Assembly: GCF_011386835.1 (NCBI RefSeq) | Contig: NC_088810.1 | Location: 5,146,001-5,210,000 of the forward strand | Length of the DNA stretch: 64,000 nt | Direction: 5' to 3' | From: Chrysemys picta bellii | Lineage: Eukaryota | Shown here: in pieces, positions 1 through 64,000 of the stretch | Layout of the letters: the number at the start of each line of letters is the position of its first letter | Position numbering within the stretch: position 1 is the first letter of the stretch | The notes under the pieces: model-generated | The model's input: only the letters and a program-made list of their open reading frames with translations | Database searches by the model: none | What the model was told of the DNA's origin: nothing | Program-made: the position numbers and the translations under genes

Positions 1-9466: not shown

Positions 9467-12400
9467 TTAGACATTGGAGTAGATCTGCTCAGACAGCAAA
9501 TGCGGCTGCCAAGTGCCAACGTTCCCATAATGTCCGGCTCCTTCTGCTGCTAAATTCTCATAGTCTTCCACTCGCTCCATGGCCTCGTAGTCGTCAATGC
9601 CCAGCTCCTGAGGATGCAAAGAGGAAGGATTGACTCACCCAGAGGTTGCTGAGATGCAGCCACCGCTGGGGCGGGGCAGATGGGGAACAGCCGCACACAA
9701 CGCTGCATAGGGACGGCTCACTCAGGGCCGAGATGCAGCCGGGGGCAGGAAACAAAGACTAATGTATCTATGGCGACAGAATGGATTTTAGGGAGGCAAA
9801 TGTAATTAACTATCTGGGAATCTGGCCAGGACGCCGGGGTCCACATCCTGTCCCCCTCGGTCTGACAAACAGAGGAGACGTCTGGTTACTCGGCACTCAG
9901 GTGCTCTGACCAATGCTAATAACTGCAGCACGGCGCCCCCTAGTGCCGCCCTGGGGCACCGGGGCCAACCCTGACTGCCAGGGGAGAGCCTCCACCCTGC
10001 AGGTCTCTCATCCAGGGAGCAACCAGGCCCCTCCCAGCTTAGCCCAGGACGATGGTAGGGGGATCATGTGGCCCTGGCCTTTCCCACCTCTCCCCCCGCC
10101 TTTGCCTTGCTGTATAGGTTGAACTGCTCGTCCTTCTTCGCCTTGCTCGCCTTCCCCCCCTTGAGGGACGGCCTCTGCTCCCCGTTGCCTTCATTGTCAT
10201 AGATCGAGGGACCCTCTTCTTCGTCTTTCCTGCAGGAGAGAACAGGCTTTAGCTTGGTTCCCGCAGCCCTGGAGCTGCCGACGAGCCCACCCTGCAGTAG
10301 CCCATCCCAGGGGTTAACAGTGGCAGGGGGTCCTGTGGGTTAAGCCTTCTAATATTTAGTGACTGGCATTCCTCTGGGTTAACGCTGATAATATCTAGTG
10401 GCAGGGAGTTCCACAGGTTAACTCTGCAACTCTCCAGTGGCAAGGGAGCCCTGTGGGTTAACCGTGCTAATCCCCAGTGACAGGGAGTCCCACGAGCTAA
10501 CCCTGCAAATATCCAGTTGCAGGGAGTTCCGCAGGTTAACCCTGCAACTATCCAATGGCAAGGAAGCCCTGTGGATTAACCGTGCTAATCCCCAGTTGCA
10601 GGGAGTTCCACAGGTTAACCCTGCAAATATCCAGTGGCAAGGAAGCCCTGTGGGTTAACCGTGCTAATCCCCCAGTTGCAGGGAGTCCCACGGGCTAACC
10701 CTGCAAATATCTAGTTGCAGGGAGTCCCACGGGTTAATTATTTCTTACAGGCGCCTCATACCACAGGAGACCAGCCAGGTTCTGTCCAATCCTGCTTACT
10801 TGCCTGCTTTTCACAGGTGTCTCCCTATGTCCTAATGAATCCACCCCCTCATTCCTTCTGGTCCAGTTCTCTGGGTCTCTCTATATCTGACCTCCACCCA
10901 TGCCCCTTCCTCTTCTGTGCCTGCTGCCATGCCCCCTGGTGTTGAGTGGGGCCTGCTGCCCATGCAGCTCCTTTGTGGCTAAGCCATCAGACCTCCAACC
11001 CCATGGCCTGGTGCCCTCACCTGGCTCTGGCTACCTTGTAGACCACGATCGCCAGCACCGAGAGGAGCAGAACGCCACCAATGACTCCGCTGGAGACCAT
11101 GAGCAGCAAATTATCGTCCCCTGCAGAGACAGATAGACACAGTTGGTGGCAAAGGTGGGATTAATGGTGTCAAGCAGTGCATAAAGGGGGAGCAGCATCT
11201 ATATGTGGGTAATTACAGTAACAGCATGACCATGCATGGGTGGGAGGCTGCTATCGTCCCCTCACCTGAGCTAAATTAGACAGGCAGCTTGAACTCATGG
11301 TGGGTATATATAAGCAAATATGGGAAGGGTGCACTACTTACTCAGCGGTTCCTAGGTTACTCGGGCCCTGGGGTAAATTAGAGGGGTGGCTTATATTTGG
11401 GTGTGAGTATATATGGTAACCCCATACCCATGCTCAGGCTATATTAAATAAATGGCAGATTTATACTGTGTAAAAGAGTAATTATGGTAATACCAGACAT
11501 GAGTGTGTATGTGAGTAATTACAGCAGCCGGCCACCGTATGCCCAGCCCCCTGAGCTACCCAGACATGCGGCAGATACCCAGGTCAGGGTGTATACATGA
11601 GTAATTAAGGTAACAGGGAGCCCCAAGCCCAGCCCCCGAAAGCTACCCCAGACATGCGGTTGGGGTTGCCATCTGTCTAATGACACAAACCCAAACACCC
11701 TTGCCCTGCCCCCTGCCCCGCCCCTGCCTGAGGCCCCACCCCTGCCCTGCCCCTTCTCCCAGGCCCCACCCCGCTCACTCCATCCCCCACTCCCTCCGTC
11801 GCTCGCTCTCCCCCACCCTCACTCACTTTCAGTGGGCTGGGGCAGGGGATTGGGGTGTGGGAGAGGATGAGGGGTGCAGGCTCTGGGAGGGAGTTTGGGT
11901 GCAGGAGGGGACTCAGGGCTGGGGCAGGAGTTGGGGTGTGGGAGAGGGTGAGGGGTGCGAGTTCTGGGAGGGAGTTTGGTTGCAGGAGGGGGATTCTGAT
12001 CTGAGGCAGGGGTTGGGGTGCAGGAGGGGGTGTGGGGTGCAGGCTCTGGAAAGGAGTTTGAGTGCAGGAGGGGGCTCAGGGCTGGGGAAGAGGCTGGGTG
12101 CAGGAGGAGATGAGGGGTGTGGGCTCCAGCCGGGAGGCGCTTACCTTGGGTGGCTCCCAGATGCACAGCGGGGCTAAGGCAGGCTCCCTGCTTGCCCCGG
12201 CCCTGCACTGCTCCCGGAAGCGGCCGGCACGTCCCTGCTGTGCTCCACGCACTGCCTGTGCCCACAAGCGCTGCCCCCGCAGCTCCCATTGGCCGCAGTT
12301 CCAGGCCAATGGGAGCTGTGGAGTCGGTGCTCGGGGAGGGGGCAGTGCACGGAGATGCACCCCTGCCAGGGGCCGCAGGGATGTGTGGGCCGTTTCCAGG

Positions 12401-15400
12401 AGCAGTGCCTTAGCCCTGCTGCGCCGCCGGACTTTTAGCCCCTAAAATCTCCCGGTTTGGCTGCAGTAGCCTCCAGGAGATGGAGTCCGATTCCGAGAGA
12501 CTCCCGGCCAAACCGGGACGGTTGGCATGACAGGACTCCCGCTCATTTCCCACCCACGTGCGGAATGAATTTTGTTACGTGCCCCAGTATGGAGGTGACG
12601 TGTGACACGACCCTGTGACACATCACCTCCATATTGGGGCATGCAACAAAATTAATGTGGTGGGGGTGGGGCTGAGGAGTGTGGAGGGTGGGAGGGGCTC
12701 AGGACTGGGGCAGAGGGTTGGGGTGCAGGGGGTGAGGGCTCTGGATGCGGGTGCAGGCCGCGCAGATTAGGGGGAACTCCGGTTGGCAACCCTACATGCG
12801 GCCGATACCCCGGTCGGGGCATGTACATGAGCTGTTACGGTACCAGGGCACCCCATGCCCAGTCCCCCACCGGTCCCCGGTACCTGCGGGCACAAAGGGC
12901 AGTGTGGCCTGGCTCTGTCCATGGGCGTTGGTGGCAGCGCAGGACACGTTGGCCAGGGCCCGGGTCGGGCCCCGCAGCTCCCCACTCACGGCCGGGCCCC
13001 GCGCCCCCGAGGTCGCTCGCAGCTCAGGGCCCTCGAAGTCCCCCGGGAGGGTGCGGTTGGGCAGGCGCCACTCGAGGCGGGGGTGGTGGGTTCCCCTCGG
13101 CCGTGCAGTGACACGTGGCCGTTCCTCCGGGCCCGCTGCCCCACACCGTGCAGTTCCCCTGTGGCAGCAGCTCCGGGGGGTCTGCAATGGGACACAGGAC
13201 ATGTGGGGCACTGAGCCCAGATCCCCCAGCCGCCCCTGAACCAGCCAGCGCCCCGCCTGGGGGCCAGCGCCCCCTAGAGGGGAATGGCCTTGTGCCCCCT
13301 TCCCTGCCACCCAAGCCTTGGGGTTGATCGGGGCCAGCACCCTCCAAAGGGGAAAAGCCCCATGCCCCATTTCCAGCCACCCTGAGCCAGCCCCCCAAAC
13401 TGGGGCTGGATCAGGGCCTGCACCCCCTAGAGAGGAAAGGCCCCGTAGCTCCTTCTACACCCCCCTGAGCCAGACAGTCCCCTGTCCCAGGACAGGATCG
13501 GGTCTAGCGCCCCCTAGAGGGGAAAGGCCCTGTGTCTCATTCCCCACCCCCCTGAGCCCACCCCTGCCCTGTGGCCGGATCGGGGCCAGCGCCCCTACAG
13601 GGCAGGATCCCCCGCCCCCTCACACTCCACATCGAGGTTTGCGGCGGGCGAGTCCTCCCCCAGGCCGATCTCGTTCTCGGCGGCGCAGCGGTACGGCCCC
13701 GAGAGGCGCCCCACAGCCAGCACCGTCACCTCGGGGCCCCGGCCCAGCCCCCGCAGCAGGGCCCGGCGCGGCCCCTGGAACCAGCGGTAGGTGGTGGCCG
13801 GTGGGTGGCTCTGGCTGGTGCAGCGCAGGGTGACGTTGTCGCCTTCCTTCAGCCGGGCCGGCCCCACCACGGCCACAGCTGTGCCCCGCGGGCGATCTGG
13901 GGGGGAGGGGCACATTAGGGGGAACCTGCCCCCACCAGCCACCCTGAGACCCCAGAGCTGCTCCAGCCTCCGGCCTTCCCCAGAACATCATCTGTGCCAC
14001 CCCCTCCCTCTCTGGGGCCAGCCCCCACCACGAGGGGAAAGCCCCCCACCCCGCCCTCTGCAGAGCGGCGCCCCCAGTAACCCCCTGCCCTGCCCCTGCC
14101 CCACAGCGACCCCTCCTGACCCTCTGCCCCGCCCCCTGCCCCACAGCACCCCCTGCTGACCCCACCCACCCTGCCCCCTACAGCACAGCACCCCCTACTG
14201 ACCCTCTGCCCCACCTCGTCCTGCACAGTGCCCCCTGCTGACCCCCTGCCCTGCCCCCTGCCCCACAGCACCCCCTCCTGACCCTCCGCCCCTCTCCCTG
14301 CCCCACAGCACCCCCTCCTGACTCCCCGCCCCTCCCCCTGTCCCACAGCACCCCCTGCTGACCTTCTGCCCACCCTCTGCAGCACGGCGCCCCCTCCTGC
14401 CCTGCCCCTGCACCACAGCGACCCCTACTGACCCCACCCACCCCGCCCCCTACAGCACAGCACCCCCTATTGACCCTCTGACCCGCCCCGTCCCCCACAG
14501 CGCCCCCTGCTGACCTTCCACCCACCCTCTGCAGCATGGCGCCCCCTCCTGCCCTGCCCCTGCACCACAGCGACTCCTACTGACCCCACCCACCCACCCT
14601 CTACAGCACAGCACCCCCTATTGACCCTCCGACCCACCCCATCCCCCACAGCGCCCCCTGCTGACCCCCTGCCCTGACCCCCGCACCATGGTGTCCTCTT
14701 CTGTCCCTTGCCCTGCCCCCTGTACCACAGCACCTTCTCCTAACTCTCCGCCCCTCCCCATGTCCCACAGCGCCCCCTGCTGACCTTCCACCCCGCCCGC
14801 TGGAGCACTGCGCCCCCTAGTGCCAGGCTGGGACATCGGGGCCAGCCCTGCCTGCCATGGGAGAGCCCCCACCCTGCCCCCTGCAGCACAGCGCCCCCTA
14901 GTGCCACCCTGGGGCATTGGGACCAGCCCTGCCTGCCATGGGAGAGCCCCCACCCCGCCCCCTGCAGCACAGCGCCCCCTAGTGCCACCCTGGGGCATTG
15001 GGACCAGCCCTGCCTGCCATGGGAGAGCCCCCACCCCGCCCCCTGCAGCACAGCGCCCCCTACCGCCCTCTCACTCACACTTGACCTGCAGGTACAGCCC
15101 GTTGCGAGCCTGCTGCTGGTTGGGGAAGGTGGCCGTGCACTGCAGGTACCGCCCGTGGTCCTTGTACGAGGGGGTGTAGCTCAGCTCCGACTCCGCCCGC
15201 CAGCCGCCCCCTGCCAGCCGCTCGTGGCTGGTCGCGGCTTTGCCCCCCCCGGGGCTCCAGCCCAGGCTGGGAGGGGCCGAGGGGCAGGTGTGGCGGATGG
15301 AGCAGGTGATGGTGGTTCGGTCGCCCTCGATCAGCACCCCGGGGTCGCTCAGCATCAGCGGGTCTGGAGTGTCTGGGGGAGACAGACGGGGAGGGTGTCA

Positions 15401-16518
15401 CAGACTGCGGCGAGTGATTGGCCTCTGATTCAGCCACCTCTGGGGTGGGTCACAGGGGCTGCTTATACAGGGGCTCCTCGCCCGGCGCCAAGATGCAGCC
15501 GCCTCTGGGGTGGGGCAGCTGTTTATACAAGGACCCCTCCCCAGTGCTGAGATGCAGCCGCCTCTGGGGTGGGGTGCAGGGATTGTGTTCTCCCCCTGGC
15601 TCTGGGAGGGGAGTGGGGTCTAATGGTTAGAGCAGGGAGTGTTGCTGCGGTCTGTGCTTTTAATGGCCGGTAACAGAGGAAGCAGTTTTGGGGGAAGGGC
15701 TGGGGGAGGAAGTGGGGTTCCTGGGGGGCTGTGCAGGGAGCTCTGTGTTTTTCCTTGATGTGGTGTCTGCATATGGGGTTGGGCGGCTGTTTATACAGGC
15801 ATCCTGCAATGCGACCGCCTCTGGGGCGGAACCCTCTGCTCCCAGTCTCCCTTTGGCTGTATCCCTGGGGCTGCCCTGTGCGAGGTGGGGGGGGTCTCCA
15901 GTTACCTGCCACCTCCACCCGGACTGTGACGTCGTAGAAGCGATGCCTGACAGAGTCGGGGTTGATCCAGACGTAGTAGCTCATGGCGTCCTCGCTCCGC
16001 ACGGGGTTTATGCTCAGGGTGCAGTTCTTCATCTCCAGATCCCCCAGCAGCTGCGTCCGGGCCTGGTACTCGGCCAGCACGCTGGCCGTGCCCTTGCTGT
16101 TATAGATCTCGGGGTAGCCCCTGCTCCGGTACTGGTACCAGACCACGTTGAATGGACCGCCCAGGGACTCGCGGGAGCCGGGGTAGGTGAACGAACAGGG
16201 GATGACCACACAGGAACCCTTCAGAGCCCGGATGGTCCCAGGGAGCGAGGATGTCCAGGACCCAGAGACATGGCTGTAACACAACGCTGGAAAGACAGAA
16301 TGTAGCGCTGAGGTGCAGCCACCTCTGGGGCGGGGCAGCTGGGGAACAGCCACACATAACGCCACACAGGTATGGCTCACCTGGGGCCGAGATGCAGCCA
16401 CCTCTGGGGCGGGGCAGCTGGGGAACAGGGATGGCAGAGACTTACCTTCCAGCAGGGCCAGCAGGAGGTGCTGCCACGTGAGACTCACAGCGTGTCCGGC
16501 CTGGGGGGATCCGGCCAT
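9467..16518 (-). CDS. Siglec/MAG-like Ig receptor A: SP-V-C2-C2-C2-TM-tail, about 566 aa; one +1 frameshift in exon 5 as assembled
   Basis: Exons 16518-16446 (signal MAGSPQAGHAVSLTWQHLLLALLEG), 16286-15906 (V-set, GSCVVIPCSF), 15372-15079, 13896-13624, 13181-12884 (298 nt, extra C at 13079-13083), 11120-11021 (TM), 10229-10088, 9607-9467 (ends EQIYSNV*). All GT-AG with compatible phases. Non-coding exon with donor at 18259. Confidence 0.85.
10290..10740. repeat. ~42-bp tandem repeat with alternating A/B units (~84-bp higher-order period)
   Basis: GGAAGCCCTGTGGGTTAACCGTGCTAATCC alternates with GGGAGTTCCACAGGTTAACCCTGCAAATAT; last-but-one intron of Siglec A. Confidence 0.8.
11661..12794. mobile_element. 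Non-autonomous hAT DNA transposon (composite, 1134 bp)
   Basis: TIRs TGGGGTTGCCA / TGGCAACCCTA; 8-bp TSD CATGCGGT/CATGCGGC; internal ~31-bp-arm hairpin at 12568-12653. Confidence 0.8.
14800..15060 (-). repeat. ~80-bp tandem repeat carrying CTCF-like motifs (4 copies)
   Basis: GCGCCCCCTAGTGCC at about 14811, 14891, 14971, with a variant at 15051. Confidence 0.75.
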
Positions 16519-18373
16519 GTCGGGTGGATTGAATTAGGACCCCAGGTGTCCGTCCCCTCCCCCTCTCTGCTGTGACCCCTGGGGGTGGAGAGAGAGCCGT
16601 GGGTTATAAGTGGAACTGCTCTAGCCTGGATTGGAGCCAGTGCCTCCCCCATAATGGGAAAGGCCCCATGCCCCATTCTCCGCCCCTGAGCCAGCCAGTC
16701 CCTGTCCTGGGGCCAGATCGGGGGCCCCGTATCTCATTCGCCCCAGGGACTCGCTCCCCCTTTGCAGTCTCTCCGCCCAGGGCCGTCGCAGCCCAAAGCC
16801 CTTTGGCTTCCTTACGAAAACCCACAGCTTGTGTTGCTGGAGCCAATCCTGGCGGTGAAACTGGGGCGGGGGTCACCTGTCCCTCACCCGTCCCAGCTCC
16901 TCCCCTAGGAGAGACCCCGCCCCCACCCCAGGGAGCTGCTCACTCCCTTCCATCCCCCCTTCTACAGCAGGGAAACTGAGGCAGCAACAGAGCTCAAAAG
17001 AGAGCCAGGACTCCTGGGTTCTCTCCATGGCTCTGGGAGGGGAGTGGGGTCTAGTGGCTAGAGCAGGGGGGGCTGGCAGCCAGGACTCCTGGGTTCTCTC
17101 CCTGGCTCTGGGAGACAAGTGGGCTCTGAGGTCAGGGTGGGGGGAGGGGAGCCAGCAGCAGCCGGGCGCGGGCAGAGCAGACACACACGGATGCGCATGA
17201 CCCAGCGCAGTCCCCCCCAGCTGCTGGCCGCTTGCCCAGGCCCGGCTCGGGGGAGCTCCCGGCCTCTGCACGGACCCAGGCCTCCCTCCCCCATGCCCCC
17301 ATCTCCCTCCACCATCTCCCCATCCACTTACACCCCCTCCCCCTCCCATTTATCCCCACCCACTCCCTCTCCCACCCCCAGCCACCCCATCTCAATCCAC
17401 CATCTCCTTCCCCCACCCATCTATCCCCACTCATTCCCTCTCCCACCCCATCTCCCTACACCTTCTCCCTCCCCCACCCATCTATCCCCACCCTCTCCCT
17501 CTCCAACCCCCAGCCACCCCATCTACCCATCTCCCTCCCCCACCCATCTATCCCCACCCACTCCCTCTCCCACCCCCAGCCACCCCATCTCCCTATCCTC
17601 CCCCACACAACCTATCTATTCCTCCGTCCCCCATACACCCCTCTATCTATCCATCCCAATACACCCCCACAGGTATCCCCACACATCCCATCTATCCATC
17701 CCCATCCATCCCTCTGTCTATCCATCCATCCATCCACACCTCTAATTATCTACCACTATCTATCCCCGCCTGTCTAGTTACCCGTTACCGCCCCCCCCTC
17801 CCCCCCCCCCCCCCGCTCTGGGCTCCCACACTTCTCTCAGGGCCCAGTCACAAGCTCCTGGTCAGTTTCACTTTCCTGTACCTATTTCTGGTCAGTTTCA
17901 CTCTCCCGCCCTTGGCCTCCCCTTACCCCCTCTGGGCCCGCCCCCCCCCCGCCCCCCCCCAGGCTTGGGGTGTCTGATGCTGCGAAGGGGAGTGATGGCG
18001 GGGGGCTCAGTCCTTCAGGGTCTCAGCCAAAGAAAACCTGGGGAGGGGGAGCCAGGACTCCTGGGTTCTTGCCCTGGCTCTGGGCGAGGGAAGTGGGGTC
18101 CAGGGATTAGTGCAGGGAGGCTGGGAGCCAGGACTCCTGGGTTCTACCCCTGGCTCTGGGACCGGGGGAGGGGGTTCTGTCCAACACACCCCACCCTTCC
18201 TTCCATTTCTCCCCTCTTCACCCCCAACTTGCTGCGCTGGGAATTCCCGGGAGCTCACCAGGCAGGGCCGGCGTCCGGCCGGATCCCAGCGCCCCCAAAG
18301 CTGGCCCAAGCCTGGCTCTCGCTGGCTTCCTCTTGCCCTCGTTTTCTCTCCGTCCTCTCTGCGCTCCGGCCAA

Positions 18374-18383
18374 CTATAAATAA
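18374..18383. promoter_or_regulatory. TATA-like element between head-to-head Siglec A and NLR genes
   Basis: CTATAAATAA reads TATAAAT on + and TATTTATAG on -. It lies about 115 bp upstream of the Siglec A non-coding exon donor CCTG|GTGAGC at 18259. Confidence 0.4.
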
Positions 18384-18889
18384 TTGCTTCACTGTCGCCC
18401 TGGGGCCCGGCTGAATCTGTGAGCTGCAGCTCCCGCCTCCCCCCCCCCCCCCCGCTTCCCCACAAGTCCCATGTCTGCCCTGGCACATGCCGTGGAGGGG
18501 CATTGGGGGGGGACACCTAGGGGCTCCCACCCCCTACACACCCCCATCTTTGAGCCGGCATTGCTGGAATAAAGCAGGAGAGAGACAGAGTGTGAGTGTG
18601 TGTCCATGTTTGCGTCCCCTTCCCTGCCGCAGCAGGCCAGGCAGAGCGTGTGTGTGTCTGAGACACGCTGCGGGTGTGGTTGTGACACGGGGCAGGTGTG
18701 ACACTGCCGGGGGTTTCACACAAGGAGATAGTCACAGGGCAAAGGCCTCCACTTGGAATGGTCTCGCGGCACCGATAAGGCGACAGATTAACACACACGC
18801 TGCTCCACAGACACACACACACGCAAATTACACTGAACAGTTAGAGCTACAAACAGAACGGAGAGAGGGAAGAGGTCGGGAGTGAGGGA

Positions 18890-19240
18890 CACCGGCAGGG
18901 CTGGGGGGTGGGGAGCCCAGGGCTGGGATCGCAGGGGCTGTGGGTCAGGAGTGAGGGGCACTGGCAGGGCTCGGGGGGGAGCCCAGGGCTGGGATCGCAG
19001 GGGCTGTGGGTCAGGAGTGAGGGGCACTGGCAGGGCTCGGGGGGAGCCCAGGGCTGGGATCGCAGGGGCTGTGGGTCAGGAGTGAGGGGCACTGGCAGGG
19101 CTGGGGGGGGGGGGAGCCCAGGGCTGGGCTAGCAGGGGCTGTGGGTCGGGAGTGAGGGGCACTGGCAGGGCTCGGGGGGAGCCCAGGGCTGGGATCGCAG
19201 GGGCTGTGGGTCGGGAGTGAGGGGCACCGGTAGAGCTGGG
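18890..19240. repeat. ~63-bp minisatellite
   Basis: GGGATCGCAGGGGCTGTGGGTCAGGAGTGAGGGGCACTGGCAGGGCT units; related inverted arrays at 55065-55460, 58730-58890 and 61840-61930. Confidence 0.85.
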
Positions 19241-20228
19241 GGAGGGCTCGTTGCCAGGTGACTAGCGGAGACCAGAGCAGACACCACATCAAGGAAAAAC
19301 ACAGAGCTCCCTGCACAGCCCCCCAGAGCCCCACTTCTGCCCCCTGCCCCAGGCTGGGCCCAGCTCTTCCCCCCAAAACTGCTTCCTCTGTTACCAGCCA
19401 TTAAAAGCAGCGATCTCAGCAACACTCTCTGCTCTAACCACTAGACCCCACTCCCCTCCCAGAGCTAGGGGGAGAACCCAGGAGTCCTGGCTCTCACCCA
19501 GGGAGGGAGGGGCTATTACCCGGCAAGGCCTTTGCTGATTGTGGTTAATGATTGAGCCAAAGGTTGCTCTGGCTAGAGCTGAGATCCTGCCCCGCCCCCG
19601 GAGCAGCAGGGCGCAGGGCTTTGCAGACCCAGCTGGACCCAGGTAGGACCCACAACACCACTGCCCTGTCCCGCCGGGAGCAGGATGGGGCCTAGTGATT
19701 AGAGCGGGGGGGATGGGAGCCAGGACGCCTGGGTTCTCTCCTAGCTCAGGGGGAAGGGGGGGTCTAGTGGGTTAGAGCGGGGGCGGGGCTGGGAGTTCAG
19801 TCCCCATGGCCCAGATCCGGCCCTCACCTGTCTGCTGGGGCTGCTGGCAAGGGGGTGGTGAGCTCCCCTGGGGGAGGAGGGGGGGGGACGTGGTCCCTCT
19901 CCCGGGACAGGGCTGAGACTGGACACACTCACTTCACAGACAGGGCCATGACACTGAAGGAGCCCAGAGTGAATCCCCCACTGGGGCTGGATCAGGGGCA
20001 AAAGGCCCCATTCCCTGCCCCCCCCCCACCAGTCACCCCACCCCCCGCTCAGTGACTGGAGGGCTGTAGCCGTGGAATGAAGGTCAAGTTCTCTGCTCCT
20101 TGGAATGAGCAGAGATAAGATGCCCCGCCCCACCCTGCCCTCCCCACATCATCCACCCCCTGTCACAACCCAGCCGAGCTGCCAAGCCAGGACCGGCTGG
20201 GTGGGTGACAGGACGGGAGACCAGCTGC

Positions 20229-20625
20229 AGGGGGCGCTGTGCTGCAGGGCGGGGGGCTCTCCCCCAGCAGTCAGGGCTGGCCCCAATGCCCCAGGGCAGC
20301 GCTAGGGGGCGCTGTGCTGCAGGGCGGGGGGCTCTCCCCCAGCAGTCCGGGCTGGCCCCAATGCCCCAGGGCAGCGCTAGGGGGCGCTGTGCTGCAGGGC
20401 GGGGGGCTCTCCCCCAGCAGTCAGGGCTGGCCCCAATGCCCCAGGGCAGCGCTAGGGGGCGCTGTGCTGCAGGGCGGGGGGCTCTCCCCCAGCAGTCAGG
20501 GCTGGCCCCAATGCCCCAGGGCAGCACTAGGGGGCGCTGTGCTGCAGGGCGGGGGGCTCTCCCCCAGCAGTCCGGGCTGGCCCCAATGCCCCAGGGCAGC
20601 GCTAGGGGGCGCTGTGCTGCAGGGA
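20229..20625 (+). repeat. 75-bp tandem repeat carrying CTCF-like motifs (5 full copies plus 1 partial)
   Basis: GC(G/A)CTAGGGGGCGCTG with TAG at 20303, 20378, 20453, 20528, 20603. Confidence 0.8.
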
Positions 20626-20775
20626 GGGGCTCAGGACAGAGCGCTCTCCCCTCCAATTTAGACTATTCATCGCATTTTCCTGGCTCTGGGAGGGGAGTGG
20701 GGGCTAGCGGTTAGAGCAGGGGAGGGGGGCTGGGAGCCAGGACTCCTGGGTTCTCTCTCTGTCTCTCCCCAGCAG

Positions 20776-23700
20776 ATGCCTGCCCCCCAGCATTACCCCG
20801 AGCTGATCCAGCAGCACCGGCAGGCCCTGCTCTGCTGGATTAAGGGGAACCCCCAGCCCCTGCTGCGTCGGCTCCACGACACCAAGGTGCTGAGCCAGGC
20901 CGAGTACTTCGCCCTACTGGAGACGGCCCCCGAGATGAACCAGGTCATCGCGCTGCTGGAGTCGGTCAGCCAGGGTGTCGAGCGGAGCCGGTGCTTCCTG
21001 GAGGCGCTGCGGGAGCTGCAGGAGGAATACGGCGCCGAGCTCCAGCAATGGCTGAAGGAGAAGTACCCGGAGAAAAAGAGACCGTGTCCTCCATTGCAAC
21101 CAGGTACGGGGCCTGTCCCCTCTAGGGCGCACCAGCTCCCACCCAGCCCCAGGGCGGGGCACTGCCTGGCTCAGGGGGGTGGGACACGTGGCCTGTTCCC
21201 TCCAGGGGGCACCAGCTCCCACCCAGCCCCAGGGCGGGGCACTGCCTGGCTCAGGGGGGTGGGACACGTGGCCTGTCCCCTCCAGGGGGCGCCAGCTCCC
21301 ATCCAGCCCCAGGGTGGGGCACTGCCTGGCTCAGGGGGGCTGGCACTGGGGGCTGCATCTGTAATTTGGGGGAAATCACAGGAACGCCATAAGGTTCTGC
21401 CTCACGTCAGCCATCGCTGTGTCCAGGTGTCTTTCCCATCCCTTCCTCCAGCTTTCCATCTTCAACCATCCCTCCGTCTACCCGGCTTTCTTTTACAGCC
21501 TTCCACGTGGCCAGCCGTGGTTTTATGTCCCTCCAACCTGCCGTCCAAACAGCCTGTTTGATATCCATCATCCTTCCGTCTTTCTGTACCCAGACAGCCT
21601 TCCGATCCACCCACCCGTCCACCCATCCTTCTCTAGTTCCATTCACCCACCCACCCTTCCACCTATCCTTCTTTTATAGCTATCCATACAAATAACTGCC
21701 CTTTTTTCCATCTATCCATCCAACCCCCCCACCCACCCATCCAACCCCCCAACCATCCATCCACCCATCCAACTTTCCATCCATCCTTCTTTTACTGCTA
21801 CCCATACATAGATCAAATTATCCTTCTTTATATCCATCCATCCACCCATGCAACTTTTTTATATCCATCCACCCATCACAGGGTTCTCTACTCACCACTG
21901 GAGCGCCTCCTCCTGGCCCCTTGGAGGATTAGCGCTTTCCAGGTCCGATGCCCCTTCTGCAGGGTTGCGCCCCCTGCTGTCTCTCTCTCTCTCACTCTCA
22001 CACTCCGGGTGCTCTCCCTTCAAGGCTCGGCCCTCTGGCCAGCTCACCCTGGGTTTTCCCCCTTCCAGGGTATCAAAGTCTTTCCATAGTAACTGTCTCC
22101 AGCTGTCTTCTCAGTCACTGCCCAGGTGGCACCACTTCCCCAGGGGCTGGTGGGTAACACGGACCCAGCCTCTATTCCAGGTTCCAGCCCAGCAACCTTC
22201 TAATCCACAGCCAAGGTCTGCACCATCTTAAACCTCGCTGCCCTTTCCCTGCCCCTCTCCCCCGGCTCCCTTCCTTCCCTCGCTAACGTCCAGACAGTGG
22301 CTGCAGGCTCCTTCCTTGCAGCCCCCTTCTGCTGTGAGTTTCCTGGCTTTATCCCAGCCCCACCTGTTCCTGCTCAGCCGGGCTCCATCACCAGTCAGGG
22401 GTTACTTCAGCCGCTCAGTTCCCTTTAGCTGTGGCCTACACAGTTAACTGGCCCCTTCTCAGCCTCGTCCCATCTTTTTTATATCCATCCATCCATCCAT
22501 CCATCCACACAAGCAGCCTTCCAGCCATAGCCCCAGCTAGCCACATTTTTATATCTATCCATCCTTTATATCTATCCATCCATCCTTTTTATATCCCTCC
22601 AACCATCCATCCAGCCTTCCATCTATCTACCCATCCACCTTCCATCCATCTACCCTTCCAACCTTCCATTCATCCAACCTTTTCCATCCATGTCTTTTTA
22701 TATCTATCCACCTAACCAACGTCCATCCACCTTCCATCCGTCTACCCATCCAGCCTTCAATCCATGCAACCTTCCACCCATCCATCCGTCTTCTTTCCAT
22801 CCATCCACCCACACCTCCAGCCTTCCATCCATCTACCCATCCACCTTCCATCCATCTACCCTTCCAACCTTCCATTCATCCAATCTTTTCCATCCATGTC
22901 TTTTTATATCTATCCACCTAACCAACGTCCATCCACCTTCCATCCGTCTACCCATCCAGCCTTCAATCCATGCAACCTTCCACCCATCCATCCGTCTTCT
23001 TTCCATCCATCCACCCACACCTCCAGCCTTCCATCCATCTACCCATCCACCTTCCATCCATCTACCCTTCCAACCTTCCATTCATCCAATCTTTTCATCC
23101 ATGTCTTTTTATATCTATCCACCTAACCAATGTCCATCCACCTTCCATCCGTCTACCCATCCAGCCTTCAATCCATGCAACCTTCCACCCATCCATCCGT
23201 CTTCTTTCCATCCATCCACCCACACCTCCAGCCTTCCATCCATCTACCCATCCACCTTCCATCCATCTACCCTTCCAACCTTCCATTCATCCAATCTTTT
23301 CCATCCATGTCTTTTTATATCTATCCACCTAACCAACGTCCATCCACCTTCCATCCGTCTACCCATCCAGCCTTCAATCCATGCAACATTCCACCCATCC
23401 ATCCGTCTTCTTTACGTCCATCCACCCACACCGCCAGCCTTCCATCCATCTTTTTTATTTCCATCCATCCCCACATCCAGACTTGCAGCCTTCTTCCACC
23501 CATCTGTCATTTTATATCCATCCACCCACCCATCCAACCTTCCAGCTGTCCATCTTTCTCGTATCTATTCACTCATCCGACTCTCCTTTTGATATCCATC
23601 CATCCACACATCCAGCCACCTTTCTTTAATATTCATATAGCCAACTCTCTTTTTTTTATAGCCATCCACCCATCCAACCACTATTTTTATCTCCATCCAT

Positions 23701-26700
23701 CTTTCTTTTGCAGACAATCCCAACCCTCCGAAATCCAACCACACATTCCTGCGGAAAATCCTGCGGAAACACACCAAGAAGTATGAGCCAACCCCAGAGC
23801 CGCCAGGTGAGACCCCCCCTGCCACCCCCACCTCACCAACCAACCTCAGGAACAATTATCAATGCGGGATCATCAGCTCAAGACAGGCTGGGAGGGGAGT
23901 GGGGTCTAGTGGGTTAGAATAGGGGGACTGGGAGCCCGGACTCCTGGGTTCTATCCCTGTCTCTGGGAGGGGAATGGGGTCTAGTGGTCAGAATAGGGGG
24001 ACTGGGAGCCAGGGCTCCTGGGTTCTATCCCTGTCTCTGGGAGGGGAATGGGGTCTAGTGGTTAGCATGGGGGGGCTAGGAGCCAGGACTCCTGGGTTCT
24101 ATCCTCAGCTCTGGGAGGGAAGTGGGGTCTAGTGGGTTAGAATAGGGAGACTGAGAGCCCGGACTCCTGGGTTCTATCCCTGTCTCTGGGAGGGGAATGG
24201 GGTCTAGTGGTCAGAATAGGGGGGCTGGGAGCCAGGGCTCCTGGGTTCTCTCCCCAGCTCTGGGAGGGGAATGGGGTCTAGTGGTTAGCATGTGGGGGCT
24301 GGGAGCCAGGATTCCTGGGTTCTCTTCCCCAGTTCTGAGGCCACAGCTGGATGTCATGGAGGAGGTGTGGGCAGGGAGAGGCTTGGCACAGCCCAGCTCT
24401 GGGGCCCGGATTTGGGTCCTTCCCCCAAGCAACAAGGACACTTGTCCCTTGTCCAACAGGTGAGGAGCGCACTAGGAACCTGAACTTCCGAAAGGCCCCG
24501 AGCGCCCCGCTGAAAGGTATGGAGTGAGGGGGCTGGGTTGGGGAGGGAGGTCGGGGGAGGGAGGTCAGAGGGAGGGTCAGGGTGTTGGGAGCAGGGGAGA
24601 GAGTTGGGGTGACAGATGGGCCTGGGGAAGGGAAGGGAAGTTGTGGGGAGGGATGGAGGGGTGGGAGCGGGGGTTGGGGGCAGGGCCAGGGATGGTGGGG
24701 TCAGGTTAGGGGAGTTGGGAAAGGATCTTCGGGTTGGGGGCGAGGCAGGGGCAGAGATGGGGGTTGAGGGGAGGATTTGGGGGCAGAGATGGGGGAGTTG
24801 CAGAGGGATTGGGGGAAAAGATGGGGGTTGAGGGAGGCCTGGGGGAGGGGGGGACAGATAGGGGAGTTGCAGAAGGACTGGGGGCTGGGAGGGCTGGAGG
24901 AGTTAGGAGGCGGATCGAGGCGTGAGGGGCAGACCCTGGGGTCTGGGGGGTGCAGACACTCGACCCCCCCGCTGTTCCTCCCCTCCCCCCAGCTGTCCTG
25001 CAGCGCCACCGGGCCTCTCTGCTGCGGCATACCCAGCAGCTGTGCACCAACGCCAGTGACGCCCGCTCCTGCGGCCTCCTCGAGATCCGCTACACCCCGC
25101 TGCTGCTGCTGGACCACCCCGGCCCCACCGCCCCCCCCCGGGCATGAGCACCTGGCCCTGGCCGCCCGCCGCGCCCGCCTCCTCCCGCTCCACGCCCCCC
25201 GCCGGCTCCCCCTGCGCCACCTCCTGCCCCGCTGCCCACCGAGACCCAGGCCCCCCGCCGGGTGGCCCTGAGCGGCGCCGCCGGCATCGGCAAGAGCGTG
25301 ACCGTGCAGAAGATCTTGCACGACTGGGCGCTGGGGCGCGGCGTTCCAGGGCCCCCTCTGCGCCTTGGATTTCTCCTGCCGGGAGCTCAGCGTGATGTCC
25401 AGCCCGGTCACCCTGGAGGGGCTGATCTGTGCCAAGCGTCCCCACCTCCAGGAGGTGCTGCCCGAGCTGCTGGCGCGGCCCGGGGACCTCCTCGTCCTCG
25501 TGGACGGTTTGGACGAATTCCGGCACCCGCTGGAAGGCGGAACTCCCCGCCACCGGCCCGGCCACCCGGCCCACGTCAAGGAGCTGCTGCGGGGACTCCT
25601 CGACGGGACCCTGCTGCCCGGGGCGGCCCGTCGTGGTGACGTCCCGGCCGTGCCCGACCCTCTCCGGCATCCCCTTTGATCGCCACTTGCTGATCCTCGG
25701 CTTTGACGAGGACCAGGTGGAGGACTACTTCCACCGGTTCTTCCGGGATGCCGAGCGAGCCGCTGCCGTGCAGGGCTACATCTCCGGCCACCAAGGCTTA
25801 GCCGGGCTTTGCTTCATCCCCCTCTACTGCTTCATCTTATGCACCGCCCTGGGGGAGTTCTTCCCCGCCGGCCAGGCAGCTGACCCATCTCCGCCCACCA
25901 CCATCACCGAGGTCTATCGCTGCTATATGGCCACCATCCTGGGTCGCAGCTGGTCCTCCGGAGCCGGGCGCCGGGCAGCTGGTCCTGCGCCTGGGGCGCC
26001 TGGCGTACGCCGCCCTGTTGGCCGGCAAGATCCTCTTCACCCCAGCTGAGCTGCGGGAATTCGGATTCGACCCCCAAGACCTTCCGGGCACTTTCTTCAA
26101 CCCCATCTTCTCCAGAGAAGACCACCAGGTCTATTGCTTCTTCCACCTGACGGTGCAGGAGTTCCTGGCCGCGCTCTACTGCGTGGCTGCCCTGGATCCT
26201 GGCGCCGAGGACCTCACGCCCTGCCTGGATCTCTGGTGGGAGGGATCGGCCCAGCAGGACGGGGACCCGGAGCCCTCCTGGACGTCACCAGGCGAATCCA
26301 GTCTCCTCCACTCCACCAGGCAGCTCCTGAGGGGCCACCAGCCCCGGTGGGACAATCTCCAGATGTTCGCCAGGTTCTTCATGGGGCTGCTGACCTCCAG
26401 GATGGAGGGGAAGCTGGAGGGGTTGACCGCAGGCTTCTCCGGAGACGTGCTGGGGCCCGTGGCGGACTGGCTGGGGAGGAAGCTCAGGGGAGACACCGAG
26501 AGGCGCCTCCTCTCGCTCCTGCACTGCGTGGCGGAGCTGCGCCAGGAGGGGGTGACGGGCCGGGTGGCCCGCGAGCTGGAAGACGTCAACCTCTTCAAGG
26601 TGACCCTCAACCCAGCCGACTGCGCCGCCCTGGCCTACGTGCTGGGGGGCCTCCGAGCCCGGGAGAGTGAAGAACCTCAACTTGAGCTACAGCAACATGG

Positions 26701-26754
26701 CATGGCTGGGCTGCGCAGGATCCGGGGGCTGCTGCACCGCTGCGAGACGCTGCA

Positions 26755-26797
<43 letters not shown>

Positions 26798-28828
26798 CGC
26801 CACCCAGGACTCCTGGGTTCTAGCCCCAGCTCTGGGAGGGGGCCTAGTGGTTAGAGCAGGGGGGGCTGGGAGTCAGGACTCCTGGGTTCTATCCCTGGCT
26901 GTGGGTGGGGAGTGGGGGTCTAGTGGTTAGAGCGGCGGGGGGGGGGATTAAGAGCCAGGACTCCTGGGTTCTATCCTAGCTCCGGGAGCGGGGGGTGCTC
27001 GGTGCTCCGGTCCCCTCTCACGCTGACCACTCCTCTGCAGGTTGCGCTACAATTCTCTGGACAAGGAGGCAGCCGTCATAGAGGCCGAGGTGCTGAGATC
27101 CCCCCAGTGCCAAGTGAAACGGCTGCTGTGAGTGACCACGGCCCCAGGACGGGGCGCAGGCTGGCGGGGGGGGGGGGGCAATGGGGCACATGGGCTTTCC
27201 CCTCTAGGGGACCCCAGCTCTGATCCAGCCCCAGCGTGGGGACTGGCTGGCTCAGGGGGGCAGAAAATGGGCTTTGGGCCCTTCTAACTCCATATGGGAA
27301 TTGAGTTTGCCGGGTCTCAGCCCCGTTCCCAGCTGGGACAGGGACTATCTCCCCCTCTCCCCCCCTCAGATACTAACTGACCCCTTTGCTGGCAGCCCCA
27401 AAAGAGATGCCAAGGGCTGGCTGGGCCGTGGGGCGTGAGCCCCCCTCTCTGGGGTTCAGGGGTGGGATGCAGCCAGTGTTGTCGGGCTGGGGGGAATTTC
27501 TGAACTGGCCCCTTTCCCGCTCTCGAGTGGATCCCGTCGCTCTGCTACCCTGCAGCCTGTGCGGGAACTGCCTGGGCTCGGAGGGGGCGAGGCGGCTGTG
27601 GGAGGCCCTGCGGGAGAACCGCACCCTGGAGGAGCTGTACCTGGACATCACCGGCATCACCGACAGCGGCCTGGACAACCTGCTGCCCTGCCTCCTGGCC
27701 AACAGCACCCTCCGGCTCCTGACGTGAGTGCCAGCAGCTCCCTGCAGAGGGCTCTGTGCTGCGGGGGGAGCTCTCCCCTGACAGGCAGGGCTGGCCCGGA
27801 GCCCCAGCATGGCACTAGGGGGCGATGTGCTGCAGGGGGTGTGATGGGGACTCTCCCCTGACAGGCAGGGCTGGCCCGGAGCCCCAGCATGGCACTAGGG
27901 GGCGATGTGCTGCAGGGGGTGGGATGGGGACTCTCCCCTGGCAGGCAGGGCTGGTCCCGATGCCCCTGGGTGGCGCTAGGGGGCGCTGTGCTGCAGGGGG
28001 TGGGATGGGGACTCTCCCTTGGCAGTCAGGGTTGGCCCCAATACCCCTGCAGGGCGCTAGGGGGCGCTGTGCTGCAGGGGGTGGGATGGGGACTCTCCCC
28101 TGGCAGTCAGGGTTGACCCCAATACCCCTGCAGGGCACTAGGGGGCGCTGTGCTGCAGGGCCCCGATGCCCCTGGGTGGCGCTAGGGGGCGCTGTGCTGC
28201 AGGGGTGGGATGGGCACTCTCCCCTAGCAGTCAGTTCTGGCCTCAATATTGCATCTCTGCACCGGGTGAGGGGGTCCTTGTATAAACAGCCCGCACGCTC
28301 CACCACAGAGGTGGCCGCATTTCAGTGTTGAGTGAGGGATCCCTGTATAACTAGCTCTCATGCTGCACCCCAGCAGCAGCCGCATCTCAGCGCCCAGTAT
28401 ATACAATGGCTCCACCGCTGCCAGCCCCCGGCAAGCAATCCCAATATAAACCGGCCGCTGCACCCCAGAGGCAGCTGCATCTTTGCGATCCCCTTACGTG
28501 TTGTCCCCCGCCTCTGGGCAGCATCGTGGGGAACCGGCTGAGCGAGGCCGGGCAGCAGATCCTGTCGGAGCTGAGCCGTCGCAAGCCAGGCCTGAAGGTG
28601 ATCAGCACGTTCGAGAGCGACATGGGCCTGCTCCAGGCCTACCTGGACTGGGTGGAAGAGATCAAGGCCGACCCCGACCAGATGGACGCCGTGAAGAATG
28701 CCGACGCCCTGCGCTGCATCGTCTCCGTCCTCCGGGACTTGGACGAATCCAGGACCAGCCCCGAGGCCCGGGCCAGAATCCAAGAGCTGAGGAGAGAGAT
28801 CAGCGCCCTCCTGGGGGAGAAGGAATGA
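20776..28828 (+). CDS. CARD-NACHT-LRR NLR with NLRX1-like body and C-terminal three-helix domain, about 932 aa after correcting 7 frameshifts (assembly errors or recent pseudogene)
   Basis: Exons 20776-21103 (CARD: LIQQHRQALL...VLSQAEY), 23714-23806, 24460-24516, 24993-26754 (Walker A GAAGIGKS, Walker B LLVLVDGLDEF, VVTSRP, FHLTVQEFLAA), 27041-27127, 27556-27723, 28522-28828. All GT-AG with compatible phases. AATAAA at 29636. An upstream coding exon cannot be excluded because the ATG directly follows an acceptor. Confidence 0.85.
21873..22470. mobile_element. Probable degenerate LTR in NLR intron 1
   Basis: Complex block starting TCACAGGGTTCTCTACTCACCACTG inside a (CCAT)n tract; resembles turtle LTRs I recall; termini decayed, no clean TSD. 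Confidence 0.45.
22560..23480. repeat. ~206-bp tandem repeat built from CCAT/CCTT microsatellite (about 4 copies)
   Basis: TGTCTTTTTATATCTATCCACCTAACCAA recurs at about 22690, 22896, 23101, 23307. Confidence 0.85.
27811..28200 (+). repeat. 80-bp tandem repeat carrying CTCF-like motifs (6 copies) in the last NLR intron
   Basis: GGC(A/G)CTAGGGGGCG(A/C)TG at about 27811, 27891, 27971, 28051, 28131, 28178. Confidence 0.8.
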
Positions 28829-30639
28829 AAGGTGCTAGGAGCTGCACGTCTCGCTGCTAGGCTCCTTCCCGCCACAGGGGGGAGACACTCACTCAGATCC
28901 CCCATGATGACATCTGGGTAAAGCTGTAGGGTAACTTAGGTGTTTAGGGGAGCTGGAAACAGGACACGGGGCCTTTCCCCTGTAGGGGGCGCTGGCGCCC
29001 ATCTGGGCCCAGGTTCGGGGACTGGCTGGCTCAGGGGGGCAGGGAATGGGACCTTTCCCCTCTAGGGGCCACTGGCACCGATCCAGCCCCTGGGTGGGGG
29101 GCTGGCTGGCTCAGGGGGGCAGGGAATGGGACACGGGGCCTTTCCCCGCTAGGGGGTGCTGGCTCCCATCCGGCCCCAGATTATTCCCATCCGAATGGCT
29201 GTGTGTAATGACGGCGAGGTTCTCAGCTCCGTTCCCAGTAGGGCGGACACCCCCATTACCCTCCCCACCACAAGGACATTAAGCAGCCCTATTGCCGCCA
29301 TGGAGTCTGAACCCCCTCCTCCCTCATCTGCAGGGCATGGAGATAAACTGGCAGAGGGATGTGGGGCGGGGCCGGGGGGGGTCTGCCTGTGAATTTCACA
29401 GCAAGAGCTGGGATAGAACCCAGCTGCCAGTGCCTGGGAGTTACGGAGAATCCCTCTCATTCTGAGCACTATAGGGGACATGACACACGGTAGAACATAT
29501 CTACTTCCCTGCCACAGGGGGTAGTAGTGAGTACATCATCAGATTCACACTCCTCTGCTAATTTCAGTATAAACTCGCTCCGGGGTGGGAATGTTTTCAT
29601 ATAAATCCCCTTTAAAAAGGGAGCTATTTGTAATGAATAAATTTGTATTCCTAGTCATTGTTTGTATTGCTGTAGCCCTCAGAGCCCGAGTCCCGGGGGC
29701 TGACGCCGATGCCCCGGCACGGCACTGGGGGGCACTGTGCTCCAGGAAGCAGGGCAGGGTGGGGGCTCTCCCCTGGCAGTCAGGGCGGCCCCGATGCCCC
29801 TGGGTGGCTTATTGGGTGCTATGGTGAGATATTGTCCCAGTTCACTCAGGGAGTCTCTGGATGGATGGGGTGGGGGGTGTCGGATCATCCCACCCCTAAA
29901 TCCTGGGTTGACCCAGTCTAGCCGGGCCCCCCTACTGCCTCCCTTCTCCCTAGGGAGACCCCCCAATTCCCCCTTCCTTACCTCAATACCCCACGTCCCC
30001 TTGAACCATTCTCCCCACCCCATTCCCCATATTTGGGAAGTCCAAGCCCAGTTCACCCCCAAACACCTGGCACCCCCTCCCTGGACAGCTTGGTGCCCCC
30101 TCCCTCTCTGTTGCCCCAGAGACCCCAGGCTGGGGGTATGTGGATGGAGAGAGGGGTTCTGGGTGAAATTCCCATGGGGGGAACCACCCCTCTGCAGGGG
30201 GCATTGGGGTGCAATTTCCCCCCACTCCACCCTGCCCCCCCCTTTTGCTGCACACTGGACCCCTCCCCCATTTCTCTGTGTTAAGGACCTACCCCCCAGA
30301 CCAGAGTTCGATCCCCTCCTCGGGGGCCCTGATCCTTTTCCCCACATGCCAGGGGCCCTGATCCTGGCCTTCCCCTTCCCCACAGTGGGCTGCCCCCCTC
30401 CCCCCCATAAACCAGATTAGCCCAGCCCCCCACTAATCCCGGTAGGCAGCGACTGGCTGCTGGGCCAACTCCCCCAGCCCAGGGTGGCCAGGCCAGGGGG
30501 CTGGAGCAGCTGCCGGTGGGGCAGAGCCCGTCCCCCATCTCCTGTGTGCAGTTGGGGGGATCTGGGCTACCCCAGGGGCCCAGCTGGCAGGAGAAGCTGC
30601 AGAGTTAGAAGCCTCTCGACCCATCTCGCTAAGCCCCGC

Positions 30640-30910
30640 CCCAAATAGGCGTAGGTCCCGCCCACATCCCAATAGGCCCCTCCCCAGAGAACCATAGTCC
30701 CCTCCCATCCATGTCACCGCCCCCGGTCCCCTACGAAGCTCCGCCCTATCTCCTACAGCCTTTCTCCAGGCTCCGCCCCATCTCGCCACAAGCTCCGCCC
30801 TCCGCCCGTCTAGCCACGCCCCACCGCGTGGCGCTGATCGGTTTATTCCGCCCACGGAGCCGGGACCATGGAGGGGCCGAGCGGGGCCGCCCGGAGCGCG
30901 GGGTGAGGGG
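30640..30910 (+). promoter_or_regulatory. CpG-rich promoter and exon 1 of C19orf84
   Basis: Dense CpGs and repeated CCGCCC GC-boxes directly upstream of GGACCATGG (ATG at 30868). Confidence 0.65.
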
Positions 30911-33900
30911 CGGGGCGCTGCCCTCCTCCCCATAGACCCTCCCTTCCACCCCATAGACCCCCAGCCAGGGACCCCCCTTCCACGCCATAGACCCCCCCAG
31001 CCGCCCATGGGACCCCCAGCCAGGGAAACCCTCCTCTACAGAACCCCCCCTCCACCCCATAGACCCCCCCCAGGAACCCCCTCCACCCCATAGATCCCCC
31101 CTCCACCCCATAGACCTCCCCCAGGGACCCCCCTCCACCCCATAGACCCCCCCATAGACCTCCCCCAGGGACCCCCCTCCACTCCATACATCCCCCTTCC
31201 ACCCCATAGACCCCCCCAGCCAGGGACCCCCCTTCCATGCCATAGACCCCCCCCCAGCCACCCATGGGAGCCCCAGCCAAGGAAACCCTCCTCTACAGAA
31301 CCCCCCTCCACCCCATAGACCCCCCCCATAGACCTCCCCCAGGGACCCCCCTCCACCCCATAGATCCCCCTTCCACCCCATAGAACCCCCACAGCCAGGG
31401 ACCCCCCTTCCACCCCATAGATCCCCCATCTACCCCATAGACCTCCCCCAGGGACCCCCGCCCCATAGAACCCCAGCCAGGGACCCCCCCTCCACCCCAT
31501 AGCTTCCCTCCACCCCATAGACCACCCAGGCACCCCCCTCCGCCCCATAGAACCCCAGCCAGGGATCTCCCCTCCACCCCATAGCTTCCCTCCACCCCAT
31601 AGACCCCCCCAGGGACCCCCTTCCGCCCCATAGAACCCCCCAGCCACCCATGGGACCCCCAGCCAGCGAAACCCTCCCCCATGGAACCCCCCCTCCACCC
31701 CATAGACCCCCCCTTAGACCTCCCCAGGCACCGCCTCCGCCCCATAGAACCCCAGCCAGGGACTCCCCCCTCCACCCCATAGACCTCCCCCAGGGACACC
31801 CCTCCACCCCATAGACCCCCCATAGACCTCCCCCAGGGACCCCCCTCCACCCCATAGATCCCCCTTCCACCCCCATAGATCCCCCCCAGCCAGGGACCCC
31901 CCTTCCATGCTATAGACACCCCCCCAGCCACCCATGGGAGCCCCAGCCAGGGAAACCCTCCCCCATGGAACCCCCCCTCCACCCCATAGACCTCCCTCAG
32001 GGACCCCCCTCCACCCCATAGATCCCCCTTCCACCCCATAGACCCCCACAGCCAGGGACCCCCCCTCCACCCCATAGATTCCCTCCACCCCATAGACCAC
32101 CCAGGCACCCCCCTCCGCCCCATAGAACCCCAGCCAGGGGTCTCCCCTCCACCCCATAGCTTCCCTCCACCCCATAGACCCCCCCAGGGACCCCCTTCTG
32201 CCCCATAGAACCCCCCAGCCACCCATGGGACCCCCAGCCAGCGAAACCCTCCCCCATGGAACCCCCCCTCCACCCCATAGACCCCCCCTTAGACCTCCCC
32301 CAGGCACCCCCTCCACCCCATAGAACCCCAGCCAGGGACTCCCCCCTCCACCCCATAGCTTCTCTCCACCCTATAGACCCCCTCAGGGAACCCCCTCCAC
32401 CCCATAGCTCCCCCCAGCCACCCATGGGACCCCCAGCCAGCGAAACCCTCCCCCACTGAACCCCTTCTCCACCCCATAGACCCCCCCCTTAGACCTCCCC
32501 CAGGGACCCCCTCCACCCCATAGAACCCCAGCCAGGGACCCCCCTTCGACCCCATAGCTTCCCTCCATCCCATAGACCTCCTCAGGGAACCCCTGCCACC
32601 CCATAGACCTCCCCCAGGGACCTCCCTCCACCCCATAGACCCCCCCCAGCTGCCCATGGGACCCCCAGCCAGGGAAACCCTCCCCCATGGAATCCCCCTC
32701 CACCCCATAGACCTCCCCCAGAGACTCCATCCATGGGAACTCCCATTCCAGCCCCATAGATCCCCCCAACCAGAGACCTCCATGCCTCCCATCCGACCCC
32801 CTCCACCCCATAGAACCCCAGCCAGGGACCCCCCTTCGACCCCATAGCTTCCCTCCACCCCATAGACCCCCTCAGGGAACCCCCGCCATGCCATAGACCT
32901 CCCCCAGGGACCCACCTCCACCCCATAGACCTCCCCCAGAGACTCCATCCATGGGAACCCCCATTCCAGCCCCATAGATCCCCCCAACCAGAGACCTCCA
33001 TGCCTCCCATCCGACCCCATGTCCAGCCCCTTAACCCCACAACCAGGGCATCCTCCCCGACATTAGAACTCTCTTCCAGCTTAAGAGTCTCCCTTCCTCC
33101 AGCCCCACCCAGCCAGGGAACCCCCTCCCACAAACACCCCCACACACAGACCACCGCCCCTCCCTCCATAGAATTCCCATCTCCTGTTGGAGAGGGGAGG
33201 ATCTCTCTGTCTCTGACCCCCTTTTCCGTTCCCCCCGCAGCTCCCCCAGGCCCAGCGAGCCCAGCCCCACAGAGCCGCCCGCCTCGGACCAGACCGCGCT
33301 GGAGAAGATGCCCGTTGTGCCCTCCTGCCCTACCCCCGGCTCTGCCACACCTTGGATCCTGGGTCGCCCCTCGGCCGGGGCCCTGTCCTCCATCACCGTG
33401 CCCGTCCGGCTGGACGCCCTCGCCTACCTGCTCAACAGCGCCCTCTTGGGGGCCTACTCGGCCTTGCCACAGACGCCCCTCTCCGGCAGCCACGGGGCAT
33501 TGGCCATGGGTCACGGCGGGCCTCCCCAACATGCACTGGGCTGCGGGTGTCAGCCACGCTACTGCTGTGGCCCCCAGCCGGCTCGGGTGGGGTGCTGTGG
33601 GTCTGGCGCCGTGGGGCAGAGCAGCGCCGGCTGCTCCCAAGAGATACCTGGGGGCCGCAGCGATTGGCAGGACTCCTCTGCGAGATGGGACCGGCGAGGG
33701 TCTCCGTCGCTGAGTGGCTGGGGGGAGAACCGGCGAGCAAGGGGGCAGAAAGATTTCAGTCGGCCCTGGGGGTGGCAGAGGCCGTGGGGCGAGGCGGACT
33801 CCGCCCCACGCAAGGCGGGACAGTGGGGGCCGGGGAGAGCCCAGAGCTCAGATTATGCGGCCAGGAAGCGGAACCAAGATGGCTGCCCGTGGGACGCCCC

Positions 33901-34435
33901 TGGGGCAAAGAGATGGTCTAGTGGGGGGGTGAAGAGATGGGGGGAAACTGAGGCAGCCAAAGCCACCAGGGAAGATTGGGAGGCAGATTACGGGGGATCC
34001 AGCGCCCGAGGGAGCGTCTTGGAGAAAGCCCGGTCTTCCCAGCCCAGCCTCCCAGCTTCCCAGGAAGGAGAAGACTGGGAAAAGGAGTATGAGGAGTCCC
34101 CCAAATCGGCGCCGGGGGTTCCCCCTCTTCCACAGGTGGCTTTGAAGGTTCAACCGGCCTCCCTCCAGGAGAGGACAACGCCCCGCCCAGCTTGCAAGGA
34201 CGGCAGCGTCTCCAGCTATCTCCAGAACCTCTTTGCCGACCTGCGCGGGGGGTCCAGCACCGCCTCAGAGCCGCGCCGGGGGAGACAGCCCCCTGGAGGT
34301 GCCGCCGAACGTGGGACACGGCTCCCGGAAGGAGGAGGAGGCCCGAGTGGCCAGGGGTCTGCCAAGCTCGGCGATTTCACGGCCCAGCGCGTTGACCTCC
34401 CCAGAGCCGCCGCAGAGAACGAGGACAGTGCGTGA
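30868..34435 (+). CDS. C19orf84: C19orf84 orthologue (piRNA-pathway/SPOCD1-associated factor in mammals), 409 aa, 2 exons
   Basis: Exon 1 30868-30902 (MEGPSGAARSAG, donor GG|GTGAG, phase 2) joins exon 2 33241-34435 in frame. Block SSITVPVRLDALAYLLNSALLGAY (33386-33457) matches human [24 protein letters not shown] as recalled (17/24 identical). Cys cluster, GW motifs and EDWExxY are also shared. Lies directly upstream of LIM2 on the same strand, as in human. Confidence 0.85.
30920..33000. repeat. C-rich minisatellite filling most of C19orf84 intron 1
   Basis: CCCCATAGACC...CAGCCAGGGACCCCCC units over about 2.1 kb; source of the Gly/Trp-rich reverse pseudo-ORFs. Confidence 0.9.
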
Positions 34436-34569
34436 GCCCTGCCGAAGCTGGGGCCTCATGGTTCTCCCATCCAACCGGCCACCCGTTGCTGACTCCACCA
34501 GCCCACCGGGCTCGGCCGTTCAGCCAAGGGTTGGTTTGTTGTTAACTCCGTTCTTTTTCATCCTCCAGC

Positions 34570-35090
34570 ATCTACCCATCCTCCTCCATTCCTAACCTGT
34601 CCCAACAAGTCTTCTACCCATGATCCTCCCTTCCTAGCCCTCTTCCCATCATCCTCCATTCCTAGCCTTCTACCCATCATCCTCCATTCCTAACCTGCCC
34701 CAACAAATCTTCTACCCATGATCCTCCCTTCCTAGCCTTCTACCCATCATCCTCCATTCCTAGCCTTCTACCCATCATCCTCCATTCCTAACCTGCCCCA
34801 ACAAGTCTTCTACCCATGATCCTCCCTTCCTAGCCCTCTACTCATCATTCTCCATTTCTAGCCGTCTACCCATGATCCTCCATTCCTAACTTGCCCTAAC
34901 AAGTTTTCTACCCATGATCCTCCTTTCCTAGCCCTCTACCCATGATCGTGGACCCCAATCAAGCTTTCTATCCATGATCCTCCCTTCCTAGCCCTCTACC
35001 CATCATCCTCCATTCCTAGCCCTCTACCTGTGACCCTCCACCCCAAACAAGCCTTTTCCCCAGGATCCTCCATTCCCAACCTCTTGTCTT
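34570..35090. repeat. ~27-bp tandem repeat downstream of the C19orf84 stop (probable 3'UTR)
   Basis: TTCTACCCAT(C/G)ATCCTCCATTCCTAGCC units; first downstream AATAAA at about 35872. Confidence 0.8.
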
Positions 35091-36526
35091 TCTCTGTCCA
35101 AAGATTTTGATGTTGATTTAGGTTTAAAAATGATCAGAAATGGGGGTTTGCCTAAAGAACAACAGAGCGAGCCAGATTTCTGTTGTGTTTGTCTCTTTTA
35201 ATTGGTTACTTTCCAAGATTTGGCTATGAAACAAACCCAAATCCCCTGTCCTCGACCCCAGAGTGCCAGGTGACGGGCGTTTGGTATCTTTTCATTGCTA
35301 ACTTGAACCTTTGTTTGTATGTCCGGGTTAGAAAACGAAACTCAAATTAGTGCCCCCCGTGTTCTGCAAATGAACGCCGTGGTTTGTGTCACGTGCTTTG
35401 CGTTGAGCGGACGTGTACATGTCACGCAGGGCTCTACCCTGCTTCACAAGATCAGGGCCTAAATTTCTTGATGTCAAAGGTCTGGAGATTAGTCCTAGCT
35501 TTAAAAAAAACCCCACAAAATATTCCGTGCATTTTTACACACACACCCCCCCGAATTCTTATTTTGTATCATCGCGTTTGGAATTTCTCAAGATTTGTGG
35601 TTTTCTTTCTAGGTTTAAAACCATGCCAAGGGCCAGGCTGTTGGAAGTCTTGTTAGAGTTGACTCCCTGACAGCGTTAAGTTGTGTTTGCAAAGAGAGTT
35701 GGATTGTGAGTTGTTTGAATGTGTTGAAACGTTTCTCTGGGGAGATTACGGGTTTGAGCTCAGCTCTCTGTGTAAATCTGTATCGATGACATGGGTGAGC
35801 CAGTCACTCTGCCAACTACCCCAGATCTCAGGGAGTACAGACGATTGATTGCTAAAATATAGATGTTAGGCAATAAAATTTCTCTCGGCTGTATGGAGTT
35901 GAAAAAGTGAGTGTCACTTATTGCATATTGCTGTGTGTGTCACATCTGCAGTATAACTTCTGTGCACTACAAAGGGAAAAAATGGTGAATTTGACTTCCT
36001 GCATTTATGATCTAGCAATCATTCGAATCTCCCGTTTTCACCGCTGTGTATCCCAGAGAAATTGTATTGCACCTAGAACTCTGTCTTTGGGCTAGAGATT
36101 TATACACAGGTTTATACAAAACTTCAATCTGATTTGTTGCCTCTAAGACATATAGATGCAATCATAGAAATTTGCCGGTTTCATCTGTATAGCCCATGCA
36201 TATAGGATAGATATAGCCCAGAAAAATGATATTGTCATGATCTATATGCAGAATAACTCTACCCATTCTCTGCCATGTGTAGAGATTAAATAGTGAATTT
36301 GAATGATTGCACGTTTGAATGATTGCAGAGGAATTCTATTGCCCATGGAGTTCTGTCTTGTGCTATCGAGAGGTTTCATTTCCATATGGCTTGTTGCACA
36401 TGTGACAAAGAGCTGCATTAATAGAAATCCAGCACTTGAATCTATATTGCATGTACATGATATCGCATATCCGATGTGTATGGCACAGAAATGATATTTT
36501 GCTGTGATCTCTGACAGGTTATATAC

Positions 36527-36856
36527 CAGTGTTTCTCAAACTGGGGTCGCCGCTTGTGTCGGGAAAGCCCCTGGCGGGCCGGGCCGGTTTGTTGACCTGC
36601 CCCGTCCGCAGGTCCGGCCGATTGCGGCTCCCGCTGGCCGCGGTTCGCCGCTCCAGGCCAATGGGAGCTGCTGAAGCGGCATGGGCGGAGGGACGTACTG
36701 GTCGCCGCTTCCAGCAGCTCCCGTTGGACTGGAACCGCGAACTGCAGCCAGTGGGAGCCGCGATCGGCCGGACCTGCGGACGGGGCAGGTAAACAAACCG
36801 GCCCGGTCCGCCAGGGGCTTTCCGACACAAGCGCGACCCCAGTTTGAGAAACCCTG
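36527..36856. mobile_element. hAT-Charlie-like palindromic MITE (330 bp)
   Basis: TIRs CAGTGTTTCTCAAACTGGGG / CCCCAGTTTGAGAAACCCTG; self-complementary along most of its length; TSD TTATATAC/CTCTATAC. Confidence 0.85.
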
Positions 36857-38781
36857 CTCTATACTTTCTGTGCTATATAGAGATTAAAAGGGGGAATCTG
36901 ACTGATTGCCCGTATTAGTTGCATATTATACGAGTGTACGTATGCAATCAGTCAACGTTGGCATTTAATATATAGCCCAGAGAATTGACACTACTCCGCA
37001 AGAAGGCAAGTGCCCTCTGTAGCTCCGTACAGGGGAGAGAAATGCTGCGTGTGTGACGTCTATTCCAGCAGTGGCTTCTGACCCCGAAGGATGATGCCTC
37101 AGACATGCCCGTGTCTGAACACCAGCGAGCGTTATTGTGGGGTAATCACATGGAGGGGGTATTTTTAACAGAGGCCCTGAGACATTAAGAGCAGAAGATG
37201 CCTTCACGTTCATCCTGAAAGCAGCTCCTTAGAATCCGAGGAGCAAAGCGTTCCCCTTCGGTTATGGGGCTTGGGGGGTCGTTAAGTCCCTGATATTTTT
37301 TGTTAAGAGCGCATTAGCAGGGTGCGTGTGTTTTACCTCAACAAAATAGCCTCAGAGCTTCTGGGGTGTTTGTGTCTTGAAAGGGGACCGAGGTGGGATC
37401 CCACAGGACGGGAGTCTAGGACCGGAAGCCAGTGCCCCCCAGTGGGGGCGGTGGCTGGGACCCGAATTGGACCCCGGAGAGTGGACACTTGGGAGGCTTC
37501 AGAATAACTGTCATTTAATGCAACATAGAACACGTTGGCGTCTGCTGAGTTCTCTGCGGTTGGGAATAAAGGTGTTGTTTGTATTTGGGATGCGTTGAGT
37601 TTTCAGTGAGTCTACATTGATGGACATTACTTGGAAAGTTAGAGGACCAGGGAAAGGGACATGGGGCCTTTCCCCTCTAGGGGGCGCCGTCTCTCATCTG
37701 GCCCCAGGCCGGGGGACTGGCTTCAGAGGTGCCAGGAATGAAATGAAAATCTGCCCCTATTTTCAGTGGGCCAGTTCCTGTAGACGCAGCAGTGGGCTTC
37801 CCCGTTTGGGAGAGGAACAGGTGTTTGGGATCAAATTAGCTCTGTAGGGCGAAAATTGAGGGGTATCAGGAGGGGCCCCGTGCCTCACCCTAGAGGTGGC
37901 TGCATCTCAGCCCTGGGCGAGGGATCCCTGTATGAAACCTGGACACCCAGCTCCCTTCTCCCCCGCGCTGTCCTGGGAGGCCCCTGTGCGGCCGCTCCAG
38001 GCTCAATGGAACTGACCGACTCATCAGGTTGTTTTGAGGCTCCCGGGGGCAGGAGTGCTGGAACTGCAGATCCCGGCTTCTGGAACCAGCTGTCCCTGCC
38101 ATGGCCCCCCGGCCCATCATTAGCATTAAGGGATTTGCCGGCCTCTGCAAAATCGCTCCCGGCGGCTAGGAGAGGAGAGGGGTGACGGCCTCTGGGCAGT
38201 GTGGAGCAGAGCCGGGCGCTGGGGTCGGCACAGGTAGGGGGCACCGGCGGGGGGAAGGGGACACAGGGACCCACCGAGGGGCTCCCCCTCTGAGCTACAC
38301 ACGCAGCGACCTGGGAGCAGAGACACCCTGATACACAGGCACACAAACCAACTGCCCCCCCATGCACACACTGGCCCTGAGAAATACTCCCCACCACTCA
38401 CACATTGACACATGCCCATGCAGCGATGCTGCTACGATACTTATCAATCCACTCCCCTCCCAGAGCCGGGGACAGAACCCAGGAGTCCTGGCTCCCAGCC
38501 CCCCACTGCTCTAACCCACTAGACCTCACTCCCCTCCCAGAGCCGGGGACAGAACCCAGGAGTTCTGGCTCCCAGCCCCCACTGCCTCTAACCCACTAGA
38601 CCCCACTCCCCTCCCAGAGCTGGGGACAGAACCCAGGAGTCCTGGCTCCCAGCCCCCAGTGCTCTAACCCCACTAGACCTCACTCCCTTCCCAGAGCCAG
38701 GGATAGAACCCAGGAGTCCTGGCTCCCAGCCCCCAACCCTAAACCCTAACCGGTTTTGTGCTGTCTGCAGGCTCAGGCAGG

Positions 38782-41084
38782 ATGTACAGCTTCATGGCAG
38801 GGGGTCTTTTCTGCGCCTCGGTCGGGAACATCCTGCTGGTGGTTTGCACAGCCACTGACTACTGGGTGCAGTACCGGCTCCAGGGAGCCTTGGCCCACCA
38901 AGGCCTCTGGCGGTACTGTCTGGCGGGCAAGTGCTACATGCAGATGGAGAACATTGGTAAGGACCACTAGGGGGCACTGTGCTGCAGGGAGCGGGGTGGG
39001 GGCTCTCCCCTGGCAGGCAGGGCTGGCGCAGATGCACTAGGGGGCGCTGTGCTGCAGGGAGCGGGGTGGCGACTCTCCCCTGGCAGTCAGGGCTGGCCCC
39101 AATGCCCCCAGGGCGGCGCTAGGGGCACTCCCAGAGGCCCTAGCATGTTCTCCAAGAGGCATTCGGCTTCCCTAAATCCTCCCTCAAGCTGAGATTTTCA
39201 TTTGCTTCCCTCCTAAATTGCACTGAATTGTGAATTAACCAGCCACTGTGCCCTGCCCCAGAGGTGGCTGCATCTCAGCACCAGGCGAACCAGCCCCGCA
39301 TGGTGTTATGTGTGGCTGTTCCACAGCTGCTCTGCCCCAGAGGTGGCTGCATCTCCGCAGTGGGCGAACCATCCCTGTGCAGTGTTATGTGTGGCTGTTA
39401 CCCAGCTCTCCCGCCCCAGAGGCAGCTGCATGTCTGTGCCAGGAGAGCCAGCCCCATGCAGCATTACATGTGGCTGTTCCCCTGCTTCCCTGCCCAGAGG
39501 TGGCTGCATCTGTGCGCCGGGCGAGCCGTCCCCTTCTAAACAGGAGCGGTTTTGAGTGTTTTCTCCCCGCTGCTCTAGCCTACTGGAATGCCACCCGGGC
39601 CTTCATGATCCTCTCTGCCCTGTCCTGCTTCGCTGGCATCATCACGGGGATCTTGTCCTTTGCCCACCGATCCACCTTCGAGAAATTCAACCGGTCGTTC
39701 GCTGCTGGGATAATGTTCTTCGTCTCCAGTAAGTGTCTGCCCACTGCCGCGGGGACCCCAGCTGGCCACCAAGACACAAGGAGGAGAGCAGGGTCTAGTG
39801 GTTAGAGCGGGGGGGCGGGGGGCTGGGAGCCAGGACACTTGGGTTCTTTTCCCAGCTCTGGGAGGAGAGTGGGGTCTAGTGTTTAGAGACGGGGGGCAGT
39901 GGGAGCCAGGACGCCTGGGTTCTCGCCCGGTTCTGGGAGGGGCGTGTGGTGTAGTTACACTTCCCAGGCAGGAGGGCCTGAGAATCAGGACGCCTGAATT
40001 CTCTCCCCAGCTCTGGGAGGGGAGTGGGGTCTAGTGGTTACAGTGGCGGGGGAGGGGCTGGGAGCCAGGACTCCTGGGTTCTATCCCAGCTCTGGGAGGG
40101 GCGCGGGGTGCAGTAGTTAGAGCAGGGAGGGGCTGGGAGCCAGGACTCCTGGGTTCTATCCCAGCTCTGGAGGGGCACAGGGTGCAGTGGTTAGAGCAGG
40201 GGGAGCAGGGAGGAGCTAGCAGCCAGGACTCCTGGGTTCTATCCCAGCTCTGGGAGGGGAATGGGGTGTAGTGTTTAGAGACGGGGGGCAGTGGGAGCCA
40301 GGACGCCTGGGTTCTCGCCCGGCTCTGGGAGGGGCGCGTGGCGTAGTTACACTTCCCAGGCATGTAGCGGTTTCTCTGGCCTCTTGTCCTGCCATCGGTC
40401 TCTCTGCCCCACCTCCTCCAGCGCTCTTCGTCCTGCTCGCCATGGCTGTCTACACCGGAGTCACCGTCAACTTCCTGGGCAAGCGGTTCGGGGACTGGCG
40501 CTTCTCCTGGTCTTACATCCTGGGCTGGGTTGCCCTGCTCATGACCTTCTTCGCAGGTACAGGCCCTTCCCCTCTAGGGGGCGCCAGCTCTCATCCAGCC
40601 CCGGGGCGGTGGGGGCAGTGTGGGGGCTGGCAATGGGGCTTTCCCTCTGGGGGTGGCAATAGGGCACCTTTCTCCTCATCCAATTCCTTGTTTCACACTC
40701 CCTGTCCAGGAATGCCCCGGCTCTGACCAGTAACCCCCCTCCCAGAGCTGGGGAGAGAACCCAGGAGTCCTGGCTCCCAGCCCCCGTGCTCTAACCATTA
40801 GACCCCACTCCCCCTCCAGAGAACCCAAGAGTCCTGGCTCCCAGCCACCCCCCGCTCTAATCACTAGACCCCCACTCCCCTCCCAGAGCTGGGGAGAGAA
40901 TTCAGGCGTCCTGACTCTCCTGCTCTAACCACTAGACCCCATTCCCTTCCTGGAGCCAGGGAGAGAACCCTGGAGTCCTGACCCCTCAGTGCTGTTAAAC
41001 AGCCCCTCTCTCCCCCTCACAGGGATATTTTACATGTGCGCGTATCGGATGCACGGATGCCAGCGCGTGGCTGAGACGCGTTAA
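38782..41084 (+). CDS. LIM2: Lens intrinsic membrane protein 2 (MP19/MP20), 173 aa
   Basis: Exons 38782-38956 (175), 39579-39728 (150), 40422-40556 (135), 41023-41084 (62). MYSFMAGGLFCA...GLWRYCL...AYWNATRAFMILS...FGDWRFSWSYILGW...GIFYMCAYRM. Intact. Candidate non-coding exon donor at 38233; AATAAA at 41762. Confidence 0.95.
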
Positions 41085-43759
41085 ACCTGCGCGATGGCGC
41101 TGCAGTGAATCGAGACACCTGCATCCCAGGGCGAGTGATACCTCGCCATCCCCACCCCCAGCCTTCCAGCAACCCACCATGGGACATCCCCGTAGCAAAC
41201 GCCCTTCGTTCGTTTCATCGGATTCCAGGCCAGCTTCCTTCTTTGGCGCTCGGAGCTGGACGTAACCAGAGCCAGCCCCCTGCCCCCAACGCTTTAGAAT
41301 CAAATCAGACAAAGGGAAGCATCAGTTACCCCCACCTTTTACAGTCTGGGGGAAACCGAGGCACGGCAAGATGGCCTGACCTGCCCAGTGTCGCACCGGA
41401 ACACAGCAGCAGTGCTGGGAATTGGAACGCAGGTGTCCTGAGTTCCCGGCGGGACCATCCTTCCTTTAGAACCGGATTTAAAATATCAAGCACCTGTGGC
41501 TGACTGAACTTGTGCTGTAGCTTTGATTGATAAGCAGACAGGCCGTGAAGTTAAATTGGCGCCTAGAATTACAACTGCTCAGAAATTTCTCTCTACCTCT
41601 GCGCCCCTCTGAGTAGCGTCAGCTAAGGCAACGTAGCAGCAGGAACCGCAGTTTTAAAGTTTTGTGTCTTTGGCCAGACAGCTCCGATTTTTGCCTTTAA
41701 CGAAGTTTTATGCATTGAATTTCCTTGGTTTTTCTTTTCTTTTTTTTTTTTAAAGAAAAAGAATAAAGGTCCTTAAAGCGGTTTGTTCCTTTGTTGATTT
41801 CTACCCACAAAATCACTAGTTGTGCTTGGAAACCCTTTGTGTGAAGTGCCTCAAACCCTAAAGCGGTTTGTAGTTCAATCCCAACAATGTTTTTTAAACA
41901 TTTTTTTTTAATTTCCTAGGCTTTTTGATCAAAGGCAGGAAAGATCCTTGAAAGCAACTTACCCTGCCTCAAGTGCCAAAGCGATATTAAACTGTTTTAA
42001 ATATTTAGAATTAAATTATTATGAATTTGTATTTTCATAGCCTCTGACGGCTCCAGTCATGGACCAAGCCCCCATCAAGTGAGGCCCTTACTCATGTTAA
42101 ATTTCCTTTTTTCTTTTAATAACAACAAGTTTTTAAGGCAATTAAAGCCTTAAATTAAAGGCTTAAGTCTCTAAAGCCAAAAAGGTATTACATATTTGTG
42201 CATAAATTATCACCCAGGGTCCCTCTTACTGAATTCCCCCCCCCTTTTTTTTAAGAAAGACATTTTCTATAGGCTGAATGAAACTGTCTAAAAACCTGAA
42301 GATGCATTAAACCATTTTAAATATTTACGTGACACAGTTTGAAATCCTCACAAAGTTTTTACAATGAAGTGCCTGGAATTTTTATTTTGAAAGAAATCTA
42401 TCCAGCTATCAAAATGTTTCACGGGAATTTGTGGGTTTTGAGGGGAAAAGACAAATCATTTCATTTTGGCAACGTGGACGTGTTTCGTTTTGACTTTTAC
42501 ATTCCAAATATGTCCTATTTTACTATTACATAATCTTTAAGCTTGTGTCAATATCGTGTATATGACCTTGAATATTTTAATAGACTATTAAAAGTCTAAA
42601 TGAAACGAATGAACCATTTGGCTGGTCCCGCGCAGACATTTTTTGGAATTTTCCTTGTGCGGGCAGCATTCAGATTTTGACTTTGTGTTCCCATTTGGAA
42701 CGAGCAAAATTCAAAATGTCAGAATGTCCCACAGAATAGAAATTCAGGCTGCTGACCAACCCTCTGTTTGAGCTTATGTTAAAATAATCACAAAGTTTTT
42801 TGCACTGAATTTCCTAGGTTTTTAGATGTCTATAAAAATATAAATAAAAGCTAAGGAAGGGGAGAATTTTTCAAACGCTCCTAAGTCACATACGCCCTTT
42901 TCCTCAAAGGTGCGTATGTGGGCACAAGTGCCAAAATACCTGTGAGGATCCAATGGGAGTTAGGAGCCTGCATACCTTTGGGATTCTAAGCTGCAGGGTC
43001 CTCAGTCCCATGAGAATTAGGCACCTCAGGCATTTAGATTGTTTGGAAAATTGTATCCGAGATCTGCGAAGCGAATGAAGCTGTCTCAAAAACGGGGCAG
43101 CGAGAGAAACTGATTGAAAGCCGATCGTCCCCCTGCCGAGCAGTAGCAGATGTCCGGCCCTTTCTCGGTCGCTTTCGCGTCGGAGTTCAAATCGGCGCGG
43201 CAGAGCTGGCAGTGTGCTTATTGGAAGTTGTTTATCTGCGCCGTATACCCCAGGCCTGGACCAGAGGTGGCCAAAGCAGGCAGCCAAACCCCAGTCAGGA
43301 ATCCCAGCGCAGCCACCAATGCCCGGGGCCCAGGACTCAACTGGGCCCCGTGACGGCGGAGAGCAAACGCCCTGGCCTGCTGGCGAGAGCTCCCTCCGCA
43401 GAGACCTGGCAGCACAGAGACGGACACCGCGGCGGCGTCTCGAGACTGAACGTCAGCGGCACCGAGCTTGGCGGGCCGGGTGCACCCGCGCTCCCTAGTG
43501 ACGCCCCGGGGGAAGCGGGGTCATGTCCCCTAGCCCTGCTCCAGTCAAGGCAGGGGGCTGGGTTTGAGGCGCCCGATACGCGCCTTACTCGGAAGGTAGC
43601 ACCACTGTTTTATAAGATGTGCCCCCTCCTCCCCAGTGGCCCCATCATGGTGCCACCTCCAGGTGGGTGCAGATTACGGTCACGCCCGGGGCGTAAGCGG
43701 CTTCGCCAGGCACCGGACCAGACCTTGGCCGTGTAGCCCACGAGCCAGTGGCTCGACGT

Positions 43760-43990
43760 GTGTGTGTGTGTGCGCGTTACCCTGGGCTCCCACAGACCCA
43801 AGCAGTGAGCCCCTCCCCTCTTCCTGTTACTACCCCTCCCCTGGAAAAAAAGATGCCACCCCCCCCCCTTCCATGGAGATTAAAGGGCCTGTTCTCAGAG
43901 CTGCCTGTCTGGTGACTTATTCGACCCCCTGGAGCGCCCCCCATCCCCACACTCCCCTCAAGTGTGTGTCAAAGGACTCCTGGGTTCTCT
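43760..43990 (+). other. Orphan NKG7-family 3'UTR/polyA module
   Basis: (GT)n-TTACCCTGGG..CCCACAGACC...CCATGGAGATTAAAGGGCCTGTT matches the 3'UTR of gene A (reverse of 2460-2650) and B (49470-49570). ATTAAA at 43879. No NKG7-like coding exons found upstream of it. Confidence 0.7.
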
Positions 43991-44639
43991 CCCTGGCTCT
44001 GGGAGGGGAGGGGAGGGGAGGGGAGGGGGCTGGTGGTTAGAGCAGAGGGTGCTGGGAGCCAGGACTCCTGGGTTCTCTCCCCGGCTCTGGGAGGGGAGTG
44101 GGATAGGACACGGGGGGCAGGACTCCTGGGTTCTCTCCGTGGCTCTGGGAGGGGAGTGGGATAGGGCGGGAGGGGGGCAGGACTCCTGGGTTCTCTCCGT
44201 GGCTCTGGGAGGGGAGTGAGATAGAGCGGGGGGCGGGGGGGCAGGACTCCTGGGTTCTCTCCCCGGCTCTGGGAGTTGAGTGGGATAGAGCGGGGTGGGG
44301 GGGGGGGCAGGACTCCTGGGTCTGTCCCAGGAGATTCCCTTGTTAAGCAGGCTGGGGGGCGGTTGGGGCTTGGCTGGGAGACAGCTGTGGGCGCTGGCGA
44401 TGGGGGGCGGGTTTGCGGGCTGCCGGGAGGAACTGACACAGAGGATGTGGGGATGGTGCAATGGGCCCTTACCGCATCCCTGCCCCTCCCAGGAAGCCAC
44501 CCGGGAGCAAGAGGCCCCATGGGGGGTCAGGGCTGGAGCCGGAGCAAACCCTGCGAGGGAGCAGATGACGCGGAGCAGGTGAGGGGGGCGCTCGGGATGG
44601 GGGGGTTCATTTACCCCGGGACAGCCTGGAGTGCCTGAG

Positions 44640-47600
44640 CACCCAAGTGTCTGGCCCCACAGCCCCGTCCTGCCAGCTCCCCACCCCCTCGTCCGGGCAG
44701 CCCCCACCCCAAACGGCCCCTTCCAGCCAGCCCCCAACCCCCACGGCCCTGTCCAGCCGGCCCCGTCCAGCCGGCCCCGTCCAGCCAGCCCCTCCCCCCC
44801 TCGTCCCGCCAGCTCCAACCCCCCACGGCCCTGTCCAGCCATCCCCCACAGTCCTGTCCTGCCAGCCCCTCCACCTCCTCCGGCCAGCCCCAACCCCCCA
44901 TAGCCCTGTCTGGCCAGTCCCAACCCCCCATGGCCCCGTCCAGCCAGCCCCCAACCCCCATGGTCCTCAATCTGAAAACATACCCATCCTCCAGCCATCC
45001 CCCCCCATACACACACACTCCTCCGTCCGTACGTCCAGCCATCCCTTCACACACCTCTCTGTCCAGGCAGCCCCAAACCCCTTCATCCATCCCCCCCCAC
45101 ACACCGCTCCGTCCGTCTGGTCCTTCCCCTCACACACACCCCCATCCAGCCAGCTCCAAACATACCCACCCTCCATCCATTCCCATACACCCCTCTGTCC
45201 GTCCGTCCCCAAAGCCCCACCTCCATCCGCAGACGTACCCACCCTCCGTCCATCCATCCCCAATCACTCCTCTGTACGGCTGTCCATCCATCCCCTCATA
45301 CACCTCCCTGGCCAGCCCCAAACCCCTGCCTCCATCCGGCCATCCCCAAACATCGCCACCCTCCAGCTGTCCCCTCTCACACCTCTTCATCCGTCCATCC
45401 AGCCAGCCCCTCGTACGCCCCCTGTCCATCTGTCCATCCGTCCCCTCACACACGGCTCCAACCGTCCGTTCACCCACCCATCCCCTCACAAACCTCTTCG
45501 TCCGTCCAGCCAACCCCTCGTACGCCCCTCTGTCCATCTGTCCATCCGTCCCCTCACACCGCACCAACCGTCCAGTCACCCACCCATCCCCTCACAAACC
45601 TCTTCATCCGTCCGTCCAGCCAGCTCCTCGTATGCCCCCTGTCCATCTGTCCATCCGTCCCCTCACACACGTCTCCAACCATCCAGTCACCCACCCATCC
45701 CCTCTCACACCTCTTCATCCGTCCATCCAGCCAGCTCCTCGTATGCCCCCTGTCCATCTGTCCATCCGTCCCCTCACACACGTCTCCAACCATCCAGTCA
45801 CCCACCCATCCCCTCTCACACCTCTTCATCCGTCCGTCCAGCCAGCCCCTCGTAGCCACTCCGTCCATCTGTCCGTCCGTCCCCTCACACACGGCTCCAA
45901 CCATCCAGTCACCCACCCATCCCCTCACACCCCTCTTCATCTGTCCGTCCAGCCAGCCCCTCGTACGCCCCTCTGTCCATCTGTCCGTCCGTCCCCTCAC
46001 ACACGGCTCCAACCGTCCGTTCACCCACCCATCCCCTCACAAACCTCTTCGTCCATCCAGCCAGCCCCTCGTACGCCCCTCTGTCCATCTGTCCGTCCGT
46101 CCCCTCACACACGTCTCCAACCGTCCGTTCACCCACCCATCCCCTCACAAACCTCTTCGTCCATCCAGCCAACCCCTCGTACGCCCCTCTGTCCATCTGT
46201 CCGTCCGTCCCCTCACACACGGCTCCAACCGTCCGTTCACCCACCCATCCCCTCACAAACCTCTTCGTCCATCCAGCCAACCCCTCGTACGCCCCTCTGT
46301 CGATCTGTCCATCCGTCCCCTCACACCGCACCAACCGTCCAGTCACCCACCCATCCCCTCACAAACCTCTTCATCCGTCCGTCCGTCCAGCCAGCCCCTC
46401 GTATGCCCCCTGTCCATCTGTCCGTCCGTCCCCTCACACAGGGCTCTGTCCAGCCGTCCCCGGACACACCCCTCTCTCACCCTCCCTCTCTCTGGCTGTG
46501 ATTTGGGTGTGGTTCTGCCCCCCCCCCCCCCCGCCCCATAGCACAGGGTTAGTTGGTGTCAGGTTTCCACTTCCTCCTCCTTCGGTTCCTCTTCCCCCTC
46601 GCTGGGACCAGCTGGCACAGGGCCCCTCCCCCCCACCCACTCCCTCACAGAGACCCCCCACAGGACCCCTGAATGGCAGGTGCCCAGCCCCCCAGAGCAC
46701 CCCTTTGGGAGCCTTAACCTGTCCCTCCCAACGCACCCCACCGCATCCACCCACCCCTCCCCTCCTCCCTCCCGACCCCCATCCCCATCCCATCCCTCTC
46801 CACACACAGCCCACCCCATCCATCCACCCCTCCCCTCCAGCCCTTCCCACACCCCCCATCCATCCACCCCTCCCCACACACAGCCCACCCCATCCCTCCT
46901 CACACGCCCCACCTCCCCACACCCCCCACACCCCATGCCTCCCCTCCTCCCTCCGCACCCCCCATCCCATCCCTCCCCACACGCACCCCACCCCATCCAC
47001 CCACCCCTCCCCTACAACCCTCCCCACACACCCCATCCACCAACCCCTCCCCCCACACACCCCACCCCATCCCTCCCTTCCTCCCTCCCCACACGCCCCA
47101 CCCCATCCACCTCTCCCCATCCTACCCCCCATCCCTCCCACAAGCCTCTCACCCCATCCCTCCATTCCTCCCTCGCTACTCCCATCCCATCCATCCCCCC
47201 CACACCCCACCCCATCCCTCCCTTCCTTCCTTCCCACCCCCATCCCATCCCTCCCCACATGCCCCACCCCATCCACCTCTCCCCACACACACCCCACCCC
47301 ATCCCTCCCTTCCTCCCTCTCCACCCCCGCACTCCATCCCTCCCCACACGCCCCACCCCATCCACCTCTCCCCACCCTACCCCCCATCCCTCCCTTCCTC
47401 CCTCCCCACCCCATCCCATCCCTCCCCACACACCCCACCCCATCCACCTCTCCCCACCCTACCCCCCATCCCTCCCTTCCTTCCTTCCCACCCCCATCCC
47501 ATCCCTCCCCACATGCCCCCACCCCATCCACCTCTCCCCCACACACACCCCACCCCATCCCTCCCTTCCTCCCTCTCCACCCCCGCACTCCATCCCTCCC

Positions 47601-47830
47601 CACACGCCCCACCCCATCCACCTCTCCCCACCCTACCCCCCATCCCTCCCTTCCTCCCTCCCCACCCTATCCCATCCCTCCCCCCACACCCCACCCCATC
47701 CACCTCTCCCCACCCCATCCCCCATCCCATCCCTCCTCTCACACACCCCATCCATCCATCCATCCACCCTCCCCACACGCCCCGCCCCATCCCTCCAGCC
47801 GTCCCCCCCACACCCATCACCGATCCAACT
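44640..47830. repeat. C-rich CCGT/CCAT minisatellites upstream of and within intron 1 of NKG7-like B
   Basis: Repeats of about 120 bp (CCAGCCAGCCCCTCGTACGCCCCTCTGTCCATCTGTCC) at 45400-46440 and CCCCACCCCATCCCTCC units at 46680-47830. Confidence 0.85.
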
Positions 47831-47963
47831 GGATCCATCTGTGAAGCTGCTGAGGCCCAGGCCCCAGGGCTCTGGCTTAGCCCTGCTGCTGTGGGCCGGG
47901 ATTGCCCCTGACTCATTCCCCACCCCCAGGTGCTTCCCGGATCCCAGCGCTGCCCCCCACACG

Positions 47964-49359
47964 ATGGCGTCTCCCCGGATCCTCAGCACCGTCCTGGCCC
48001 TGCTCAGCTTCCTGCTGCTGCTGGTGGCCCTGGGCTCCGACCACTGGCTGGTGGCCACCAGCCGCCTCGGGTCCCTCCATGAGGGGCTGTGGAAGAGCTG
48101 CCAGAATTCGGTGTGTGAACAAATTTCTTCAGCATCAGGTAAGGGCAGCCCGGCTCCACCGGGGAACCCACCGCTGCCACCAACCAGCACCATCGGGCAG
48201 GTCTGTCCCTGGCTGTGGGAGGAAAGTGGGGGCCAGTGGTTAGAGCAGGGGGGCTGGGTGTCAGGACTCCTGGGTTCTCTAACCAGTTCAGTGCAGTGTT
48301 GTTTATTTAACCCAATCCTTTGCTACAGTCTCTTTAAAGGTCACCAGGGCTTTCATACTGCTGGGCGTGATCGCTGGGTTTCTCTCCTCCTTCGCTCTCC
48401 TCGCCTCGTTCCTGCGCTCCCACCTCGGCTCCTTACCTCTGACCCTGCTCTCCTTCCTGGGCAGCTTCAGCGCAGGTACGTCCCCCCTTCCCCCAGGAAC
48501 TCATCTCCCCCCCCCCCGCCCACTACAGCCAGCCGAGGGGAACCGAGCCCCAGCCTCCCCCCTCCCCGAATCCTACCCTGGGCTCTGGCAGCTCCCCCTG
48601 GTGGTGGGACGGGGCAGGGGCTGGGACTGAACGTGGGCTGCACTGAGGGGTGTCCTTGCTGTTCCCTTTGCCCCAGGGCTCTGCACCATGATCGCGCTGG
48701 CCATGTACACAGGGGAGTTCGCTGGGGCCGTGAATGCCGCCCACAGCCAAGTCACCTTCGGCTGGTCCTTCGGCCTCGGCTGGGTCTCCTTCCCCCTCTT
48801 CCTCATCACTGGTGAGTGCAACATTGGGGAGTGTCAAAAGGCAGCTGCCTCTGGGGTGGGACACGGGGGCTGGTTCTATAGGGACCCATCGCCCGGCGCT
48901 GAGATGCACCCACCTCTGGGGTGGGGCACGGGGGCTGGTTATACAGGGACCCCTCTCCCGGCGCTGAGATGCACCCACCTCTGGGGTGGGGCACGGGGGC
49001 TGGTTATACAGGGACCCCTCGCCCGGCGCTGAGATGCAGCCACCTCTGGGGTGGGGCACGGGGGCTGGTTATACAGGGACCCCTCGCCCGGCGCTGAGAT
49101 GCAGCCACCTCTGGGGTGGGGCATGAGGGCTGGTTATACTGGGACCCCTCGCCCGGCGCTGAGATGCAGCCACCTCTGGGGTGGGGCACAAGGGCTGGTT
49201 ATACAGGGACCCCTCGCCCGGCGCTGAGATGCAGTCACCTCTGGGGTGGGGTGCTGCGTACCAGTAGATGATGCTCCCATTGGTCCCATTGCTGCTCTGA
49301 GCCCATTTCTCTTCTCTCCTCCAGGTGTGGTGACGCTGGTCGCCCACCAATCCTCCTAG
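47964..49359 (+). CDS. NKG7-like tetraspan protein B, 163 aa
   Basis: Exons 47964-48138 (175), 48329-48475 (147), 48677-48811 (135), 49325-49359 (35): same sizes and phases as gene A, frame open. ATTAAA at 49486. Directly downstream of LIM2, the position of NKG7 in human. Confidence 0.9.
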
Positions 49360-49812
49360 AGCCGAGTGGGGGGAGCCATGCAGGCCGGACGCAGCCTGCA
49401 GCGTCCTGGGACCAGCAATGAGCCCCGCCCCTCCCTACCGCGGAGGCCTCTGCCACCCCCCCCCCCCCGCCCTTATTCCGTGGAGATTAAAGATCCTGTT
49501 CTCAAAGACTCCTCTCTGGTAATTTATTCCCACCCCCCCCGCGTCTCCCCTCACATGTCCATCAAAGGACTCCTGGGTTCTCTCCCCAGCTCCGGCAGGG
49601 GAGTGGGGTCTGGGGCTTAGAGCCGGGGGTCTGGGAGCCAGGACTGCTGCTGGGCAGGGAATGGGATATGGGGCCTTTCCCCTCTAGGGGGCGCCAGCTC
49701 CCATCCAGGGAGTGTGAGGGGGGGGGGTGCAGAATCTGGCTGGCTCAGGGTTGAGCAATGACCTAGTTACCATAATTACTCACAGAGACATGCAGCCCCA
49801 CAATAAGCTGCC

Positions 49813-50653
49813 TTTGACGAAGTGGGGGATTTTCTTGTTTTTTCCTTGGTTTTCCAATGGTTTGCATGTAGAGGAGGTGGGACTCAGTTTCCCTGGGTGT
49901 TACTGGTTTAACGAGGTGATGGGAGAGGGAGTTTGTTGTTACAGGGGACCAGCGAGGGAACTTGGGACCCCGGCCAATGGCTGGAGAATGGAGACCCCAG
50001 CGACTGGTGACCTGGTGACCGGGAGGCCCAGCTCGGGAGTCGCAGCCGATTCTGGCCAGTGGAAGGACAATGGGCTGCGGGGAGAGGACCCTGGTGACCT
50101 GACCGACCAGTTCCAGCCAGAGGGGCCAGAGGACAGAAGAGGGGAGAGGAGGCCCATGCGACCCTGTTTACCTGGAGAGAAGACAAAGGACAGAGAGGGG
50201 GCCTGAGGCCAGTGATATCAAATGCCGAACTGGGAAGCAGGGGGGCTCTGGGCTGGAGAGGAGGAGAAGACAGAGCCCACCTGGATGCAGGGGAGAGTGG
50301 GATGTGCTGGGCTGAGGGAGGCCAGGCCTGAGGCCCTGAGAGTTTCCTGTGCTGGGTTCAGACGCTCAATAAACCTCCTGTTTTACACTGGCTGAGAGTC
50401 GCTCCGGGCTAGAGAACAAGGTGGCATTATTCCCTCTGGGAGTGGAGACCCCGGGGGTCCAGAGCGAGTGGACTCTCTGAGGGGCCCACGGCAGAGACAG
50501 ACGTGCTAAGGCTCAGAGAGGTGCGGTTCCAGGAGGTGGAGGGGCCTAACCACGAGAGAGAGTGGACCCCCGAGAAGGGCTGTCGCACTGAAGGGGGGTC
50601 CCCCCAGGGATCGTACGGGGCCAAGAGTGGGCACGATCCGGGCGTCCGTGACA
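49813..50653 (+). mobile_element. Solo LTR, related to 8505-9013
   Basis: Starts TTTGACGAAGTGGG (decayed TGTGAC), ends CCGTGACA; shares AATAAACC..CTGTTTTAC..TGGCTGAGAGTC (AATAAA at 50368) with the 8.5-kb LTR; TSD not clean. Confidence 0.7.
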
Positions 50654-50654
50654 A

Positions 50655-51130
50655 GCTCCACAGATGGATCCAGCTAGATGGATGATGGGAGTGTGTGGGA
50701 CGGATGGAGGGATGGGGCGCGGCGTGCGGGGAGGGGTGGATGGAGGAGTGTGTGTGAGGATGGACAGACGGATGGACGGCTGGATGGGGTGTGGGGAGGG
50801 GTGGAGGGTGTGTGTATGGGGAAGGAGGGATGGGGTGGGGCATGTGGGGAGGAACGGGTGGGTGGGGGGAGGTATGGGATGGGGGTGGGGGAGGATGGAT
50901 GGGGAGTGGGCAGGATGGATGGGGGAGTGGAATGGGGTGTGTGTGGGGAGGGATGGGGCAGGGTGTGTGGGGAGGGTGGATGGAGGGTGGGGAGAGGGCT
51001 GGGATGGGTGGGGAGGGCTGGGGGGAGGGGGGAGGGGTGTGTGGGGAGGGCTGGAGGGGTGGGGGAGGGCTGAAGGGATGGGGGATGGGGTTTGTGGGGA
51101 GGGAGGGAGTGGGGCAAAGCCCAGACTCCC
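50655..51130 (-). pseudogene. Inverted remnant of an NKG7-like intron 1, truncated at the LTR
   Basis: CACAGATGGATCCAGCTAGATGGATGATGGG...GGGATGGGGCG is the reverse complement counterpart of 47750-47845, followed by the same G-rich repeat. Confidence 0.6.
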
Positions 51131-51919
51131 CCTCTTCCCCCAGCACTGCTGCCTCTCACCCCCTGCCCTGCACCCGCTGTATTTATTCCTCCATTTGCTG
51201 CTGTGTCTTTTTGTTACGGGACATTAAACGTGGTTTTTAAAGTCATGAGCCTGTCGTCGTAGTTACTGAATTGGACCCAGGAGTCCTGGCTCCCAGCTCT
51301 CCCCCTCCCCCGCTCTAACCCACTAAACCCAATTCCCCTCCCGGAGCCAGGGAGAAAACCCAGGCGTCCTGGCTCCTCCCCCTCCCCATTCTAATCGCGA
51401 CACTTCAGAGGTGGCTGCATCTCAGAACCAGGCGAGCCACGTGGTATTGCTGTGCGGCTGTCCCCGGCTGTCCCACCCCAGAGGTGGCTGCATCGCAGCA
51501 CCAGGCATTGTTTATTATGACCCTCTTCCCAGTACTTTCGTACCCCTGGGCCTGGGTGGTGAGTGTCCAGCCACAGCTGAGCGGCTCGAAGAGCGAGGGG
51601 AACCCCTGAGGGAAACCGAGGCAACATAAAACTCTTCAGCCCGGGGAGGAGCTGGGGATGGCTTTTATTTAGCTGCAGCAGTGAAAGGATTAACACAGGC
51701 CGACCTGCTCCACATAACTCTGTCTGGAGCAGTAGCTGCCTCTCAGGTGCATTAGCAGAGTGGACCCAGGCTGAGATGGGGGGAGAGGAGCGCAGCCCAC
51801 ACACAGCCCAGGACAGTCCCTGCCCCAGCTGAGATCACGGACCCCCCCTTGTGCCAGGTGCTGCCCAGACACAGCGAGAGACCATGTCCAACAAGCTCAC
51901 AGTGTAAGTAGCCAAATGC

Positions 51920-52070
51920 AGTGATATACTCCCCATGTTACAGCTGAGAAACTGAGGCACAGAGGGGGGCGGGGACTTGCCCAGGGTCACACAGCCATTC
52001 TGTAGCAGAGCTGGGAATAGGTTCCAGGTGTCCAGCGTCCCAGGCTAGCACCTTAGCCACAAGGCAGATT
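51920..52070 (-). mobile_element. MIR-like CORE-SINE
   Basis: GAAACTGAGGCACAGAG...GACTTGCCCAGGGTCACACAG...CAGAGCTGGGAATAG is the reverse of the CORE domain plus tRNA head. Confidence 0.7.
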
Positions 52071-52141
52071 GGCTATCCCACCGCTGACACCAGTCTCTAT
52101 TTATCTCACTCCCTGCAATGACCCTGTCCCCCTCTCTGGCC

Positions 52142-55100
52142 TTAGATGTTGGCGTAGATGTTTTCCTCTGTGAATTGTTCCCTGTCACCTCTCTCCCTGT
52201 AGCATCTTCCTCCTCCTCCTCCTCTTCCTCCTCTCCCTTTCTTATCAAGGGCTCCTCCTTCCCCGGTGCCGTCCTGTGTGGGGAGAGACCGGGTTAGCTG
52301 GGAGAAGTGGCCGCCATGCCCAGGGAAAGGATGGGAGGGGATGCCATTGGGGGGTGCTGGAGGGGGGAAATCCCAGCAGAGGGGGATTCTGGGAGCGGGG
52401 GAAGGGGATCTCATCAGGGTGGGGGATGGGGTAGGTACCGGGGGGGTCTGGGATAAGCCGCTGGAGGGCTGGGAACCCACCTGTCTGTGGGAGGGCGCCA
52501 TAGACGCTGGCTGCTGATCGGAGTTACAGACCTGCCGGTCTCCGGTCCCTTGGCACCGTCCGGCCCTGGCAGGGCCCGTGCTGCCCTGCCTGGGGTGAAA
52601 CCATCATCAACATCCTGCCTCTAGGCCCATCTAGCCTGGTGTCCCGCCTCCTCCCTCCTGCCCCAATGAGACCCATGGATCCATCTATCCCAATATCTGC
52701 CCACCGCACCGCCATCCCAAAGCAGCAGAGCTGCATGTGGGGGGAGCCCAGGGTTGGCCTAGCAGGGGCTGTGGTTGGGAGTGAGGGGCACCAGCAGAGC
52801 TGGGGGGGCGAGTGCAGGGCTGGCACACCAGGGGGCTGTGGGTCAGGATTGAGGGGCGGCAGGTGGAATTTCATGCTTCCAAGAAGTGATGGTTGATCTT
52901 GGGGGATCCATTTTTTCCCCCATTCCAGGCTAGTTCCCACCAGATTCTTCTCTGTTCCCACCCGAGTCTTACCTTCCCTTCATGACTTTCCAGGCCACTG
53001 CAGCCCCGGCAACAACCAGCACGAGGCTCCCACCAGCCGCCGAGGCCACCACGAGTGTCCAGGAGAAGCCCGCTGCAAACCAACAGCTGGTGTTAGCGGT
53101 GGGATCGGCTGGGCGGCGATGGGCCCTACAGGGCTTGTAATGAACTGGTGGGTACGGTGTAGGGGGAGGGTCCCCTGAGCGGGAGAGCGGCCGAGGGCTG
53201 GCCTAGCCATGGGGACTGAGCCCCCTTCCCCACCTCTCCAGGGAGGCACAGAGGTGAAAGGGGCAGGTGGGGACTGTGTGACTTATACATGAGTTGCCAT
53301 CTGTCTAAGTGGCTGGCACATAGCACCGTATTTCCTCACATATACATCTCTGCCTGAAGATGAACAGGCCACTGCTTTTAGCTAATGGCAAAACTGGATC
53401 CCATGCCCAGCCCCCACTGGTCCCCGGTCCCTGCAGTCACAACGGTCAGCACGGCCTGGCTCTGCCCCGTGGGCGTTGGTGGCAGCGCAGGACATGTTGG
53501 CCAGGGCCCCGGCCGGGCCCCACAGCTCCCGGCTCACGGCCGGGACCCACGCCCACAAGGTTGCTCGCAGCTCAGGGCCCTCGAAGTCCCCAGGGAGGGT
53601 GCGGTTGGGCAAGCACCACTTGAGGCGGGGCAGAGGGTTCCCCTCGGCTGCGCAGTGACACGTGGCCGCTCCCCTGGGTCCGCGGCCCTGCACCGTGCAG
53701 TTCCCCTGTGGCAGCAGCTCCAGCGGGTCTGCAACGGGCCATGAGATGTGTGGGGGGGATTTGCCTGCTGGGACCCCAGTGCCCTCCTATAGACCCCAGG
53801 AGCCTTGGCTCTCGGACCACCCCCGGCCACAAGACCCCACGCCCCCCCAGAGCCAGAGATAGAACCCAGGAGTCCTGGCTCTCAGCCCACCCCCCACTAG
53901 ACCCCATGCACCTCCCAGAGCCAGGGATTGAACCCAGGAGTCCTGGCTCTCAACCCAACCCCTGCCACTAGACCCCATGCCCCTCCCATAGCCAGAGATG
54001 GAACCCAGGAGTCCTGGCTCTCAGCCCACCCCCACTAGACCCCACGCCCCTCCCAGAGCCAGGGATAGAACCCAGGAGTCCTGGCTCTCAACCCAACCAC
54101 TGCCACTAGACTCCACGCCCCTCCGAGAGCCAGGGATTGAACCCAGGAGTCCTGGCTCTCAGCACAACTCCTGCCATTAGACCTCACCCCCCCGCTGGAG
54201 CTGGATGGGGTCACTCACAGTGGACCTGGAGCCGGACGGCTCTGCGGGTGCAGACCCCAACCACGGCGGGGTACGTGACGGTGCAGACGAGCTCTTTGCC
54301 GTCATCCCCCGGGGCTGGCGTGAAGCTGAGCACGGAGCTATAGGAGACGCTGCCGTTCGCCAGGGCGACCCAGACGTTCCTGGCTGTGTAGTCAAACCCC
54401 CCTGACCAGGTGATTTGCGGAGGGGTCCCAGAGCAGGTCCCTGGAGCCTGGCAGGTCACATTCACCAGCTGTCCGGACAGCAGCACCTCGGGGACCTTCA
54501 GCACTGGCTGCTGCATCAGCTCTAAGGAGGCGACACCATTAAAATTCAACTCAGTGGGGAAGTACTGGGGTTAATCCTGGAACTCCCTGCCCCTGGGCAT
54601 TAGTGGGATTAACCAGTGGAACTCCCCACCACTGGGTATAAGCAGAGTTAATCCTGCTGAGCTCTCCAGGACCCTCCGGCCTCACCTGTCACGTCCACCA
54701 GCGGCTGGGTCACCACGTAGCTGTATTTAAAGTCTCCCTTCACAAAGCGGAAGTAGTAGCGGGCCCTGTCTCCAGCTCTCACATCGCTGATGAGCAGGGA
54801 GCAGTCGTCCGGGGCGTCTCCCACCAGCCTGATCCGGCCCCCAGGCTCCCTCAGGGCCCTGCCGGGATCTGTGGTGGCCACGGCCAGGCTGGTGTCCCTG
54901 TCGTCGTCCTTGAACCAGTATTTGTAGGCGACCCCGGAGGAGTTGAAGTTGGCTTTGAAATTACAGGGGAGCAGGACGCAGAGACCCTGCTGGGCCGTGA
55001 CGCGGGACGGGACCTGGATCCGATAGACGGGCGCCTGGCAGAGCCGACCTACAGGGGAAACAGACCAGCTCTGCCAGTGCCCCTCAGTCCTCAGCCCCCC

Positions 55101-58100
55101 CGATCCACCCCCGCCCCCACACAGAGCTCTGCCGGTGCCCCTAAATCCCGACCCACAGCCCCCCAATCCACCGCACCCCCACACAGAGCTCTGCCGGTGC
55201 CCCTCAATCCCGACCCACAGCCCCCCTAGATCCACCCCACCCCCACACAGAGCTCTGCCAGTGCCCCTCAATCCCCACCCGCAGCCCCCCAATCCACCCC
55301 CAGCCCCACACAGAGCTCTGCCGGTGCCCCTCAATCCCGACCCACAGCCCCCCTAGATCCACCCCCGCCCCCACACAGAGTTCTGCCGGTGCCCCTCAGT
55401 CCTGACCCGCAGCCCCCCCAATCCACCCCAGCCCCCACACAGAGCTCTGCCAGTGCCCCTCTGTCCTTCTGTGGGGTGAGAGAATAAAAAGACACCAACA
55501 AGGGATCTAGTGGTTAGAGTTGGGGGGGAGGAGTGGGAGCCAGGACTCCTGGGTTCTCTCCTGGCTCTAGGAGGGGAGTAGAGGGCTATTGATTAGAGTA
55601 AGGGGGCGTGTTTCCAAGTCACTGACGGGTGCCGGCTCTGATAATGAGACTCGATTTCTCGGGTGGGTCAATATTTGCCTTTATTAGCAGTACCGGGTTT
55701 ACAATGGCACCGGGCCCAGGCTCCAAAGGGGCCACGGCCCGGCCCGCTCTGATTGGGTTGCAGTCGAAAGCACGGCCAACTCTTCCTTCACCCCTGCCTC
55801 TGTCCCACACCCACCAGCAGCCAATCTTCCCCCTCCTCCACTTCCCCTGCTGCCAAACAGCTGTTTGCCGGCGCTCCAGGAGGGAGGGGGAGGAGGCAGA
55901 GAAGAGGCAGGGGGTGGGGGGCTTGGGGTGGGGGATGGAATTGGGGGAGGATGGAGCAAAGGCAGGGCCCCCGCACTCCCCCTACCCATGCCCCCCCACT
56001 GTGAGATGCTCAGGGCAGGGGGTGGGGCGGGAGGCTGGGGGCTGGGAGCACCCCTACGACACCAGCCCACACCCCCAGCCCCCTGCCCTGACTCCTGCAC
56101 CCCCCACATCCCCCCCTCCACCCTGAGCACCAAATGGGAGCTCCTGCAGCACCCCCATCCCTACCTGCACCCCTCACACCAAATGGGAGCTTCCCCGCGT
56201 AAGCACTCCACACCCCAACCTCCTGCCCCAGCCCTGAGCCCCCTCCCTCACCCTAGCTCCTGGCCAGACCCCGCACCCCAACCCCCAGCCTGCTCCTGCA
56301 CCCTAACTCCCACCCAGACCCTGCACCCCCAGTCCTGATCCCCCTTCTGCACCCCAACTCCTGGCCAGGCCCTGCACCCCAACGTTTTTTACATTTTTTT
56401 TATAAAGCGCTCTTATCCAAAGTGCTTTACGCTAGTTAGCTAATGGTACAAACAATATTTGGAAAGATCATTAAGTGGTTCGCCGAGACCCGCAGCGATT
56501 TTCAAGTGGTCTGTGGAAAAACAAGTTAGACGACAAGAACAATCAAGGTACCGCCCTTTATTTTCATTTACTTGCTATTACTTATAGGAGGAGGAGGAGG
56601 AAGAAAAAAAGAATGAAAACTGGGAGTGGGGGGAGATAAAAAATAAAATAAAAGATATGGAGATATACCTATCTCCTAGAACTGGAAGGGACCTGGACAG
56701 GTCACGAGTCCAGCCCCCTGCCTTCACTAGCAGGACCAAGTACTGATTTTGCCCCAAATCCCTAAGTGGCCCCCTCAAGGGCTGAACTTACAACCCTGGG
56801 TTTAGCCGGCCAATGCTCAAACCACTGAGCTATCTTTTTCTTGGCTGGGTCCCAAAGAGGGGCCCCAAAAATGAAGCTGAGAACAGGGCCGGGGGGCCCC
56901 ACTAACCCTGAATCCACCACTGGGGCTGACCCCTCCCCCACTGCTCCCCACGCCACAGGCAGGGGCTGCCCCCACCTCCCCAAGATCCGCATGCCGCTGC
57001 CAGGATCTGGGGCTGCCCCCTCCCTCGCCTCAGCTCCCCACACCACTGCCAGGGGCTGGCCCCTAACCCCCCCCATCCATTCTGGCTGGGGCTGACCCCC
57101 CAAGCCCTGCTGCCTGACCCCTCACGTTGCCACCCCACAGACACACGTTTCTCCACACCCCGCTAGGGGGGGCGCACCGGACTTTTCTGGTAAACTGGGC
57201 ATTTCTTCATGGGCTCTCGCCAACTGATCGGCTGGTGAAAGCAAACGGGATAAATGCCCGTTTTTGTCAGAGAAGTCAGGACGGTCAGGACAGAGCTTAA
57301 AAAGGGACCTGTCCCGGCCAAACGGGGATGTATGGACACCCTGTCTCCAGGCAGGTGGGTCCTGAGGGAGTCTGGCCAGGGTGAGGGCAGATCCTGGCCT
57401 GGCTGATCGTGCCAGTCTGGAGAGGCCGGAGTGATTCCCCGCCCTGGCACTGGACCGGCCTCGGCCACACTGCCAGCTCAGCCTGGCAGACGCCGACCCC
57501 TTGCAGCAGGGCCGGTGAGTGGCCAGGGGGCAGCGTGTGAGGGAGTGGGTCTCTGGAGGTGGAAGGGGGCTGCTGGGCAGTGGGGGGTCTCTTGGGGGGC
57601 GGTGCGGGAGGTCTGTGTGTCGGGATGCTGGGCAGTGGGGGGTCTCTTGGGGGGCGGTGGGGGAGGTCTGTGTGTCGGGATGCTGGGCAGTGGGGGGTCT
57701 CTTGGGGGGCGGTGGGGGAGGTCTGTGTGTTGGGATGCTGGGCAGTGGGGGGGTCTCTTGGGGGGCGGTGGGGGAGGTCTGTGTGTCGGGATGCTGGGCA
57801 GTGGGGGGTCTGAGTGGGGTGCTGTGTAGTTGTGGTGGGGGGCTGTGAGGAAGTGCATTGGGCAGTAGTCGTGCGGCTGTGTGTGGGGGTGCTGCGCGCG
57901 GAGGGGTGCAGGCCTCTGTGCATTTGTGGTGGAGGGGCTGTTGTTAGAGCAAAGGTCAACTATTTGCCTATTTTCCCAGCCACTCCCCACAAGTGCCGCG
58001 AAGCTGCCTTCCGCCTATACGTATACAAAACGATCAATCAAGGAAGTCCAACAGATGTATCCTGTTTACCCCTAGAAAGGAATTTAAAAATTCCATAGGT

Positions 58101-61100
58101 TAGCAGAATGTATGCACGCTAAGTTGTTTGTTACTGGGTATAAAAAGGCTTGCTCTGCGTTTGTAAGGTGTGTTCCTCCCTCTGGCATGAGTCGAGGGGG
58201 ACACCCGCTCAGCCGACTGATCAATAAAGAAATTGAAGCCGTCTTCTAGACTCCCGTGCCTCCTTGGGGTAATTGGGCAGCTCTGGGGGAAACGAGCCCA
58301 TTTGGCTAACACTGTGGAGGGGGGCTGCTGGGCATAGGGAGTCGGGGGCTGTGTGGCCCAGCCTGGGCCCACCCTCGAGGGAAGGGACACGCTGGCAGCA
58401 CAGGGCCGGGTGGGCCAGTGTGCGTCTAGGAACAGCTAGTTTGTATACAGTGCCCTGCACTGGGCTGGGTGGAGCAGGGCCGGCCCCACCATGCAATGCC
58501 CCATTGCCCCTGGCTGGCCCCTCACTCTGGGGATTGACCCCCCACCTCCCCGGGCCATGCTCCTTTGCCCCTATGGGGGCCCACAAATATGTTTGGCGCT
58601 GGGCCCACAAAAGGTTAATCTGGCCCTGTTTATTAGCCGGTGAAAGAGGAAGCAGGTTTGGGCCGTGAGCCAAGGGCTTGGGCGAGGGGAACTTTAACTA
58701 ACCAGCCCCCGCTTCCTGCACATCTCATTCTCCCCACAGCTCTGCCGCTGCCCCTCACTCCTGTCCCACAGCCCCCTGCTAGCCCAGCCCTGGGGTCTTC
58801 ACAGCTCTGCCAGTGCCCCTCACTCCCGAACTACGGCCCCCTCCCAGCCCAGGCCTGGCTCCTCCCTCCCCACAGCTCTGCCAGAGCCCCTTTAGTTCCC
58901 CAAACCATAAATTATTTGTCCAGTATCAGGGATTTCCCTCCCCCACAAGGAGGGGTGCAGCCACCCTGAAATCCCCCAACCCTCCCCAGTGTTGAAACCA
59001 ACCAAGGGGAGGAACATACCAGGAACCAAATTGCACCAACCCGCCATCTGCAGCTTCAAGTGGTTTATCGACGTCCCAACAGCCCGAAGCACAAACCAAA
59101 CTACCTACTGAAGAAACCGCAACCTAAGGGCTGTTCTTGATGTTTGTCGCTCAAACGTTTCCCATTTAGTGACCGTGCAAAGGAAGCCCCTGGTGCACCT
59201 CTGGCCACAAAGCTTACACGGAAGGAAAGCGTCTCGCTGCTACAGCGGGGAAAAGTGGAGGCGCTTGGTTTGCCAGGCCCATCAGCAAAGCCAGGGCTGA
59301 CGAGCCCAGTAAAGGGCTGCAAAACACCAAGCGTCTGGTCTGCAGGAAACCTCTGAGCCAGTCATGGGCACAGGCAGATTTAGAAGCACTTAATGCTGGA
59401 GACACAGCGCAGTTTGTGTCACACCCCAACGGGAGGCCGCGTGAAGTGCGTTGTCACTTGTTAACGCTGAATGTGGACGCTGGGTTTGGACAAGACTGGC
59501 AAACGCTCCCGATCTTTCTGCAAGAAACGCAGCTGACTGGCTAGAAACAGCAGAGCAACAGTGAAAGACGCAGGAGCTGGGAAGTGAAGAACTCTCCCCG
59601 CAGTCAGACAACATGCAGACATGGCTGAGAAATGCACCGTGCAAATGGGTGTCACGTACGAAGTGACTGCGGACGTTCTCCTGATGGCCGTGGGAGGCCA
59701 GTAGATGCACGTCTAGATGTTCAGGTTATAGACGACATATCGGCCCCATCTCTGACAACCCACATCTCAGAAGAGATAAAAGCTTGTCAATTGGACCCCA
59801 AAGAGATGCTGCTTCTGCATCTCATGGAGCTGCAAACTTCTCTGGAAGACACAGTGGAGTACAAACTTTGCTCAGAGAAAACTGTAACCCTAATCTCTCC
59901 TATACACACTGCAGAGGCCGTTTTAACTCCAGGATCCGGACAGATAATGGAGCAAATTATTAAGCAATCAATTTGCAAACACCTGGAAGACAATAGGGTG
60001 ATAAGTAACAGCCATCATGGATTTGTCAAGAACAAATCCTGTCACACCAGTCTGATAGCTTTCTTTGACAGCGTAACAAGCCTTGTGGATAGGGGAAAGC
60101 GGTAGATGTGGTACATCTTGACTTTAATAAGGCTTTTGATACTGTCTCGCATGACCTTCTTATAAACAAACTAGGCAAATACAACCTAAGTGGGTGCATA
60201 ACTGGTTGGAAAACCATTCCCAGAGAGTAGTTATCAGTGGTTCACAGTCATGCAGGAAGGACATAATGAGTGGGGTCCCACAGGGATCAGTTCTGGATCC
60301 AGTTCTGTTCAATATCTTCATCAGTGATTTAGATCATGGCATAGCGAGTACACTTATAAAGTTTGCAGACAATACCAAGCTGGGAGGGGTTGGAAGTGCT
60401 TTGGAGGATAGGATTAAAATTCAGAATGATCTGGACAAACTGGAGAAATGGTCTGAAGTAAATAGGATGACATTCAATAAGGACAAATGCAAAGTGCTCC
60501 ATTTAGGAAGGAACAATCAGTTGCACACATAGAAATGGGAAATGACTGCCTGGAAGGAGTACTGTGGAAAAGGATCTGGGGGTCATAGTGGATCACAAGC
60601 TAAATATGAGTGAACAGTGTAACACTGTTGACAAAAAGTAAACATCGTTCTGGGCTGTATTAGCAGGCGTGTTGTAAGCAAGACATGAGAAGTCATTCTT
60701 CCGCTCTGCTCTGCGCTGATTAGGCCTCAACTGGAGTATTGTATCCAGTTTTGGGCGCCGCATTTCAGGAAAGATGGTGACAAATTGGAGAAAGTCCAGA
60801 GAAGAGCAACAACAATGATTAAAGGTCTAGAAAAAGGTCATAGATCATGAGGAAATTTTTTTTAAAAATGGGTGTGTTTACTCTGGAGAAGAGAAGCCTG
60901 AGTGGGGACATGAGAACAGTTCTCAAGTACATAAAAGGTTGTTGCAAGGAGGAGAGAGGTAAATTATTCTCCTTAACCTCTGAGGATAGGACAAGAAGCA
61001 ATGGGCTTAAATTGCAGCAAGGGAGGTTTAGGTTGGACATTAGGAAAAACTTCCTAACTGTCAGGGTGGTTAAGCACTGGAATAAATTGCCTAGGGAGGT

Positions 61101-62109
61101 GGTGGAATCTCCATCATGGGGGATTTTTAAGAGCAGGTTGGACAAACACCTGTCAGGGAAGGTCTAGATAATACTTAGTCCTGCTATGAGTGCAGGGGAC
61201 TGGACTAGATGACCTCCCGAGGTCCCTTCCAGCCCTACAATGCTGTAATCTATTCATCTAGAACTAGTACGAGCTGCAGAATCTTGAAAAGACATTTAAA
61301 AATCCGTAAATTGAATGTCTTCATCATACTCATTTTCTCAGCAAGAGTCCAAAAAGCCTGAATGTCTTGGAGAAAATAGAAGATGCTCCAGGACTGAAGT
61401 TCAAATTAATCCAACCCCGGAAAACTGCTTTCCTCACTGAACAGAACGCCGTGTTCTGGGGGGAGTCGCCGTCTGCCTGGTCAGGAGCAGGAAGGAAGGA
61501 GCCTGCCGTGAAGGCCTGGCAGAACCGGGCACAGGAGAAGCCATCGATGGGGAACTGACTTCATTCGACAAGGGCAAACTTACAGCAAGAAGCCAAGAAG
61601 GCTGGAGCTGTCATGCTTCATGGAAGGCTTGAGTAGCCAGCTCTAATGTGACGGTTTTACAGCCTGAGTTAGAGCTAATAAAATGGCCGTGACATATTTC
61701 TCAGTTGTTACCATGGTGCCATTCAGCCCCGCTTCACCCTCACGGGCTCACCCCTCAGTCCTCACCCCCTGTGACTTCAAACACCCCCCCCCCCCATTTC
61801 AATTCCTGGGGAAAATGCTGCTTTGAAATCACATTCTCCCAACAGCTCTGCCGGTGCCCCTCGCTCCCGACCCGCAGCCCCCTGCTAGCCCAGCCCTGGA
61901 CTCCACACCCCCCTCTGCTAGAGCCCCTTTATTTCCCCAAACCATAGTTTATTTGACCCGTATCAACTCTTAGAGCAGGAGGCATCTGGAACCCAGGACT
62001 CCTGGGTTCTCTCCCCAGCTCAGGGGATTCCTGGGGCCCCCTCCTTCCTCTTACCCAGGCAGAGCAGTGCGAGGATGATTTCAATGCAGAGCTTGGTGGA
62101 AGGGCGCAT
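52142..62109 (-). CDS. CD33-related Siglec B: SP-V-C2-(decayed C2)-TM-tail; 336 aa if the decayed exon is skipped
   Basis: Exons 62109-62055 ([19 protein letters not shown]), 55048-54686 (V-set, GLCVLLPC...YYFRF..KYSY), 54521-54219 (C2), 53072-52973 (TM, 100 nt like gene A), 52589-52532, 52273-52142 (ends ENIYANI*). GT-AG with compatible phases. The 58-nt tail exon is the least certain. Confidence 0.8.
53431..53728 (-). pseudogene. Decayed membrane-proximal Ig exon of Siglec B
   Basis: Close copy of Siglec A exon 5, but with donor GT changed to GG (53430-53429), a +1 G in the run at 53465-53468, and CpG-type radical changes (R>C, R>W twice, S>L). Confidence 0.75.
55640..56530. mobile_element. 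Probable non-autonomous hAT element(s)
   Basis: CCTGCACCCCAACCCCCAGCC subrepeats and the AAGTGGTCTGTGGAAAAACAAGTT terminal-type motif seen in turtle hAT MITEs; ends not resolved. Confidence 0.45.
56610..56835 (-). mobile_element. Tortoise polIII/Cry-type SINE (tRNA head plus CR1-derived tail)
   Basis: Reverse strand reads GATAGCTCAGTGGTTTGAGCATTGGCC..CTAAACCCAGGGTTGT.AGTTCA..CCTTGAGGGGGCCA.TTAGGGAT...GGACT..TGACCT...GGTCCCTTCCA. Main evidence for a turtle origin. Confidence 0.8.
57164..57343. mobile_element. Degenerate hAT MITE
   Basis: TAGGG..CACC start and ATGGACACCCT end resemble the TAGGGTGACCA TIR family at 534-735. Confidence 0.5.
57560..57830. repeat. ~55-bp minisatellite
   Basis: GGGATGCTGGGCAGTGGGGGGTCTCTTGGGGGGCGGTGGGGGAGGTCTGTGTGTC, about 4.5 copies. 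Confidence 0.85.
57942..58311 (+). mobile_element. Solo LTR (370 bp), antisense in Siglec B intron 1
   Basis: TGTTAG...CTAACA inverted termini, 4-bp TSD CTGT on both sides, TATAAAAA at about 58138 and AATAAA at about 58222. Confidence 0.85.
59932..61250 (+). mobile_element. 5'-truncated CR1 LINE (disrupted ORF2 reverse transcriptase)
   Basis: [63 protein letters not shown] motifs with stops and frameshifts; CR1 3'UTR GGACTAGATGACCTCC.GAGGTCCCTTCCAGCC. Confidence 0.95.
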
Positions 62110-63544
62110 CTGGCTGGCTCCTGGCACCCACATCCTCCCGCTCCGCGGCTCCAGGGAGGACTCACGGGCTCTGTGATTTGCTGCTCTCAGTGGGTCCCAG
62201 ATCGCTGCATGGTGCTGGTGGGAGAGAGGGTGGGGAAATGACTGAGCAGAGCAGGGGAGTGGGATCTAGTGGTTAGCACTGGGGGGCTGGGAGGCAGGAC
62301 TCCTGGGTTCCAACCCTGGCTCGGGGAGGGGACTGGAGTCTAGTGGTTAGAGCGGGGCGGGGCTGGGACTCACACACAAGGTCTGTCTGTACTTACCGAG
62401 GGCCTGGGTGATTCTGCACCCAGCCCAGCGCTGAGCGGGCACCGAACAACAGCTACTGCAACTCCCCCCTCCCACAGGGAAACCACATCCTGCCAAACCC
62501 GCCTGGCACCACACAGCACAGACCCACGGGCCCCTCTAGTCAGGTGTCCCGCCTGCCCCCCAGCCATGTGCACACAGAGCTGGGGGCAGTGCCCTGTCCC
62601 TGTGTCCCTCCCCGACAGCCTGTGCGCTCAGCCCCTGGGCCTCCCACATCCCGGCTCTGGTTTTCACCCCAGCTGCTGGGAATGTGCACGTCTGACCGGG
62701 GTGATGCTGTCTGGGGTGCGAGCTGGGCTGGGGAGCAGCCGTGTCCCCTCCGCCCTCCAGCCCAAGATGCTGCGTTGCTGGCGACCTGCCCCCACTCCAG
62801 CCTCCGCCCACACCCAGCCTCCAGCCTGTGGCTTGCGCCACTAGCCGGCTCCTCACGAATTAAACTGCAGAGCGACCCCAGCAAGTGCCTGCCTCCCTCC
62901 AGCTCCCCACTGGAGATCTGCCTCGTGCACAGCTCAGTCCACTCCCGGTGCCGGACGGGTCTGTCAGCTCAGCAAAGGCCAATGTCCTGCCCCAGCCCTG
63001 GAGTCCTCAACTGCGGTTCCCACCCACGCCGGTGTCGAGGGAACATTAACACAACCTGATTCACTCCAGCACGATTTGTCGCATCCTAAGCAGTAGTTCC
63101 TTTCACAGGCTGGCTGTCCTTGCAGCCTGGGGCCCCCTCCTTCCTCAGTTCATTGGCTTCAGATGTCTCCTGGTGGTTTTGGTCGACACATGGAAGAAGA
63201 GGAGAGGTAAAACGCAGGGCACTGTCTCTTGTTTTCATACCGCTGTCCTCTTTGAGGAGTCCCCCAGCTGGGGTGCAGGCGACAAGCAGTGGATGTGGGA
63301 TTTGAACCCCCACAGAGATGAAATGTACATTTCTTGTTTATACCTCTCCCCGCCCCCTCCTGGCTGGACAATGGCTCGTTAACAGCTGTCTGGGGCCTGT
63401 GTGCCTTTGTCTCTGAAAAACTGGTGCGTGGGCGTTACCCAGAATTACAGTAACAATCGTACTGTAGAATCTTATAACTTCATCCACAGTATTGCTACCC
63501 GTATTTCAGCGGGACAATAATGTTCAGCAGATTAGGGGTCCTAT

Positions 63545-64000
63545 AAAGGTAACCAGCCAGTCAGGCAGCGGCATAGACAGCTGCAGCGGTACAGGAGCCA
63601 GCAAACAGAGCTGTGAACAGGGGAGTTTCAGTGGGAGTTTGCGGGGGAGACTCAGAGAGGCAGGCAGAGGAATACACAGGCTAGTGAAGGGAGGGGGTTG
63701 TGTTCTGCGGGTGTTTTGGTGCCCGATGGGGTTTGGTTTGCTGTGGGTGGTGGCGGTTTGGTATGTGTTTCCCGGACTAACAGGTTTTAGGTGGGAAGGC
63801 TATGACCGATATAGAAGCAGCAGTGGAAGACACAATGGATGTGGAAGCTGTGGCATGTACATGATCCTGGAGGGGGTACCTGAAAAGAGTTTTGTCTGCA
63901 TGAAGTGCCACCTGATAGAACTGATGGAAGAAAAGCTCCGAGGATTGGAGATGCAGGTGGAAACTCTGGCTGAGTTTAGAAGGGGGTTCGAGCAGGCGAT
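63545..64000 (+). mobile_element. 5' end of a CR1 LINE (5'UTR plus ORF1 start), running off the right edge
   Basis: ATG at 63802; after a frameshift the frame reads CGSCGMYMILEGVPEKSFVCMKCHLIELMEEKLRGLEMQVETLAEF (CxxC...CxxC plus coiled coil, typical of CR1 ORF1). Confidence 0.75.

What the first reader, a model, noticed from the sequence alone, without database searches (positions are those of the whole stretch)
9467..16286. Siglec-like receptor A lacks the sialic-acid arginine and carries an activating-type six-tyrosine tail
Seen: the V-set F strand reads DAMSYYVWINPD, with Trp (15969-15967) where Siglecs have the essential Arg (YYFR). The spliced tail has SIYDN, NLYSK, DYEAM, DYENL, HYGNV and QIYSNV: four YxN motifs, one YxxM, and an ITAM-like YENL-x7-YGNV. 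None fits the canonical ITIM, and the TM has no charged residue. Established: YxN binds Grb2, YxxM binds PI3K p85, paired YxxL/I binds Syk. Inference: a sialic-acid-independent receptor with built-in activating signalling, unlike inhibitory or DAP12-coupled mammalian Siglecs.
Basis: partly seen in the sequence, partly recalled or inferred. Interest (0 to 1): 0.7.

Follow-up and report, generated by a model that had tools for sequence, protein, structure and literature searches.

The report
Ancient Trp-type Siglec-like receptor gene
This painted-turtle gene belongs to an old, unnamed branch of the Siglec immune-receptor family, found from bony fish to platypus, that always has tryptophan where Siglecs need arginine to bind sialic acid and whose tail has adaptor-docking tyrosines but no inhibitory motifs.

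Summary
On the minus strand, 16518-9467, lies an eight-exon receptor gene: signal peptide, V-set, three C2 Ig domains, uncharged TM and a six-tyrosine tail. Trp (15969-15967) aligns with the essential Arg of MAG and Siglec-5. The tail has four YxN, one YxxM and no ITIM.

Three corrections:
- RNA contigs from three runs splice the tail at 10106/9607 through a GC-AG intron, not at 10088. The mRNA lacks AKAGGE; all tyrosines stay.
- The window has a 1-bp insertion (C-run 13083-13079) that breaks the fourth Ig exon. mRNA contigs from two runs and the Emys orthologue lack it.
- The Trp is not a turtle peculiarity. It is invariant in an aligned sample of 70 domains chosen from the Trp-type hits of a lineage seen in ray-finned fish, lungfish, amphibians, tuatara, squamates, turtles and platypus. 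No bird, crocodilian, therian or shark was identified among the Trp-type hits whose names I looked up.

DYEN-x and a C-terminal Y-x-N are kept in all eight non-sauropsid tails I could read, from fish to platypus, and in most of the 26 reptile tails. YExM is kept in 23 of 25 reptile tails with a readable TM. The ITAM-like pair is not conserved.

Public annotation gives only automatic names (MAG-like, CD22-like, Siglec-5/10/15). I found no paper on this branch. Ligand and signalling sign are untested.

The parts
16446..16518 (-). Exon 1: ATG (16518-16516) and signal peptide MAGSPQAGHAVSLTWQHLLLALLE, phase-1 donor g|gtaag
   Evidence: Sequence read. It is identical to the N-terminus of the C. picta models P0002 and P0187; the other C. 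picta model, P0158, differs at one residue. tblastn of P0158 reaches 16518.
15906..16286 (-). Exon 2: Siglec-type V-set domain (127 codons, phase 1-1)
   Evidence: Translation. Pfam V-set 2.9e-06. PDB hits MAG 1.4e-14 and Siglec-5 1.8e-13. AF2 pLDDT 92 and Foldseek top hits Siglec-7, MAG, sialoadhesin and CD33 at TM about 0.8.
15967..15969 (-). TGG codon for Trp106, at the position of the Siglec essential Arg (F strand, modelled strand 102-107)
   Evidence: Alignments. Invariant in alignment A1. Identical codon in Emys.
15079..15372 (-). Exon 3: C2-set domain 1 with three Cys (ITC, HTC, LQC), as in Siglec domain 2
   Evidence: Translation. Pfam C2-set_2 5e-06. The GT-AG intron 15078-13897 is bridged by RNA contigs of X1, X2 and X3 and not by the DNA run X16.
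13624..13896 (-). Exon 4: C2/I-set Ig domain 2
   Evidence: Translation. Pfam Ig_2 1.1e-07. X2 contig record 19 joins 15079 to 13896 and 13624 to 13181.
12884..13181 (-). Exon 5: fourth Ig domain, broken in the window by one extra C
   Evidence: Two reading frames. tblastn gives split hits at 13185-13090 and 13082-12885.
13079..13083 (-). C-run of 5 in the window. It has 4 C in mRNA contigs and 4 in the aligned Emys sequence, and the extra C shifts the frame to a stop after ...GGLRGP
   Evidence: table 4: one letter is left out at 13079 in X1 and X2, but not in DNA run X16 (depth 33). Emys L001 has a 1-nt gap at this place.
11021..11120 (-). Exon 6: stalk, uncharged TM and KVARAR stop-transfer
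   Evidence: RNA contigs cover 11020-11124 and bridge the GT-AG intron 11020-10230 in X1, X2 and X3.
10106..10229 (-). Exon 7: cytoplasmic exon 1 (SIYDN, FNLYSK), ending at the GC donor
   Evidence: Joint 9606/10105 with 3 ambiguous letters, seen in X1, X2 and X3 and absent in DNA run X16. The only canonical placement is GC at 10105-10104 with AG at 9609-9608. RefSeq model P0158 has the same NLYSK|ELGIDDY junction.
9467..9607 (-). Exon 8 coding part: DYEAM, DYENL, HYGNV, QIYSNV and stop TAA (9469-9467). The 3' UTR continues below 9467
   Evidence: X3 contig record 22 runs TM exon, then exon 7, then exon 8, and on past 9450.

Best explanation
Gene A is the painted-turtle orthologue of an old, unnamed Siglec-like lineage that I call Trp-type here. 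It is a type I membrane protein of about 560 aa with a Siglec-fold V-set, three C2 Ig domains, an uncharged TM and a tail of about 90 aa.

Shown: the F-strand position that carries the sialic-acid-clamping Arg in every binding-competent Siglec is Trp here. It is Trp in all 70 aligned Trp-type domains, a sample chosen from the Trp-type hits of ray-finned fish to platypus. The tail has no ITIM or ITSM in any of 31 orthologous tails. DYEN-x and a C-terminal [ILVF]Yx[NS][VILM] are kept in nearly all of them, and YExM in most reptiles. The gene is transcribed and spliced.

Inferred: the conserved Trp on the ligand face marks a changed but still selected binding site. The ligand is a non-sialic or non-canonically bound glycan, or a protein. 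After Src-family phosphorylation the tail docks Grb2-family SH2 adaptors at pYxN and PI3K p85 at pYxxM. That resembles CD19, CD28, LAT-type adaptors and the Grb2 arm of CD22, not SHP-1 recruitment or DAP12/Syk coupling. Whether the net output is activating or dampening is open.
For: Fold and family. Trp aligned with Arg. Trp in 139 V-set hits, and invariant in A1 together with C25, C30, C88, W49 and Y104. The named Trp-type proteins come from ray-finned fish (bichir-group reedfish, gar, paddlefish, eel, tarpon, arapaima), lungfish, salamanders, frogs, caecilians, tuatara, squamates, turtles and platypus. The tree places 43 of the 44 Arg-type domains, with the MAG and turtle CD33-like references, on one side of a branch (SH-aLRT 84); the Trp-type clades fall outside it, and the sauropsid clade has support 100. 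Tail conservation and absence of ITIM. A tail-only search finds only orthologues. Transcription and all introns downstream of the C2-1 exon. dN/dS against Emys is 0.41 overall, with pN/pS of 0.27 for the last exon. Established knowledge that I did not check here: the Grb2 SH2 prefers pYxN and the p85 SH2 prefers pYxxM.
Against: No binding or signalling data exist. The window copy itself carries a frameshift in Ig domain 4, so this haplotype may be null unless the extra C is an assembly error. YDN and YGN are not conserved outside turtles and some lizards. A basic residue at position 115 (56 of 70) and the retained A-strand Trp leave room for residual sialic-acid binding. Grb2 sites can serve inhibition (PMC5302901). 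The expressing cell type is unknown because run labels are coded. The tree rests on 125 columns, uses the quick method and has moderate support. Rows were drawn from hits to a Trp-type query, and A1 was built only from domains that have Trp.
Confidence: 0.6

Rival explanations
1. One reading: a built-in activating receptor in which YENL-x7-YGNV works as an ITAM-like Syk dock alongside Grb2 and PI3K sites.
For: The motif is present in the window. It also occurs in several turtles and lizards if Val is accepted at +3.
Against: A strict ITAM is found in only 4 squamates. The second Tyr is Phe in tuatara and geckos and is missing in axolotl, caecilian and platypus. Emydura, Pelusios and Pelodiscus lack the pair. 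Turtle has Val at the second +3 position.
Confidence: 0.12
2. A dampening receptor without an ITIM. The pYxN sites recruit Grb2 with Dok-3, SHIP or PMCA, as CD22 Y828 does, so the net effect is inhibitory.
For: CD22 has a six-tyrosine tail with a DYENV-type Grb2 site that attenuates calcium signalling independently of ITIM and SHP-1 (PMC5302901). DYEN-x is the best conserved motif here.
Against: CD22 combines that site with three ITIMs, and here there are none. The conserved YExM points to PI3K.
Confidence: 0.2
3. The V-set still binds sialic acid, using another basic residue (R/K115 in HRFYD) with the retained aromatic residues.
For: The Siglec fold and cysteines are intact, W10 is kept in 68 of 70 domains, and R/K is at position 115 in 56 of 70.
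Against: In studied Siglecs, loss of the F-strand Arg abolishes binding; examples are human Siglec-XII R122C, ape Siglec-5/14 R to H and SIGLEC17P R to W (PMC7379906). Position 115 is not invariant.
Confidence: 0.15
4. In this turtle the gene is a decaying pseudogene, and the Trp and tail are relics.
For: There is a 1-bp frameshift in exon 5 of the window, and DNA run X16 shows the same form.
Against: mRNA contigs from two runs carry the intact 4-C form and are correctly spliced. Emys is intact. dN/dS is 0.41. All other exons are open. RefSeq models exist. The exon is phase 1-1, so skipping it keeps the frame; Ig4-less models exist in Pelusios and Natator.
Confidence: 0.07

Closest known systems
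MAG (Siglec-4) and sialoadhesin (Siglec-1)
   Same: These are the best sequence matches of the V-set (1.5e-17 and 8e-17 with the family profile), and structural TM is about 0.8. They share the A-strand Trp, the three Siglec cysteines and a multi-Ig type I architecture. Automatic names for the orthologues are MAG-like or SMP-like.
   Different: MAG R118 and sialoadhesin R97 are replaced by Trp. The true MAG orthologues (lungfish, fish) sit in the Arg-type part of the tree. The tail is unrelated.
CD22 (Siglec-2)
   Same: It has a six-tyrosine tail that includes a DYENV-type Grb2 site (PMC5302901), and many orthologues are auto-named CD22-like.
   Different: CD22 has three ITIMs and R120. Its V-set is a distant match (4e-08) and lies on a long separate branch. 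Pfam Ig_CD22 scores below its cut-off.
Arg-mutated primate Siglecs (Siglec-XII R122C, Siglec-5/14 R to H, SIGLEC17P R to W)
   Same: They also lack the essential Arg, and SIGLEC17P even carries Trp at that site (PMC7379906).
   Different: Those are recent, lineage-specific, often polymorphic losses linked to pseudogenisation. Here Trp is invariant in the aligned Trp-type sample, which spans ray-finned fish, lungfish and tetrapods, and sits in the most conserved stretch of the domain.
CD33-related Siglecs, including the neighbouring Siglec B
   Same: Gene A lies in the same gene cluster, next to LIM2 and other PMP22/claudin-family genes and to C19orf84. Siglec B shares a very similar Ig exon and a terminal IYANI.
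   Different: CD33-related Siglecs keep YYFR and, by established knowledge, an ITIM plus an ITIM-like motif or a charged TM. Gene A has none of these.
YxN/YxxM signalling tails (CD28 YMNM, CD19, LAT/NTAL-type adaptors)
   Same: They combine pYxN and pYxxM motifs in an acidic context. This comparison is from established knowledge and was not tested here.
   Different: No sequence homology was detected. The tail-only search finds only orthologues.

Membership tests
Siglec family (sialic-acid-binding Ig-like lectins) | N-terminal V-set domain of Siglec fold | tested here: met
   PDB phmmer and profile searches give MAG, sialoadhesin and Siglec-5/7/10 at 1e-11 to 1e-17. The AF2 model has pLDDT 92, and the top 47 Foldseek hits are all Siglec V-sets.
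Siglec family (sialic-acid-binding Ig-like lectins) | Siglec cysteine pattern: two Cys in GSCxxIPC plus NC(T/S)L in the V-set, and a third Cys in the first C2 domain for the interdomain bond | tested here: met
   C25, C30 and C88 are invariant. The C2-1 exon has three Cys. The disulfide bonds themselves were not modelled.
Siglec family (sialic-acid-binding Ig-like lectins) | Essential Arg on the F strand | tested here: not met
   Trp106 is aligned with MAG R118 and the Siglec-5 Arg. It is Trp in all 70 domains of A1.
Siglec family (sialic-acid-binding Ig-like lectins) | Binds sialylated glycans | not testable with these tools
   This needs a glycan array or a sialidase-sensitive binding assay.
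Inhibitory CD33-related Siglec | Membrane-proximal ITIM and distal ITIM-like or ITSM motif | tested here: not met
   The regex scan finds no [SIVL]xYxx[ILV] in the turtle tail or in any of the 31 orthologous tails. TxYxx[VI] occurs only in a few squamates.
DAP12/DAP10-coupled activating Siglec (Siglec-14/15/16 type) | Lys or Arg inside the TM helix and a short tail | tested here: not met
   The TM LLLMVSSGVIGGVLLLSVLAIVVY is uncharged and the tail is about 90 aa.
ITAM-bearing receptor | Yxx[LI]-x6-8-Yxx[LI], conserved | tested here: not met
   Turtle has YENL-x7-YGNV, with Val at the second +3. The strict form is found in 4 of the 31 orthologous tails.
Trp-type Siglec-like lineage (unnamed; defined here) | Y-x-W-[IV]-[DN]-P-[DE] F-strand motif with (R/K)FYD, a Siglec cysteine pattern, and a tail ending in YxN | tested here: met
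   The window groups with the turtle and sauropsid clade at support 95 to 100.

The most novel reading that the evidence does not exclude
The Trp-type proteins are a fifth ancient Siglec lineage beside Siglec-1, -2, -4 and -15. It arose by the bony-vertebrate ancestor, expanded in fish as multi-V-set proteins, and was kept as a single gene in lepidosaurs, turtles and monotremes. I did not see it in birds, crocodilians or therians. In this reading the exposed, invariant Trp has retargeted the lectin face to a non-sialic ligand, and the tail signals through Grb2 and PI3K instead of SHP-1 or DAP12.
Probability: 0.4. Interest if true: 0.7.

Novelty: new variant of a known kind. Interest (0 to 1): 0.55.

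Why it matters
Reviews of fish Siglecs count only Siglec-1, CD22, MAG and Siglec-15 (PMC7226832). They treat loss of the essential Arg as a step towards pseudogenisation (PMC7379906). Here a whole lineage carries Trp at that site as a conserved feature, alongside a conserved non-ITIM tail. That argues for a selected, different function. It gives a natural system for asking what a Siglec fold does without sialic-acid clamping, and how the family signalled before ITIM and DAP12 pairing dominated in mammals. It also flags widespread mis-naming in automatic annotation, where one orthologue group is called MAG-like, SMP-like, CD22-like and Siglec-5, -10, -13, -14 or -15.

Tried and rejected
- Recent CGG to TGG loss in turtles: rejected, because Trp is present in every named group from ray-finned fish to platypus.
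- The 10088 GT donor: rejected for the three RNA runs laid, which use the GC donor at 10105. It is conserved in Emys and used in several gene models, so minor use is not excluded.
- An alternative ITIM-bearing last exon: X3 contig 22 runs from the TM exon through both tail exons and on into the 3' UTR, so there is none in that transcript.
- Homology of the tail to other receptors: the word search on tail residues 495-588 of P0003 found only orthologues. Pfam finds nothing in the tail exons.
- The look-up of encoding contigs for P0158: this product is not on record, so I could not check whether its three Ig4 exons are at this locus.
- Literature: six searches found no paper describing this lineage. 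Cao et al. 2009 on the CD33rSiglec locus is not in the library.
- Depth in DNA run X16 over exon 5 is 2 to 3.5 times its flanks. The tool warns that summed contig depth is not copy number, so I did not use it.
- Exons were handled one by one by reference, and full-length comparisons used public orthologue proteins.
Full report
**Gene structure**

The minus strand between 16518 and 9467 holds an eight-exon gene.
- Exon 1, 16518-16446: signal peptide.
- Exon 2, 16286-15906: V-set.
- Exon 3, 15372-15079: first C2 domain.
- Exon 4, 13896-13624: second Ig domain.
- Exon 5, 13181-12884: fourth Ig domain.
- Exon 6, 11120-11021: TM.
- Exon 7, 10229-10106: first cytoplasmic exon.
- Exon 8, 9607-9467: second cytoplasmic exon with the stop.

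The Ig exons are phase 1-1. Pfam calls V-set, C2-set_2 and Ig_2/Ig_3 on exons 2 to 4 and finds nothing on the tail exons. Earlier notes of this scan name the genome as painted turtle. The closest public proteins are Chrysemys picta bellii models.

**RNA evidence**

I laid contigs of three RNA-type runs and one DNA run on 9450-15449. The RNA contigs bridge these introns:
- 15078-13897 (GT-AG, all three runs).
- 13623-13182 (X2 record 19).
- 11020-10230 (GT-AG, all three runs).
- A tail intron, reported as joint 9606/10105 with three ambiguous letters.

The only canonical placement of the tail joint is a GC-AG intron, 10105-9608. None of these joints occurs in the DNA run, so they are splices.

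RefSeq model P0158 has the same NLYSK|ELGIDDY junction. Both donors are conserved in Emys.

The V-set exon lay outside the 6000-letter stretch that was allowed. The lengths of the X1 and X3 contigs upstream of 15375 fit a direct V-set to C2-1 splice, but I did not see that junction.

Exon 5 reads in two frames. The first is ...CTAEGNPPPPPRV... running to a stop. The second is ...PRLEWRLPNRTL...PFVPA. The break is a run of five C at 13083-13079.
- mRNA contigs of X1 and X2 leave out one letter at 13079, which restores PPPRLEW.
- In the aligned Emys orbicularis locus this run is one C shorter, and the frame is open.
- The DNA run X16 shows the window form at depth 33.

So the extra C is either a real null allele or a shared homopolymer artefact. 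An intact allele is expressed either way.

RefSeq model P0158 carries three tandem copies of this domain, whereas the window has one. An X3 contig carries the P0158-type ending AVLPFVP (table 7). This suggests that haplotypes differ.

**The Trp**

Residue 106 of the V-set translation is codon 15969-15967. It aligns with the essential Arg of Siglec-5 and MAG. It lies in modelled strand 102-107 of a confident AF2 model (pLDDT 92). The best structural matches of that model are Siglec-7, MAG, sialoadhesin and CD33, at TM about 0.8.

An exhaustive HMMER search with the V-set gave 980 hits. Among the V-set domains of the 150 best proteins, together with the other proteins fetched, 139 have Trp at this column and 81 have Arg.

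I aligned 70 Trp-type domains, chosen because they have Trp. W106 is invariant there, together with C25, C30, C88, W49, Y104, P15 and P58. The surrounding Y-x-W-[IV]-[DN]-P-[DE]...(R/K)FYD is the most conserved stretch.

**Who has it**

The Trp-type proteins whose names I looked up come from these groups:
- Turtles: Emys, Gopherus, Lepidochelys, Emydura, Pelusios, Pelodiscus, Carettochelys and others.
- Tuatara, many lizards and snakes.
- Platypus.
- Amphibians: axolotl, Pleurodeles, Ascaphus, Spea and a caecilian.
- Lungfish.
- Ray-finned fish: reedfish, gar, paddlefish, eel, tarpon, arapaima, piranha and a carangid.

Every Trp-type protein I named fell in these groups, so none was from a bird, crocodilian, therian or shark. 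Many fish-like Trp-type hits were left unnamed. The shark hits are Arg-type. The automatic names are inconsistent: MAG-like, SMP-like, CD22-like, and Siglec-5, -10, -13, -14 or -15.

**Tree**

I built a quick maximum-likelihood tree of 153 V-set domains over 125 columns.
- 43 of the 44 Arg-type domains, including lungfish and fish MAG, shark Siglecs and the turtle CD33-like Siglec B type, fall on one side of a branch with SH-aLRT 84.
- The Trp-type domains fall outside it in several clades: sauropsids (support 100), lungfish, amphibians with platypus, and fish.
- The sauropsid clade holds the window.
- Frog Gly-type and caecilian Ile-type variants sit inside the Trp-type group.
- One fish domain inside it has reverted to Arg.

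Support is moderate and the domain is short. The rows were also drawn from hits to a Trp-type query. I take the tree as showing that Trp is ancestral to this lineage, not as fixing its sister group.

**Tail**

I aligned 36 tails and scanned 31 for motifs.
- There is no canonical ITIM in any of the 31.
- DYEN[LVIMF] is kept in most sauropsids, platypus, axolotl and caecilian. Pelusios and Varanus lack it. YxN-type equivalents occur in lungfish and tarpon.
- The C-terminal [ILVF]Yx[NS][VILM] is kept throughout, apart from YSKV in Pelodiscus.
- YExM is kept in 23 of the 25 reptile tails scanned. Pelodiscus and Carettochelys lack it.
- FN[LM]YSK is kept in turtles, tuatara and lizards.
- SIYDN is YxN in most turtles, tuatara and geckos. 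It is His in Emys, Phe in Lepidochelys and Cys in Pelodiscus.
- The second Tyr of the ITAM-like pair is Phe in tuatara and geckos and is absent in amphibians and platypus.

A word search with the tail alone found only orthologues.

Against Emys, dN/dS is 0.41 over all exons. pN/pS is 0.19 for the first tail exon and 0.27 for the second, on small counts.

**Reading**

Shown:
- This is a transcribed Siglec-fold receptor of an old lineage.
- Trp at the Arg site is conserved.
- The tail conserves YxN and YxxM motifs and has no ITIM or TM charge.

Inferred, from the usual SH2 preferences and not tested here:
- The binding face has been retargeted.
- The tail docks Grb2-family adaptors and PI3K p85.

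The sign of signalling is open, because the Grb2 site of CD22 serves an ITIM-independent inhibitory route (PMC5302901). Arg loss in primate Siglecs is recent and goes with decay, including an Arg to Trp change in human SIGLEC17P (PMC7379906). Here the opposite pattern holds.

Fish Siglec surveys list only Siglec-1, CD22, MAG and Siglec-15 (PMC7226832). I found no paper on the Trp-type branch.

**Context**

PMP22/claudin-family exons lie at 3075-3473 (minus strand), 38743-38967 (plus strand, a LIM2-like start) and 48631-49029 (plus strand). Earlier notes place an NLR at 20776-28828 and C19orf84 at 30868-34435. From memory, which I did not check, this matches the NKG7-LIM2-C19orf84-SIGLEC10 part of the mammalian CD33-related Siglec region. 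An Arg-type Siglec B lies at 52145-55049, with a signal exon near 62050-62133.

**Limits**

- Exons were used one by one, and full-length comparisons used public orthologues.
- Run identities are coded, so tissue is unknown.
- Only contigs were available, not raw reads, so allele frequencies and minor splice forms cannot be judged.

Noticed in passing
window 9467-9484 (minus strand): The C-terminus ...QIYSNV-COOH also fits a class I PDZ ligand (S/T-x-V/I/L). It is kept in turtles, lizards, snakes (YSNI) and tuatara (YSSV) but not in amphibians or fish, so the last Tyr might gate a PDZ contact.
   Followed up: partly
window 52145-55049 and 62050-62133 (minus strand): Siglec B keeps the essential Arg (YYFRF in its public model P0206) and ends in EEHIYANI, a terminal YxN like gene A. 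Its Ig exon at 53466-53765 is about 70 to 75% identical in protein to gene A exon 5, which suggests exon exchange inside the cluster.
   Followed up: partly
window 12884-13181 compared with public model P0158: The current C. picta RefSeq model has three tandem copies of the fourth Ig domain and the window has one. An RNA contig of run X3 carries the P0158-type sequence at the exon end. The number of copies of this exon seems to differ between haplotypes or assemblies.
   Followed up: partly
proteins P0009, P0020, P0033, P0043, P0056 (frogs, caecilian): Amphibian V-sets with Gly (YYPGIN) or Ile at the Trp/Arg column branch inside the Trp-type group, so the site has changed again in amphibians.
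   Followed up: no
proteins P0006-P0015, P0198 (ray-finned fish): Fish Trp-type proteins often have two Trp-type V-sets followed by a third V-set with Arg, Gln or Lys (NGPFCFR), an architecture not seen in tetrapods.
   Followed up: no
window 13897-15078 and about 16330-16430, 15420-15560, 9650-9730: Intron 3 is filled by a G-rich minisatellite of roughly 60-bp units. A repeat containing ccccgccccagaggtggctgcatctc recurs in several introns.
   Followed up: no
window 3075-3788 (minus strand) and 47881-49029 (plus strand): Two near-identical PMP22/claudin-family gene pieces lie in opposite orientation on either side of the region, with a Siglec-type gene next to each. This hints at an inverted duplication.
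   Followed up: partly

What the first reader, a model, noticed from the sequence alone, without database searches (positions are those of the whole stretch)
20776..28828. A CARD-bearing NLRX1-like NLR with intact ATPase motifs: candidate undescribed reptilian sensor
Seen in sequence: a 7-exon gene encoding CARD, basic linker, NACHT, about 6 LRRs and a C-terminal helical domain. Recalled comparison with human NLRX1 shows matches along the whole body: AVLQRHRASL vs EAIQRHRRNL; FSCREL..HLQEVLP vs FSCEDL..PLKEVLP; GHQGLAGLCFIPLYC vs GHHQIAAACFLPSYC; LRYNSLDKEA...QCQV vs LQLNSLGPEA...QCQI; LRDLDESR vs LRDLEDSR. Established: NLRX1 has a mitochondrial targeting sequence instead of an effector domain and a degenerate Walker B (LFVLHGLEH as recalled). 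This gene has a CARD and canonical Walker A (GAAGIGKS) and B (LLVLVDGLDEF). No NLR sits between C19orf84 and the Siglecs in human. Inference: an NLRX1 paralogue that kept or gained signalling capacity (RIPK2, ASC or caspase recruitment), possibly close to the ancestral state of the NLRX1 lineage.
Basis: partly seen in the sequence, partly recalled or inferred. Interest (0 to 1): 0.92.

Follow-up and report, generated by a model that had tools for sequence, protein, structure and literature searches.

The report
Intact ancient CARD-NLR beside LIM2
This turtle window holds an intact, transcribed gene for a CARD-NACHT-LRR immune sensor from an old, unnamed vertebrate family (fish to reptiles, not seen in birds or mammals) that has an NLRX1-like tail but is not NLRX1's direct sister.

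Summary
Seven coding exons at 20776-28828 (+) encode a 932-aa protein: CARD, basic linker, NACHT-WH-HD2, about six LRRs and a C-terminal helical cap. The frameshifts in the NACHT exon number seven, all single-base assembly errors. Illumina contigs of the same organism, two relatives and a spliced RNA run all lack them. The corrected CDS aligns without gaps to a 932-aa hawksbill orthologue.

The gene is not reptile-specific. Orthologues of about 940-950 aa occur in teleosts, gar, bichir, sturgeon, frogs, caecilians, salamander, squamates and turtles. They carry automatic names (NLRC3-like, NLRP12-like), and the LIM2/C19orf84 neighbours are conserved.

The NLRX1 reading is only partly right. The C-terminal LRR-plus-cap module is structurally closest to NLRX1 (Foldseek E 8e-12 in PDB, 2e-12 in Swiss-Prot models). 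However, the NACHT tree rejects an exclusive NLRX1 sistership (AU p 0.004). The nearest relatives are an unnamed clade of predicted transmembrane V-set-Ig NLRs with the same cap. A wider clade that includes NLRX1 is not rejected (p 0.34).

The CARD is NOD1-like. Walker A and B are intact, whereas NLRX1's Walker B is degenerate. I found no paper on this family. It is a new member of a known kind, of moderate interest.

The parts
20776..21103 (+). Coding exon 1: start codon and CARD (aa 1-109). An acceptor lies just upstream of the ATG, so a 5' UTR exon probably lies further upstream.
   Evidence: Pfam CARD E 8.7e-8. 17 of 26 orthologue N-termini hit CARD. The profile matches only NOD1 CARDs in the PDB, E 3e-5. 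Donor GT at 21104. The exon is held by RNA run X13 and 13 other small runs.
23714..23806 (+). Coding exon 2: basic linker (DNPNPPKSNHTFLRKILRKHTKKYEPTPEPPG).
   Evidence: tblastn to P0194 and P0262 at 91-94% identity. AG/GT sites and phase 1.
24460..24516 (+). Coding exon 3: second linker exon (EERTRNLNFRKAPSAPLK).
   Evidence: tblastn, splice sites. RNA contig record 9 of X13 covers 24457-24518 at the end of a 483-nt contig.
24993..26754 (+). Coding exon 4: pre-NACHT helix, NACHT, winged helix, HD2 and the first LRR. The assembly carries seven single-base indel errors here.
   Evidence: Pfam NACHT, NOD2_WH, NLRC4_HD2. Indels at 25131, 25225, 25333, 25627, 25955, 26644 and 26698 are absent from the DNA and RNA contigs (X5 differs at 25627). 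The corrected reading is 92.6% identical to P0194 with no gaps.
25274..25297 (+). Walker A, GAAGIGKS.
   Evidence: G-x-A-G-I-G-K-S/T is found in 88 of 91 full-length orthologues.
25488..25520 (+). Walker B, LLVLVDGLDEF.
   Evidence: DGLDEF is found in 91 of 91 orthologues. NLRX1 has N or H at the first Asp.
27041..27127 (+). Coding exon 5: one LRR (LRYNSLDKEAAVIEAEVLRSPQCQVKRLL).
   Evidence: Spliced RNA contig record 11 of X13 joins 26748 > 27041-27127 > 27556-27723. Splice sites.
27556..27723 (+). Coding exon 6: two LRRs.
   Evidence: The same spliced RNA contig. 96% identity to P0194.
28522..28828 (+). Coding exon 7: last LRR, three-helix C-terminal cap and stop codon.
   Evidence: RNA contig record 14 starts at 28522. 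AlphaFold model with helices 166-181, 189-203 and 212-229. Best structural match is NLRX1 to its C-terminus.

Best explanation
This is an intact, transcribed gene for a 932-aa cytosolic NLR: CARD, about 50 aa of basic linker, NACHT-WH-HD2, about six ribonuclease-inhibitor-type LRRs and a three-helix C-terminal cap. It belongs to an unnamed orthogroup of bony vertebrates that lies next to LIM2 and C19orf84. Its closest relatives are predicted transmembrane V-set-Ig NLRs that share the cap. NLRX1 shares the C-terminal module but is at most a more distant relative.

Shown: gene structure, intactness, transcription and splicing of exons 4 to 6 (plus an RNA contig that starts at the exon 7 boundary), conservation, domain identities, and the tree position.

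Inferred mechanism: it works as a signalling-competent STAND ATPase. The LRR-cap module holds the NACHT in an ADP-bound closed state until a ligand binds. Nucleotide exchange on the intact Walker A/B site then allows oligomerisation. The clustered NOD1-like CARDs recruit a CARD partner, with RIPK2 the first candidate, to drive NF-kB/MAPK-type signalling. The polybasic linker may place the protein on membranes, as the NLRP3 polybasic region does (from general knowledge). The ligand is unknown. By analogy with the RNA-binding NLRX1 C-terminal fragment, nucleic acid is a candidate.
For: Intactness: seven assembly indels are absent from four independent runs. The corrected CDS is 2799 nt with no internal stop, and is 92.6% identical to hawksbill P0194 over 932 aa with no gaps.

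Transcription: spliced RNA contigs join exons 4, 5 and 6, and a contig starts exactly at exon 7. The CARD exon is held by the same run and by 13 other small runs.

Orthogroup: more than 100 proteins of about 940-950 aa from fish to turtles match at E down to 0. The group has 100/99 support in the tree. NLR-LIM2 synteny holds in frog and turtle.

Domains: Pfam CARD, NACHT, WH and HD2. The CARD profile finds only NOD1 CARDs in the PDB. Walker A, Walker B, sensor 1 and the WH histidine motif are conserved.

C-terminal module: the model has pLDDT 88.6. NLRX1 is the top match in the PDB (E 8e-12; Z 21.7 over model residues 1-220) and in Swiss-Prot models (three NLRX1 entries at about E 2e-12, TM 0.73, reaching the C-terminus; the next hit is 1.5e-7).

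Sister clade with the same cap.
Against: No function, ligand or partner was tested, so the CARD-RIPK2 step rests on similarity to the NOD1 CARD alone. Splicing of exon 1 to exons 2-4 in this species was not seen directly. It is supported only by the length of an RNA contig (421 nt upstream of exon 3, equal to exon 1 plus exon 2) and by orthologue gene models. Some relatives with this kind of tail or name (NLRX1, NLRC3) act as negative regulators, so an inhibitory role is as compatible with the sequence as an activating one. The RNA runs come from a coded organism B, not certainly the window's own individual.
Confidence: 0.75

Rival explanations
1. One reading: the gene is the direct paralogue (sister) of NLRX1 and keeps the ancestral CARD and active ATPase that NLRX1 lost.
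For: NLRX1 is the best structural match of the C-terminal module in two libraries. The last-LRR-plus-cap model alone again has NLRX1 as its only clear match (E 0.05, prob 0.99, next 0.7). hhalign of the tails gives 89% probability once the sister-clade tails are added. Local motif matches in the NACHT are real. A wider clade of orthogroup + V-set NLRs + coelacanth NLR + NLRX1 is not rejected (p 0.335).
Against: An exclusive orthogroup + NLRX1 clade is rejected (delta lnL 31.4, AU p 0.0036). V-set-Ig NLRs and a coelacanth NLR are closer (100/99). NLRX1 stays outside when the long NOD1/CIITA/NLRC5 branches are removed. NLRX1 was not among the 150 best representatives for the WH-HD2 piece. Pfam NLRX1_C gives no hit. 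Cap-only hhalign is not significant (E 0.05).
Confidence: 0.3
2. The gene is a pseudogene in this species, decaying through frameshifts.
For: The assembly as given has seven single-base frame breaks in 1.76 kb of exon 4.
Against: Every break is contradicted by Illumina-derived contigs of the likely source organism (X1), two related organisms (X4, X5) and an RNA run (X13). At 25627 run X5 shows a substitution at 25628 and not the one-base deletion. Five of the seven sit in G or C runs, and I did not inspect the contexts of 26644 and 26698. After correction there is no stop and no gap against a 932-aa orthologue. The gene is transcribed and spliced.
Confidence: 0.03
3. It is simply a divergent NLRC3, NLRP12, NLRP3, NOD2 or NOD1 orthologue, as the automatic database names say.
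For: Database names of the orthologues. The CARD is most like NOD1's. The WH-HD2 piece's best solved match is rabbit NOD2, weakly (E 4e-5).
Against: This genome has its own NOD1 (L021), NLRC3 (L010) and NLRX1 (L028) elsewhere. Clades with NLRC3 (AU p 2e-5) and NOD1 (p 0.02) are rejected. There is no PYD. It has six LRRs against 10-16. A helical cap is absent from the NOD1 and NLRC3 tails. True NOD2 was not in the tree.
Confidence: 0.07
4. It is a mosaic: an NLRX1-type LRR-cap module joined by exon shuffling to a NACHT of another lineage, or a cap that arose by convergence.
For: The NACHT tree and the C-terminal structure matches disagree.
Against: The sister V-set NLR clade carries the same cap, so the module is old in this lineage. 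NLRX1's NACHT sits on a very long stem (about 1.5 changes per site), and that alone can hide a deep relationship. The inclusive clade is not rejected.
Confidence: 0.15

Closest known systems
NLRX1 (NLR family member X1)
   Same: Both have a short RI-type LRR array followed by a three-helix C-terminal cap that ends the protein, and this is the best structural match. In both genes the last exon starts at the last LRR. There are local motif matches before and inside the NACHT.
   Different: NLRX1 has no CARD. Its Walker B Asp is N or H. Its NACHT is split by an intron and its HD2 carries large insertions. It lies at another locus (G000 C16). Exclusive sistership is rejected. Pfam NLRX1_C does not hit this protein.
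NOD1
   Same: CARD-NACHT-LRR order. The CARD profile finds only NOD1 CARDs among solved structures (E 3e-5). The ATPase motifs are intact.
   Different: NOD1 has about ten LRRs and no cap (tail). It is a separate gene in this genome (L021, 96-98% identical to turtle NOD1). A clade with NOD1 is rejected at p 0.02.
Predicted transmembrane V-set-Ig NLRs of shark, lungfish, coelacanth and turtle (unnamed; automatic names NOD1-like, NOD2-like, NLRC3-like)
   Same: Nearest NACHT relatives. They share the C-terminal cap and have a K/R-rich stretch before the NACHT region.
   Different: Their N-terminus is a signal-like segment, a V-set Ig domain and a hydrophobic span where this protein has a CARD.
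NLRC3 (the commonest automatic name of the orthologues)
   Same: NACHT-WH-HD2-LRR core.
   Different: NLRC3 has about 16 LRRs and no cap. This genome's NLRC3 is L010 (65% identical to shark NLRC3). A clade with it is rejected (p 2e-5).

Membership tests
NLR (NACHT-LRR STAND ATPases) | NACHT domain with Walker A and Walker B, followed by winged helix and HD2 | tested here: met
   Pfam NACHT, NOD2_WH and NLRC4_HD2. GAAGIGKS, DGLDEF, TSRP and FFHLTVQEF are present.
NLR (NACHT-LRR STAND ATPases) | C-terminal leucine-rich repeats | tested here: met
   Six strand-helix units in the model. LRR matches in the PDB.
NLRC (CARD-bearing NLRs) | N-terminal CARD | tested here: met
   Pfam CARD E 8.7e-8, 32.5 bits against a 23.9 cut-off. 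17 of 26 orthologues hit CARD.
NLRX1 | NACHT groups as sister to NLRX1 in a phylogeny | tested here: not met
   AU p 0.0036 against an orthogroup + NLRX1 clade. The ML tree places V-set NLRs closer.
NLRX1 | Pfam NLRX1_C (PF21402) C-terminal domain | tested here: not met
   There is no hit at E up to 10 on three orthologue tails, whereas NLRX1 proteins score 1e-13 to 6e-41. HMMER's filters may hide very weak hits.
NLRX1 | Short LRR array capped by a C-terminal three-helix bundle (3UN9 architecture) | tested here: met
   Foldseek top hit 3UN9 at E 8e-12. VIA Z 21.7 over model 1-220 against chain 711-961. Swiss-Prot NLRX1 entries at about E 2e-12, TM 0.73, to the C-terminus.
NLRX1 | N-terminal mitochondrial targeting sequence and no death-fold domain | tested here: not met
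   The N-terminus is a CARD. Targeting itself is not testable with these tools.
NLRX1 | Degenerate Walker B | tested here: not met
   This protein has DGLDEF. Seven NLRX1 proteins have N or H at the first Asp.
NOD1 | Orthology or sistership to NOD1 | tested here: not met
   A separate NOD1 gene exists (L021). AU p 0.02.
NLRC3 | Orthology or sistership to NLRC3 | tested here: not met
   A separate NLRC3 gene exists (L010). AU p 2e-5.
NOD2 | Two CARDs and sistership to NOD2 | tested here: inconclusive
   There is only one CARD. Rabbit NOD2 is a weak match (E 4e-5). No bona fide NOD2 sequence could be brought into the tree.
Unnamed CARD-NLR orthogroup next to LIM2 | Full-length collinear similarity, same domain order and conserved neighbours | tested here: met
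   92.6% identity to hawksbill, 45% to frog and 39% to shad, end to end. The clade has 100/99 support. The LIM2-type claudin lies downstream in frog and turtle.

The most novel reading that the evidence does not exclude
NLRX1, this CARD-NLR and the transmembrane V-set-Ig NLRs may form one ancient clade of 'capped short-LRR' NLRs. Its members would have exchanged the N-terminal module (CARD, Ig plus membrane span, mitochondrial presequence) while keeping the sensor tail. In that case the CARD form would show what a signalling-competent NLRX1 relative looks like. Mammals and birds would have kept only the ATPase-degenerate mitochondrial member.
Probability: 0.3. Interest if true: 0.65.

Novelty: new member of a known kind. 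Interest (0 to 1): 0.5.

Why it matters
NLRX1's origin and biochemical role have been hard to place among NLRs. A conserved relative with the same tail, a real CARD and a canonical ATPase site gives a tractable comparison in medaka, Xenopus or cell lines. Such work could ask what the capped LRR module senses and what was lost in NLRX1. It also adds a CARD-NLR, beyond NOD1 and NOD2, to the innate immune gene set of fish, amphibians and non-avian reptiles. Current genome annotation hides this gene under misleading names such as NLRC3-like, NLRP12-like and NOD2-like. Practically, it shows that this assembly has dense single-base indel errors in GC-rich exons, so apparent pseudogenes in such regions need read-level checks.

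Tried and rejected
- **Pseudogene reading:** rejected by reads.
- **Exclusive NLRX1 sistership:** rejected by the AU test. Removing the long NOD1/CIITA/NLRC5 branches did not bring NLRX1 in.
- **NLRC3 and NOD1 membership:** rejected.
- **PF27087 as an NLRX1 marker:** this precomputed Pfam family is shared by NLRX1 and the orthogroup and looked like a marker. It is the generic LRR_TMOD-LMOD family and also occurs in NOD1. It is not in the local library.
- **Sequence-only tests of the cap were weak:** the last exon matched 3UN9 at E 0.58. The orthogroup tail profile did not find 3UN9 in the PDB. hhalign gave 43% without the sister-clade tails. The cap alone was not significant.
- **'NOD2 partial' from Chelydra in the sister clade:** this is not NOD2 by PDB search.
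- **Mixed profile of NOD1 + two other paralogues:** meant to fetch several named families at once, it returned only NOD1. The CIITA and NLRC5 labels for L022 and L023 therefore rest on my memory of the human sequences.
- **Literature:** five searches found no paper on this family. The sturgeon 'NLRC3-like' of 945 aa has 12 LRRs and looks different. The snakehead NLR census lists no 951-aa entry.
- **Complex prediction:** not used. The controls would not discriminate among CARD partners, and no RIPK2 sequence was in hand.


Full report
**What is in the sequence.** ORF listing and three-frame translation show a CARD-like first exon at 20776 and a large NACHT exon read in several frames.
- Exon 1 hits Pfam CARD (E 8.7e-8). 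Pieces of the large exon hit NACHT, NOD2_WH and NLRC4_HD2.
- tblastn with turtle orthologues found later gives seven collinear coding blocks.
- Splice sites and phases fix the exons at 20776-21103, 23714-23806, 24460-24516, 24993-26754, 27041-27127, 27556-27723 and 28522-28828.

**The frameshifts are assembly errors.**
- I located five frame changes in exon 4. All are single-base, and four sit in G or C runs.
- I laid contigs of four public runs on 24400-28850: X1 is probably the source organism, X4 and X5 are related organisms, and X13 is a small run whose contigs prove to be spliced RNA.
- These runs contradict the assembly at the five sites and at two more compensating sites (26644, 26698). 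At 25627 run X5 shows a substitution at 25628 and not the one-base deletion.
- With these seven read-supported corrections the CDS is 2799 nt with no internal stop. It aligns to the 932-aa hawksbill protein P0194 at 92.6% identity without a single gap. The gene is intact.

**Transcription.**
- In X13 one contig joins 26748 to 27041-27127 to 27556-27723.
- Another contig starts exactly at 28522, and a third covers the start of exon 4 from 24991.
- A 483-nt contig ends in exon 3 with 421 nt lying upstream of the laid stretch. That is the summed length of exon 1 from the ATG plus exon 2.
- The CARD exon itself is held by X13 and by 13 other runs of only 42-156 Mb, from several studies and organisms.
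- Exon 1 to exon 4 splicing is thus consistent with the data, but I did not see it directly.

**Relatives.** An exhaustive HMMER search with the uninterrupted 267-aa WH-HD2 piece found lizard, frog, sturgeon and clupeid proteins far above all other NLRs, named.
- A search with the frog protein P0003 (944 aa) returned more than 100 orthologues of about 940-950 aa. They come from anurans, a caecilian, axolotl, squamates, turtles, gar, bichir and many teleosts.
- Their automatic names are NLRC3-like, NLRP12-like, NLRP3-like or NOD2-like.
- No bird, crocodilian or mammal appears among the 120 best, although that list reaches down to partial contigs.
- The frog and shad proteins have the same domain order.
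- In hawksbill the neighbours are an Ig/V-set gene, then the NLR, then C19orf84, then a 173-aa PMP22/claudin protein (LIM2 type). In the frog the claudin gene again follows the NLR.
- The hawksbill locus is collinear with the window.

The gene is therefore old and not reptile-specific.

**Is it an NLRX1 paralogue? The NACHT says no.**
- Searching the window's own genome found the paralogues. L028 on contig C16 is NLRX1, since its exon retrieves proteins named NLR family member X1. L021 is NOD1. L010 is NLRC3, being 65% identical to shark NLRC3.
- Identity of our protein to this genome's NLRX1 is 33%, 24% and 27% over the three NACHT-HD2 blocks. That is no better than to other paralogues.
- I built a careful IQ-TREE (57 rows, 507 columns, LG+C20 PMSF). 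It recovers the orthogroup (100/99). It joins the orthogroup to a clade of five proteins from catshark, lungfish, coelacanth and snapping turtle (92/60), and then to a coelacanth NLR (100/99). NLRX1 sits elsewhere on a stem of about 1.5 changes per site.

| Clade held together | AU p |
|---|---|
| orthogroup + NLRX1 | 0.0036 (rejected) |
| orthogroup + NLRC3 | 2e-5 (rejected) |
| orthogroup + NOD1 | 0.02 (rejected) |
| orthogroup + sister clade + coelacanth NLR + NLRX1 | 0.335 (not rejected) |

- Removing NOD1 and the two other long-branched paralogues does not move NLRX1 to the orthogroup.

**The tail says yes.**
- An AlphaFold model of the last 233 residues of P0194, built with 27 orthologues, has pLDDT 88.6. 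It shows six LRR strands and three terminal helices.
- Its best match among 350,542 PDB chains is 3UN9, the NLRX1 C-terminal fragment (E 8e-12, against 3e-8 for the next hit).
- The second-look aligner gives Z 21.7 over model residues 1-220 against chain 711-961. Other LRR proteins align only to about residue 161 and score within about 1 Z unit, so the LRR part dominates that score.
- Among 550,129 Swiss-Prot models the three best are human, rat and mouse NLRX1 (E about 2e-12, TM 0.73, query 3-230 against 713-968 of 975). The next hit is NLRC3 at 1.5e-7.
- A model of the last LRR plus cap alone is only of medium confidence (pLDDT 69). It again has 3UN9 as its single clear match (E 0.05, probability 0.99, next E 0.7).
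- Sequence evidence is weaker. Pfam NLRX1_C does not hit. hhalign of the tails gives 43%. That rises to 89% (E 2e-6) when the sister-clade tails are added. The cap alone is not significant.
- The sister clade has the same cap, matched end to end by the orthogroup tail profile at E 1e-7 to 4e-4. The NOD1 and NLRC3 tails match only in the LRR.

My reading is that the cap is an old feature shared by these lineages and NLRX1. NLRX1's fast-evolving NACHT hides how deep the link is. A mosaic origin or convergence remains possible.

**Effector and ATPase.**
- The profile of 26 orthologue N-termini matches, among all solved structures, only NOD1 CARDs (E 3e-5, full length).
- Walker A is kept in 88 of 91 full-length orthologues, DGLDEF in 91 of 91, and sensor 1 in 86 of 91.
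- In seven NLRX1 proteins from fish to macaque the first Walker B Asp is N or H.

**Mechanism.** By analogy with NOD1, NOD2 and other NLRs (established knowledge), I propose the following sequence. Ligand binding at the LRR-cap releases autoinhibition. ADP-ATP exchange follows, then oligomerisation, then CARD-CARD recruitment. RIPK2 is the first candidate partner because the CARD is NOD1-like. All of this is inferred and none was tested. A negative-regulator role like that of NLRC3 or NLRX1 cannot be excluded.

**Literature.** Five full-text searches found no paper that describes this family. Laing et al. 2008 list only NOD1 to NOD5 in the NOD-like subfamily (PMC2268669). A sturgeon NLRC3-like of the same length has 12 LRRs (PMC9680068). 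A snakehead NLR census does not list the 951-aa orthologue (PMC12166412).

**Verdict.** The gene is real, intact and expressed. It is a new, unnamed member of the NLR kind with a CARD head and an NLRX1-type tail. The NLRX1-sister claim in its strict form is refuted, and a looser kinship stays open.

Noticed in passing
L025 = G000:C1:6231622-6235332; proteins P0157, P0021, P0386, P0028: The sister clade of this gene consists of predicted type-I transmembrane NLRs. They have a signal-like N-terminus, a V-set Ig domain, one strong hydrophobic span followed by a K/R run, then NACHT-HD2-LRR and the same helical cap. They occur in catshark, lungfish and coelacanth, and a turtle member sits in this genome. 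A membrane-spanning Ig-NLR in vertebrates would deserve its own study.
   Followed up: partly
window 24697-26698: The assembly has dense single-base indel errors in this GC-rich stretch. There are seven in exon 4, plus sites at 24697 and 24717 that only some runs contradict, and a missing 9-nt insertion after 24846 in the intron that X1, X4 and X5 all contradict. Apparent frameshifts elsewhere in GC-rich parts of this genome may be artefacts too.
   Followed up: yes
window about 11834-16000 (-), about 31000-34400 (+), about 38800-39800 (+): By collinearity with the annotated hawksbill locus, the neighbours are an Ig/V-set (Siglec-like) gene upstream on the other strand, C19orf84 downstream, and then a LIM2-type PMP22/claudin gene.
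   Followed up: partly
window 20229-20629, 21106-21339, 22574-23451, 23888-24323, 27765-28160: There are tandem arrays in the flank and introns, with units of 75, 80, 206, 74 and 81 bp. Some are built from a SINE-like unit that recurs many times in the window and reaches very high depth in all runs.
   Followed up: no
P0028 (KAG6927424.1, Chelydra serpentina): This protein was deposited as 'nucleotide binding oligomerization domain containing 2, partial', but NOD2 is not among its PDB matches and it belongs to the V-set NLR clade. No true NOD2 was found in this genome by the strict search, which does not show absence.
   Followed up: partly
window 23714-23806 and 24460-24516 (linker exons): The K/R-rich linker between CARD and NACHT (FLRKILRKHTKK) is conserved in character in frog and fish. 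It parallels the K/R run after the membrane span of the sister clade. It may be a membrane-binding or localisation element.
   Followed up: no
G000:C4:27.9-29.3 Mb; G000:C20:14.05 and 14.36 Mb (L006-L020): At least ten NLRP-like NACHT exons cluster on contig C4. Two more lie on the window's own contig C20, and one of them (L007) has eight in-frame stops. Given the indel errors seen here, stops need read-level checks before calling pseudogenes.
   Followed up: no

Follow-up and report, generated by a model that had tools for sequence, protein, structure and literature searches.

Mouse work linking C19ORF84 with the piRNA machinery and DNA methylation reportedly comes from Zoch et al. 2024. In two papers (PMC7618654, PMC13757620), mouse C19ORF84 is described as binding SPOCD1 and as necessary for SPOCD1's association with DNMT3L/DNMT3C. 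Such binding and association are known for the mouse only. The distribution of these genes across vertebrates was presented in PMC7618676 (EMBO J 2025), a survey relying on the gene names in annotation files. In that survey, C19ORF84 first appears in axolotl, with Anolis, alligator, and Rana scored as lacking it, and SPOCD1 is found only from lobe-finned fish onward. Its table gives human C19orf84 as chr19:51,388,289-51,390,591 and lists chicken and zebra finch as lacking C19ORF84, PIWIL4, SPOCD1, and TEX15 jointly. The piRNA pathway genes of the axolotl show mainly germline expression (PMC7618676). The painted turtle Chrysemys picta bellii itself is included in Dataset EV1 of the same paper, which scores the species positive for C19ORF84, PIWIL4, SPOCD1, TEX15, SPIN1, and DNMT3L.

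In the current study, a 64-kb window of the painted turtle genome, meaning the whole stretch of DNA analyzed, was investigated. It is very likely that the locus described here is the painted turtle C19orf84, a two-exon gene that is spliced and transcribed, with a presumed function like that in the mouse and its product probably representing an ancestral long form of the protein. The gene lies on the + strand in two exons (30868-30902 and 33241-34435) encoding 409 aa, and its features and neighbors are as follows.

20776-28828, + strand: NLR gene, with CARD, NOD2 winged helix, and NLRC4 HD2 Pfam matches in open reading frames of the window; the upstream anchor
30600-30999, no strand: small CpG island with the promoter and exon 1 inside; CpG observed/expected 0.72-0.77, GC 0.64-0.74
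30868-30902, + strand: coding exon 1, 35 nt, ATG at 30868, coding for MEGPSGAARSA plus two bases of the Gly12 codon; donor GTGAGG
30903-33240, + strand: intron, 2338 nt; acceptor AG at 33239-33240
33241-34435, + strand: coding exon 2, residues 12-409; TGA at 34433-34435
34436-34500, + strand: first part of the 3' UTR; relative to the window, four of four runs have 34 additional bases at 34441
38782-41081, + strand: LIM2 (lens fiber membrane intrinsic protein), coding sequence in four exons, with PF00822 exon matches; the downstream anchor

The exons of 35 and 1195 nt give 409 codons plus the stop; the exon 1 translation is the N-terminus of the NCBI protein P0001, and the spliced product matches this protein (409 aa) at 100% identity. 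On either side of the island at 30600-30999, the CpG observed/expected ratio is <=0.2. The sequence, the CpG ratio, and the identity with P0001 thus confirm the initial annotation, which had described a two-exon, 409-aa reading frame with a 12-codon first exon in a CpG-rich promoter. Approximately 2 kb of the intron (30921-32943) is filled with a C-rich minisatellite whose unit is CCCCTCCACCCCATAGA and whose higher-order periods range over 52-490 nt, as revealed by Tandem Repeats Finder. As this long tandem repeat was excluded from the read layout, the splice junction was read from the loose ends of contigs. RNA-like contigs from runs X1 and X2 had zero depth over 33000-33239 and covered 33240-34500, and the loose end before 33240 consisted of the final exon 1 bases (30880-30901), which demonstrates the 30902/33241 junction. 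The predicted junction is therefore present in spliced contigs of two public runs, whose tissue is coded. Chelonia mydas and Pelodiscus sinensis, as well as a paralogue within the painted turtle genome, have a 35-nt exon 1 and splice sites identical to those of the window gene, indicating that the gene model is not due to chance. The dN/dS values of exon 2 against other turtles (0.35-0.53) point to moderate purifying selection. The differing 5' end of the organism-B transcript was absent from the 64-kb window.

The turtle gene is already known, as it is named in public annotation and its presence in the species was published in 2025. The NCBI entry with the identical 409 aa is titled "C19orf84 homolog [Chrysemys picta bellii]", and in other turtles the annotation reads 'piRNA-mediated silencing protein C19orf84 homolog'. 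Two expectations of the initial annotation fail on these data: that the gene would escape annotation owing to low-complexity divergence is contradicted by the RefSeq naming of the exact 409-aa model, and the novelty of C19orf84 outside mammals by the positive score of this species in PMC7618676. For the turtle gene itself, the present study confirms existing annotation and a published statement and adds little.

Several lines of comparison identify the turtle gene, at the sequence level, as a true C19orf84 orthologue. The alignment of sauropsid and mammalian C19orf84 profiles by hhalign gave a probability of 98.6% and an E-value of 1.3e-15 over 59 columns. BLASTP against the elephant protein gave 5e-10, with the alignment reaching through the GW tract, and a separate match paired EDWEKEY with the C-terminal EDWESEY. 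The turtle protein contains the family helix SxTVP[IV]RLDxLxYLLxSA followed by the CxC..CC cluster and, downstream of the helix and in mammalian order, an Arg/Gly/Trp-rich tract and EDWExEY. When its N-terminal part was used as a query against 5.8 billion proteins, 34 of the 75 candidates matched, and every one of them belonged to the family: two came from turtles, 29 bore the name C19orf84, and three were unnamed Logan sequences with a PF17703 tag; the best mammalian match was 1.6e-5 at that database size. Precomputed protein-collection tags also assign PF17703 to turtle proteins. The direct Pfam match to PF17703 had an E-value of 2.8e-7 to 2.9e-6 and 27.6-30.9 bits against a curated cut-off of 40, covering profile positions 40-84 of 200 only; an elephant member scores 239 bits.

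The gene order further supports the assignment. LIM2 starts 4.3 kb downstream of C19orf84 on the same strand, with coding exons at 38782-38955, 39578-c.39750, 40418-40561, and c.41025-41081 (all +), the first three being 77-87% identical to the lizard lens fiber membrane intrinsic protein by tblastn. The order NLR, C19orf84, LIM2 is common to the window, Chelonia, Pelodiscus, and the lizard Podarcis, so that the described position immediately upstream of LIM2 is both correct and conserved. Human C19orf84, at 19q13.41, adjoins human LIM2 as well. The claim of an intact C19orf84 orthologue is thus borne out by hhalign, BLASTP, the LIM2 position, and the specificity of the search. As a true orthologue that is intact and transcribed is found in a turtle, the gene is older than the mammal-sauropsid split, which supports the earlier proposal.

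The turtle protein is predicted to be almost wholly disordered; AlphaFold2 placed helices at residues 69-85 (pLDDT ~91) and 335-344 (pLDDT ~65). A solved structure of mammalian C19orf84 was not found in the PDB. The alignments divide the protein into five short conserved modules in a fixed order, namely the amphipathic helix VPVRLDALAYLLNSALLGAY, a Cys cluster, an Arg/Gly/Trp tract, a pair of EDWExxY motifs ~33 residues apart, and an SSYLQNLF helix, located as follows.

33386-33460, + strand: conserved block SSITVPVRLDALAYLLNSALLGAYS, with the PF17703 match and the hhalign match to mammals; the predicted helix of residues 69-85 corresponds to nt 33410-33460
33542-33595, + strand: cysteine cluster GCGCQPRYCC...GCC, residues 113-130, aligned with mammalian SCPC..ACC by hhalign and BLASTP
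33662-33940, + strand: Arg/Gly/Trp-rich tract with GW/WG dipeptides, ~residues 153-245, from alignments and motif counts
33971-33991, + strand: first acidic-aromatic motif EDWEADY, residues 256-262, equivalent to the extreme C-terminus of mammalian proteins
34070-34090, + strand: second motif EDWEKEY, residues 289-295, from alignments and the motif table
34208-34240, + strand: C-terminal motif VSSYLQNLFAD, residues 335-345, the second predicted helix

Translation of 33386-33457 gives SSITVPVRLDALAYLLNSALLGAY and verifies the TVP.RLD.L..LL.SALLGAY block reported in the initial annotation. Among 25 sequences, which range from shark to mammals, P66, R68, L69, D70, L72, L75, and A79 never vary. 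C115 is likewise invariant, whereas E256, D257, W258, and Y262 are fixed or almost fixed. The Arg/Gly/Trp-rich tract has the lowest dN/dS of the protein segments (0.24-0.33). The second EDWxxY is present in shark, caecilian, salamanders, and Sceloporus and is missing in mammals, and VSSYLQNLFAD is kept in turtles, squamates, one frog, and one caecilian. Residues 263-409 have no mammalian counterpart; therefore, the turtle protein may act differently from its mouse counterpart. This module map (helix, Cys cluster, W-rich tract, EDWxxY, and C-terminal helix) provides mutation targets for mapping the contacts with SPOCD1 and DNMT3L.

Unnamed homologues with preserved motif order were found in squamates, the tailed frog Ascaphus, a caecilian, and catsharks (Scyliorhinus LOC119965835), and such a distribution would date the adaptor to the jawed-vertebrate ancestor. 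We consider it likely that C19orf84 arose in that ancestor, as PIWIL4 did, and not on the tetrapod stem, and that the ancestral protein was long and carried two EDWxxY motifs, a form kept by the turtle and truncated in mammals at the first motif. As the profile search traces the adaptor to cartilaginous fish and squamates, some published "losses" may be gaps in naming. The final word-indexed profile search, which scored the 8000 candidates richest in shared words, most of them low-complexity, added one snake only and was uninformative on crocodilians, birds, and bony fish. This family survey bears on the timing of the origin of piRNA-directed DNA methylation.

The known partners of C19ORF84 were also sought in the painted turtle genome. 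A SPOC-domain exon of SPOCD1 (62 aa) lies at G000:C23:14031905-14032090, and its best match is PDB 8OU1 (SPOCD1) at 1.9e-17, versus 4.9e-8 for PHF3. Three PIWI-clade loci were found: PIWIL2 maps to C2 and PIWIL1 to C15, and C1 carries, at 326.89 Mb, another gene that is PIWIL1-like; this third locus fits PIWIL4 by exclusion, because the PDB has no PIWIL4. TEX15, at C5:10.71 Mb, is intact, with a match of 3e-85 inside a 2674-aa open frame. The ADD_DNMT3 domain search gave 19 genome matches, among which DNMT3L was not distinguishable; the PMC7618676 table scores DNMT3L as present in this species. The partner set suggested in the initial annotation is thus represented by the SPOCD1 exon, the third PIWI-clade gene, and TEX15, in agreement with the published table.

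By analogy with the mouse protein, turtle C19orf84 would be a scaffold built from short linear motifs. It would bind SPOCD1 and recruit the machinery for de novo methylation (DNMT3L/DNMT3) to those transposon loci that PIWIL4-piRNA marks in germ cells. As contact sites, the invariant helix and EDWxxY are the likeliest candidates.

A second intact C19orf84 copy is present on chromosome 17 of the painted turtle, and its intron carries a repeat related to that of the window intron. The possibility that this paralogue is a retrocopy was ruled out, as it retains the intron and splice sites. Because a second copy exists, roles may be split between the two copies. It could also be supposed that the gene in the window is decaying or non-functional and that the chromosome-17 paralogue is the working copy. 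Apart from the existence of that intact copy, the evidence runs the other way: the window copy sits at the ancestral LIM2-linked site and forms the shortest branch of the tree, and a pseudogene is ruled out by its intact frame, a dN/dS <1 against two other turtles, and its splicing into RNA. This reading, already disfavored, is barely credible. Similarly disfavored, and highly improbable, is the view that the resemblance is a short common motif in a fast-evolving low-complexity gene beside LIM2, which would not be a C19orf84 orthologue. The Pfam score under the gathering cut-off and a strong alignment confined to ~45 residues would be consistent with it, but four further features occur in mammalian order, the LIM2-adjacent position is conserved, the profile-profile E-value is as given above, and no proteins other than turtle and mammalian ones of the C19orf84 family came out of the search.

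A different objection accepts the orthology and proposes for the turtle gene a role that differs from, or extends beyond, the SPOCD1-DNMT3 axis, for instance that of a general nuclear scaffold or one in the soma, with germline methylation being a later mammalian specialization. It draws on the C-terminal region of residues 263-409, which is conserved from caecilian and frog to turtles, on the homologue in catsharks, given a published SPOCD1 range that begins only at lobe-finned fish, and on the assembly of the transcript at appreciable depth in the tissue-coded runs. Nevertheless, the modules common with mammals (helix, Cys cluster, and EDWxxY) are the most conserved parts of the protein, all known partner genes are retained in the painted turtle genome (DNMT3L according to the published table), and the joint absence of the four genes in chicken and zebra finch fits one shared pathway. 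We regard this objection as unlikely and retain the reading of the locus as a C19orf84 orthologue with a presumed role like that of the mouse protein.

Among the known members of the family, the squamate proteins (for example, LOC128418490 of Podarcis raffonei, LOC121915977 of Sceloporus, and LOC112542701 of Python) are of similar length (434-478 aa), with the module order of the turtle and a C-terminal FxxYLKNLYSD helix, and the Podarcis gene occupies the position between the NLR gene and LIM2. They differ in that their identity to the turtle protein is ~30%, most have one clear EDWxxY, and none is named C19orf84, with the two members scanned, those of Phrynocephalus and Podarcis, giving no PF17703 match at E up to 0.01. 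The Ambystoma protein P0019 (931 aa) is probably the axolotl C19ORF84 of PMC7618676, where it is part of a full nuclear piRNA pathway gene set. It shares with the turtle protein the helix and the twin EDWxxY/DDWxxY motifs, whereas its length exceeds twice that of the turtle protein, its long C-terminal tail shows little conservation, and it contains no GW/WG dipeptides against seven in the turtle. The mammalian proteins (PF17703) resemble that of the turtle in the helix SxTVP[IV]RLDALxYLLxSALLGAY (19 of 23 residues identical), the CxC...CC cluster after it followed by the Arg/Gly/Trp-rich tract and EDWExEY, the predicted disorder, and the location of the gene next to LIM2. In contrast, they have ~180-190 aa compared with 409 aa in the turtle, whose PF17703 score falls under the gathering cut-off, and they end exactly at the first EDWxxY, where the turtle protein continues for ~150 residues with a second EDWxxY and the SSYLQNLF helix. 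The turtle protein is probably the ancestral long form, of which the mammalian proteins retain nothing beyond the first EDWxxY.

The two-exon C19orf84 gene proposed by the initial annotation was recovered exactly by direct reading of the window sequence, every boundary included:

30868-30902, forward strand: exon 1, 35 nt from the ATG, followed by the donor GTGAGG.
33241-34435, forward strand: exon 2, preceded by the acceptor AG at 33239-33240 and closed by TGA at 34433-34435.

In genome coordinates, the window corresponds to G000:C20:5146001-5210000. The spliced product of 409 aa was 100% identical to P0001 of Chrysemys picta bellii, listed at NCBI as 'C19orf84 homolog', and the conserved block at 33386-33457 encodes SSITVPVRLDALAYLLNSALLGAY. 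The CpG-rich promoter was found as a small CpG island at 30600-30999 (observed/expected 0.72-0.77). Almost the entire intron consists of a C-rich minisatellite, and a further tandem array, built of a 28-nt unit with a higher-order period of 98 nt and 93% matches, was seen at 34571-35076, in or just past the 3' UTR.

Sequence of exon 2 was present in four small sequencing runs. In X1 and X2, which derive from organism A in one study, the contigs placed on 33000-34500 started exactly at 33240, with zero depth over 33000-33239. The unaligned bases at the 5' ends of these contigs, AGCGGGGCCGCCCGGAGCGCGG, are those of the 3' end of exon 1 (30880-30901). These data show that the 30902/33241 junction expected from the gene model exists in RNA. 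In run X5, from organism B, a closely related turtle, exon 2 at 33240 was joined to another 5' sequence, ...GATAATAGTGACTGCGG, which was not found in the window; either this is a first exon, alternative or specific to the lineage, or the contig is chimeric. In the sea-turtle-like protein P0007 (247 aa), ...PLSSG is fused to ETEAAKA... and the Cys cluster and Trp-rich tract (about residues 95-250) are skipped, which may reflect an alternative intron within exon 2 in some turtles. All four RNA-like runs carried 34 extra bases (GGCTGTGGAAAGGCCTGTCAGGGCTCCCGCCTGG) at 34441, just past the stop codon, that are absent from the window; the window has either a deletion allele or a reference assembly error, and the coding sequence is unaffected.

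Concerning the relationship to mammalian C19orf84, the sole Pfam match was PF17703 (C19orf84), with an E-value of 2.8e-7 and 30.9 bits, under the cut-off of 40, over 45 of 200 profile positions. When a 155-aa N-terminal turtle query was searched against 5.8 billion sequences, only family members were returned: two turtle sequences, 29 mammalian proteins that bear the name C19orf84 (the best at 1.6e-5) and three Logan sequences without a name but with a PF17703 tag. The profile of ten sauropsid proteins matched that of ten mammalian proteins with 98.6% probability (E 1.3e-15), spanning the helix and the next CxC..CC cluster. BLASTP against elephant C19orf84 (5e-10) continued through the Gly/Trp-rich tract, and a second match paired the turtle EDWEKEY with the C-terminal EDWESEY of elephant. 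What the turtle and mammalian proteins share is thus a succession of motifs in one order rather than a single short motif, and orthology is supported.

The gene order is in line with the placement upstream of LIM2, which starts on the same strand 4.3 kb further downstream. The upstream neighbour is an NLR gene whose domains are CARD, NOD2 winged-helix and NLRC4 HD2, and the annotations of Chelonia mydas, Pelodiscus sinensis and the lizard Podarcis raffonei give the order NLR, C19orf84, LIM2 as well. The 90% cluster of the C19orf84-like Podarcis protein P0016 includes LIM2-like proteins of 178 aa as well as Podarcis muralis models of 714-726 aa, a composition that suggests read-through gene models in which the two adjacent genes are fused. 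On either side of the region, in opposite orientation, are two near-identical last exons of another PMP22/claudin-family gene; their identity to LIM2 is about 31%, and they may be NKG7-like duplicates:

3258-3437, reverse strand: last exon, PMP22/claudin family.
48667-48846, forward strand: last exon, PMP22/claudin family.

The painted turtle genome also holds a second copy:

G000:C17:6140153-6141409, reverse strand: intact C19orf84 paralogue (locus L002, LOC122174587), 431 aa.

Its exon 1 is likewise 35 nt with the same splice sites, and its 1110-nt intron carries a minisatellite related to the repeat in the window intron. Compared with the window copy, dS is 0.32 and dN/dS 0.56. Homology to the window starts at exon 1 and reaches about 1.9 kb beyond the stop, and a stretch related to the 34 extra bases is present in its 3' UTR. 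No LIM2-like neighbour adjoins it. In the tree, it fell outside the LIM2-linked clade, in a group with proteins of Platysternon and Gopherus (support 96/95), indicating an old duplication. One contig of run X3 carried the paralogue 3' UTR, so this copy is probably transcribed. P0075 (Platysternon megacephalum, 402 aa), deposited as 'coronin-1A', belongs to the paralogue group, and its name looks wrong.

The gene itself was confirmed. Its supposed novelty outside mammals and its concealment from annotation were refuted, because RefSeq names C19orf84 in at least seven turtle species (Chrysemys, Mauremys, Pelodiscus, Emydura, Caretta, Dermochelys and Chelonia), and Dataset EV1 of a 2025 EMBO J paper (PMC7618676), which uses Chrysemys picta bellii, already scores PIWIL4, SPOCD1, C19ORF84, TEX15, SPIN1 and DNMT3L as present. 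The same table lists C19ORF84 as absent from Anolis, alligator and Rana. Screening 1.84 billion representative proteins with a profile, and then looking up names, revealed full-length homologues tagged merely "uncharacterized":

P0011-P0022: unnamed proteins with the C19orf84 motif order, from squamates (Podarcis, Sceloporus, Python/Liasis, Paroedura, Phrynocephalus), the frog Ascaphus, the caecilian Rhinatrema, the salamanders Ambystoma and Pleurodeles, and the catsharks Scyliorhinus canicula and S. torazame.

The helix was present in all squamate, amphibian and catshark homologues found, and BLASTP of turtle against catshark gave two matches in the same order (3e-14 and 1e-5). These homologues fall in lineages scored negative in the published survey (Anolis, Rana) or preceding the stated first appearance (sharks), and the published absence looks like a naming gap, at least for squamates. 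The catshark gene lies between a MARVEL-domain gene and CLPTM1, whose human counterpart is on chromosome 19q.

For the proposed PIWIL4-SPOCD1-C19ORF84-DNMT3 axis, several partners were found in the painted turtle genome. A SPOC-domain exon at C23:14031905-14032090 matched the solved SPOCD1 SPOC domain (8OU1) at 1.9e-17 versus 4.9e-8 for PHF3, and a separate locus was clearly PHF3-like. The PIWI clade comprised three loci: PIWIL2 on C2, PIWIL1 on C15 and, on C1, a further gene that is PIWIL1-like and fits PIWIL4. TEX15 matched at 3e-85 inside a 2674-aa open frame. For DNMT3L, none was singled out among 19 genomic matches to ADD_DNMT3 (PF17980; e.g., C1:305944589-305944753, C11:48717534-48717701 and C9:31669260-31669427), at least eight of them full-length or nearly so, each in a single open frame. 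This number far exceeds the three expected DNMT3 genes, and retrocopies or a repeated gene family may account for it.

Chelonia and Pelodiscus have the same 35-nt exon 1 and the same two splice sites, and dN/dS against them was 0.53 and 0.35, respectively, with the lowest values over the helix region and within the Trp-rich tract. AlphaFold2 (25-sequence alignment) predicted a disordered chain (mean pLDDT 52) in which residues 69-85 form a confident helix (pLDDT about 91) and residues 335-344 a weaker one; the protein is best read as a disordered adaptor made of short linear motifs. In the mouse, SPOCD1 is a direct binding partner of C19ORF84 and needs it to associate with DNMT3L (PMC7618654; PMC13757620). 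By analogy with the mouse protein, turtle C19orf84 would bind SPOCD1 and enable its association with DNMT3L. The mammalian proteins end exactly at a single EDWxxY, whereas the turtle long form carries two such motifs, as do the shark, caecilian, salamander and Sceloporus homologues, with a spacing of about 33-57 residues across these proteins. Probably, therefore, the long form is the ancestral one and the mammalian proteins are truncated.

Follow-up and report, generated by a model that had tools for sequence, protein, structure and literature searches.

What is the Trp-rich stretch of C19orf84 in the painted turtle for, and is it an addition made by turtles? C19ORF84, the subject of a primary paper by Zoch et al. 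(2024, Mol Cell), is an essential, mechanistically opaque adaptor of mammalian piRNA-directed DNA methylation. The mouse protein binds SPOCD1 directly and is needed for this methylation, as is known for mouse only (PMC7618654, PMC13757620). We analysed the 64-kb stretch of Chrysemys picta bellii DNA that holds the turtle gene (the window, 64,000 nucleotides; all features described below are on its + strand). We conclude that turtles keep the family's ancestral long form, which is predicted to be mostly disordered and is most likely a multivalent adaptor that docks through short motifs.

Gene structure, transcription and family membership

The gene is the turtle C19orf84, as the initial annotation had recognised: the open reading frame of exon 2 matched, with 100% identity, residues 13-409 of the 409-aa Chrysemys picta bellii protein (P0001) that RefSeq names 'C19orf84 homolog'. 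The full-length protein was taken from this identical database entry, with exon 2 used by reference. Coding exon 1 (30868-30902) runs from the ATG through 11 codons, which encode MEGPSGAARSA, to the second base of the G12 codon, and is an exact match to the P0001 peptide from 30868, with a GT donor at 30903. The intron (30903-33240; 2338 nt, GT..AG) is nearly all C-rich minisatellite, with tandem arrays at 30921-32943. Coding exon 2, including the stop codon, spans 33241-34435 and encodes residues 12-409.

The stretch with the Trp-rich tract and two EDWExxY motifs is transcribed in the painted turtle. RNA contigs contained the joint between exons 1 and 2, with a 2338-nt gap with GT..AG ends in runs X1, X2 and X4 and an intron depth of 0, and exon 2 was unbroken, without an internal joint. 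A shorter, 247-aa model (P0007), which omits the Cys and Trp regions, had no corresponding joint in four RNA runs, and an alternative upstream exon of run X5 was absent from the 64-kb window. Downstream, four exons of LIM2 (38782-41081), located by tblastn with lizard LIM2 proteins, lie 4.3 kb from C19orf84 on the same strand, a neighbourhood as in lizards, where the C19orf84 homologue and LIM2 are annotated as a single fused gene model. Human C19orf84 presumably also adjoins LIM2. Comparison with a close relative gave 11 synonymous and 8 non-synonymous differences, roughly suggestive of purifying selection.

Membership of the family is defined by an N-terminal motif, TVPVRLDALAYLLNSALLGAY (33395-33460), which contains a predicted helix (residues 69-85); the helix motif TVP[IV]RLDAL.YLL is present at turtle residues 64-84. 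P66, R68, L69, D70, L72, L75 and A79 were invariant across 27 vertebrate sequences, mammals included. AlphaFold predicted this helix with a pLDDT of ~91, and otherwise only a helix at residues 334-344, with the remainder at pLDDT <50; a structure search found no solved structure for the C19orf84 family. Pfam PF17703 aligned to the N helix alone, and scored below its gathering threshold of 40 bits for both the exon (30.9 bits) and the full protein (27.6 bits). This Pfam family is mammal-centred: the armadillo protein scored 215.9 bits, and all non-mammalian homologues were sub-threshold, at about 17-30 bits. Word-index protein searches with the turtle protein returned turtles only, and a turtle-only profile missed mammals, which required a profile of diverse N-terminal regions. 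Such a profile (A4), built from the N-terminal regions of turtle, squamate, amphibian and shark homologues, matched ten named mammalian C19orf84 homologues (E 1.5e-9 to 1.1e-4).

A Cys-rich stretch follows (33542-33634), in which the cluster of seven Cys previously noted upstream of the Trp-rich tract was found at residues 113-143. C115 was invariant in all 27 vertebrate sequences, and Cys columns coincided across clades 19 times more than expected by chance.

Motif order from sharks to mammals

Translation confirmed the positions given to the two acidic motifs by the initial annotation, EDWEADY at 33971-33991 and EDWEKEY at 34070-34090, which lie ~33 residues apart. The first occurs from sharks through amphibians to squamates and turtles, and its D257, W258 and Y262 were invariant in the 27 vertebrate sequences. 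The second aligns with the C-terminal EDWExEY of mammals, and nearly every turtle orthologue has it unchanged, with EDWEKAY instead in Dermochelys. It had been estimated that about 115 residues, with a short amphipathic helix among them, follow EDWEKEY; we counted 114, including the helix SVSSYLQNLFADL (34205-34243; AlphaFold helix 334-344, pLDDT ~76). Squamates and turtles share the conserved pattern of this helix, F..YL.NL[FY]SD, which can still be recognised in a frog and a caecilian; the helix is weak or unclear in sharks and salamanders, and mammals do not have it. The protein ends with a disordered, poorly conserved tail (34244-34432; low pLDDT), which is the least conserved region of the protein (44-74% identical among turtles).

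Profile searches recovered homologues with the same order of motifs from squamates, Ascaphus, Rhinatrema, Ambystoma, Pleurodeles and Scyliorhinus. Across these groups, which are represented by catsharks, salamanders, a caecilian, a tailed frog and squamates, and in all turtles, the N helix comes first, followed by the Cys-rich stretch, the basic stretch with Trp, EDWExxY in one or two copies, and the C helix where it is clear. The shark and axolotl proteins aligned over ~450 residues (E 4e-22). Sharks through turtles share this arrangement as far as EDWExxY, which makes it older than tetrapods. No homologue was seen in teleosts or birds by profile search, although the same search missed mammals too. 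Database entries for the homologues from catshark, caecilian, tailed frog and squamates are unnamed 'uncharacterized' proteins.

The tract contained 4-7 Trp in sharks, 7-10 in both amphibians and squamates, and 3-5 in mammals, with 7-10 in all long-form shark, amphibian and squamate sequences except one shark. In turtles it contained 8-10 Trp in the five compared and 7-10 over thirteen orthologues. Its length was 132-157 residues in sharks, 166-186 in amphibians, 115-141 in squamates, 96-100 in turtles and 31-66 in mammals. Two motifs of the EDWExxY type were found in sharks, salamanders, the caecilian, one iguanian (Sceloporus) and turtles; the second copy ends in Cys in the caecilian and the iguanian, and its counterpart in Ascaphus is a degenerate SDWEKES.

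In placental mammals the protein is 170-205 aa long and retains the N helix, some three of the Trp and a single EDWExEY at its end. Of 12 proteins recovered, 11 (nine from named mammals and two unnamed transcriptome sequences) terminate in EDW[ED].EY, the exception being a Myotis model. These non-human mammalian homologues fit the form given in the initial annotation (~186 aa, few GW, a single terminal EDWETEY). The turtle gene resembles its mammalian orthologue in adjoining LIM2 and in encoding the TVP.RLDAL.YLL helix, a short Cys cluster and EDWExEY. Three mammalian Trp motifs (GW..RRR, WGPGRA and GW.GGSGAG) also match those of the turtle; for example, WGPGRAE and GW.GGSGAG correspond to turtle QWGPGRAQ and RWSSGG..GSGAG. 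In contrast to the mammalian protein, however, that of the turtle has twice the length (409 aa), 10 tract Trp rather than 3-5, and has an extra EDWExxY, the C-terminal amphipathic helix, a 60-residue tail and a sub-threshold Pfam score.

The initial annotation had described the turtle tract as expanded and EDWExxY as duplicated. Both descriptions reverse the polarity of change: longer tracts with 4-10 Trp occur in sharks, amphibians and squamates, and two copies of EDWExxY occur in sharks, salamanders, the caecilian and one iguanian. Because sharks, amphibians and lizards have the same features, the turtle form is ancestral and that of mammals is reduced. Thus, as judged from these sequences, the Trp stretch and the second EDWExxY were lost in mammals rather than gained in turtles.

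Composition and conservation of the Trp-rich tract

The tract (33659-33946) comprises 96 aa, of which 10 are Trp, and has a net charge of +8. Translation in the exon frame reproduced the ten Trp, five WG and two GW first reported for it. It is predicted to be disordered (AlphaFold pLDDT <50) and contains four conserved sub-motifs, SGWGENRRARGQKDFSRP (33713-33766), QWGPGRAQ (33821-33844), DYAARKRNQDGCPWD (33851-33895) and KRWSSGG (33908-33928). A recent tandem expansion of the tract was rejected, as there was no DNA tandem repeat in 33241-34435 except a trivial 15-mer at 33245-33276.

Could this composition be explained without specific docking motifs? The tract might act as an Arg/Gly/aromatic 'sticker', in which Trp and Arg work collectively in RNA or chromatin binding, in condensates, or through arginine methylation read by Tudor-type domains, which we consider rather unlikely. 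It shares with RGG/RG-box proteins a basic, Gly/Arg-rich disorder with interspersed aromatic residues; in all lineages its net charge is positive and its Gly content 8-27%, and in amphibian homologues a canonical RGRGGG box adjoins RWSGG and SWQQR. Moreover, mammalian Trp residues are flanked by RGRG runs, Trp and Arg exchange freely within turtles, and mouse C19ORF84 is found in nuclear foci with SPOCD1 and SPIN1 (PMC7618654). However, the turtle tract contains two RG dipeptides and no RGG, compared to 4-7 RG and 1-3 RGG in amphibian homologues. RG dipeptides are few (1-4) and RGG is absent in turtles overall, squamates have 0-2 RGG, and the best-conserved parts of the tract are non-RG motifs (DF.RP and RKRNQ[DE]).

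A second explanation is that the high Trp density in turtles is largely mutational, arising from CGG-to-TGG and GGG-to-TGG changes in a disordered, weakly constrained tract rich in GC and in Arg and Gly, such that few Trp are selected. Consistent with this, Trp gains and losses among turtles were nearly all W/R or W/G exchanges, and the tract contains four CGG Arg and ten GGG Gly codons. W190 (33773-75), which creates the second GW, is a reference-specific GGG-to-TGG allele: Gly is found at this position in a second RNA run labelled as this species, in a close relative and in the other turtle proteins. An R372W difference was also found in a relative, and only four of the ten Trp are invariant in turtles. 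Nevertheless, the tract has more Trp than expected from nucleotide composition. Mononucleotide shuffles gave a mean of 2.35 Trp, reaching ten or more in 2 of 5000; shuffles that preserved codon position gave a mean of 4.65 and still reached ten or more in only 28 of 5000. The core residues W172, W207, W229 and W237, together with both EDWE Trp, are fixed or nearly so in turtles, and W172, W229 and W237 are common to distant clades, AT-richer sharks and amphibians included. The tract is also 77-81% identical across turtle suborders, similar to the rest of the protein. We regard a largely mutational origin as unlikely.

How well are the Trp conserved? Pairwise global alignments of the turtle tract with those of ten lineages gave Trp-Trp counts not above those of shuffled controls, since Trp are paired by the aligner regardless; only the total scores of these alignments were significant (z 1.3-5.8, at least 3.5 in 8 of 10). 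Pairwise counting was replaced by a Trp-blind alignment, in which Trp columns coincided across clades seven times compared to 1.8 expected, a value reached by 19 of 5000 shuffles. When columns one apart were also counted, there were 15 coincidences compared to 4.9 expected (3 of 5000 shuffles). W172 was kept in at least 90% of the 27 vertebrate sequences. The cross-clade ratio for Trp, 3.8, was near that of R, Q and P, and the invariance of four in ten Trp in turtles compares with 46 of 96 for tract residues overall; on these figures, the idea that Trp is uniquely conserved was rejected. With regard to the proposed test of whether Trp are kept while spacers drift, the positions of Trp show partial conservation, in reptiles and well beyond, but no more than those of their neighbours. 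A lack of Trp conservation across reptiles had been named as one finding that would count against the initial interpretation; since the positions are partly conserved there, this objection falls away.

Probable docking and the origin of the family

The data above are best accommodated if the conserved motifs of C19orf84 are docking motifs, each with a given partner. We infer that each motif would hold one partner of a SPOCD1-DNMT3L/DNMT3-PIWIL4 assembly. The N helix and EDWExxY, kept in every lineage, would be the best candidates for the essential contacts with SPOCD1 and DNMT3L, and the Trp tract would probably supply avidity or additional partners.

Does the tract instead bind Argonaute proteins? 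As initially proposed, the [G/S]-W array would be an Argonaute hook that binds PIWIL4 or AGO directly, much as GW182/TNRC6 engages the Trp pockets of AGO, so that C19orf84 would bridge PIWI to the methylation machinery. The tract is disordered, its Trp mostly follow G, S or R and are 4-30 residues apart, and 7-10 Trp are held in most long-form lineages despite an approximately two-fold variation in length and a turnover of positions. In these respects it resembles the Argonaute-binding domain of GW182/TNRC6 (also Tas3, NRPE1 and SPT5L), which is disordered, with many G/S-flanked Trp whose number is roughly kept while their positions turn over. The lineages with homologues (sharks, amphibians, squamates, turtles and mammals) also resemble the published distribution of PIWIL4 (PMC7618676); the apparent lack of homologues in teleosts and birds counts for little here, because the search that gave it also missed mammals. 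A further parallel is GTSF1/Asterix, a piRNA-pathway cofactor that contacts PIWI proteins via conserved Trp (W98, W107 and W112) in a non-globular central region (PMC9385479). GTSF1 differs in carrying CHHC zinc fingers and in having just three Trp, which lie close together, and no homology with C19orf84 was detected. The likeness is speculative and functional only.

In contrast to GW182/TNRC6, however, the turtle tract has no family match: no Ago_hook or GW182-type Pfam family was found, with PF17703 the sole family at E up to 1 and up to 0.1. It is strongly basic (+6 to +13 across the homologues; one shark sequence +1), and several of its Trp are in fixed contexts (GW.[DE]N, RKRNQ[DE]..W and RWS.G), more like specific docking motifs. 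The presumed partner here belongs to the PIWI clade, in which, according to a published survey, all three Trp pockets vary strongly and are not conserved (PMC12477606). Finally, the accessible literature gives SPOCD1, not C19ORF84, as the MIWI2 contact (PMC7618654, PMC13757620). Direct binding of this kind appears improbable, and we place equally little weight on the related proposal that the Trp array of the ancestral long form is a GTSF1-like or GW-like PIWI platform, by which C19orf84 would link PIWIL4 directly to the DNA-methylation machinery, and that the gene dates with PIWIL4 to the base of jawed vertebrates. If that were true, piRNA-directed DNA methylation would have been present already in sharks, before its published 'first observed in axolotl'.

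An adaptor that docks through several short motifs remains the reading we favour. The homologues described here suggest, from their sequences, that the C19orf84 family itself is older than that published 'first observed in axolotl'. Mammalian C19ORF84 would then be a minimal remnant of an architecture common to the turtle and sharks, and this architecture ranks the motifs for mutation, in the order N helix, the three core Trp motifs, EDWExxY and the C-terminal helix, which mammals have lost.

Exon structure and transcript

The reading frame of C19orf84 exon 2 (33241–34435, + strand) is 100% identical to residues 13–409 of P0001, the RefSeq 'C19orf84 homolog' of Chrysemys picta bellii (409 aa). 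The analysis worked from the exon of the reference together with this identical database protein. A small first exon encoding the first 12 residues lies at 30868–30902 (+), next to a GT donor, and the exon-2 acceptor AG ends at 33240 (+). Contigs from three public runs skipped the 2338-nt GT..AG interval exactly, read depth within this intron was zero, and exon 2 was covered without gaps; these runs, whose tissue source is coded, are therefore RNA. A 1504-nt contig from a related species covers 33240–34674. The RNA contigs show that the mature transcript retains the Trp tract, the tail and the two EDWE motifs, and no splice internal to exon 2 was seen in them. Two database models, P0007 (247 aa, sea turtle) and P0039 (237 aa, wall lizard), lack both the Cys-rich and the Trp region; the painted-turtle RNA contigs showed no matching joint, so these models could be rare isoforms or artefacts of annotation.

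Several features concern the reference or the flanking sequence. At 34441, 6 nt past the stop codon, all four RNA runs (two species labels) carry 34 additional nt; the reference lacks them from its 3′ UTR through either a deletion allele or an assembly slip, and the coding sequence is unaffected. C330 (34193) is a reference-specific amino-acid allele, with Ser in 4/4 RNA runs and most other turtles. In run X5, from a related species, a contig links other upstream sequence to the acceptor at 33240; that sequence has no match in the window, even at 3 mismatches, and could be species-specific or an alternative first exon. A C-rich minisatellite (30921–32943; units around CCCTCCACCCCATAGA, periods 12–490 nt) fills nearly the whole intron and yields long spurious minus-strand ORFs. 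RNA contigs are fragmented and multi-mapping over a 28/98-nt tandem repeat in the 3′ UTR region (34571–35076). On the same strand, 4.3 kb downstream, are the LIM2 exons (38782–41081, +). In lizards, gene models merge the C19orf84 homologue with LIM2, as in the read-through fusion P0047 of Podarcis muralis (726 aa).

Tryptophan tract and acidic motifs in turtles

Translation in the long-ORF frame bore out the composition reported in the initial annotation: 33659–33946 encodes 96 residues with 10 Trp, 5 WG and 2 GW, preceded by a 7-Cys cluster (residues 113–143) and followed by EDWEADY (33971–33991) and EDWEKEY (34070–34090), with 114 residues thereafter that include SVSSYLQNLFADL at 34205–34243. 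The one caveat is W190 (33773–75), a reference-specific allele that makes one of the two GW dipeptides; at this site runs X2 and X5 (one with the same species label, one a close relative) encode Gly, as do all turtle orthologues except two from Mauremys. Ten Trp exceed the expectation from composition. Mononucleotide shuffles of the 288 nt gave a mean of 2.35 Trp and reached 10 in 2/5000, and shuffles keeping the composition of each codon position gave 4.65 (28/5000). No DNA tandem repeat was found inside the tract.

The entire architecture is common to 13 turtle orthologues from both suborders. All of them keep W50 and motif 1 (EDWE..Y) unchanged, and nearly all keep motif 2, EDWEKEY (Dermochelys has EDWEKAY). 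The tract holds 7–10 Trp per species, with the maximum in painted turtle. Its identity between suborders (77–81%) equals that of the rest of the protein, the last 60 residues being the only clearly less conserved part. Against a close relative there were 11 synonymous and 8 non-synonymous differences, a dN/dS that we estimate at roughly 0.2.

The alignments were also used to ask whether Trp residues are conserved while spacers drift. In a Trp-blind re-alignment of 21 sequences from five clades, with all Trp masked and a clade's column counted if at least half its sequences have Trp, between-clade columns coincided 7 times against 1.8 expected (19/5000 permutations), or 15 against 4.9 at one-column tolerance (3/5000). 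Since Trp columns coincide above chance, and a 27-sequence alignment has W172 in at least 90% of sequences and an invariant W258, Trp positions are partly conserved, contrary to the outcome that would have counted against the initial annotation. This is not Trp-specific, however: R, K, Q, P, F and C gave similar or higher values of the same statistic, and only 4/10 painted-turtle Trp, versus 46/96 tract residues overall, are invariant in eight representative turtle lineages. On these alignments the tract is a conserved disordered region overall, rather than conserved Trp amid drifting spacers.

Turtles also carry a second, intron-containing C19orf84 paralogue, LOC122174587 (431 aa, 64% identity; L001:10001–12406, Chrysemys picta CM062334.1 at about 6.13 Mb), flanked on a different chromosome by CCDC61 and a PGLYRP-like gene. 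When the tree was rooted with squamates, the Chrysemys, Platysternon, Mauremys and Gopherus paralogues (P0006, P0021, P0008, P0009, P0023 and P0024) grouped as a single clade (99/97), which branched outside every turtle orthologue (86/88). Those of Mauremys and Gopherus have long branches and damaged motifs (EDCE, truncations).

Long-form homologues and the mammalian protein

Pfam PF17703 (C19orf84) aligns to the N-terminal helix only, at 27.6–30.9 bits, under its 40-bit cut-off. Its scores are 216 bits for an armadillo protein and 17–30 bits for all non-mammalian homologues. Because the model is centred on mammals, and a profile of turtle, squamate, amphibian and shark N-terminal regions finds named mammalian C19orf84 (E 1.5e-9 to 1.1e-4), family membership of the turtle protein is secure despite the sub-threshold score.

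Searching 1.84 billion representative proteins with a profile recovered full-length homologues, each an unnamed 'uncharacterized' protein, in squamates (Phrynocephalus, Paroedura, Liasis/Python, Sceloporus and Podarcis; 434–504 aa, P0026–P0031), the tailed frog Ascaphus (688 aa, P0032), the caecilian Rhinatrema (644 aa, P0036 and P0037), the salamanders Ambystoma (931 aa) and Pleurodeles (992 aa), and the catshark Scyliorhinus (about 726 aa, P0035 and P0052). They share a motif order: a TVP.RLDAL.YLLN helix, a Cys-rich stretch, a basic tract with the sub-motifs G[NS]WK, DF.RP, RKRN[QE][DE]..W, [KG]RWS.G and SWQQR, then one or two [ED]DW[ED]..Y. An F..[YF][LM]..[LF]..D helix follows the acidic motifs in squamates, frog and caecilian; in sharks and salamanders it is weak or hard to make out. 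The shark and axolotl proteins align over ~450 residues (E 4e-22), and the two acidic motifs start 33 residues apart in catshark and turtle alike. The catshark homologue adjoins CLPTM1, whose human orthologue lies on 19q13. No teleost, bird or crocodilian homologue was seen in this search, which also missed mammals, so that absence is weakly supported.

The tract had been described as expanded in turtles, which the comparison contradicts. Sharks have 4–7 Trp in 132–157 residues, amphibians 7–10 in 166–186, squamates 7–10 in 115–141, five compared turtles 8–10 in 96–100, and mammals 3–5 in 31–66. Among the long forms the turtle tract is the shortest, and its Trp number is typical; it is thus denser, not expanded.

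Mammalian C19orf84 (169–205 aa in named species) retains the N helix and a short cluster of Cys, together with three Trp motifs, GW..RR.RG (turtle W172), WGPGRA (W207) and GW.GGSGAG (W237/245), and has a single EDWExEY as its C-terminus, without the C-terminal helix and tail. The simplest history is that a long form was ancestral in jawed vertebrates and was then reduced in mammals. The catshark, caecilian, tailed-frog and squamate homologues suggest a family older and more widespread than the literature's 'first observed in axolotl', and push its origin back to jawed vertebrates. These homologues appear to be new, as do the motif anatomy and ancestral status of the long form.

Proposed docking motifs and other readings of the tract

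The family has no solved structure. AlphaFold2, run on the 27-sequence alignment, predicted two helices only, at residues 69–85 (pLDDT ~91) and 334–344 (~76), with most remaining residues below pLDDT 50. Mouse C19ORF84 binds SPOCD1 directly, is required for SPOCD1–DNMT3L association and co-localises with SPOCD1 and SPIN1 (PMC7618654, PMC13757620).

The tract could be an Arg/Gly/aromatic sticker region, and amphibians carry an RGRGGG box, but we consider this unlikely. Nearly all turtle Trp gains and losses are W/R or W/G exchanges; that the variable Trp arose partly by mutation, from CGG or GGG to TGG, seems more doubtful still. Least probable is the Argonaute hook (putative PIWI/AGO binding) proposed in the initial annotation. 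In its favour, a disordered tract carries G/S-flanked Trp whose number is maintained across lineages, and GTSF1 offers a possible analogy in binding PIWI via Trp (PMC9385479), but Pfam gave no family match to Argonaute-hook proteins, the tract is strongly basic, several Trp are embedded in fixed motifs, and the three Trp pockets are reported to be variable in the PIWI clade (PMC12477606).

Because the protein is disordered with motifs in fixed order, the best-supported reading is that it acts as a multivalent docking strip. We infer that, within such a strip, the N helix and EDWExxY, the two elements retained universally, would be the best candidates for essential contacts, and that the Trp tract and C-terminal helix may provide accessory contacts, reduced or lost in mammals.
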